Translations under genes and position numbers: made by a program
Source: a virus
DNA length: 38,393 nt
Direction: 5' to 3' (one strand)
Virus record (IMG/VR): IMGVR_UViG_3300045988_107305
Location: 1-38,393 of that record
Part shown: one piece after another, positions 1 to 38,393 of the stretch
How the letters are laid out: each line of letters begins with the position of its first letter
How positions within the stretch are numbered: the stretch's first letter is position 1
The notes under the pieces: generated by a model
What the model was told of the DNA's origin: nothing
What the model saw: the letters and a program-made list of their open reading frames with translations, nothing else
Database searches by the model: none

Positions 1-297
1 GTAATTGCCTGAGCTACCAATTTTGGCGGAATCGCCTGAGCTACCAATTTGGGCGTAATAGCCTGAGCTACCAATTTTGGCGGAATCGCCTGAGCTACCA
101 ATTTTGGCGGAATCGCCTGAGCTACCAATTTGGGCGGAATCGCCTGAGCTACCAATTTGGGCGGAATCGCCTGAGCTACCAATTTTGGCGGAATCTTTTT
201 CTTTGTTTTTTGTTTTATCTGTTATTTTTTTAATATTATTAACAAACTCAATAGCATTATTTGCTAAACTCAAAACTTCATTAAATTCATCAAACAT
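1..297 (-). CDS. N-terminal part of junction-spanning tandem-repeat protein (ATG at 297..295; reading frame runs through position 1 and continues in 37604..38393)
   Basis: RBS GAGGT 5 nt upstream of ATG; translation MFDEFNEVLSLANNAIEFVNNIKKITDKTKNKEKDSAK then 9-aa repeats (IGSSGDSAQ/K); same frame (codons ending at coordinate multiples of 3) is regenerated when end 38360..38393 is overlapped on 1..34. Confidence 0.6.
   Translation of the reverse strand, partial: MFDEFNEVLSLANNAIEFVNNIKKITDKTKNKEKDSAKIGSSGDSAQIGSSGDSAQIGSSGDSAKIGSSGDSAKIGSSGYYAQIGSSGDSAKIGSSGNY
2..190. repeat. 27-bp in-frame tandem repeat, 7 full copies (unit gaatcgcctgagctaccaattttggcg with variants taattgcc/taatagcc and tttgggcg)
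   Basis: direct reading of sequence; the same unit family recurs at 38226..38393. Confidence 0.9.
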
Positions 298-304
298 TTT
301 AACC

Positions 305-787
305 TCACTTAACTTGTAAATTTTCAACTTCTTTAATCTGGCAACCGTCAATAACTTCGCCTTGTTTGATTGCCATTTTATCAATCTTTTGCGTAACAAC
401 CTTTTCAATAAAGCGGTCATCTTTAAATTCGTCCTCATTAACAATCAGCTGACTTGACTTCCTTGTGCTTACCATAAATGTTCCAGCAATTACCTTGTCT
501 TTACCGGTGTTTTTCAAGGCAAATAGGATAGTGCTGTTAATTCTTTCAACTTCCTTTTCTGCCACCTTTTGACGGACGGCAATACGGTCTTTTTCAGCCT
601 TTATCGCCTCTGCCTTTGCCATCAGGTTAACTCTAACTTTGCATAATTTCTCCAAGTCTGCGCCCAAAATTTCAGCCATATATTCAGCTAATTGTTTTTC
701 TGCGACCTCATCAACTTCGCCAGTTTCTGCGTCATAGCAGTATTCAAACATAGCCTGTAAGACTTGTACATCGTCATAAACACTCAT
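305..787 (-). CDS. hypothetical coiled-coil protein (possibly Gp157-like partner of ERF recombinases)
   Basis: 160-aa ORF, stop immediately precedes RBS of next gene; charged helical composition; position next to ERF. Confidence 0.4.
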   Translation of the reverse strand: MSVYDDVQVLQAMFEYCYDAETGEVDEVAEKQLAEYMAEILGADLEKLCKVRVNLMAKAEAIKAEKDRIAVRQKVAEKEVERINSTILFALKNTGKDKVIAGTFMVSTRKSSQLIVNEDEFKDDRFIEKVVTQKIDKMAIKQGEVIDGCQIKEVENLQVK

Positions 788-1392
788 TATCTTTTCTCCG
801 TTATTTCAACTTTGCAATCAGGGTTTTCAATCTTCAATTTTACCGCTGAACTTAAATTTCGCAGTTTTTTGAACTCTTCCGATTCTTTGTTAAATTTTGC
901 GCTCCACTTGTAATAAAGCGCACCCAACGCCTTTACGCTCTTGGCTGATGTAATAGCGTCTATGAAGTCGTCCAGCGTTTCCATTTCGTCAAAGCTCTTT
1001 GCCTTACCACTAGCAAGATTGCCGTCATCGTCTTCTGTTTCAATGTTCAGCAAAGGCAACAAACTATAACGGCGTGCATACGTAACAGCTGAACCGAGTT
1101 GTTGCATATCTGCCTTAACGGTCAACAAATCCATATCTGATTCTAGCTTGTCGCCTGTTTCAATATGTACTAATTCGGTGTGTAAATAGTTATGCTGTAC
1201 GGTTTGAATTAAAATAAAACCATTCTCACGAATTTTAGTTTTAACTTCTGCAAAGATAGAGTTCAAATCTGCATACTTTGACTTAAAATAAGGGTTGTCC
1301 TCTTTTTTAACAACCGTGTTAATGTTATCCTGCAATGTAGCAAGGGCTTGTAAAAAATCTTTATTCATCTTTTTTCCTTTCAAAACAAACAA
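787..1392 (-). CDS. erf: ERF-family single-strand annealing protein (recombinase)
   Basis: NPYFKSKYADLNSI and TYARRYSLLPLLNIETEDDD motifs align with P22 Erf (NSFGKYKYRSCEDIL / SSYARKYCLNGLFGIDD). Confidence 0.8.
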   Translation of the reverse strand: MFVLKGKKMNKDFLQALATLQDNINTVVKKEDNPYFKSKYADLNSIFAEVKTKIRENGFILIQTVQHNYLHTELVHIETGDKLESDMDLLTVKADMQQLGSAVTYARRYSLLPLLNIETEDDDGNLASGKAKSFDEMETLDDFIDAITSAKSVKALGALYYKWSAKFNKESEEFKKLRNLSSAVKLKIENPDCKVEITEKR

Positions 1393-1453
1393 AGGGGCAT
1401 TGTTAATAAAATTTGAGTCGTTTTGTTTGGTAGAACCGCCCCTTTGTTAACCT

Positions 1454-1482
1454 TAATATACTACTATTTTTTTATTTGTCAA
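1454..1482 (-). promoter_or_regulatory. sigma70-type promoter copy 1 (TTGACA 1482..1477, 17-nt spacer, ATATTA 1459..1454) upstream of erf; followed by 9-bp inverted repeat CAAAGGGGC/GCCCCTTTG (1391..1399 / 1438..1446) in the 5' UTR
   Basis: read on minus strand; core shared with copies at 34158..34186 and 36377..36405. Confidence 0.5.
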
Positions 1483-1501
1483 CAATTATTTTATAAAATA
1501 T

Positions 1502-2002
1502 CTAATTTATTTTTATCCATTTTTGCTTTTTCTCTGGAATGTACTCAATAGTGATTTCGCCTGTTTGGTAATTCATTCTTTTAATCGGTATCAATGGCGA
1601 ACCGCCCTGTAAATACTCGGCAACCGCTAATCGGCTCTCTTGCCGGCAAGAATACATAACCGTTGTATGGTCAAAATGGAGAGCCCGCCCAATCTGAACA
1701 TAGCTTAAATCGGTCGTATCCTTTAATTGTTGACAAACCCACTTCCTTGCAAGCGCAAACTCTTTTAATCGGCAGTCAGAATAAAAGTCTTTGACATTTA
1801 TCTTGAAAATCCAGCACGCCTTTTTAACAAGCTCTTTAATCACTGGAATACGGCACGTCTCAAAATAGGTGTACTTTGGCTTGCAGTACCTTTTAACATA
1901 ATGCTTTCGGCATTCCTTGCAAGTACCGTAGTATCCGCCTGTTTTGTTGTTCTTAAAAAAGTGGTCTTCACTCAATTCTCTTTGGCAAGTTGTGCATAAC
2001 AT
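1502..2002 (-). CDS. DnaA C-terminal (domain IV)-like HTH protein with N-terminal Cys-rich zinc-finger region
   Basis: CTTCQ...CKEC cysteines; LKEFALARKWVCQQLKDTTDLSYVQIGRALHFDHTTVMYSCRQ matches DnaA domain IV signature (MYLar...S...IG..fggRDHTTV.ha). Confidence 0.55.
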   Translation of the reverse strand: MLCTTCQRELSEDHFFKNNKTGGYYGTCKECRKHYVKRYCKPKYTYFETCRIPVIKELVKKACWIFKINVKDFYSDCRLKEFALARKWVCQQLKDTTDLSYVQIGRALHFDHTTVMYSCRQESRLAVAEYLQGGSPLIPIKRMNYQTGEITIEYIPEKKQKWIKIN

Positions 2003-2006
2003 ACTC

Positions 2007-2288
2007 TTAATCCTTAATCTTTGCCTTAAAATTCGGCTCGTCTAAAAAACGCAAAGCAATTAAAAGCTCCGCAGGGGTTATTCTAGCTTGGTGGTATAAT
2101 ATTGTTGTGTGGTCTCTATTAACAACTCTAGCAATTCCAGCAAGTGGGTATTTCATTGCTCTAGCCGCTGCAATAAACATACGAATAAACGTGCTGCGAC
2201 TCGGTCTGTATCGGTCATCTTTGAAAATTTCAAACGCCTTGCAATACCTTTGCCAAAGGTCTTCTATTCCTTTATCGTCATATCTCAT
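2007..2288 (-). CDS. second DnaA domain IV-like HTH protein (93 aa)
   Basis: IRMFIAAARAMKYPLAGIARVVNRDHTTILYHQARI matches DnaA C-terminal DNA-binding signature. Confidence 0.55.
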   Translation of the reverse strand: MRYDDKGIEDLWQRYCKAFEIFKDDRYRPSRSTFIRMFIAAARAMKYPLAGIARVVNRDHTTILYHQARITPAELLIALRFLDEPNFKAKIKD

Positions 2289-2291
2289 CGC

Positions 2292-2801
2292 TCAAACTCC
2301 AAACTTCTTAATCAAATCAGCCTGTATTTTTTTCTTGGTAAGCTCTGTAAGCTCATAATCCTTTTTTCTTTGCTCTTCAAAAGACACAAAATCCGCCTGC
2401 CCACCATCAGGCAAAGGCGGTTTTGGGTCGTCCTTTTCTTTTTCTTTTTCTTTTATATTATTTATACTTATATTATTCTCTTTAAAATCTTTTTTAATCG
2501 TCGGTTCAAAATTTTTTAAATCGTCGGTTAAAATATTTTTTAATCGTATTTTGCGCTCAATAATTTCACAACCTCGCTTGGTGTAATTTATTTCAATGTA
2601 ATTTTTGTCGCATAATTTTCTTAATTTTGTGGATATTGAAACTTCCGTACAATCAAACATATCGGCAAAGTATTTATTACCTGCGTAACAATATCCTAGT
2701 TTTGCACATAAATTCGAGATTAACAAAAGAAGCTGGATTTCGTTTTTTATATCCTTGTCTAAAATCCATTCTTTGTAACAGATTGCATAACCATTGTTCA
2801 T
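2292..2801 (-). CDS. putative replication initiation / replisome-organizer-like protein (winged-helix N-terminus, K/E-rich C-terminus)
   Basis: AAGGAG RBS; genomic context between RusA and DnaA-like genes; weak motif resemblance only. Confidence 0.35.
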   Translation of the reverse strand: MNNGYAICYKEWILDKDIKNEIQLLLLISNLCAKLGYCYAGNKYFADMFDCTEVSISTKLRKLCDKNYIEINYTKRGCEIIERKIRLKNILTDDLKNFEPTIKKDFKENNISINNIKEKEKEKDDPKPPLPDGGQADFVSFEEQRKKDYELTELTKKKIQADLIKKFGV

Positions 2802-2828
2802 ATTGCCTACTTGCTCCTTAAAAAAGGT

Positions 2829-2904
2829 GGGACTTTATAAAATAAAAAATTGCAAGCAGGACTTAATAAAGTCCCATTATTTATAATATTTGTCCCCTGC
2901 TTGC
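2829..2904. promoter_or_regulatory. interleaved inverted repeats upstream of replication gene: GGGACTTTAT(2829..2838)/ATAAAGTCCC(2866..2875) and GCAAGCAGG(2852..2860)/CCTGCTTGC(2896..2904), plus inner hairpin GGACTT-aata-AAGTCC
   Basis: perfect 9-10 bp arms read directly; located 28-105 nt upstream of ATG at 2801. Confidence 0.5.
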
Positions 2905-2940
2905 ACCTATTATAATACTCTATCTTTTGCAAAAGTCAAC

Positions 2941-2967
2941 AAAAAAAAAGCCCGATTTCTCGGACTT
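2941..2967 (-). terminator. rho-independent terminator on minus strand (AAGTCCGA-GAAA-TCGGGCTT followed by T9)
   Basis: 8-bp stem with one G.U, GNRA tetraloop, 9 U run; downstream of rusA and iterons. Confidence 0.65.
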
Positions 2968-3090
2968 CTTAACAATTATCTGAAAGGAAAAAAACATTGA
3001 TTATAAATATACTCAAGTCTTTTTTACGCTCTCATTATAACACACTTTAAGCCTTTGTCAAGCTCTTTTTAACTTGATACATAGCTTGAC

Positions 3091-3126
3091 GCTAGTGATT
3101 AAGCTAGTGAACAAGCTAGTGATTAA
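3091..3126. repeat. three tandem 12-bp iteron-like direct repeats (gctagtgattaa / gctagtgaacaa / gctagtgattaa)
   Basis: direct reading; immediately 3' of rusA stop, in rusA-to-replication-gene intergenic region. Confidence 0.6.
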
Positions 3127-3132
3127 GTTAGC

Positions 3133-3543
3133 CTATTCAACGCTGATTTCAACCCGTGGATTGTCTTTATCAACAGAATATCCGTCAAATACTGGTATTA
3201 AATGGTCAGCGTCATCATCTGGCAACCACTCCGCCATTTGCATACAATCGAACAAATTTTGCGATAAATTTACATAGTCAAACCGTCTTTTAGTCTTTCG
3301 GTAAATAAAAAGATGTACTTTTAAGGGGTATTTTTTGCCCGTGGTTAAGCGTTCCCACTCTTTGCGGTAAATATTGAGCAAAAAGCATAAATCACGCTCA
3401 TTCTGCTTTGAAGCGTTAGATTTAGCAATAATTGTCCGCCCGCTCTTTGTCCTGAATATCTGCCGGCTGTTTTTTGAGCTGTAAAGCTCTATCGGTAAAA
3501 CTATTTTTTCCATTTTAACCACCTTAAAAACAAAAAAAGTCAA
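3133..3543 (-). CDS. rusA: RusA-family Holliday junction resolvase (likely true start at internal MEKIV...)
   Basis: VLPIELYSSKNSRQ / KVHLFIYRKTKRRFDYVNLSQNLFDCMQMAEWLPDDDADHL align with E. coli RusA LPWPPSNNRYY / [39 protein letters not shown]. Confidence 0.75.
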   Translation of the reverse strand: MTFFVFKVVKMEKIVLPIELYSSKNSRQIFRTKSGRTIIAKSNASKQNERDLCFLLNIYRKEWERLTTGKKYPLKVHLFIYRKTKRRFDYVNLSQNLFDCMQMAEWLPDDDADHLIPVFDGYSVDKDNPRVEISVE

Positions 3544-4006
3544 GACGCCAACGGGAACATCTTGACTTCCGATAAATATTGTTATATATCTATCTTTAGA
3601 AAGTAACTATTGTCATTATAAGTTAATACAGCGGGGTTGTCAAGCACAATCTTAAAATGAGTGAAAAAGCAGTAGCTCTTCTTATTACCAGTTACTTTAC
3701 CGCAAGTATTCCGAGCCTTTTTAGGCAAACGATATTAGCTTCTTGCATGGCTTTTATCGTTAAGTGGGTAAATTCCCGACCGTCATTGATTTAATCAAAT
3801 ACAAGCGCTGAATACAGTACAGGATGACCGGCTGTTTTCTTTTATGAATAAGCGTTACGCAAGGTTTCCACGATGGGCGACTCGTCTCAATTGTGATATT
3901 AAAAACAGTATTTTCTTGTCTGGGAATACTGTATCTACTCCGGTACAATCTGAACTCATTGTGATATATCAAATCATTAAATATTTTAGCTTGAGTTAAT
4001 AAAAAA

Positions 4007-4152
4007 AAGCTGTGGATAACTTCTTAAAAAAGTGCTTTCAAAATGTTCTTTGTTTGCTTTTTTTTACTCATAGCTAACAACAAAATCATTCCCCTTGCCG
4101 AGCTTTTAGGAACTCTCAACAAACATATAACTTGCGACTTTATCCACAAGCT
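4007..4152. promoter_or_regulatory. two perfect DnaA boxes in inverted orientation (TGTGGATAA 4011..4019; TTATCCACA 4140..4148) within extended inverted repeat AGCTGTGGATAA / TTATCCACAAGCT
   Basis: exact match to bacterial DnaA box consensus TTATCCACA on both strands, about 120 bp apart, in a 770-bp non-coding stretch. Confidence 0.5.
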
Positions 4153-4164
4153 AGCAAATAATAC

Positions 4165-4193
4165 TTGACTTTATAGCTGGAGCTTGTTAGTAT
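4165..4193 (+). promoter_or_regulatory. candidate sigma70 promoter for plus-strand cassette (TTGACT 4165..4170, 17-nt spacer, TAGTAT 4188..4193); DnaA box abuts -35
   Basis: hexamer match and spacing read directly. Confidence 0.4.
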
Positions 4194-4257
4194 TAGCTTG
4201 CTTTTCAAGTAAAAAGATAGTTCCTATTATTAATTATTTTTGGGTTCACAACGTTAA

Positions 4258-4281
4258 GCAGAGTTTCGGCTCTGCTTTTTT
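4258..4281 (+). terminator. rho-independent terminator hairpin GCAGAG-tttcgg-CTCTGC + T6, 33 nt upstream of moron ATG
   Basis: perfect 6-8 bp stem, U-run. Confidence 0.7.
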
Positions 4282-4314
4282 AGATAGTCAGATATTAAGT
4301 TAAGGAGAAAAGAA

Positions 4315-4692
4315 ATGTATGTTAAGATACAAAAAGATTTAACAGATAATTATTTAATTGTCGAAGGTAAAAATGTAGAATTTTCAACAGAAAAATTTCC
4401 AGTAGATTTCAAAGATTATTTTGAGAAATATGTTCCGTGTTATTTGAAATACAATGAGAGTGATAATTGTTCTAATAATTTAAGTCATCTTCAATTGTAT
4501 TTATTCTATAGTTATGATTGGCAAAATACTCATCCCGTTACTGTTTATGATGAACATTTAGAAATGTCTGAAATGGATGCTGCAGATAATCAACTGTTGA
4601 TTTCTGGTGTAATCGTTGACGGAGTGAGATATTTTACTTGCGGTCGCATTTATATTATGAACGACAGCGGTAAGACTATACAATCAATCTAG
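4315..4692 (+). CDS. hypothetical protein (125 aa), only convincing plus-strand gene; moron-like
   Basis: AAGGAG RBS 7 nt upstream of ATG; flanked by near-identical terminators; no recognisable domain, no TM/signal. Confidence 0.7.
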   Translation: MYVKIQKDLTDNYLIVEGKNVEFSTEKFPVDFKDYFEKYVPCYLKYNESDNCSNNLSHLQLYLFYSYDWQNTHPVTVYDEHLEMSEMDAADNQLLISGVIVDGVRYFTCGRIYIMNDSGKTIQSI

Positions 4693-4725
4693 TATAAAAC
4701 TATATATGTTTTTTAGCAGGGCTTC

Positions 4726-4750
4726 GGCTCTGCTTTTTTTATAAATTCTT
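4726..4750 (+). terminator. rho-independent terminator GCAGGGC-ttcg-GCTCTGC + T7 (near-duplicate of 4258..4281)
   Basis: stem-loop plus U7 read directly. Confidence 0.7.
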
Positions 4751-4898
4751 GTCAATTTTTTTAGTTACCGATAAAAGCTAAAATACTCTAAAATGTGGAA
4801 AAATCACATTTAAAGCGGGTTTCCGGTATAAAATAGCCTCATCTGAAAGAGCCCTTTATTTTAATTTTCAGCAACTTTTAAGTTTTTCTTAATAGTTC

Positions 4899-4926
4899 AA
4901 AAAAAGCGAGGTTTTTAAGCCCCGCC
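4899..4926 (-). terminator. minus-strand terminator-like hairpin (GCGGGG/CCTCGC, T7), repeat module copy 1
   Basis: imperfect stem with G.U, 7-U run on minus strand. Confidence 0.4.
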
Positions 4927-4995
4927 TGCCGCACTATTTTTCATATGGAATAGCCTCGATAACAAAACTTTACCACAAATTAACCGATTGTCAAG

Positions 4996-5028
4996 AAAAA
5001 AAGCGAGGTACTGTTAAACCCCGCTTTT
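4996..5028 (-). terminator. minus-strand terminator-like hairpin (AGCGGGG/CCTCGCT, T7), repeat module copy 2
   Basis: as above. Confidence 0.45.
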
Positions 5029-5092
5029 CACGACTAAGCATAATCTATTATGCAAATGCAAAGTTAATATAACAAGATTAAAGTTAATTGTC

Positions 5093-5129
5093 AACAAAAA
5101 AATAAGGCAAGGTTTTTTATTCCTTGCCT
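5093..5129 (-). terminator. minus-strand rho-independent terminator (AGGCAAGG-aataaaaaa-CCTTGCCT + TATTTTTTT) ending the late operon
   Basis: perfect 8-bp stem, U-run. Confidence 0.65.
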
Positions 5130-5328
5130 CGCCCACTATTCCAGTGAAGTAGCTTTCAGTAATATCAATCTAGCATAAATTAACCGATTGTCAAGTAATA
5201 TTACAAAAATTAAAATATAACATTATTTGCAACTTTTTTCATAAATTGTAACATTCTTTGGCCGTAAAAATTTATAATCAATACTAAGTTATTGATTTTA
5301 TTATATAAATATATGGCCGCAAAATTTT

Positions 5329-5595
5329 CTATCTCTCGGCAATTTTTCCAACATAGGAAATTTGGTGTTGCCGGATTTTGTCCGCAATACCTTTATTCAT
5401 CACGCAACGCATTCTATGCTCGGGGAACATCTCTTTTAGTTCGTGGTAAAACTCTATTAAGTCGGCAGACTTTGGCGCATTTACAACGGTCAGGCACTTG
5501 CTTGGAATAACTGCGCCCCACGCTCCGTCCACTCGCATAAGGTAAATATCCTTTATCATTTTACCCCCTTTCAACTGTTCGGAAAAACCGAACAA
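5329..5595 (-). CDS. hypothetical protein (probable start at internal MIKDIY..., GGGGG RBS)
   Basis: ORF with RBS; last gene of late operon. Confidence 0.45.
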   Translation of the reverse strand: MFGFSEQLKGGKMIKDIYLMRVDGAWGAVIPSKCLTVVNAPKSADLIEFYHELKEMFPEHRMRCVMNKGIADKIRQHQISYVGKIAER

Positions 5596-5608
5596 CTGTC
5601 AAGTTTAA

Positions 5609-5854
5609 CTATTGATATTGCGCCTCGTCCAGCTCAATCAGGCAAGATAACGCATCGCCATAGGTTACCACTTTATACCGGCAGCTATTTATTATCTTTG
5701 CCGGCGGTGTCGGTGTTACTTCTTGACTTGCGCAATTTGTTAAGCAGAGCAGGACTAATACGCTGGCTATAACATACATCGCCACTTTCAAGAGCGGTTT
5801 CCTTGAGTTCGGCGATTTGCTTGCTGGCGTCCAGTATCTTCTGATTGTAGGCAT
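5609..5854 (-). CDS. candidate o-spanin (outer-membrane lipoprotein) partly overlapping i-spanin gene in another frame; likely start at MYVIASVLVLLCLTNC
   Basis: signal-peptide-like hydrophobic stretch ending in Cys (lipobox-like LTNC/VLLC), Pro-rich, overlapped Rz/Rz1-like architecture. Confidence 0.45.
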   Translation of the reverse strand: MPTIRRYWTPASKSPNSRKPLLKVAMYVIASVLVLLCLTNCASQEVTPTPPAKIINSCRYKVVTYGDALSCLIELDEAQYQ

Positions 5855-6008
5855 TGATTATTCTCCCGTTTGTTTCCACTTGCATTTTTAGGGCTGTTTT
5901 TTCGCCTTGTAGGGCGATTATTTCATTTAAGGCATTATCTAACCTGTAATTTGAAATAATCACCCACAAAGTTAAAAAAGCAATACAAATAAACAGAGCT
6001 TTAGCCAA
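5685..6008 (-). CDS. candidate i-spanin (N-terminal TM, coiled-coil periplasmic domain)
   Basis: ALFICIAFLTLWVIISN TM then helical Q/E/K-rich region; downstream of lysis genes. Confidence 0.5.
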   Translation of the reverse strand: MAKALFICIAFLTLWVIISNYRLDNALNEIIALQGEKTALKMQVETNGRIINAYNQKILDASKQIAELKETALESGDVCYSQRISPALLNKLRKSRSNTDTAGKDNK

Positions 6009-8562
6009 GTGTTACATCTCCTCTCGGTTCTCTTTGATATTTATAATCATCGCCATAGGTACTAGTTGTAATTAACCCATCAGTATAACTTGTAATTTCA
6101 TCTGTCCAGAACTCATCTTGTTTTGTTACAAACATCGCAGTCTTATCTCCGACTTCTGGCGGAAATTTCTTTGTATAAGCCCTAGCGAATCGGACGTGGT
6201 TTATTTCTACGTCAGCCCCCATGTTGATAAGGGTTGATATTGTTTCGTAATCAATACATACTGGAGGTAGCACTGTTTTAGGGGTTCCTTTCCAGACAGT
6301 AAATGAAGAAATCTCATGGAAACCTTGGTCATCTAATTGTATTACTTTATATAATCCGTTTCTATATATCAATGCACTGTATAATTGAGGAATAGAAACA
6401 GCTTCATACCCCGAATAAGTTGTATTTTCAAAACTAATTTTTTGGAAGTTATAACCATCCCATAAATAACCGAAGGTAAATGTTGAGGCAGGGAAAAATA
6501 AGTATTCATTATATCCATCTTTAATGGTCATATTCCCTTGCCATTGATAATTGCTTGTGTATACTCCGAGCTTATTATCATATTCGACTTTTTGCCAAGT
6601 TTCGCCACAATCGGATGACTTATATATTTCTTCATAGTTAGCTCCGAATAAGACAAAGATTGTTCCTTTAGAAAATAGAACTTGGCTAATAAATTTCCCC
6701 ATACCTTGATTCCAAGAATCCCACTTATCACCGATCTTGCAGGATTTCCAATTCTCGCCGTCATCCGTAGAGATATAAAATCCAGCCATGGAAGAACTAC
6801 CACAAGCAACGATTGTAGGTGTTGTAACTCCATTTATATAAGTATATCCGGACTCGATATATTTCAGCTTATAATTTCCTGATATCTTAAATTTTTTAAC
6901 ATTATTGATATCTTTAATATCCTGCACAAGCACGCTCCAATCAGCATTAGCTTTATTAGTATTAACAGCGGCTATTTTCCCTCCATTATTACCATAATAA
7001 TATATTGATTTCGGCTGTGTGTTAGTACCCCAATTATATAGCTTTTGCCACGTGACAGTATTTGTGTTGTCTGATGCTCCATTATAAGAATAGACATAAC
7101 CATCTTCACTCCTGTAAAGCAGAGGATAATTTCCGACACTTACCGGAATTAGTCTATAATCTTCAGGGTAGTCAACGTCAGCATCAAATATTTCTGAGTG
7201 GGTCGAAAACAAATGATGACTTTCAACTGGCTTGTTCAATCTCCACAGTTGTAGCTCCATTGGTGTTGGGTCAACTGTATTTGTTTCAACCTTTGGAATA
7301 ACAACTGTACATTGAGCGCCGACTGTTGCAGGTACACTCTCCTTAACTTTACCCATCTTTGTAGTAGAATTTGTATAAGAATATGGAACAAGATAATTGC
7401 CATCAGATGCTGATGTTATAGAAAATTGTAAGTATGTGCTACCTGACTGCAGCAAAAATGCCCTACTAAAATCACTAGAGACCATAAATTGCGATGCTGT
7501 GTCTATGTATAAACCAGAAACATTTAAAATAGGACTTCTATCAATCCACATACCATTTATATATTGACAACAAACACATTTTCCAGTACTTGGAATATAT
7601 GCTGTAAATATGCCATATTGTTCATTCCAAAATGGATTGCAATTAGTATCAAAGCATTCTTGCATTGCACTTGGAAAATTTTCTTTACTATATGTTGTAA
7701 CGGTGCCATTTTCATATTTAAAAGCTAATAAAGCTGATGTTGGGGTATCTGCTGGTTTGCTTACTTGTCCAAAGATAATGCCATTGGACATTCCGCCAAA
7801 GATTGACTTGCAAGGCAATGAAGTTGAATTTTGAGATAATGAATTATCACCAAAATCTATTGTAACAATAGTTAAAATACTATTTTTAGCCACAACAAGT
7901 ATATTACTTGATATACTATACCCACCATATACGTCTTGCATTGCATAAGATATATTGTCGTCAAACACGGCTATATCATTTCCTGTTAATTTGTCAATTT
8001 TGTGTAGATATCCGTTGTCGAGATAATATTCTGAGTTAGCTGCATTATAGCCATTCCCCCAATACAATCCTTTTTCATAATTCAAAGAAGAAAATGCAGT
8101 ATTTGAATATAGATAGCCATCTTTATCTATGCCACAAAAGCGTCTTGGATAACCAGAAACACTACCAACTTGAGAAGCTATATAAGTATTATCTGATTCA
8201 TTCAATGTAGCTGTAAAGATTGTATTTGGATTATATGCACCAGAACTATACAATAAAATATCAGGTGCAACACAATAACAAGAAGCTAGATCATTGATGT
8301 TATATGTGGCAACTTGAGCCGTATTATCAACTCTTTCATTATAATGAACCCAATCTCCTTGAGTTAATGCTTTGGATGTATAATTATAGGCAGTAATTTC
8401 TTCACCACCGCCAGAACCCCCACCAGTTGTAATACTTGCGATTGTATTCGGCAAATTCTCACTATTTTCAGTGGTTGGAAGTGTTGCGCCCTTGGCACTA
8501 CATTCGGCATAACTCGCCGCGATGTTATTTTTTATTCTTGTTATTTGGTCTGCAATACTCAT
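6001..8562 (-). CDS. large tail fiber / receptor-binding protein with Gly linker and BNR (Asp-box) repeats
   Basis: 853 aa; GGGSGGGEE linker after about 45-aa N-terminus; S-x-D-x-G-x-T-W motifs (STDDGENW, SSDCGETW). Confidence 0.55.
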   Translation of the reverse strand: MSIADQITRIKNNIAASYAECSAKGATLPTTENSENLPNTIASITTGGGSGGGEEITAYNYTSKALTQGDWVHYNERVDNTAQVATYNINDLASCYCVAPDILLYSSGAYNPNTIFTATLNESDNTYIASQVGSVSGYPRRFCGIDKDGYLYSNTAFSSLNYEKGLYWGNGYNAANSEYYLDNGYLHKIDKLTGNDIAVFDDNISYAMQDVYGGYSISSNILVVAKNSILTIVTIDFGDNSLSQNSTSLPCKSIFGGMSNGIIFGQVSKPADTPTSALLAFKYENGTVTTYSKENFPSAMQECFDTNCNPFWNEQYGIFTAYIPSTGKCVCCQYINGMWIDRSPILNVSGLYIDTASQFMVSSDFSRAFLLQSGSTYLQFSITSASDGNYLVPYSYTNSTTKMGKVKESVPATVGAQCTVVIPKVETNTVDPTPMELQLWRLNKPVESHHLFSTHSEIFDADVDYPEDYRLIPVSVGNYPLLYRSEDGYVYSYNGASDNTNTVTWQKLYNWGTNTQPKSIYYYGNNGGKIAAVNTNKANADWSVLVQDIKDINNVKKFKISGNYKLKYIESGYTYINGVTTPTIVACGSSSMAGFYISTDDGENWKSCKIGDKWDSWNQGMGKFISQVLFSKGTIFVLFGANYEEIYKSSDCGETWQKVEYDNKLGVYTSNYQWQGNMTIKDGYNEYLFFPASTFTFGYLWDGYNFQKISFENTTYSGYEAVSIPQLYSALIYRNGLYKVIQLDDQGFHEISSFTVWKGTPKTVLPPVCIDYETISTLINMGADVEINHVRFARAYTKKFPPEVGDKTAMFVTKQDEFWTDEITSYTDGLITTSTYGDDYKYQREPRGDVTLG

Positions 8563-8574
8563 TCTTAAAACTCC

Positions 8575-9063
8575 TTAAATAAAACTTCCGGCAATTTTCT
8601 CTACACGGACAACTCTTGTAGTCCAACCTTTGCCAAATCTTTTAAATCCTTTTAACGTTTGTAGAAAATCTAAACGTGCTTGACTGTATTTTTGCACAAT
8701 TTCATCTTTTTTGCAACTGTTCGCCGCTCCAAGCGTTGCATTTCCTATTTTACCGTCAATCGTTACGCCTAAGCACTCTTGCAACACTTTAACAGCTCTT
8801 GAACAACCACTATTAACTGCAAAATCAAAAACCATAAAAGACAAACAATCAGGTAGTAAATCGCATTTACACCTCGTCCAGTAATCACGATAATAAATAT
8901 CGCGTGCTTGACACATTGTTAATGATGGAATGTCTAACTCTGGATATTGTTTTTTGCTAATACCGTACTTTGTTTCGCCGCCGGTATCTTTTTTATCATC
9001 AACATATCCGCCCTCATTAACCATCAGCATATCAAAGGCTTTATTCCACACTCTAAACGTCAT
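8575..9063 (-). CDS. endolysin, glycoside hydrolase family 108 N-terminal domain + peptidoglycan-binding C-terminal domain
   Basis: MLMVNEGGYVDDKKDTGGETKYGISKKQYPELDI matches GH108 signature EGGYVxDPxDxGGxTxxGIT. Confidence 0.85.
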   Translation of the reverse strand: MTFRVWNKAFDMLMVNEGGYVDDKKDTGGETKYGISKKQYPELDIPSLTMCQARDIYYRDYWTRCKCDLLPDCLSFMVFDFAVNSGCSRAVKVLQECLGVTIDGKIGNATLGAANSCKKDEIVQKYSQARLDFLQTLKGFKRFGKGWTTRVVRVEKIAGSFI

Positions 9064-9373
9064 CTTTTTTTATCCTATCAATAATTATTTCAGGGTGTTC
9101 CGTTGCCCTGTTAAATACTGCGCTTATAAGTAAATAAATCTTTACGGCGAAAAAGCCTAGTAGACCAGCTAAACCATATCTTGCAGGCTCGCTTATTGTT
9201 TCTTGCCATTCTTCTAAAATAAGTCCGCCGGCGGTTGAAAAGATGAACACAATTAAGCCTTCTCGGAACGTCTGCCAAATACTAACAAAAGGGCGTATAA
9301 AAGCCGTCAATATGGCAATAAATACGCCAACGATTGAATAACTTGTTACAATTTCCTTGAAGTCGTTAATCAT
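9053..9373 (-). CDS. holin (three predicted TM segments)
   Basis: 106 aa, three hydrophobic helices, charged C-terminus, directly upstream of and overlapping endolysin start. Confidence 0.6.
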   Translation of the reverse strand: MINDFKEIVTSYSIVGVFIAILTAFIRPFVSIWQTFREGLIVFIFSTAGGLILEEWQETISEPARYGLAGLLGFFAVKIYLLISAVFNRATEHPEIIIDRIKKDDV

Positions 9374-9377
9374 ATCT

Positions 9378-9812
9378 TTATACCCCTCTTAAAGACGTTT
9401 CCACATCGCCGATTTTATCGTTAATTGCTGAGACTTGCGTATTTAAGCCGGTTACTTGCGTACTTACCTCTGAAACAGCACTCAATACAGCGTTGTTATT
9501 ATCTCCAGCTTTATCTTCTTCTGTAACGGTGATTAAAGAACAAGTCATCTCGCCGGCACCGCGAACGTATAAATCCTCGCCAGTCGGAAGATAATTAAAA
9601 TATTCAAAAGGCATTACAACATTACCCTCGTTATATCTTTCTCCCAACTCTGATTCGGATTCAACCAGCATTATTTTTTGATTACTCAAATTCTGTAAAA
9701 CGTATCTTTTTTCTGGATTAAAAGTAAATGGAGCGCCTTTATATTCGCTAATTAAACTTGCGAAATTATGCCAAACATCACCATCTACCGGTAAAGTACA
9801 AATATGTGTCAT
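9378..9812 (-). CDS. tail fiber-associated protein (shares C-terminal IGDVETxL motif with adjacent fiber)
   Basis: C-terminus ...DKIGDVETSLRGV versus fiber ...[13 protein letters not shown]. Confidence 0.35.
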   Translation of the reverse strand: MTHICTLPVDGDVWHNFASLISEYKGAPFTFNPEKRYVLQNLSNQKIMLVESESELGERYNEGNVVMPFEYFNYLPTGEDLYVRGAGEMTCSLITVTEEDKAGDNNNAVLSAVSEVSTQVTGLNTQVSAINDKIGDVETSLRGV

Positions 9813-9834
9813 CTCTTAAACTCCTTTTTTTATA

Positions 9835-14898
<5,064 letters not shown>

Positions 14899-14902
<4 letters not shown>

Positions 14903-15435
14903 TGTTGCTCCTTTACTTGTACTTCACCTAGGCTTACTGTATCAGAATCACTATCAGACACTGGATTATAACTGCTTAAACTTTTAACTTGCACAAAACG
15001 CATTGTAACTTCAAATTGACTGTAATTGTCTATATTTTCGGGTATTTCGTAACTTGCAAGAGTGTAACCTTGTCTTAATGCCGCCTTTGTCTGGATATCC
15101 AGTTCATAAATACCGCTTTTATAATGCTCTAACTCTGTTCTTGTTTTTTCAACTGTTTCAGCCTTAGCTGATACATCTTGTCCGTATCTGTTACCAATAA
15201 AAGAAGCACGGCTAATTATGCCGATAACGTCTAAGGTATCAGGATTGTCATACTTATAATCAACAACGCTTATACCTTTTTCAGTTGGATAGCTTGTAAC
15301 ATTGCTTGAAGCTTTAAAGCTAACTTCATCAATGGAATCAAAGGTCATAACGATTTCGCCTGATTCGCTATCACTAATAACATATAACGAACTATATATA
15401 ACTTTTGACGGATTTCCTATACTACTTAAGCGCAT
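14899..15435 (-). CDS. tail protein (DNA-circulation-like position after tape measure)
   Basis: position only. Confidence 0.3.
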
Positions 15436-15436
15436 A

Positions 15437-16945
<1,509 letters not shown>

Positions 16946-17063
16946 TTATACGTTACAAATTCATTTTGGCGGCGGACAATTAAAACAACTTGCATTATAT
17001 AATAATCCGCCAAATCCATTGTTTTAAGGTCTTTTAGGCTTACTTTATCTTCTAAAATATTGC

Positions 17064-17453
17064 CTATGCCGTTGCTAACTCCGAAGTCTTTGTATTCCAA
17101 ATATTGCCGAGAGTTTTCATCAACGGCTGGAAGAGCGCAGAGTTTTGAATAAAAACCTGCTGAAACTTCAAAACCTCCGCGCCCAACTCAATTACAGCCA
17201 AAGGATTTTGAAAAATGGAATTACAGTCAGACACACTTAAACCCTCTTTTACGACTTTATCGCCTTTTGCGTCCAACATATCAACGAGTGGTAACAATTC
17301 GCCTAATAATTCGCGGATTTTAATGTTTTTAGCAATTAAATTGCCCGCTAATTTATCAGCTAAGTCCAAACCCCTCTCTACATCAAATAAATGTAGCTTA
17401 AAGTAAAGTTTGTTTCCCATATCGTTAATGCAGATTTTTTTAGTGTTTTCCAT
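17064..17453 (-). CDS. tail assembly chaperone
   Basis: 129 aa between tube and tape measure; -1 frame open through the 135-nt gap to TMP start. Confidence 0.5.
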
Positions 17454-17465
17454 TTTTTAGCCCCC

Positions 17466-21639
<4,174 letters not shown>

Positions 21640-21687
21640 TTAGTAAGTTTTTAAGTTAGGGCGGAGCGCAAACCCCGCCTGAGCCGA

Positions 21688-23234
<1,547 letters not shown>

Positions 23235-23244
23235 TTACTCCTTG

Positions 23245-24456
23245 TTAAATATTAAAATTCTTTTCTTCTTTAGTTTCAGAATAATCATAACTGAAACCAT
23301 TGTCAACTTTGCTACTGATTGAAGAACAAGCCTTTAGCATTGCGCTTAATTCAGCAGACGATTCTTTGCCGTTCAATTCAACGCCAAGATGATTTAACGC
23401 TTTAACGTACATATCTTTAGCGGTCATACCAAACGGATTAAAATCACCAATAACACCACAAGCGGCATTATATGCTTTAACTTTTTCTTTTTCAGTTTTA
23501 GCATTTTCAGCTTTAATAGCATTGGCAACTTTAACAGCCATAGCATTCATAGACTTAGCATCTGTTTTAACTTCTTCTTCGTCTTTCTTGTCTTCGCCGT
23601 CTTCATCTTTATCTTCATTCATACATTTATTGTCTGCGGAAGTTTCCGAATCATTGTAAGCCAATTTTCCAGCCTTCTCCATAACTGTACGAATAATCTC
23701 GTCATCAACTTTATCTTTTAGAATGCCGCCAATTTCATCAATCAAAGCTCTTTTGTCAACAGACTCATTTTCTGTAATTGATTCTTCGTGAACGTCAGCA
23801 CCTTCATCAGTTTCTTTTTCCTCTTCGGCAAAAAACTGGTCAAGGTTAATTCTCTTTCCGTCCAGTTCTAAAATGGCTTCATTGCAAATTTTACCCATTT
23901 TTGTCTCCTTTATTGAGTTTAAAACACGGACAGACGAGCCGCAACGCCCTCTATCCACCAAGGCAAGATGATTGCCTTTAATATCCCTAGCAACAAAATC
24001 ATAATCCGGATTGTTTGATTTTTCAAATCGGTTATAATAAGAACTAGAAAGCTCCTCTTTTTCGTGCGCCATAATTTTCTCAACAATGTCTTTGCCGGTA
24101 AATTCAAGCGGAACATATAACATTCCGTTTTCAACAAAAACATTTTCGCCGGTACTTCCTACCTGATAATCCTTAGCATCTTCGCCTTCATCGCCAAGCC
24201 AAGTATGGTCGTCAGTAATAGGCTTTAACTTAAATGTACTAGCGCACTTATTTAATTCTTCTTCTGGTATAAATACTTTATAAACTTTATCGGGGTCAAC
24301 TTTTACGCCGTCAACTTCACTTTCGCCATCGCTTAAAAGTTCACTACCATAATATTCTAAAATTCCGCTTTTAAGTATCGGCGACTTATCAACAAACAAA
24401 TAGCCGTTGTCATCTAAGTGTCTTTCACTCAAAGCGTTTTCGATTTTATAAAACAT
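23245..24456 (-). CDS. scaffold / prohead protease-like protein
   Basis: 403 aa with highly acidic K/E/D-rich C-terminal half, upstream of capsid. Confidence 0.4.
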   Translation of the reverse strand: MFYKIENALSERHLDDNGYLFVDKSPILKSGILEYYGSELLSDGESEVDGVKVDPDKVYKVFIPEEELNKCASTFKLKPITDDHTWLGDEGEDAKDYQVGSTGENVFVENGMLYVPLEFTGKDIVEKIMAHEKEELSSSYYNRFEKSNNPDYDFVARDIKGNHLALVDRGRCGSSVRVLNSIKETKMGKICNEAILELDGKRINLDQFFAEEEKETDEGADVHEESITENESVDKRALIDEIGGILKDKVDDEIIRTVMEKAGKLAYNDSETSADNKCMNEDKDEDGEDKKDEEEVKTDAKSMNAMAVKVANAIKAENAKTEKEKVKAYNAACGVIGDFNPFGMTAKDMYVKALNHLGVELNGKESSAELSAMLKACSSISSKVDNGFSYDYSETKEEKNFNI

Positions 24457-24509
24457 TATTAAACCTCTTTTTTTCTTTTATATTAAAACATTTTTTAACG
24501 TTTTGCAAA

Positions 24510-25427
24510 TTAACCCCTACTTTTTATAATTTCATAACTTCCATCAGGCAAGTGTATCGGCTCATAGCCTTGTAAAATCCATACTGGACGGGCATCACAA
24601 CGGCAGTTAGGGCGTTGGCTTGGAATTCCCCTATGCCCGTATGCGTCAATTATCGGATAGTATTGCGGCTCGTTCCAAGCATAAATTTTCCCGTCAAGCT
24701 GTTTATGCCCACCTTTACCTGTTGACACTCTTTCGTCCCCGGCGGTTTTCCACATAAAAAACTTAATACCGGCGGATTTTTGACTTAGCATATTCAAAGC
24801 CTGATTAGTCTTTGCCGTTTGGTCTCTTGCAATTAGTTTAATTCTTCTTGCACTGATTTCCGGTTGGTGTTCTAAGCCTTTTATAATTCCACGCCAACCC
24901 TCGCCGTTTGTCATACCATCATAAACAATATTCTCAATATTTGTTATTGTTTGGCTTGCCACATTTGTTATTAACTGAACATTTCGCTGTAAAATCAATT
25001 TCAAATCTTCATCATAGCCTTTGTCATACTCAATAGATATTTGTTTTCCGGCAAGTTCAAAAATGGAATCTCGAACCGATTTTTTCGCATTAGTCTTTGC
25101 CAAAGCAAGCCATTTTTCAATTATTCGATACATATTACGTTGGTATATTTGAAACTTCCGCTTTTTAGCTTTCATCAATATATCAATAATAGCCGATTTT
25201 GAACGTGTTTTTTTAGCCGTGGAGTTATCCGTTTTAATAATCGGGTAACTCTGTTTCAATTCATCAATAAGCGACTGTATAAACTTTCTAGCTTCTTTGT
25301 CGGCGGCGTTACGATAATAAATATCAGCCTTTGAGTTTTTAGTGATACCTTTACCAACTAAAATACCCATTAACGAATTGGCTCTTAAATTAGCCCACTT
25401 CTTTTTCTTCCGGCTTAATTCCATCAT
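24510..25427 (-). CDS. head morphogenesis protein, Mu F / SPP1 gp7 family
   Basis: C-terminal PSQRPNCRCDARP motif (HPxCRC signature of Mu F-like proteins); follows portal. Confidence 0.7.
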   Translation of the reverse strand: MMELSRKKKKWANLRANSLMGILVGKGITKNSKADIYYRNAADKEARKFIQSLIDELKQSYPIIKTDNSTAKKTRSKSAIIDILMKAKKRKFQIYQRNMYRIIEKWLALAKTNAKKSVRDSIFELAGKQISIEYDKGYDEDLKLILQRNVQLITNVASQTITNIENIVYDGMTNGEGWRGIIKGLEHQPEISARRIKLIARDQTAKTNQALNMLSQKSAGIKFFMWKTAGDERVSTGKGGHKQLDGKIYAWNEPQYYPIIDAYGHRGIPSQRPNCRCDARPVWILQGYEPIHLPDGSYEIIKSRG

Positions 25428-26889
25428 CTTTGCCTTGTTCTAATTGTTCATAATCTTCTAAAGATTCCGTTTCTACGTCAAAATCCATATTATCCAAGTG
25501 GAAGTCTTTATATTGCTTTAACCAACTCAAAACATCTTCCGGTTTAACTCCCATTTCAATGAATGAACGGGCAACTTCAACATAACTTCTTAGCTGTTCA
25601 GCTTTTTCTTTTTCGTCCGCAACTTCTAAAGGATTGAAAATATAATCATTAAACAATCTAAATTTACCATCAGTCATAGCACCATAAACAATGCCATACA
25701 TTTTAATAATGTTCTGTTTAATTTCTGATTGTATCGTCCTTATTCTATCGTAAAAATTCTTGCGCTCACCCTCAAGGGTACCGGATAAACCTTGCGCCCC
25801 TTTACCCAATAAAATTGACAATGTAATATCTGTTTTACTTGCAATAATTTGATAAAAGAACTCGCAAACTTCATCCATGCCCGCTAAAGAAGTTGTGAAC
25901 TGTTGAATTGTTTCGGTATCTTTCAAAGGATAAATACTAAAATTATCTTGCACTAAAGACATTGCTTCCAATCTTTGTCTAAAATTCAACGCACCCGCAC
26001 CGGTAAAATTCTCGCTCCCAGTCTGTAAATAAAGATTTCTAAAACGATTCACTAAGTTTGCCAAACCTTGACTTACTAAGTTGGAGTTAGCAATATCCTG
26101 TTTAATTAAGGTCGTTAATGGCATACCCAAATACATACACATAGGACGCATAACAAGTTCAGGTATATTTTCCTCAAAAATTAAGAAATGGCTAGCGTGA
26201 ACATTGCCCAAACCGATAACATACCACATACTAGGCTTCATATAATCAGGTTTAGCCGGCTCTGTTGTATTAACATTTACAGCAGTAATATTAAGTGGGT
26301 CTATTTGTCTGAATCCTTTAAAGTTTTTCATATTGATTTTTGCAAGGTCTAACGGGTCTTCAAGGTTTACCGAATCACCAAAATCCATATATACCAAGCA
26401 ACCACCAGATACAAAACTACTTCTTACGGCTTTACGCAAAGTATTTGTAACGTTATATCTTGTATCAGCCGTCTGTAATAAGTCAATTTCATTATCTGTT
26501 AAATCACCAGCCACTTGTCCACCATTAGCAAAAGGCGTATTGGATAAAATATTAAAAATCTTATTAAACAATGGGTCTTGAGCTAGCGCATAGCACTCAT
26601 AATAATTAACCGGCTGATAATTATACACACTTAATTGTGCGTTACCATATCCGCTATTTACCGATTGTAGTGGGTTTATCCATTGGTTTTTAATTTTAAC
26701 GCGGTGTTCGTTGTAAATCTTGAGCCCTTTTTCCGCGCCAAAATCTTTCGCTTTTCCCTCTAATCGCACTCGCGCCAACGTCATCGGCTCATCAATCTTA
26801 AACTCTTTCTTTTGTTTCAAATCCTCAAAAGCAGAAACATTAAAAACTTCTGCTACTTGTTTTGTTTTTCTTTTAATCCAGTTAAACAT
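25390..26889 (-). CDS. portal protein (Mu gpH-like)
   Basis: 499 aa between TerL-proximal gene and Mu F-like gene. Confidence 0.6.
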   Translation of the reverse strand: MFNWIKRKTKQVAEVFNVSAFEDLKQKKEFKIDEPMTLARVRLEGKAKDFGAEKGLKIYNEHRVKIKNQWINPLQSVNSGYGNAQLSVYNYQPVNYYECYALAQDPLFNKIFNILSNTPFANGGQVAGDLTDNEIDLLQTADTRYNVTNTLRKAVRSSFVSGGCLVYMDFGDSVNLEDPLDLAKINMKNFKGFRQIDPLNITAVNVNTTEPAKPDYMKPSMWYVIGLGNVHASHFLIFEENIPELVMRPMCMYLGMPLTTLIKQDIANSNLVSQGLANLVNRFRNLYLQTGSENFTGAGALNFRQRLEAMSLVQDNFSIYPLKDTETIQQFTTSLAGMDEVCEFFYQIIASKTDITLSILLGKGAQGLSGTLEGERKNFYDRIRTIQSEIKQNIIKMYGIVYGAMTDGKFRLFNDYIFNPLEVADEKEKAEQLRSYVEVARSFIEMGVKPEDVLSWLKQYKDFHLDNMDFDVETESLEDYEQLEQGKDDGIKPEEKEVG

Positions 26890-26913
26890 TAAAGAGTCCT
26901 TTCTTGTTTTATT

Positions 26914-27771
26914 TTAATCTGTTAATAATTTTTTATAATATTCAGGCTTATAATAAAATGCTGTTTTTAACACTTCTTCTTCTTTATCTTCTCGGCTTTT
27001 CTTTGCAAAAAAATCTTTAATCCGTATTGAGGATAGTTCGAATAATTCATCGTCAGACATTTTATTTATTTTAGAAGCTGCGTTTTTCTTAAAATCATCA
27101 AAAAGAATTGACCTTTTAATCCATTCTTGTCTTTCTTTTTTCTTCAAAGTTTCAGGAATCCAATAATCACCAGTTGCTTCTTTATACCTTTCTAGCAAAT
27201 CTTTCTCTGACAAACTTTTATATTTAGCCCAAGCCTTATTTTTTAACTCATCAAAATTATGCTGTTTTTTATTATATTCAGATACTTCATTTAATGCATC
27301 TTCATCAATATCTTCTATATCGTAAAAATCTGTTTTAGTCATACTTTTGCCAACATGATGCCACTCTGACGGCTCTATAAAACCTTTTAAATTCGATTCT
27401 TCGACATCATAACCTTCCTTTTTAAGCTCTCGCACTATATCTTTTGCTGTTCCTAAACCTTGACTTCTTGCGATAGAGGCATTAACACTTTCGCCCCCGC
27501 TTTCAAGATAGCCACTGCCGATTTTTCCAGCCGAACTTAAACGCTTACTTAAAGCCTCAGAACTGAGTTCTTTTGTTAATCTTTTTTTAATTCCTGCTAT
27601 ATCTAATTTTGATTCATTAGATTTTTTATCACTAGAACCGCCTACACCATCGGTAAATTTTCCATCTTTATCTCTCGGGTGTTCACTTTCTTTAAATTCG
27701 GCATTTATAACAAATTTTCCGTGTTTTTTATCCACGGTTATAACTTTATTGAAAATCTTAATTTTAAGCAT
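26914..27771 (-). CDS. hypothetical K/E-rich protein with EHPRDKDGKF motif
   Basis: ORF between TerL and portal. Confidence 0.4.
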   Translation of the reverse strand: MLKIKIFNKVITVDKKHGKFVINAEFKESEHPRDKDGKFTDGVGGSSDKKSNESKLDIAGIKKRLTKELSSEALSKRLSSAGKIGSGYLESGGESVNASIARSQGLGTAKDIVRELKKEGYDVEESNLKGFIEPSEWHHVGKSMTKTDFYDIEDIDEDALNEVSEYNKKQHNFDELKNKAWAKYKSLSEKDLLERYKEATGDYWIPETLKKKERQEWIKRSILFDDFKKNAASKINKMSDDELFELSSIRIKDFFAKKSREDKEEEVLKTAFYYKPEYYKKLLTD

Positions 27772-27823
27772 TGAAAAAACTCCTTTTTTTTTAGACTACT
27801 CGAAACAAATAAAAAAGTCAATT

Positions 27824-29083
27824 TCACGAAAAAGCGCGAGCGAACGCTTCCCAATCTTCAGTTACATACTTCCGCGCAACTTTTAAACTATACAAAAGGC
27901 AGTCTACAATATCATCATGTTCATCTTGCTTTCCACCGGTAAAAGCCTCGCATTCTCTTTCAAATTCCGGCAACCACGCCGCCGAATCAGAAATAAAAAC
28001 ATTCCCCGAACATAAATCAGCCTCAATTTCTAAGAATCTTGTATACTTATCAGCAACAACATCTTTTTGAAGCTGGATATTATGAACCGTTGGATATAAT
28101 TCCATAATCGGCAGCCCTTCACTTCTCAATTGTTGCGTAAGACTTATTCCGCTTGCCTTATTCTCAATATAGACGGACGACAACACATTATTCTTGCCAT
28201 AGGTCGCTTGCGCTTTAAGATAAAAGCTTTTTAAATCTCGGCACAAGTCGACGAAGCCGACTTTTTTTGCATACACATCTAAGATATATTTATCTTTTCC
28301 TGATATGCCCACCAGCATAAAAGCGGAGTTGTCGGCAGATTTTTTTTCACTAAAAGCAGTGTCGCAAACAATATACAAACCGTTAAAAACTTGCGGCGGA
28401 ATTGTATATCGCTTAAAATAAGCCATCTTAATAAGATTGCCAGCTTCAGCGTTTGGAATCCCAAGCCATATATGCTCATATCGTGGAAAATTAAGCTTTT
28501 TACACGTCTCCATTTCATTGCGTAACACTTCAGGGAAGAAAGGATTGTCATAATAGTTCAATTGAACCGCTATACAATCTTTCGGCGGTGATATAACAAA
28601 CCGCTGATATGTTTCATCACTTTTCATATTCGGATTAAACGTAACCCATATTTCAGAACCTTCCTCCCGTATTGTAGGTATAAGAACGTCCCAGCTTTCA
28701 GCCGTTACAGATTCGGCTTCTTCAACCCAACAATAATCAAGTCCTTGCATTGATTTTATTTCAGCAACTGAACTTTTTAAACCTTTAAAAATAAATTCCG
28801 AACCATTTACCCCGCGAATGGTATCAAGTGTTATTTCAAAAAAACTATCAAACCCGTATTGACTGATTAAATCCTTTAATAATTTATAAACCGAGTCTTT
28901 AATACTACCCTGTATTTGTCGGGTGCAAAGTATGCGAACCTTTCTTTTTATTGCAATCAAAATAAGGCATAACGCAACGTTAACACTTTTTCCACTGCCC
29001 CGTCCGCCATATAACACCTTGTATCGGCTCTTATCTTGAAGCAAAAAAAATGTCTTTTCCGGTATGCTTATTTTTTTGTCCAT
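27824..29083 (-). CDS. terL: terminase large subunit
   Basis: Walker A YGGRGSGKS near N-terminus, 419 aa, acidic nuclease-like C-terminal half. Confidence 0.85.
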   Translation of the reverse strand: MDKKISIPEKTFFLLQDKSRYKVLYGGRGSGKSVNVALCLILIAIKRKVRILCTRQIQGSIKDSVYKLLKDLISQYGFDSFFEITLDTIRGVNGSEFIFKGLKSSVAEIKSMQGLDYCWVEEAESVTAESWDVLIPTIREEGSEIWVTFNPNMKSDETYQRFVISPPKDCIAVQLNYYDNPFFPEVLRNEMETCKKLNFPRYEHIWLGIPNAEAGNLIKMAYFKRYTIPPQVFNGLYIVCDTAFSEKKSADNSAFMLVGISGKDKYILDVYAKKVGFVDLCRDLKSFYLKAQATYGKNNVLSSVYIENKASGISLTQQLRSEGLPIMELYPTVHNIQLQKDVVADKYTRFLEIEADLCSGNVFISDSAAWLPEFERECEAFTGGKQDEHDDIVDCLLYSLKVARKYVTEDWEAFARAFS

Positions 29084-29136
29084 CTAATAATCCTGTAAAA
29101 AAGTATTTTCTCGGGATTTTTTGATACCCGTTTCTA

Positions 29137-29550
29137 TTAAGTTTTTGTTTTTTCTTTATTCTTGTTTTTGTCTATATCGGCACTTATCGGGACTATTGTT
29201 ATGTTGACTGGAGTTATAAGCTCGCCATCAGCACCGGTTATCTCTTGTTTGTCTGTCGGCTTTTCTCCGATAGTATCACGAATGAATGTTGCCGCTTGTA
29301 AATCGCCTTTAAGGGCTTTTTTAATAACTTCGGCAAGAACAGCATACTTTCCAGTGACAACGCCGTCACTTGTCATCACGTCTTTAGACAAGATTATCTC
29401 GGCAATTTCTCGCATTGTTCGCTTTTCTCTTTTAGCAATACCCGAGGCAATGCCACCGGCACTTCCTAATTCTGCGGCTTTCTTACCGCTTTTAAACCTT
29501 GTCTTTGCTCCTATTTCAGCAAGTTTTTCTTTACTTATTCCCGCTGTCAT
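29137..29550 (-). CDS. terS: terminase small subunit
   Basis: 137 aa immediately upstream of TerL, basic N-terminus. Confidence 0.45.
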   Translation of the reverse strand: MTAGISKEKLAEIGAKTRFKSGKKAAELGSAGGIASGIAKREKRTMREIAEIILSKDVMTSDGVVTGKYAVLAEVIKKALKGDLQAATFIRDTIGEKPTDKQEITGADGELITPVNITIVPISADIDKNKNKEKTKT

Positions 29551-29571
29551 AATTAAGCCTTTGTTGTTCCG

Positions 29572-29853
29572 TTATTCTCTGCCGATTTTAGTATAAATAA
29601 TACCATTGTACAAGCAGTCTATAGCCTTTTTCTGTCGTGCAAGGGTATTTGTTTCAATTTTATCTGCAAGGTGTCTTAGCTGTACGCAGAACTCAAGTCG
29701 TATCTCATCTTGTAGGTCTTGCTGATAGTCTTCTTGAGTTTCGCCGGCAACTGGACGAGACAATCTTGACTTTGCCAATTTTTTGCTTTTAACAAAAATA
29801 TCTTGGCAAAATCTTAACTCGGGTATATCGTCAAATAGACCACCTTGCCTCAT
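29572..29853 (-). CDS. hypothetical protein
   Basis: ORF. Confidence 0.4.
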   Translation of the reverse strand: MRQGGLFDDIPELRFCQDIFVKSKKLAKSRLSRPVAGETQEDYQQDLQDEIRLEFCVQLRHLADKIETNTLARQKKAIDCLYNGIIYTKIGRE

Positions 29854-29875
29854 TTCAACACCTCTGCTTGGTATT

Positions 29876-30115
29876 TTATAATAATTTCAAAGCGTTGTCA
29901 ATATCTTGTTTAAATTCATCATCTATTTTATAATTATTCTTTTTGATTTTACTCAATATAGAAGCAAAGACCATATTTTGATGTTGTTTACGAAAAAACT
30001 CATAAAAAGTAGGAACCCGCGCAACAATTTTTCCGCTTGAAGAAATAGTCGTTATACCACCATCATTGGTATACCATAAATTAAATTTTGTATCAAGAAT
30101 ACTATCTTCGTCCAT
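29876..30115 (-). CDS. hypothetical protein
   Basis: ORF, start 3 nt after stop of frameshifted upstream gene. Confidence 0.4.
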   Translation of the reverse strand: MDEDSILDTKFNLWYTNDGGITTISSSGKIVARVPTFYEFFRKQHQNMVFASILSKIKKNNYKIDDEFKQDIDNALKLL

Positions 30116-30118
30116 GAT

Positions 30119-30600
30119 TTACTCCAAATCTAACTTGTTAATTTCAGTTAAAAGTCCTGCTGATACTTTTAATTCTTGCCGTGTTACCTGTTCTGTGTAT
30201 TGCACTTCCTCAATATTTGCGACTTCGTGATATATTTTGCTTTCATTATCAAAATAAGCTGTTATTATCGCATGTTTTCCATCCGCTGTATTACCAACCG
30301 TTATTCTATCATATCCACCTGATACTAATACACCGTGAGGTGTTGTAACTTCTAATATTTTGTGTTCGTCCCAAACATAAACACCGGTCTTTCTTATATT
30401 TTCTAAAATAAAAGAATAAACACCTACTCTATCTAAATCATCAGCAATTTTTCTAAAAAAGAAGCCTTATCTTTGCTTATTTGTTCTACTTCATCGGCTA
30501 AAAGCCAAAACATATTACAAAATTCTTTTGCATGAATATGAAAGCCGTATTTGTCATATTGTGGAACTGCAGGATAATCATATTTTTCTCTATCAAACAT
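30119..30600 (-). CDS. hypothetical protein encoded in two frames: 55-aa zero-frame ORF (30433..30600) and -1 frame continuation to 30119; joined at heptamer T TTT TTA (30462..30454). Programmed -1 frameshift or homopolymer indel/pseudogene
   Basis: manual translation; -1 frame opens (TAA) just before and zero frame stops 8 codons after the heptamer; -1 frame then open 111 codons. Confidence 0.4.
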
Positions 30601-30614
30601 TGTTTTTCCCCTTT

Positions 30615-31022
30615 CTATTTAATTATATCAACAGGCTCACACTTAAAAGCCTTAGCAAACCTTAAAACACTTCTAACCGTGAGATGCTTTTTAGTGCCTT
30701 TGCTAAGTTGGCATTTTTCAACACGCAAGCAGTTGTCAGTGTTTTTAGGCAACTTCTGTGTTCTCACCATAGTATAACGTGGTTCTGTTGGCTTGTAAAC
30801 ATCTTTTTTCTTTCCGGTTAAAAGATAATTTACCGATATATTTAATACTTTAGCACATTTTAATAGGTTGTCTGTTCTTAATGAAATCTTGTTATAAAAC
30901 GTACTCCGACACAATCCGACTTCATCGGCGAATTTTGATAAAAAGCCGTATTTTTGAATAGCCTCTTCAACTACTCGGTCATATACAAACAACGAATCAT
31001 AATAGGCGTCATCATCTTTCAT
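30615..31022 (-). CDS. XRE-family helix-turn-helix regulator (two HTH-like segments)
   Basis: LLKCAKVLNISVNYLLTG typical XRE HTH end. Confidence 0.55.
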   Translation of the reverse strand: MKDDDAYYDSLFVYDRVVEEAIQKYGFLSKFADEVGLCRSTFYNKISLRTDNLLKCAKVLNISVNYLLTGKKKDVYKPTEPRYTMVRTQKLPKNTDNCLRVEKCQLSKGTKKHLTVRSVLRFAKAFKCEPVDIIK

Positions 31023-31155
31023 TGTTCTTATCCATTGTTAAAACGATAACTTTTTCTTTAGGCTTTACCACGTCCAAAAACTCAAACGCATTTTTAATCG
31101 TTTTGCAGACGCATAATAGCTTATTGTTGCCAGTAATTTTAATCATTTTAAACTC

Positions 31156-32508
31156 CTATATTAATGTTAATTGTCCCGTTGTATCTGTTTGCTCTGGCAT
31201 TAGTAAATTCTTAAATATAGCTTCTAAAACATTCACAACAATGCTATTGCCTGCGAGCTTATAGAGCTGTGTGTTTGACAGGTCGTGTAGCTTGTCAAAT
31301 TGTTCATCTTTAACACCCATCAATCTCCAACACTCACGAGGTGTTAGTTTGCGGATACGATAACCGTTTGAATATATCTTCACATTTTTGCTATCAGACG
31401 CCATAAGTGCCGGAGATATGCTATGAAAACCATTGAATTCTATTTTATTCGGATTATTACCAATTCCATCACATAAAATCTTCGGTTCTAAACCGCCACC
31501 TTGACAAGTGTTCAAAGCCGGAGAACATCCAGATGGCGAATAAATTCGCCATCTTTGCGGATTTCCACCGAAAGAATTTGTTTCAATAATATTTCCTATT
31601 TGCTGAACAACGTAATTGTCTTTTTGAACGCTTGTCAGAGTGTTTGAGCAACCTGTTTTATTTATCTCAAGCCTTTGTTCTGTTGGTTTTCCTGCTGTCC
31701 TATCGCTTGGATTTTCGATGTTTCGTCCACGACTTGCGACAACAAAAGGTTCCTGTATGTAATTATCAGAGTTTCTTTGTCCGGGTTTTGTTGTTAATGT
31801 TACAGCTACCTCTCCATTTATACAGGGTTTGTATCCTAAACTATCTTTTCGTTTTAACAGTTGATTAACAAATCTGTCAGATAAATAATATTTTTCATCA
31901 ACAACAGGCTCTAAAATATCCTTTAATTTTTTTTCGAGTTTAATCTTATTCGGGAAAAGATATTGTCCACCGCCAAGAATTGAAACAACAAAAACACGTT
32001 CCCTATTTTGTGGAACTCCGTAATCCTTTGCGTTCAACACTTTGTAATAGTTTGTATATCCCATACTCTCAAGCACCTTAGACCATTCGTTAAAATTATG
32101 GCGGTGCTTTTCGCTTAAAAGGTTTTTAACATTCTCCATTAAAAGATATTTTGGCTTAACTGCTCGGATAATACGCTCGCACTCCCACAAAAGGCTTGAA
32201 CGTGTTCCGCTTCCTTTATCGCCTCCAGCCTGTTTCCCAGCTAAGGAAAAGTCTTGACAAGGCGTGGAATAGGTTATCATATCAAAATATGGTAGTTTTG
32301 TTTCGTCAATGGTATAGATATCGCCGTAGTTCTTTGTTTCGCCATGCAGTTGCATATAGGCTTGACTGGCGTATTTGTCAAACTCGGCAATCTCTGAATA
32401 CACTTCTAATCCCAAATTTTTCAAAGCCAGTGCTTGACTGCCATAACCGGCGCAAAGTTCCAAAACTCTTATCTTCATCTCTTTACCTTTCACATTGTCT
32501 TCAATCAT
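31156..32508 (-). CDS. DNA (cytosine-5)-methyltransferase
   Basis: motif I LELCAGYGS, PCQDFS, ENVKNL, QNRERVFVV (QxRxR), AGNSIVVNV. Confidence 0.9.
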   Translation of the reverse strand: MIEDNVKGKEMKIRVLELCAGYGSQALALKNLGLEVYSEIAEFDKYASQAYMQLHGETKNYGDIYTIDETKLPYFDMITYSTPCQDFSLAGKQAGGDKGSGTRSSLLWECERIIRAVKPKYLLMENVKNLLSEKHRHNFNEWSKVLESMGYTNYYKVLNAKDYGVPQNRERVFVVSILGGGQYLFPNKIKLEKKLKDILEPVVDEKYYLSDRFVNQLLKRKDSLGYKPCINGEVAVTLTTKPGQRNSDNYIQEPFVVASRGRNIENPSDRTAGKPTEQRLEINKTGCSNTLTSVQKDNYVVQQIGNIIETNSFGGNPQRWRIYSPSGCSPALNTCQGGGLEPKILCDGIGNNPNKIEFNGFHSISPALMASDSKNVKIYSNGYRIRKLTPRECWRLMGVKDEQFDKLHDLSNTQLYKLAGNSIVVNVLEAIFKNLLMPEQTDTTGQLTLI

Positions 32509-32552
32509 CTATAAAAAAAAGACCTCTTTCTTTAACTATATTTTCTGTCATT

Positions 32553-32750
32553 TTAATAACTCCTCATCAATTTTTTTTGAAAGTGTATAAAAAGTTTGCA
32601 CTTCAGGACATCTCCGTATGGAAATTGAACATAATAAAGTCCCTCTTTCAGTTTGCCGTCTTTCCAATCTTGTGTTAAATCAGTCATTCGTTTAACTCCT
32701 TGTTTCGTGTATATTGCCGCAAATTTCAAGCTCTGCATAAGTTTCCTCAT
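32553..32750 (-). CDS. hypothetical small protein
   Basis: ORF. Confidence 0.3.
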   Translation of the reverse strand: MRKLMQSLKFAAIYTKQGVKRMTDLTQDWKDGKLKEGLYYVQFPYGDVLKCKLFIHFQKKLMRSY

Positions 32751-33156
32751 TTTCTCTATCCATTGCTTGACTGGGTTCTGACTTCAACCACCAAGCACCA
32801 TTAAACCAAGCAACATAAGCTATATATCCGTCTTTATCTTTAACCAAATCGCCTTCGTAAATAAAGGTGCCGTTCTGGTCTTTAAAGCCGACGCATTGGT
32901 CGATATATTCAAGCTTATCAATCAGCCAGTAATCATTATCATAGCAAAAATTAGCTCGCATATATTCTAAGCCTTGCGCTAAAATACCTAAATCGCTTAA
33001 CAATTCCCCGATAATATCTGCATGAACTACAATCGTTTCGCCACCGTTTTCAATAGCAAAGCAATCATCGACATTTATTAATAAATACTTATCGTTGCCG
33101 TCTTTGTCATAATAGTAGATTTTGAATCCGGCTCTAAATCTTAATCTATCGGTCAT
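32692..33156 (-). CDS. YopX-family protein
   Basis: IYEGDLV and C-terminal EICGNIHE motifs typical of YopX. Confidence 0.5.
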   Translation of the reverse strand: MTDRLRFRAGFKIYYYDKDGNDKYLLINVDDCFAIENGGETIVVHADIIGELLSDLGILAQGLEYMRANFCYDNDYWLIDKLEYIDQCVGFKDQNGTFIYEGDLVKDKDGYIAYVAWFNGAWWLKSEPSQAMDRENEETYAELEICGNIHETRS

Positions 33157-33373
33157 CTTGTTTTAACTCCTCATCAATAACATAAACTTCTGCTAACTTA
33201 TCTAAATTCATTTCGAAGTGTTTACAGTCAGTTTTATCATAACTCTCCCAATAATCACCAAGCTCATCTCTGGGTGTTTTACCGTCAAACGACAATTCAC
33301 AAACATAGTCGCCATCTTCTTCATCACAGCACGCATAATGTTTACAATTTTGACAGCATTTTCTAATTTTCAT
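33146..33373 (-). CDS. small Cys-rich (zinc-finger-like) protein
   Basis: CCQNCKHYACC...C cluster in 75 aa. Confidence 0.45.
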   Translation of the reverse strand: MKIRKCCQNCKHYACCDEEDGDYVCELSFDGKTPRDELGDYWESYDKTDCKHFEMNLDKLAEVYVIDEELKQDDR

Positions 33374-33518
33374 CTTCCTATCTCCTTATAAAAATGATAA
33401 GCTGGAATTATAAAAAGTTCAAAAAAAGATTCTGCAGCCAATAACCCGCCAAACGCTTCTCGATTTGCGTTAGTTTTAATCATCTGTTCTTTTTGCTCAT
33501 TATTCATCATCTTTACTC

Positions 33519-33725
33519 CTATTCAACCGCTGTCCAAAGCAGATTATTGTAGTAGTCGCAGTTTGATTGAAACTTGCAACCGGTAATTGTCTTTTCATAG
33601 TCCTGATTTTCTACATACTGCAAATAAACCTGCCGAGTTTCCTCTTTATCAAAGCCGTATTCCAAAGCTACGGCAAATAATAAACCAGCAATTAAAGTCA
33701 AGCAAGCAACAAAATTATTTAACAT
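33519..33725 (-). CDS. small membrane protein (N-terminal TM)
   Basis: FVACLTLIAGLLFAVAL hydrophobic helix. Confidence 0.4.
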   Translation of the reverse strand: MLNNFVACLTLIAGLLFAVALEYGFDKEETRQVYLQYVENQDYEKTITGCKFQSNCDYYNNLLWTAVE

Positions 33726-33942
33726 TTTTTAATCCCTCTAAAACATTTTCGCAACCATCAATCATTCCGCTAACAATAGCGATAGACTTCTCATCACAAT
33801 CATATGACTTTAATTTTTCAAGAACTCTCTTGTAAACCTCAAGGTCTGATTGTACTTTTTCTTTGAACGTTATCATAACCCTAACTCCTTTTGAAAAGCA
33901 CGACAAACCATAGAATAAGCAGCTTGTTCTGCATATCTCCAA
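33715..33942 (-). CDS. hypothetical protein
   Basis: ORF. Confidence 0.4.
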   Translation of the reverse strand: MEICRTSCLFYGLSCFSKGVRVMITFKEKVQSDLEVYKRVLEKLKSYDCDEKSIAIVSGMIDGCENVLEGLKNVK

Positions 33943-33981
33943 GCTCTATCCAAATTCCAGTCTTTAGCGTTAATGTTCATT

Positions 33982-34122
33982 TAAATAGCTAATTCTTCTG
34001 AAGTTTTACTACCGATATAATCGTGTACTTCTTGAGCTTTTAACATAGCTGTCGGCTGTTTAGATTTTTTAATTAAATCATTTACAAAATCAGCAGCGAT
34101 TTCATCAATCCATTTTTTCATT
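33982..34122 (-). CDS. small ORF (46 aa) directly downstream of promoter copy 2
   Basis: AAGGA RBS + ATG at 34122; MKKWIDEIAADFVNDLIKK...; not in supplied ORF track (below length cutoff). Confidence 0.35.
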
Positions 34123-34157
34123 TTGTTTTTTCCTTTCATTTCGTTTTTGTTAATTTT

Positions 34158-34186
34158 AATATAACATAAAAAAAATAAATGTCAAC
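34158..34186 (-). promoter_or_regulatory. sigma70-type promoter copy 2 (TTGACA 34186..34181, 17-nt spacer, ATATTA 34163..34158, TGn-like extended -10)
   Basis: consensus hexamers; about 60 bp identical to copy 3. Confidence 0.5.
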
Positions 34187-34295
34187 AATTATTTTATAAA
34201 AAATGTTATTTTTTAAGGTGGAGCGGCATAGTTAAATAAAACGTGATTTGTACAAGTGCAGTCAACGACTAAAGTTTTGCCGCTCCGTCAAGATA

Positions 34296-35192
34296 TTAAA
34301 TCAAATCAAACAATGTCAATCTTTCTAGCTGATTGCAGTATAAATATTCAGTTATTTTATCGCTACACGCCCCACACATCAGCTTGCGCTTTTTTTCACT
34401 CCAAACTTTATAGAATCGTTTATCGCTGATTTCATAGCTTGAAAAGTAAACTTTATAAGGTCGGCTTGCTACCCAGTCATAGAATTCAGCGTGATTAAAG
34501 TCTTTTTTATCATAATTCTTCGTACCCTCATAAGGTGGGTCGCAATAAACAATATCACCGTCTTCATAAACATAGTCAAGATAAGAACCTTGTTTAACTT
34601 CCAGTCTTTCCAGTCTTTCCAGGCTTTGCAGTCTTTCCAGTCTTTCCAGGCTTTGCAGTCTTTCCAGTCTTTCCAGGCTTTGCAGTCTTTCCAGTCTTTC
34701 CAGGCTTTGCAGTCTTTCCAGGCACTTCCTTTTATATTCTTCTTTATTTTTTTGAATATCCCCCCGACTCCCGTCTGTTTTTATTCCAAATTCAGCAAAC
34801 AGGCTTGTATCACCCAAAACTCTTGCATAGTGCAACGCCTTTTTCCATGGCTCAATCTCTTTGGAGTATAAATAATTATTCCCAGCACAACTAAAGCTCC
34901 AGCAATACTTAATATAGCCGTCTTGTTCTTTGAGTTTGGAGAAATCTTCGCGGCTAATCCATCTTTTTTCATTCCGAAAATCGCCGTTTATCGCCTTTTT
35001 CATCAAATCAACTAACAAAGGATTGTATTCATTATAGAGAACCTTTTGCCACTTGCCCGATAATACCGCACAATGACTGATTGCACCACCTCCGCCAAAT
35101 AAGTCAACAAACCGCCGACCACTTGGTAAGACTTCAATAATCTTTTCAGAAATAGCATTCTTAGAGCCCTGATACGTTATCCCGTACTTCAT
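34296..35192 (-). CDS. DNA N6-adenine methyltransferase (Dam/D12 class) containing internal (LER-LER-LQS)n repeat insert
   Basis: N-terminal YQGSKNAISEKII, motif I DLFGGGGA, motif IV DPPY; 9/27-bp tandem repeat in frame. Confidence 0.85.
   Translation of the reverse strand: MKYGITYQGSKNAISEKIIEVLPSGRRFVDLFGGGGAISHCAVLSGKWQKVLYNEYNPLLVDLMKKAINGDFRNEKRWISREDFSKLKEQDGYIKYCWSFSCAGNNYLYSKEIEPWKKALHYARVLGDTSLFAEFGIKTDGSRGDIQKNKEEYKRKCLERLQSLERLERLQSLERLERLQSLERLERLQSLERLERLEVKQGSYLDYVYEDGDIVYCDPPYEGTKNYDKKDFNHAEFYDWVASRPYKVYFSSYEISDKRFYKVWSEKKRKLMCGACSDKITEYLYCNQLERLTLFDLI
34599..34724. repeat. in-frame tandem repeat inside Dam gene: 9-bp subunits tctttccag/gctttgcag arranged as 27-bp (AAB) units x4 plus extra copies
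   Basis: direct reading; encodes LERLQSLER repeated. Confidence 0.9.
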
Positions 35193-35590
35193 TATTCCGC
35201 CCCATCAATTCCGATATGATGATAACTTCCGTCCTTAAATTCCCATTTTCGGTTTAAGTTAATGAGCCATTTTGCCGTGGCTTTATCCTCAACCTCTTCT
35301 TTTGAAAACTTATTTTTCTGAATTATTCCGTAAATGTTCAACATTTGAGTAATCCCTACTTGTTTACTGAACCGATATATACCGGCGCAAACAATCAAGC
35401 AATCAGCTAACTCTTTCTTTTTCTGTTCGTCATTGCCGGCAACCATATATTCGGTTAATTCTTCTTGCAACTTGTTAATCTGTCCCGATGCGTCCGCCAA
35501 AGGGAACAAGTCTTTATGCTGTTTAGCTATCTCATCAATTCTAAACATTTTAATAATTCCCCAAAAAGCCGTTGTATTTGTAGTCGTCAT
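35192..35590 (-). CDS. MazG-like nucleotide pyrophosphohydrolase (tentative)
   Basis: EELTEY...KKELADCLIVCAGI resembles MazG EExxEL...EELADVL motif pair. Confidence 0.35.
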   Translation of the reverse strand: MTTTNTTAFWGIIKMFRIDEIAKQHKDLFPLADASGQINKLQEELTEYMVAGNDEQKKKELADCLIVCAGIYRFSKQVGITQMLNIYGIIQKNKFSKEEVEDKATAKWLINLNRKWEFKDGSYHHIGIDGAE

Positions 35591-35834
35591 TACCTATAAA
35601 CTCCAAAGCGAGGCTTTTTTCAATATCGGTCGTGTTTGCCAAATAAGAGTAAATCATCGGTCTGCTCTTGTTAATTGACCTAGCTATAACGCTGTATTTA
35701 TACCCCTCGCAAGTCATAGCATACACAAATATTCTTGTTAAAATCAATGCTATTCCTAGTGCGTGCTTTTCTTCAAATAAGCCCTTACAATTAAAGGCTT
35801 GTTCAAAGCGTATCATCTCTTTTGCGTCAATCAT
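35550..35834 (-). CDS. hypothetical protein (possible HTH)
   Basis: ORF. Confidence 0.3.
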   Translation of the reverse strand: MIDAKEMIRFEQAFNCKGLFEEKHALGIALILTRIFVYAMTCEGYKYSVIARSINKSRPMIYSYLANTTDIEKSLALEFIGNDDYKYNGFLGNY

Positions 35835-36008
35835 TATCTTTATTCCTTTAGTTTCAATCTACCGCTGATTTTCTACGATTATTACAATATCTTTATAAAC
35901 TTCGACACGAATTATGTCTTTTTCGTGGTCATAATCATCAAGAATTGTAACTTCAGCAGTTTGTTTAGCTTTATTCAGTCTTTTTATCAATTCTTGGACT
36001 GTCATTTC

Positions 36009-36341
36009 TCATTCCTCCTCTAAAAATCTTTTTAATTTTGCCGGACTTTTACGCAACTCTGACAAATAGAACTCTGCAACAACTTCCCAGCTGTCATCTT
36101 CTTCATCATATTCTTTTTTGGTTATTAAAATGTTGTTGAAGTGGCAAGATTCAGCAAACGCTCTTTTAGAACTGGTACTAAAACAACAGTTAAAGCCATT
36201 TGCGTGTGCTGCGTATTCAATAGTAGAACGACCAATATACCCATCATCGCTTGCCTCAATCATAATATCGTTCTTGCAAGTAACGCCTAAATCGATTGTT
36301 TCACCATTTACTGTTGCTTCAAATAAAATTTCTTTTGACAT
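36009..36341 (-). CDS. hypothetical protein
   Basis: ORF directly downstream of promoter copy 3. Confidence 0.45.
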   Translation of the reverse strand: MSKEILFEATVNGETIDLGVTCKNDIMIEASDDGYIGRSTIEYAAHANGFNCCFSTSSKRAFAESCHFNNILITKKEYDEEDDSWEVVAEFYLSELRKSPAKLKRFLEEE

Positions 36342-36376
36342 TGTTTTTTCCTTTCAATTTTTCGTTTTGTTAATTT

Positions 36377-36405
36377 TAATATAACATAAAAAAAATAAAT
36401 GTCAA
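36377..36405 (-). promoter_or_regulatory. sigma70-type promoter copy 3 (TTGACA 36405..36400, ATATTA 36382..36377)
   Basis: consensus hexamers; about 60-bp context identical to copy 2. Confidence 0.5.
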
Positions 36406-36426
36406 CAATTATTTTATATTTTTTGA

Positions 36427-37188
36427 TTATTTTTTTAATTTCCATTTCTGATACCTTATTTTACAGAAGTCAACCATACTAATATAGTTTGTTATCCAAG
36501 CCATAGCCTTTTCGAATTCTGCCTTGCCTGCCGTATGGTATCGGGTATGGCAACTGGCGCATAATGGAATAGTTAAGCCGTCAGGGGCTTTAAGCGCCTC
36601 GCTCGAATAGCCTAATTCTTTAAGGTGGTGTACTTGTATGTTATCACTTCTACCGCACCACAAGCACGGCTCTTTATGTTCAAAGGCTATATACTCTTTA
36701 TCTTTTGCCGGTAATTCCACAAAGCGGAGCTGTTGCAAATCCTCTGGCGTGATATGGCGCACCCACGTATATCTTAAGCTAGGGTGTAGATACAGCCCCT
36801 CAAAGCATTTCGCATTGTCAATCAGATAAAGTACACGGTCAATAAATAAGCTTGCCGTTTCTCTATCCATTTCGGATAATCTTTTCGGCACGGTGTATGA
36901 TTCGCCGTTAAAGCGTGTTATTGTCTTGCGTAACCTTTCATCAAGATAGCTTGCACCGCTATATAAATTCTCTTTTACGGCGTCCACTTCCCAAACTTCG
37001 CCACGCTGTTTATAAAATTCTATAATCGCTGATATAAGCCCCCCGAGCACATAACCAAGCTGGTTAAGGCTTTTATCTTTATAGGGCTTGCCATAGGTTA
37101 AGGCTAACTCGCCGTATTCATTAAAGGCGCGGCACATATCTTGCACCGCCACCTCTAACATCTTGTCATTATAAATTGTTATGTTCAT
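36427..37188 (-). CDS. HNH-motif nuclease domain protein (C-terminal CxxC...HH...CxxCH)
   Basis: CLWCGRSDNIQVHHLKELGY...IPLCASCHTRYH. Confidence 0.5.
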   Translation of the reverse strand: MNITIYNDKMLEVAVQDMCRAFNEYGELALTYGKPYKDKSLNQLGYVLGGLISAIIEFYKQRGEVWEVDAVKENLYSGASYLDERLRKTITRFNGESYTVPKRLSEMDRETASLFIDRVLYLIDNAKCFEGLYLHPSLRYTWVRHITPEDLQQLRFVELPAKDKEYIAFEHKEPCLWCGRSDNIQVHHLKELGYSSEALKAPDGLTIPLCASCHTRYHTAGKAEFEKAMAWITNYISMVDFCKIRYQKWKLKK

Positions 37189-37197
37189 TGCTATAAC

Positions 37198-37617
37198 TCA
37201 AAATGGAATCCCATCATCTAAATCATCGTTATAAACTTCTTGCGGTTGCTCTGTCTCTTCCGTTTTAGGGTTAGCCGACTTCAAAACTTCAAATTGACTA
37301 TTCAGCCCGCTTAAAACAACCTCGGTAACATATACTTTGCGTCCGTCTTTTTCATAATTCCTTGTCTGCATTTTACCGCAAACATACACAAGGTCGCCTT
37401 TATGGCAATACCGCTCTATGTATTCCGACTTTGTGAACACAACAACCGGCACCCATTCAGTGCGCTCTTGCTTTTGCCCTTGAGCATCTTTCCACGATTC
37501 CGACACGGCAACAGTTAGGTTGACAACCTTAATTGCTGTTTGAGTATGTCTTACTTCCGGCTCTTTGCCGACACGCCCGATAATTTCAACTTTATTTAAC
37601 ATTTTATTTTTCCTCAA
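37198..37617 (-). CDS. ssb: single-stranded DNA-binding protein
   Basis: OB-fold-like N-terminus, acidic C-terminal tail ending DDLDDGIPF. Confidence 0.85.
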   Translation of the reverse strand: MRKNKMLNKVEIIGRVGKEPEVRHTQTAIKVVNLTVAVSESWKDAQGQKQERTEWVPVVVFTKSEYIERYCHKGDLVYVCGKMQTRNYEKDGRKVYVTEVVLSGLNSQFEVLKSANPKTEETEQPQEVYNDDLDDGIPF

Positions 37618-38393
37618 AAAATTGTTTTAATTTCTCATTTCCGAATTGTCCGCTTGTTAAGTCTATAATTTCCTTAACAGAATACTCCTTTTTCGTTTTT
37701 TTCAAAGAACTAACAAACTGTTTAGTTCCAAACTCACAAGCCCCGGTAATAATTCTATACATTTTAATAGCATCTTCTTTCGGTAAAACACTATCTAAAG
37801 TCAAATTATTAAACTGTGATGTATCTCTGTTTGAAATCTTATAAATCAAATCAGCTTTTGCTTGTTTTATAGTTTTTCCATGCGAATAATTCTCGCCATC
37901 AGTAACAATAAAACTTTCTTTTTTCGTAAAGTAGTCATTGAACGTAATAACTTTATAAACATTTTTCTTTTTTGCCAAAACTATCGCATCTATTTCATCG
38001 AAACATACAACTTCTTGAAACTTATGATTATAAAGACAATATCTTACATCTCCTTTAATTTTATCGCCATCAACAAATTCAGTTTTAACATAGTCAACAA
38101 CAATCATGCCATCTTCTCTTTTAAATTCTGCTAAAGTTATCCAATTTCCAACTTTGGCGGATACAGTGGAATATAATCCTATAGCGGATATGATAGAATT
38201 ATTACCAGTACAGTTGATTCGGGCGGAATTGCCTGAGCTACCAATTTGGGCGGAATTGCCTGAGCTACCAATTTTGGCGTAATTGCCTGAGCTACCAATT
38301 TTGGCGGAATCGCCTGAGCTACCAATTTGGGCGGAATTGCCTGAGCTACCAATTTTGGCGTAATTGCCTGAGCTACCAATTTTGGCGGAATCG
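37604..38393 (-). CDS. C-terminal part of junction-spanning tandem-repeat protein (repeats 38226..38393, C-terminal 200-aa domain 37604..38220)
   Basis: frame giving GNSAQ IGSSGNSAK repeats is continuous with supplied ORF 37604..38107 (no stop between); the supplied ORF 38179..38379 is a different frame. Confidence 0.6.
   Translation of the reverse strand, partial: DSAKIGSSGNYAKIGSSGNSAQIGSSGDSAKIGSSGNYAKIGSSGNSAQIGSSGNSARINCTGNNSIISAIGLYSTVSAKVGNWITLAEFKREDGMIVVDYVKTEFVDGDKIKGDVRYCLYNHKFQEVVCFDEIDAIVLAKKKNVYKVITFNDYFTKKESFIVTDGENYSHGKTIKQAKADLIYKISNRDTSQFNNLTLDSVLPKEDAIKMYRIITGACEFGTKQFVSSLKKTKKEYSVKEIIDLTSGQFGNEKLKQFFEEK
38226..38393. repeat. 27-bp tandem repeat, about 6 copies, same family as 2..190; last 34 nt identical to first 34 nt of window
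   Basis: direct reading. Confidence 0.9.

Follow-up and report, generated by a model that had tools for sequence, protein, structure and literature searches.

The window analysed here, the whole 38,393 nt stretch, carries on its minus strand (34296..35192) an orphan DNA methyltransferase gene that encodes 298 aa. Its product matched the Pfam family PF02086 MethyltransfD12 with 56.4 bits against a cut-off of 22 (E 4.8e-15), as well as phrog_56 DNA methyltransferase (E 2.4e-41). An AdoMet-binding N-terminal region extends from YQGSKN (motif X-like) to FGGGG (motif I; residues 32-36) at 35085..35174 on the minus strand. A strand and loop, KQGSYLDYVYEDGDIVYC, followed by the catalytic motif IV, DPPY (residues 218-221; 34530-34541), occupy 34530..34595 on the same strand, and the recognition region lies between the two, the order being that of T4 Dam. 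The fold was judged on the AF2 model of P0010, a 92% identical homologue, and not on a model of the window protein itself; for that model (pLDDT 69.7) the best PDB matches were EcoDam 4rtl (E 6e-7, TM 0.49 on target) and T4Dam 1yfj. The N-terminal AdoMet region of P0010 aligns to residues 4-85 of T4 Dam, and the KQGSYLDYVYEDGDIVYC strand and loop together with DPPY align to T4 Dam 157-183, FKDVKILDGDFVYVDPPY. By profile, motif order and fold, the window protein is a D12-class (alpha-group) N6-adenine methyltransferase. The genome has only two GATC sites in 38.4 kb (observed/expected 0.02), and because GATC is almost absent the enzyme is probably not a GATC-specific Dam. A preliminary description of this DNA had named it a Dam-family adenine methyltransferase; the family holds, as D12/alpha class with a PF02086 match, but the GATC sense of the name is doubtful, given the two sites and the CCAG or CYAG motifs of characterized relatives (PMC4190342).

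Between FGGGG and DPPY lies an in-frame minisatellite (34596..34721, minus strand) that encodes (L-E/Q-R/S)13-LEV at residues 158-199. It comprises 14 nine-base units, 13 of them CTG[G/C]AAAG[A/C] and the terminal one CTGGAAGTT (LEV); the coding strand of 34596-34727 (minus) translates to KCLERLQSLERLERLQSLERLERLQSLERLERLQSLERLERLEV. Tandem Repeats Finder (TRF) scored the array both as period 9 x 13.7 copies at 34599-34721 (85% matches) and as period 27 x 4.4 copies at 34602-34721 (100% identity, score 240), whereas none of 100 shuffled versions of the window scored above 70. Read on the plus strand, the units are tctttccag and gctttgcag, ordered AAB x4 + A. This arrangement, and its placement between the AdoMet motif and DPPY, had been proposed from the letters of the window, and both TRF and the translation bear it out. 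The exact copy number is that of a metagenome contig, with 120 bp of perfect 27-bp periodicity, and is checkable only against reads. The tract spells Leu with CTG at all 14 positions, a codon that accounts for just 4.7% of Leu codons in the rest of the genome, and it holds 14 of the 16 occurrences of CTGSAAAG on the minus strand of the window. A second 27-bp minisatellite, also pointed out beforehand, is real (TRF; 3-195 and 38222-38393) and in frame in another ORF. The contig ends break inside it.

An (L-x-x)n tract of 4-23 units was present at the same position in 73 of 73 IMG/VR relatives (42-68% identity), where it sits just before the strand leading to DPPY, as it does in the window protein. 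Among the 120 closest scorable database proteins, 118 have 3-21 units (median 10); one more, P0119, has only about two. A broader sample consisted of the best representatives of 149 clusters formed at 50% identity, each < 50% identical to the others, and at least four hydrophobic-x-x units were found within 45 aa upstream of DPPY in 132 of them. Cultured phages with the tract are Lactococcus 936-type isolates (4-19 units), Lc-Nu and Lau218, and all 10 of the 936-type genes read, from 240 cultured phage records carrying the gene, contain it. Across the family the unit count ranges from about 2 to 23, with Leu at the first position in 1121 of 1134 units. The codon sets differ by clade (CTG.AA.AGN, CTC.AA.AGN, CTG CAA CGC/AGC, CTT GAA CGC/CTA CAA AAT and CTT.AA.C[A/G]A), and one clade has a six-unit tract without a DNA repeat; Lau218, Lc-Nu and the L053 clade have a non-repetitive L/I-x-x form of the segment. 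Because the codons differ between clades, it is at the protein level that Leu at every third residue is kept. The same-position tract throughout the family rules out an insert special to the window phage; the tract characterizes a large subfamily of phage D12 methyltransferases and is ancestral to it. When half of the window was compared with cultured phages by Megablast, no match was obtained, and the MAG bins that contain relatives are scattered taxonomically (Acutalibacteraceae, Treponema, Prevotella, Barnesiella), which makes them unreliable for host assignment.

Of 36 protein pairs whose flanks are at least 96% identical, 30 differ in the tract. Pairs whose flanks are 100% identical have 13 versus 9 units in one case and 7 versus 3 in another, so that the repeat number does vary among relatives, as the preliminary description had suspected, and the head-to-tail array is a genuine coding VNTR. 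The order of the units differs in nearly every homologue. Unit counts cluster around ~10 rather than being evenly spread, and no period-6 pattern was found in them, from which it appears that the distal end is not rigidly docked. Every homologue examined has the tract in frame, and the few truncated relatives break at DPPY, outside the repeat. The expectation that a 9-bp unit preserves the frame and provides no on/off switch is therefore upheld, and a phase-variable methyltransferase can be set aside. Phasevarions share the use of hypermutable simple repeats, in mod and hsd genes, but theirs alter the frame and turn expression on or off, which the 9-bp unit does not.

In at least three codon dialects, the nucleotides that vary within the units are precisely the ones that toggle Glu to Gln or Arg to an uncharged residue, and the synonymous sites hardly vary within a clade. 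This toggling is a hint that composition, and perhaps variability, is under selection; a neutral linker alone does not predict it. Net charge of the tract (mean -0.5, SD 2.2) is that of independent assortment of E and R, with no sign of charge balance. DGR-like mutagenesis was rejected as the source of the variation, the variable sites being G/C at nucleotides 4 and 9 with an invariant AAA run. No second copy of the array that might serve as a DGR template was found in the window by TRF or by the CTGSAAAG count.

T4 Dam and E. coli Dam share with the window protein the order AdoMet motif, recognition domain, DPPY, and the N-terminal 85 residues and the pre-DPPY strand align; T4 Dam has no L-x-x tract, and its GATC specificity is unlikely to be that of the window enzyme. 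Between the aligned blocks there are about 71 residues in T4 Dam, 113 in the window protein and 202 in P0010. The T4 Dam interval is too short for a 42-aa tract (DPPY is at 171-174 of 259 aa), and a short helix occupies the equivalent position. The tract had been assigned to the target-recognition region; the T4 Dam alignment puts it at the C-terminal border of the domain and not inside it. In the single-sequence AF2 model of the window protein (pLDDT 41), a helix runs through the tract (143-196) and the rest is unusable. With an alignment, the P0010 model has confident flanking domains and a tract at pLDDT 31-40, and a strand, 286-289, begins at the last unit, LEV. The helix is putative, given the low pLDDT of the tract and its hydrophobic period of 3.0.

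In five family members the hydrophobic moment peaks at 2.1-2.5 at 120 degrees (period 3.0) and falls to 0.15-0.6 at 100 degrees. A heptad coiled coil (period 3.5) is thereby excluded, and no standard amphipathic helix fits a period of 3.0. These values bear on the proposal that the tract is an oligomerization element, in which a helix rich in Leu, Glu, Gln and Arg would pair with that of a partner subunit to give a dimer or a higher oligomer, its length being free because the partners are identical. The composition resembles that of coiled-coil-type segments, single-sequence AF2 returns one long helix, and the tract is retained in all lineages, even where the neighbouring module is lost. We nevertheless find pairing of this kind quite improbable, because the moment is close to zero at 100 degrees, a period of 3.0 would lie beyond the range of supercoiling to judge from coiled-coil geometry, and some members have only 2-4 units; moreover, T4 Dam and EcoDam act as monomers. 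A stiff spacer resembling an ER/K single alpha-helix is conceivable by analogy: LER units space Glu and Arg by four residues, and L, E, Q and R favour helix. Unlike ER/K helices, the tract has few charges in many alleles, where LQS or LQQ units predominate, and AF2 gives it low confidence.

Aligned by MAFFT with L074 (P0010) and L075 (P0044), the window gene shows a loss beside the repeat that the preliminary description had missed. About 300 bp, encoding an accessory module of ~100 aa in the closest relatives, are absent from the window gene, with the junction at Lys156-Cys157 (34722..34727, minus strand) adjoining the edge of the repeat. The junction codon TGC (Cys) combines the T of TAT with the GC of an AGC repeat codon. 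Homologues at 88-95% identity are all 366-415 aa long and all have the module, which is confidently folded in the P0010 AF2 model (pLDDT 86-91) and is directly followed by the tract. A Pfam search of the module found no family; in the long forms it is helix-turn-helix-like. With ...EEYKRK-C-(Lxx)n, the window protein has the same layout as the naturally short 16W12L, ...ETYKRSIEKNKT-(Lxx)n.

The deletion allele is a singleton (one member, one contig) and was not found in scans of IMG/VR, metagenomes or genomes. This, and the break of the contig inside the other 27-bp repeat, would suit an artefact in which short-read assembly generated the 27-bp x 4.4 array, the 300-bp deletion or both. The junction, however, is clean and in frame and recreates a natural architecture, the array spans just ~123 bp, and cultured phages with finished genomes have VNTR alleles of comparable size; an artefact, which would concern the window allele only, is accordingly improbable.

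That the repeat edge is also a deletion endpoint could mean that the array acts at the level of DNA, as protein-binding iterons or an origin, as a hotspot for recombination between gene halves or as clustered targets of the enzyme itself, the protein repeat being a by-product. The near-invariance of synonymous sites within a clade and the rare CTG codon throughout the tract agree with such a role, as does the CTGG (CCAG on the opposite strand) in each CTGGAA unit, CCAG being the motif linked to lactococcal relatives. Set against this, unit DNA differs completely between clades while Leu-x-x is kept, one clade dispenses with the DNA repeat altogether, and the tract is in frame in every homologue examined. 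The units of lactococcal and other clades lack CCAG/CTGG, so a target-site cluster is not a general explanation. Identity to L074 is similar upstream (90.8%) and downstream (93.7%) of the tract, with no clear breakpoint, and recombination at the tract is thus unsupported. An mRNA structure was also rejected, the region being less structured than its shuffles (z = +2.25). A function of the DNA itself is in our view very improbable.

The window enzyme can be compared with M.Phi15I, M.Phi145II and M.Phi93II, replication-module alpha-group orphan methyltransferases of Lactococcus 936-type phages (Skunavirus), which SMRT sequencing has linked to CC6mAG (M.Phi15I) and CY6mAG (M.Phi145II/M.Phi93II) (PMC4190342). 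They share with it the D12/alpha family, the motif order, a place in the early/replication gene module, the short architecture and an in-frame 9-bp VNTR encoding L-[E/Q]-[polar/Arg] before the pre-DPPY strand, with 4-19 units in the isolates checked; M.Phi15I and the window protein share 39% identity. They differ in codon dialect, CTT[G/C]AAC[A/G]A, which gives Gln/Arg at the third position versus Ser/Arg in the window, in having a motif known from SMRT, and in host, Lactococcus as against a gut bacterium. M.Phi15I, with 7 units, is 87% identical to M.Phi145II and M.Phi93II, with 19. Because M.Phi15I and M.Phi145II have nearly the same motif, activity seems, as far as this comparison of sequences and motifs goes, to tolerate the change in length. 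It speaks against a large influence of length on specificity, a change that the preliminary description had considered. The comparison is not a clean one: the M.Phi145II motif was assigned by similarity to M.Phi15I and not from a cloned enzyme, and the proteins also differ outside the tract.

The same pair can be read in the opposite sense, CCAG at 7 units and the looser CYAG at 19, as the signature of an adjustable ruler or contingency locus. Each unit added to a helix would extend it by ~4.5 Å and turn it by -60 degrees, shifting the recognition elements, which in long forms include the extra module, relative to the catalytic pocket, and changes in repeat number would alter specificity, site spacing, processivity or activity, the variability itself being selected. 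A precedent exists in the TAEL repeats of HsdS (EcoR124I versus EcoR124II), where one repeat turns GAAN6RTCG into GAAN7RTCG (PMC7383803). The position of the tract, which links the recognition half to the catalytic strand and in long forms directly follows the confidently folded accessory module, would suit such a role, as would the non-synonymous variation in several codon dialects and the unit order that is different in nearly all homologues. The TAEL repeats are likewise an in-frame, helical connector of varying copy number, but they belong to a distinct specificity subunit that has two recognition domains, and a 4-aa unit in 2 versus 3 copies has a demonstrated N6/N7 effect; the window tract is part of a single chain, with a 3-aa unit, about 2 to 23 copies in the family and no second recognition domain. 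An HsdS-type helical ruler therefore does not apply to the window allele, which has one recognition region, the module being deleted, and the 7- and 19-unit relatives have contiguous 4-bp motifs. Adjustment of any kind is unlikely, if less so than the alternatives weighed above, since the window allele, like many natural short forms, lacks a second DNA-binding module that a spacer could position, the counts run from ~2 to 23 with no phase periodicity, the known motifs are short contiguous 4-mers that are almost the same at 7 and 19 units, and the low AF2 confidence does not point to a rigid rod.

We believe instead that the tract is probably a hypermutable, length-tolerant helical connector rather than a switch. 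The connector, with Leu at every third residue, would form a solvent-exposed helix or arm leading from the recognition half to the catalytic sheet and ending at the pre-DPPY strand. A short connector was probably ancestral to the subfamily, and its periodicity at the protein level would predispose the DNA to become, repeatedly, a minisatellite of 9 bp (or 18 or 27 bp). Whole units would then be gained and lost in frame by replication slippage or single-strand annealing, which would account for a tract length that changes much more rapidly than the remainder of the gene. The phage encodes an Erf-type annealing protein (a Pfam call on the syntenic homologue L074) and SSB. Beyond a few units the constraint on length would be weak, and the enzyme would stay in frame and, we infer, active, with its core specificity unchanged. 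The edge of the repeat probably also mediated the loss of the ~100-aa module, leaving the basal short architecture, as in the lactococcal phage enzymes. The Glu/Gln and Arg toggle pattern, the counts near ~10, the low pLDDT and the CTG-only Leu codons sit less comfortably with a connector.

A bolder version of the adjustable tract, which we regard as distinctly unlikely, makes it a selected contingency element of hundreds of phage orphan methyltransferases, retuning otherwise identical phages. Changes of unit number, together with a maintained dimorphism of Glu/Gln and Arg/uncharged residues, could act on the breadth of specificity (CCAG versus CYAG, for example), on the reach of the accessory DNA-binding module in long forms, or on how the enzyme is recognized by a host factor, one that would sense or inhibit it. 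Were this so, protective methylation could be changed quickly and reversibly without a change of frame.

If the tract is the tolerant linker that we favour, it offers a VNTR marker for strain typing of gut and dairy phages and a predictable cause of assembly breaks and of methyltransferase length 'errors' in annotation. It would also show where, between their recognition half and their catalytic half, Dam-like enzymes are permissive and accept tens of extra residues, which is useful for engineering fusions. Should length or composition tune the enzyme, the tract would be a new in-frame route to varying protective methylation, a single-chain counterpart of the TAEL ruler. No prior description of the tract was found in the literature searched, and a full-text search for its peptides gave only noise. 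In the published alignment of the lactococcal enzymes, the tract (55 versus 15 residues) was left out without comment (PMC4190342).

The methyltransferase open reading frame lies at window 34296-35192 on the minus strand and encodes 298 amino acids. Tandem Repeats Finder reported a 9 bp unit in 13.7 copies (85% matches) at 34599-34721 and a 27 bp unit in 4.4 copies (100% identity, score 240) at 34602-34721; the top score in 100 trials with the shuffled window was 70. Translation of 34596-34727 (minus strand) reads KC-LERLQSLERLERLQS...LERLEV, and the tract, in frame within the gene, is composed of 13 copies of CTG[G/C]AAAG[A/C] followed by a final CTGGAAGTT. The protein carries YQGSKN and FGGGG close to its N-terminus and DPPY at residues 218-221, and it matches Pfam PF02086 (D12-class N6-adenine methyltransferase) far above threshold, as well as PHROG 56. 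The in-frame repeat and these three motifs had been correctly read in the preliminary description, as judged by the repeat finder, the translation and the Pfam match. All 14 leucine codons of the tract (34596-34721) are CTG, whereas in the rest of the genome (36.5% G+C) CTG accounts for only 4.7% of Leu codons; the tract is a rare-codon run at the boundary of a domain.

In the Dam enzymes of T4 and E. coli, a short helix leads from the recognition domain into the catalytic domain. Sequence matches of a close homologue in the PDB were T4 Dam entries only; homologue residues 4-90 align to T4 Dam 4-85 and YLDYVYEDGDIVYCDPPY aligns to T4 Dam 157-174, with ∼71 residues between the aligned blocks in T4 Dam, 113 in the window protein and 202 in a long homologue. 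The tract ends where the strand preceding DPPY starts (LEVK, residues 286-289, in an AF2 model of P0010, the protein of related locus L074), and it therefore, as placed by alignment, takes the position of the short helix linking the recognition domain back to the catalytic domain. The P0010 model (78 homologues) had a pLDDT of 69.7, with EcoDam and T4 Dam as top fold matches and a pLDDT of 31-40 within the tract; a single-sequence model of the window protein was poor (pLDDT 41) and drew a single helix over residues 143-196. The hydrophobic moment of the tract was computed for the window protein and for four distant relatives; in all five it has a sharp maximum at 120 degrees (period 3.0) and is approximately zero at 100 degrees, which rules out both a classical amphipathic helix and a heptad coiled coil. 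The same periodicity argues against a role of the tract in oligomerisation, which we regard as rather improbable. Among 118 scored proteins, unit counts did not favour multiples of six, the steps that would keep helical phase, so the distal end of the tract is probably not rigidly docked.

The closest database proteins (88-95% identity, 366-415 aa, lengths spaced by 3 aa steps) carry (L-[E/Q]-[S/R])n at the same site, immediately ahead of ...EVKQGSYLDYVY...DPPY. Among the 120 best matches, 118 were scorable and had 3-21 units (median 10), one (P0119) had just ∼2, and the order of LQS, LQR, LES and LER differed in nearly every protein. The tract was present at the same position in all 73 IMG/VR relatives (42-68% identity), with 4-23 units. 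Among 1.84 billion cluster representatives, 2677 related clusters were found, 666 of them with E ≤ 1e-30; in 132 of the best 149, at least four hydrophobic-x-x units lay within 45 residues upstream of DPPY. Cultured phages have it too: in Lactococcus phage 16W12L the tract is LGQLQQLQRLQQLQRLQQLERLQQLDE, and in Lactobacillus phage Lc-Nu and Lauvirus lau218 it is an L/I-x-x stretch without repetition. The lactococcal version of the enzyme is present in 240 cultured phage records, and the ten genes read span 4 to 19 units, with P680 (4) at the low end, phi15 (7) and RH6 (13) between, and phi93 and phi145 (19 each) at the top; because these are finished genomes of isolates, the length polymorphism is not an assembly artefact. 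On this distribution, the Leu-x-x tract is a hallmark of the family and not an oddity of one phage. No description of it was found in the searched literature; a coding VNTR in the methyltransferase connector is a widespread feature.

Tracts were compared between proteins whose flanks (150 aa ahead of the tract and 100 aa after it) were at least 96% identical. The tract differed in 30 of 36 such close pairs and its length in 29, including two pairs with 100% identical flanks (P0003/P0035, 13 versus 9 units; P0095/P0103, 7 versus 3); some of the differences are plain block deletions, as in P0050/P0063. At the DNA level, the two nearest relatives among the metagenomes collected are L080 (91%) and L081 (87%); they have 14 and 9 units, respectively, and draw on the four unit types that also make up the window tract. 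Judged by these comparisons, the tract evolves much faster than the surrounding gene. The proposal that repeat number be compared among related phages is thereby answered: it varies. The expectation that such changes preserve the reading frame also held, the tract being in frame in every homologue examined. In the few relatives with a truncated methyltransferase, the break falls at DPPY, outside the repeat: a stop follows 'DPPL' in L032, L042, L043 and L049, and the frame changes after 'DPP' in L040, L041 and L047. These interrupted IMG/VR relatives come from one data set, 3300045988, and the interruptions may reflect sequencing errors in homopolymers, insertion of an element or true loss of the enzyme.

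Across 1134 units, position 1 was Leu in 1121, position 2 was Gln or Glu in 97% and position 3 was Ser or Arg in 93%. The codons used differ between clades: CTG-[G/C]AA-AG[A/C] in the window lineage, CTG-[G/C]AA-AG[G/T] in its sister lineage, CTC-.AA-AGN in L069, CTG-CAA-[C/A]GC in L073, CTT-[G/C]AA-C[A/G]A in Lactococcus phages, and an 18 bp unit, CTT GAA CGC CTA CAA AAT, in the largest IMG/VR clade. Leu at every third position is thus kept at the protein level, and a conserved DNA motif is excluded as a general explanation of the tract. A DNA-level role of the repeat is highly improbable given these differences and the L053-L062 clade, whose six-unit tract is of constant length without any DNA repeat. 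When 130 units from the clade of the window were compared, the synonymous nucleotides 3 and 6 proved 96-97% invariant, whereas nucleotides 4 (Glu/Gln) and 9 (Arg/Ser) are freely dimorphic. Synonymous variation is presumably scarce within a lineage because of rapid concerted evolution; in every codon set, the varying nucleotides are those that toggle Glu/Gln and Arg/uncharged. That these two amino-acid dimorphisms keep recurring suggests that selection acts on the composition of the surface, or possibly on variability itself.

We think it probable that a conserved Leu-x-x connector underlies these observations: its periodic coding sequence would have turned into a hypermutable in-frame minisatellite, and connector length could then change largely without penalty. 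The best available evidence for tolerance comes from Lactococcus phages Phi15, Phi93 and Phi145, which were sequenced by SMRT (Murphy et al., PMC4190342). CC6mAG was assigned to M.Phi15I, an alpha-group enzyme of the replication module, and CY6mAG, by similarity, to M.Phi145II and M.Phi93II (PMC4190342); the former assignment was repeated in a later survey (PMC4759559). The repeat goes unmentioned in the original report, whose alignment figure cut '55/15' residues there. The lactococcal enzymes share 39% identity with the window protein and 87% with one another, and M.Phi15I has 7 units versus 19 in the other two, a gap of 36 residues, with nearly the same contiguous 4 bp motif, which suggests that length is tolerated, in a comparison that is not clean because the recognition hairpins differ too. 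The main rival, a ruler or tuner function comparable to that of the TAEL repeats in HsdS (PMC7383803), seems unlikely for the same reason; the change from CCAG to CYAG faintly suggests that stringency might depend on length, in a pair whose hairpins also differ.

The window contains only 2 GATC sites versus ∼100 expected per strand (observed/expected 0.02). A GATC-methylating phage would have little reason to purge GATC, which argues that the window enzyme does not protect this site. Its designation as Dam-family stands for class and fold, given the PF02086 match and the fold matches of P0010, and is doubtful for GATC specificity. Avoidance is extreme for both GATC and GGCC (3 sites, 0.04) and marked for CATG (0.25), while CCAG is not avoided (0.96); the scarcity of GATC, GGCC and CATG points to strong pressure by restriction systems that recognise them.

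In all close relatives, EEYKRKY is separated from the tract by ∼100 residues (YIGWYLKNVL...SGLKQSDI.RRLNTQMSGHWFGRSQWQFPTREFYNQMREF...YGYAELL), an accessory module that matches no Pfam family and is confidently predicted by AF2 (pLDDT 86-91) as small, helical and helix-turn-helix-like. Aligned with L074 at the DNA level, the window gene shows a clean, frame-preserving deletion, ...GAATATAAAAGGAAGT|GCCTGGAAAGA (window 34722-34727), whose junction creates a Cys codon and whose right end falls within the array. Counting separate deletions in P0044 (the L075 protein) and in the P0081/P0087/P0103/P0110 group, all or part of the module has been lost in frame on at least three independent occasions, each time up to the 5' edge of the array; the repeat edge therefore seems to be a deletion hotspot for the adjoining module. 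In IMG/VR, metagenome and genome scans, the window's deletion allele was seen on the window contig only, and both this allele and the perfect 27 bp periodicity are best regarded as provisional. Its EEYKRK-C-(Lxx)n arrangement resembles the short form that occurs naturally in lactococcal enzymes, ETYKRSIEKNKT-(Lxx)n, so the window protein is plausibly active despite the loss.

The large window ORFs are all on the minus strand, and the methyltransferase gene sits in an early/replication module. Relatives of the phage come from human-gut and other metagenomes. In the syntenic L074, the Pfam order is Erf-type annealing protein, Gp157, SSB, DUF968, small genes, methyltransferase, small genes and terminase; matching window ORFs were named from synteny and length. 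A phage annealing protein with an SSB is the type of machinery that would promote gain and loss of short direct repeats. The second 27 bp repeat mentioned in the preliminary description is indeed present, at 3-195 and 38222-38393 (minus strand; AATCGCCTGAGCTACCAATTTTGGCGG, 93-94% matches), encoding in-frame (D/N)SA(K/Q)IGSSG repeats in a ∼350 aa ORF running from near 296 to 37604 and flanked by the Gp157-like and SSB genes. The contig ends share a 34 bp exact overlap and the minisatellite runs off both, so the assembly is circular or broken inside the repeat and the copy number is at least 13. Homology searches with this ORF gave low-complexity matches only (collagen, tail fibre). A 23 bp sequence (TTAAAATATTTTTTAATCGTCGG) is directly repeated at 2482-2547 in the minus-strand ORF 2292-2801, adjoining a T-rich stretch, with 2.9 copies and 86% matches.

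In L045 (IMG/VR UViG_3300045988_167937, 2995-5079), the homologous methyltransferase reaches 695 aa through a ∼320 aa intein-like insert with a LAGLIDADG domain (PF14528, E 1.6e-10) directly ahead of the catalytic DPPY (…VVYC|…NQ|CDPPY); a similar form is possible for two other long proteins among the representatives, P0121 (687 aa) and P0226 (768 aa). In addition to its D12 enzyme, the related phage L075 (ENA contig VATA22-2 scaffold_165) encodes three extra PF01555 (N4/N6) methyltransferases and a Tad2-like protein, so its early region carries a heavy anti-restriction and anti-defence load.

What the first reader, a model, noticed from the sequence alone, without database searches (positions are those of the whole stretch)
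37604..38393. A roughly 350-aa protein with about 12 copies of a 9-aa Gly/Ser repeat spans the contig junction
A minus-strand gene starts at ATG 297..295 (RBS GAGGT) and reads MFDEFNEVLSLANNAIEF..., then (IGSSGDSAQ/K)n through position 1. With the 34-nt end overlap it continues in the same frame through the repeats at 38226..38393 into a 200-aa C-terminal domain ending at 37604 (the supplied ORF 37604..38107 is its tail). The supplied ORFs 77..319(+) and 38179..38379(-) are wrong-frame readings of the same repeats. The repeat unit is exactly 27 bp, so copy-number change keeps the frame and the protein is length-variable. It sits between a Gp157-like gene, erf and ssb, an unexpected place for a collagen-like Gly-Ser linker protein. 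I cannot assign a function; the N-terminal 38 aa and the C-terminal domain look like two folded modules joined by a flexible spacer of variable length.
Basis: seen in the sequence. Interest (0 to 1): 0.7.

Follow-up and report, generated by a model that had tools for sequence, protein, structure and literature searches.

The report
Phage repeat protein split by contig ends
The two ends of this phage contig are halves of one real gene whose 12 or more near-identical 9-residue repeats most likely form a rigid beta-roll with three variable surface positions, not a floppy Gly/Ser linker; it belongs to a large, uncharacterised family of gut-phage repeat proteins.

Summary
The window ends share one exact 34-nt overlap inside a 27-bp tandem array. 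Joining them gives a 350-aa minus-strand ORF (ATG 297..295, stop 37606..37604). Related phages carry the same gene uninterrupted, so the gene is real. Copy number (12 plus one degenerate unit) is only the value implied by that join.

The "collagen-like flexible spacer" reading is not supported. Gly is not at every third residue. A, I, G, S, S, G are about 98-100% conserved. E. coli YdhT has a degenerate version of the same array and cap. The AlphaFold model (low confidence in the array) puts one strand in each unit and matches RTX and antifreeze beta-rolls.

Within the array only three nucleotides vary, and all three changes alter the protein (D/N/Y, S/Y, K/Q). Other phages use different synonymous codons but vary at the same three sites.

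The C-terminal ~135 aa form a confident fold with no solved relative. In other phages this domain follows LRR-like or 8-residue arrays.

Best reading: an early-region, probably cytoplasmic protein with a length- and surface-variable solenoid joined to a constant domain. It probably binds a host factor, but its function is untested.

It is a new member of a catalogued but uncharacterised family. Interest is moderate.

The parts
302..306 (-). Shine-Dalgarno GAGGT, 4 nt upstream of the start codon. It overlaps the TGA stop (305..307) of the upstream Gp157-like gene.
   Evidence: Read directly from the sequence. The Gp157-like ORF ends at 305.
196..297 (-). Start codon (295..297) and residues 1-34: a predicted amphipathic helix (residues 2-27) followed by a Lys-rich connector.
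   Evidence: Translation. AlphaFold helix H2-27 with pLDDT 50-61. L11 and A12 are nearly invariant among 53 relatives.
1..195 (-). N-terminal part of the 27-bp (9-residue) array. Bases 1..34 duplicate 38360..38393.
   Evidence: Tandem Repeats Finder 3..195, period 27. Unit list. Overlap.
38231..38393 (-). C-terminal part of the array. After the join the array covers residues 35-142 (12 units).
   Evidence: Tandem Repeats Finder 38222..38393. Unit cores. Units differ only at nt 1, 5 and 10 of 27.
38012..38230 (-). Degenerate 13th unit (NSARINCTG) and the conserved cap, about residues 143-215 (...SIISAIG...GNWITLAEF...VDYVKTEFVDGDKIK...YCLYNHKF). The cap is shared with DUF7666-type proteins and E. 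coli YdhT.
   Evidence: Alignments and sequences. phrog_27197 covers residues 124-216. The NCBIfam YdhT model aligns to residues 22-174. pLDDT is 70-93.
37607..38011 (-). C-terminal alpha/beta domain, about residues 216-350. Invariant residues are H259, G260, K273, Y300, I303, T304, G305, A306 and G310.
37604..37606 (-). TAA stop codon. The ATG of ssb (37600..37602) follows after 1 nt, and a GAGGAA RBS lies inside the end of the repeat gene.
   Evidence: Read from the sequence. SSB hits Pfam PF00436 at E=2.7e-27.
305..1392 (-). Upstream genes on the same strand: erf (787..1392) and a Gp157 / Mu Gam-like gene (305..787).
   Evidence: Pfam ERF E=7.6e-24 and Sipho_Gp157 E=1.4e-19. PHROG 2324 and 253.
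36427..37602 (-). Downstream genes on the same strand: ssb (37198..37602) and a DUF968/HNH gene (36427..37188). The related phage L001 has the same downstream pair.

Best explanation
This is one real gene of a circular or circularly permuted tailed-phage genome. The contig was cut inside the gene's own 27-bp tandem array.

The gene sits in the early replication/recombination gene cluster (erf, Gp157-like, this gene, ssb, HNH). Its product has four parts:
1. An N-terminal helix.
2. At least about 12 near-identical nonapeptides, [D/N/Y][S/Y]A[K/Q]IGSSG. These most likely stack two per turn into a calcium-independent, RTX-like two-sided beta-roll. Ala and Ile would form the core. The three polymorphic residues would form ladders on the surface.
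3. A conserved cap that closes the roll. E. coli YdhT and DUF7666 proteins share it.
4. A ~135-aa constant C-terminal domain with no solved relative.

Proposed mechanism (inferred): slippage or unequal recombination between the 27-bp units changes unit number and reshuffles unit types. This alters the length and side-chain pattern of a rigid binding surface, while the C-terminal domain supplies a constant effector or adaptor activity. The protein is probably cytoplasmic and probably binds a host factor early in infection, for takeover or counter-defence.

Shown here: gene continuity, family membership, the restricted variation pattern, copy-number polymorphism, and domain shuffling.
Inferred here: the beta-roll fold (the model has low confidence in the array), surface exposure of the variable residues, a binding role, and the identity of the target.
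For: Gene and junction. An intact orthologue lies inside another contig.

Structured array rather than a linker:
- Six of nine unit positions are 98-100% conserved, including an A-x-I hydrophobic pattern.
- NCBIfam YdhT matches at E=3e-26 over residues 22-174. YdhT carries about 14 degenerate 9-residue units plus a similar cap.
- AlphaFold places one strand in each unit.

Selection on the protein and on three positions:
- The 12 units differ only at nt 1, 5 and 10. All of these changes are non-synonymous and there are no synonymous differences.
- L001, L002 and L003 use different synonymous codons for IGSSG but are polymorphic at the same three sites.

Length variation: alleles with identical flanks differ in unit number. 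The family ranges from 2 to 23 units.

Constant domain with interchangeable arrays: the C-domain is found alone or behind LRR-like 20-21-aa, 18-aa, 8-aa or 9-aa arrays. These arrays also vary mainly in D/Y/S/N/W/G.

Early-region context.
Against: - pLDDT is below 50 for units 1-11. The beta-roll therefore rests on strand periodicity, conservation and YdhT homology, not on a confident model.
- The units are 5/9 Gly/Ser, which would also suit disorder.
- No experiment or paper addresses this family.
- There are no PADLOC hits, no conserved partner gene and no fold match for the C-domain. The binding or counter-defence role is therefore conjecture.
- All copy numbers come from short-read assemblies, which can collapse arrays.
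- Cytoplasmic location is inferred only from an acidic, non-hydrophobic N-terminus.
Confidence: 0.55

Rival explanations
1. One reading: the repeats are a flexible, collagen-like Gly/Ser spacer of variable length. It simply tethers an N-terminal module to a C-terminal module.
For: The units are rich in Gly and Ser. pLDDT is below 50 over most of the array. Pfam Collagen scores 28.6 bits against a cutoff of 27.2. Unit number varies freely.
Against: There is no Gly-X-Y periodicity. Ala and Ile are strictly conserved at i and i+2, and the GSSG turn is invariant. The array is homologous to the degenerate YdhT array, which is not low-complexity. AlphaFold draws regular strands, not coil, and the model matches beta-rolls. 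A spacer would not need three recurrent polymorphic positions.
Confidence: 0.15
2. The solenoid is a self-associating scaffold or filament, like bactofilin or curli, or a molecular ruler. It would organise a replication or recombination compartment and would not be a variable binder.
Against: The neighbourhood is not conserved: SSB is nearby in only 13 of 84 loci. A ruler would be expected to hold a fixed length, yet near-identical alleles differ by 1-5 units. The same C-domain follows unrelated LRR-like arrays, which are classic binders.
Confidence: 0.12
3. It is a virion protein, a tail-fibre-like or collagen-like appendage.
For: PHROG hits to tail-fibre families (phrog_8745 E=1.5e-10, phrog_366, phrog_5073). 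In L002 the homologue lies after the portal and MuF genes.
Against: The PHROG hits cover only the repeats. In the window the gene is outside the structural block, which runs roughly 6000..29100, and sits inside the early gene cluster. There is no match to any structural fold outside the generic solenoid.
Confidence: 0.07
4. The 27-bp array works at the DNA level, as iterons or an origin, a packaging site or a recombination hotspot. On this view the reading frame is incidental.
For: It is a direct-repeat array inside the replication/recombination module, as lambda ori lies inside gene O (established knowledge).
Against: Different phages keep the same peptide with different synonymous codons, so selection acts on the protein. 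Arrays of unrelated sequence and period sit before the same C-domain. The family also occurs outside replication modules. A separate 23-bp x 2.9 repeat at 2482..2547, beside DnaA_C-like genes, is a better iteron candidate.
Confidence: 0.04
5. Assembly artefact: the two ends belong to different molecules or different genes, and the joined ORF is a chimera.
For: The overlap is only 34 nt and lies within a repeat. 37 of 80 related IMG/VR ORFs are cut by a contig end, so assemblers handle these arrays badly.
Against: Homologues with the same N-terminal helix, array and C-terminal domain are single internal genes on other contigs. P0005 is 94% identical to the joined protein, measured over the columns it shares in alignment A1. 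Both halves lie on the same strand and in the same repeat register.
Confidence: 0.03

Closest known systems
E. coli YdhT (NCBIfam NF007410), last gene of the ydhYVWXUT operon, uncharacterised
   Same: It shares a homologous 9-residue array with the pattern A-x-I-x-S-x-G-x-x, and a similar C-terminal cap. The match is E=3e-26 over residues 22-174.
   Different: YdhT units are degenerate, whereas the phage units are nearly identical. YdhT has its own ~70-aa N-terminal domain and lacks the phage C-terminal domain. The score is 92.6 bits against a 300-bit cutoff, so this protein is not an equivalog.
DUF7666 (PF24703) proteins of prophages and gut bacteria (Prevotella, Ruminococcus)
   Same: The IGSSG-type array and the cap are shared, at 51-73% identity over that half of the protein. 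One example examined (P0028, L003) lies in a phage early region.
   Different: They have an N-terminal DUF7666 domain instead of the helix, and they end right after the cap. The window protein has no DUF7666 hit.
RTX nonapeptide beta-roll (CyaA, AlgE R-modules) and the MpAFP calcium-bound beta-solenoid
   Different: The GGxGxD calcium-binding consensus is absent: Ala replaces the Asp. There is no type I secretion signal or context. Sequence similarity is insignificant (E=0.0016 and 0.15). The protein may work like a beta-roll, but it is not an RTX family member.
Unnamed C-terminal domain family of phage LRR-like repeat proteins (weak Pfam DUF4261 link)
   Same: The ~135-aa C-terminal domain is the same, with the invariant residues H-G, K, Y, I-T-G-A and G.
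   Different: Most members carry 20-21-aa LRR-like arrays or 8-aa arrays. The 9-aa array is a minority partner, 4 of 144 inspected.
Hypervariable prophage genes with intragenic tandem repeats (hyvI/hyvII of 'Ca. Liberibacter asiaticus'; PMC4249863)
   Same: These are also prophage genes whose in-frame tandem repeat number varies between strains.
   Different: Only the paper's title, abstract opening and search-term counts were seen. The paper was not read and no sequences were compared, so this is a conceptual analogue only.
Collagen triple-helix repeat (PF01391)
   Same: Both are Gly-rich. The Pfam score is nominally above threshold (28.6 against 27.2 bits).
   Different: Gly is not at every third residue. 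The hit is compositional.

Membership tests
Collagen triple helix (PF01391) | Gly at every third residue (Gly-X-Y)n | tested here: not met
   The unit DSAKIGSSG has Gly at positions 6 and 9 only, so Gly spacing alternates 3 and 6.
Collagen triple helix (PF01391) | Pfam gathering score | tested here: inconclusive
   28.6 bits against a 27.2 cutoff, over repeat residues 40-96 only. This fits compositional bias.
RTX beta-roll | Tandem nonapeptides forming a two-sided beta-roll | tested here: inconclusive
RTX beta-roll | GGxGxDxUx consensus with a calcium-binding Asp | tested here: not met
   Aligned on the hydrophobic position, the unit reads S-S-G-[DNY]-[SY]-A-[KQ]-I-G. Ala occupies the Asp position.
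RTX beta-roll | C-terminal type I secretion signal and T1SS genes | not tested
   No such genes were seen among the annotated neighbours, but no dedicated search was made.
YdhT (NF007410) | Score at or above the curated equivalog cutoff (300 bits) | tested here: not met
   92.6 bits.
YdhT (NF007410) | 9-residue A-x-I-x-S-x-G array plus C-terminal cap | tested here: met
   Profile positions 71-221 align to residues 22-174. The YdhT sequence was read.
YdhT (NF007410) | YdhT N-terminal domain (profile positions 1-70) | tested here: not met
   The match starts at profile position 71.
DUF7666 proteins (PF24703) | DUF7666 domain | tested here: not met
   No hit at E<=0.1 or E<=1. P0028 and P0018 hit at 6e-34 and 3e-30.
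PHROG 27197 (unknown function) | Full-length profile match | tested here: met
   E=1.5e-8, profile positions 3-96 of 97, residues 124-216.
Phage C-terminal domain family (unnamed) | Domain at the C-terminus with invariant H-G, K, Y, I-T-G-A and G | tested here: met
   H259, G260, K273, Y300, I303-A306 and G310 are present. Relatives score E down to 1e-70.
Diversity-generating retroelement target | Template repeat elsewhere, plus a reverse transcriptase | tested here: not met
   No further copy of the unit exists in the window. The variable sites are not the adenine-pattern type. No reverse transcriptase appeared among the ORFs that were annotated, but not every ORF was scanned.

The most novel reading that the evidence does not exclude
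These genes may be one face of a widespread phage system of evolvable binders. A constant C-terminal domain is coupled to interchangeable solenoid arrays: 9-aa beta-roll, 8-aa solenoid, or 20-21-aa LRR-like. The near-identical units are homogenised by recombination but keep a small alphabet (D/N/Y/S/K/Q/W) at two or three surface positions. Unit shuffling and copy-number change would then create new binding specificities quickly, somewhat like lamprey variable lymphocyte receptors but without a dedicated diversifying enzyme. Phages would use these binders to neutralise or hijack variable host proteins, such as defence systems.
Probability: 0.22. Interest if true: 0.75.

Novelty: new member of a known kind. 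Interest (0 to 1): 0.45.

Why it matters
There are two practical points and one biological lead.

Practical:
- The 34-nt "terminal repeat" that makes this contig look circular lies inside a coding tandem array. The genome is probably complete, but the copy number of this gene cannot be read from the contig.
- The same array-induced break affects 37 of 80 related IMG/VR contigs. Gene callers then emit truncated or wrong-frame ORFs.

Biological:
- A large gut-phage family couples near-perfect solenoid arrays to a conserved domain of unknown fold.
- The arrays show concerted evolution with polymorphism held at three residues.
- If the array is a fast-evolving binding surface, this would be a simple, enzyme-free way for phages to diversify a host-targeting protein. 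The family would also be a source of modular binder scaffolds. None of this has been tested.

Tried and rejected
- blastn of 36000..38393 against 50,697 phage records found only Edwardsiella phage GF-2, under two accessions. The match is a "collagen-like protein", 74.7% identical over the repeats only. There is no close cultured relative.
- PADLOC gave no hits.
- A PDB sequence-profile search found only weak collagen and hemolysin repeat matches.
- BFVD returned only uncharacterised phage proteins. Names such as "Lamprin" and "E3 ubiquitin ligase" come from repeat similarity.
- The afdb50 library was unavailable.
- The P0120 context look-up found no record.
- Literature: "DUF7666" gave 0 papers. 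No YdhT paper among those listed or opened gives a function. "IGSSG" gave only irrelevant hits. The LRR/prophage/tandem-repeat search gave only the Liberibacter hyv analogy.
- The genome-contig scan found only two distant relatives, an Eubacteriales MAG and a Bacteroidaceae MAG, so the host is unresolved.
- Neighbour clustering over 84 loci found no conserved partner gene.
- A DNA-mimic reading was considered and dropped, because the units are roughly charge-neutral.

Full report
**1. The observation**

The first and last 34 nt of the window are identical. No other exact terminal overlap of 10-400 nt exists. Longer in-register overlaps carry 4-11 mismatches.

Both ends lie in a 27-bp tandem array. 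Tandem Repeats Finder places it at 3..195 (7.1 copies) and at 38222..38393 (6.3 copies), with an 81-bp super-period at the 3' end. The 17-nt unit core occurs 13 times with no mismatch, only at the ends, against 0.09 matches expected by chance.

Removing one copy of the overlap gives a 1053-nt minus-strand ORF of 350 aa:
- The ATG is at 295..297, preceded by GAGGT at 302..306. That RBS overlaps the stop of the Gp157-like gene.
- Twelve units of [D/N/Y][S/Y]A[K/Q]IGSSG follow, then a degenerate unit NSARINCTG.
- The TAA stop is at 37604..37606. The ATG of ssb follows after one base.

ORFs 77..319(+) and 38179..38379(-) are readings of the same repeats on the other strand or in another frame. ORF 37604..38107(-) is the tail of this gene.

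**2. Is the junction real?**

Any in-register join preserves the frame, and the 34-nt overlap covers only about four polymorphic sites. The overlap alone is therefore weak evidence.

The decisive evidence comes from other contigs. They encode the same N-terminus, array and C-terminus as one internal gene. P0001 (451 aa) sits at L001:6001-7356 on a 36.7-kb contig, followed by ssb and a DUF968 gene as in this window. P0005 is 94% identical over the columns it shares with the joined protein in alignment A1.

So the gene is real, and the genome is circular or circularly permuted. The number of units cannot be known from this contig.

The problem is general. Of 80 IMG/VR loci that encode the C-terminal domain, 37 have the ORF cut by the contig end. 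In 29 of those the cut falls in a still-periodic stretch.

**3. Genomic context**

The window is a complete tailed-phage genome of about 36% GC, with nearly all genes on the minus strand. The structural genes identified are terminase, portal, protease, major head protein, tape measure, baseplate wedge and tail fibre.

The repeat gene lies in the early DNA-metabolism block. In transcription order this block contains:
- DnaA_C-like HTH genes
- erf
- a Gp157 / Mu Gam-like gene
- the repeat gene
- ssb
- a DUF968/HNH gene
- D12 and other methyltransferases

.

**4. Architecture and family**

Two architectures share the array and the ~70-aa segment that follows it (...SxISAIG...GSWITLAEY...VKTEYVDGxKIK...YxL.NxxF):
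- (A) N-terminal helix, array, cap and a ~135-aa C-terminal domain, as in this window.
- (B) N-terminal DUF7666 domain, array and cap, ending there. One member adds an A1S_2505 N-terminal domain.

NCBIfam's best hit is E. coli YdhT: E=3e-26, 92.6 bits against a 300-bit cutoff, residues 22-174. Reading YdhT shows about 14 degenerate 9-residue units (ARIATAGYA, AQIASMGYS, SHIGSSGER...) and a similar cap behind a different N-terminal domain.

The window protein has no DUF7666 hit. It matches PHROG 27197 (unknown function) over residues 124-216. It matches tail-fibre PHROGs only across the repeats.

**5. Rigid array or flexible linker?**

Across 121 proteins, six unit positions are 98-100% conserved: Ala3, Ile5, Gly6, Ser7, Ser8 and Gly9. 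Positions 1, 2 and 4 take D/Y/N, S/Y and Q/K. Gly is not at every third residue, so the marginal Pfam Collagen hit (28.6 against 27.2 bits) is compositional.

AlphaFold, run with 53 relatives, gives:
- a helix at residues 2-27
- one short strand in every unit
- pLDDT below 50 for units 1-11
- pLDDT 70-95 from the last units through the cap and the C-domain

.

The A-x-I pattern, the homology to a non-low-complexity array in YdhT, and the 9-residue period shared with RTX rolls all favour a two-units-per-turn beta-roll. The calcium-binding GGxGxD motif is absent. The low pLDDT keeps this an inference, and I put it at about 75%.

**6. DNA-level pattern**

The 12 units (324 nt) differ at only three nucleotides:
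- nt 1: G/A/T, giving D/N/Y
- nt 5: C/A, giving S/Y
- nt 10: A/C, giving K/Q

There is no synonymous difference among the units.

Arrays in L001, L002 and L003 encode IGSSG with other synonymous codons (ATA GGA AGC TCT GGC; ATA GGC TCA TCA GGG; ATA GGC TCT TCT GGT). They are polymorphic at the same nt 1, 5 and 10, though each also shows a few further variable nucleotides.

This indicates homogenisation within each array (concerted evolution), selection on the peptide rather than on the DNA, and retention of diversity at three residues. It argues against an iteron or origin role and against a diversity-generating retroelement. There is also no template copy of the unit elsewhere in the window.

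**7. Length variation**

Unit number ranges from 2 to 23 in architecture A and from 12 to 23 in architecture B.

Alleles with 100% identical flanks differ in unit number: P0003/P0008 have 5 and 2, and P0067/P0118 have 15 and 16. P0020/P0036, with a 100% identical N-flank and a 99.5% identical C-flank, have 14 and 11.

These counts come from short-read assemblies, so individual numbers are uncertain.

One outside lead: an evolved Serratia symbiotica clone carried a 54-bp (2 x 27) in-frame deletion in a gene annotated ydhT_1 (PMC12505973). I could not check whether that deletion lies in the repeats.

**8. The C-terminal domain**

Searched alone, the C-terminal domain appears in stand-alone proteins and behind LRR-like 21-aa arrays of the form (GGSLDLSGTQITSLPDNLTV)n.

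A profile search of 1.84 billion representative proteins finds 1725 clusters at E<=1e-3 and 505 at E<=1e-30. In the 150 best hits listed, the domain is always at the C-terminus.

Among the 144 new hits in the top 150:
- 72 have arrays of period 20-21
- others have arrays of period 18, 8/16/24 or 9 (4 cases)
- 40 have no detectable repeat
- 8 have almost no N-terminal part

.

IMG/VR loci show the same variety, including CTFKTGSD-type and SATIKAGY-type 8-residue arrays. Variation within those arrays is again mostly D/Y/S/N/W/G.

The invariant residues are H259-G260, K273, Y300, I303-T304-G305-A306 and G310. Cys307 is only nearly invariant, so a Cys-based catalytic reading was dropped.

**9. Neighbourhoods**

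ORFs from 84 loci were clustered. No neighbour is fixed. SSB is within reach in 13 loci, and a paralogue is the adjacent upstream ORF in 8. Other clusters recurring in these loci look, from their sequences alone, like a DNA cytosine methyltransferase, a metallo-beta-lactamase-fold protein, a NinG-like protein, a helicase and a ParB-like protein; they were not scanned against any profile library.

One DUF7666-type member lies among YqaJ, DUF3127 and a T7 Gp5.9-like gene. One architecture-A member lies after the portal and MuF genes.

The family therefore behaves as a mobile accessory gene, found mostly in early regions. Its position next to erf and ssb here is not unusual for the family.

**10. 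Interpretation**

Shown:
- It is a real, junction-spanning gene.
- It belongs to the YdhT/DUF7666-type array family and to the C-domain family.
- Variation is restricted to three codon sites on a background of concerted evolution.
- Unit number is polymorphic.
- The domains are shuffled among different arrays.

Inferred:
- The array is a rigid beta-roll.
- The three variable residues are surface ladders.
- Unit shuffling tunes a binding surface, while the C-domain provides a constant activity.
- The target is a host factor met early in infection.

No defence or anti-defence annotation supports that last step, and no paper addresses the family.

**11. Verdict**

The protein is a new member of a catalogued but functionally unknown family.

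The junction itself is an ordinary assembly consequence of a coding tandem array. The lasting interest is the family-wide pattern of near-perfect, three-site-variable solenoid arrays joined to a constant domain of unknown fold.

Noticed in passing
window 34296..35192 (-), repeat at 34599..34721: A D12-class N6-adenine DNA methyltransferase ORF (Pfam E=4.8e-15) contains its own perfect in-frame tandem array. The period is 9/27 bp, with 4.4 copies at 100% identity, encoding LERLQS/LERLER. This is a second length-variable coding repeat in the same phage.
   Followed up: partly
window 2482..2547: A 23-bp tandem repeat (2.9 copies, AT-rich unit TTAAAATATTTTTTAATCGTCGG) lies inside or next to ORF 2292..2801(-), beside two DnaA_C/HTH-like genes (1502..2002 and 2007..2288). 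It is a more plausible iteron or origin candidate than the 27-bp array.
   Followed up: no
L005-L084 (IMG/VR loci): In 37 of 80 loci the homologous ORF is cut by the contig end, and in 29 of these the cut lies inside the repeat array. These arrays systematically end short-read phage contigs and can create short repeat-derived terminal overlaps.
   Followed up: yes
P0018 (528 aa): A fusion of an A1S_2505-family N-terminal domain (phage non-structural protein, E=1e-38) with DUF7666, 23 IGSSG units and the cap. This is a further N-terminal module attached to the same array.
   Followed up: partly
L064/L073 and L039/L076 (each pair from one contig); 8 loci with adjacent paralogues: Some phage or large viral contigs (72-211 kb) carry two or more paralogues of the C-domain repeat protein, sometimes adjacent to each other.
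   Followed up: partly
PMC12505973, Table 2, clone LT-05: A 54-bp (2 x 27 bp) in-frame deletion arose in a 1413-nt gene annotated ydhT_1 during laboratory evolution of Serratia symbiotica. It may be a real-time unit loss in a YdhT-type array.
   Followed up: no
Edwardsiella phage GF-2, AP014629.1 30715..30900 (H1): A "putative collagen-like protein" matches the window's array at 74.7% DNA identity, at 18 places. It may carry a related 27-bp array in a cultured phage.
   Followed up: no
window 302..306 and 37608..37613: Strong Shine-Dalgarno motifs (GAGGT, GAGGAA) and 1-7 nt gene spacing occur through the erf, Gp157-like, repeat gene and ssb stretch, suggesting translational coupling. The host remains unidentified. 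The only relatives in representative genomes are an Eubacteriales MAG and a Bacteroidaceae MAG (L085, L086).
   Followed up: partly
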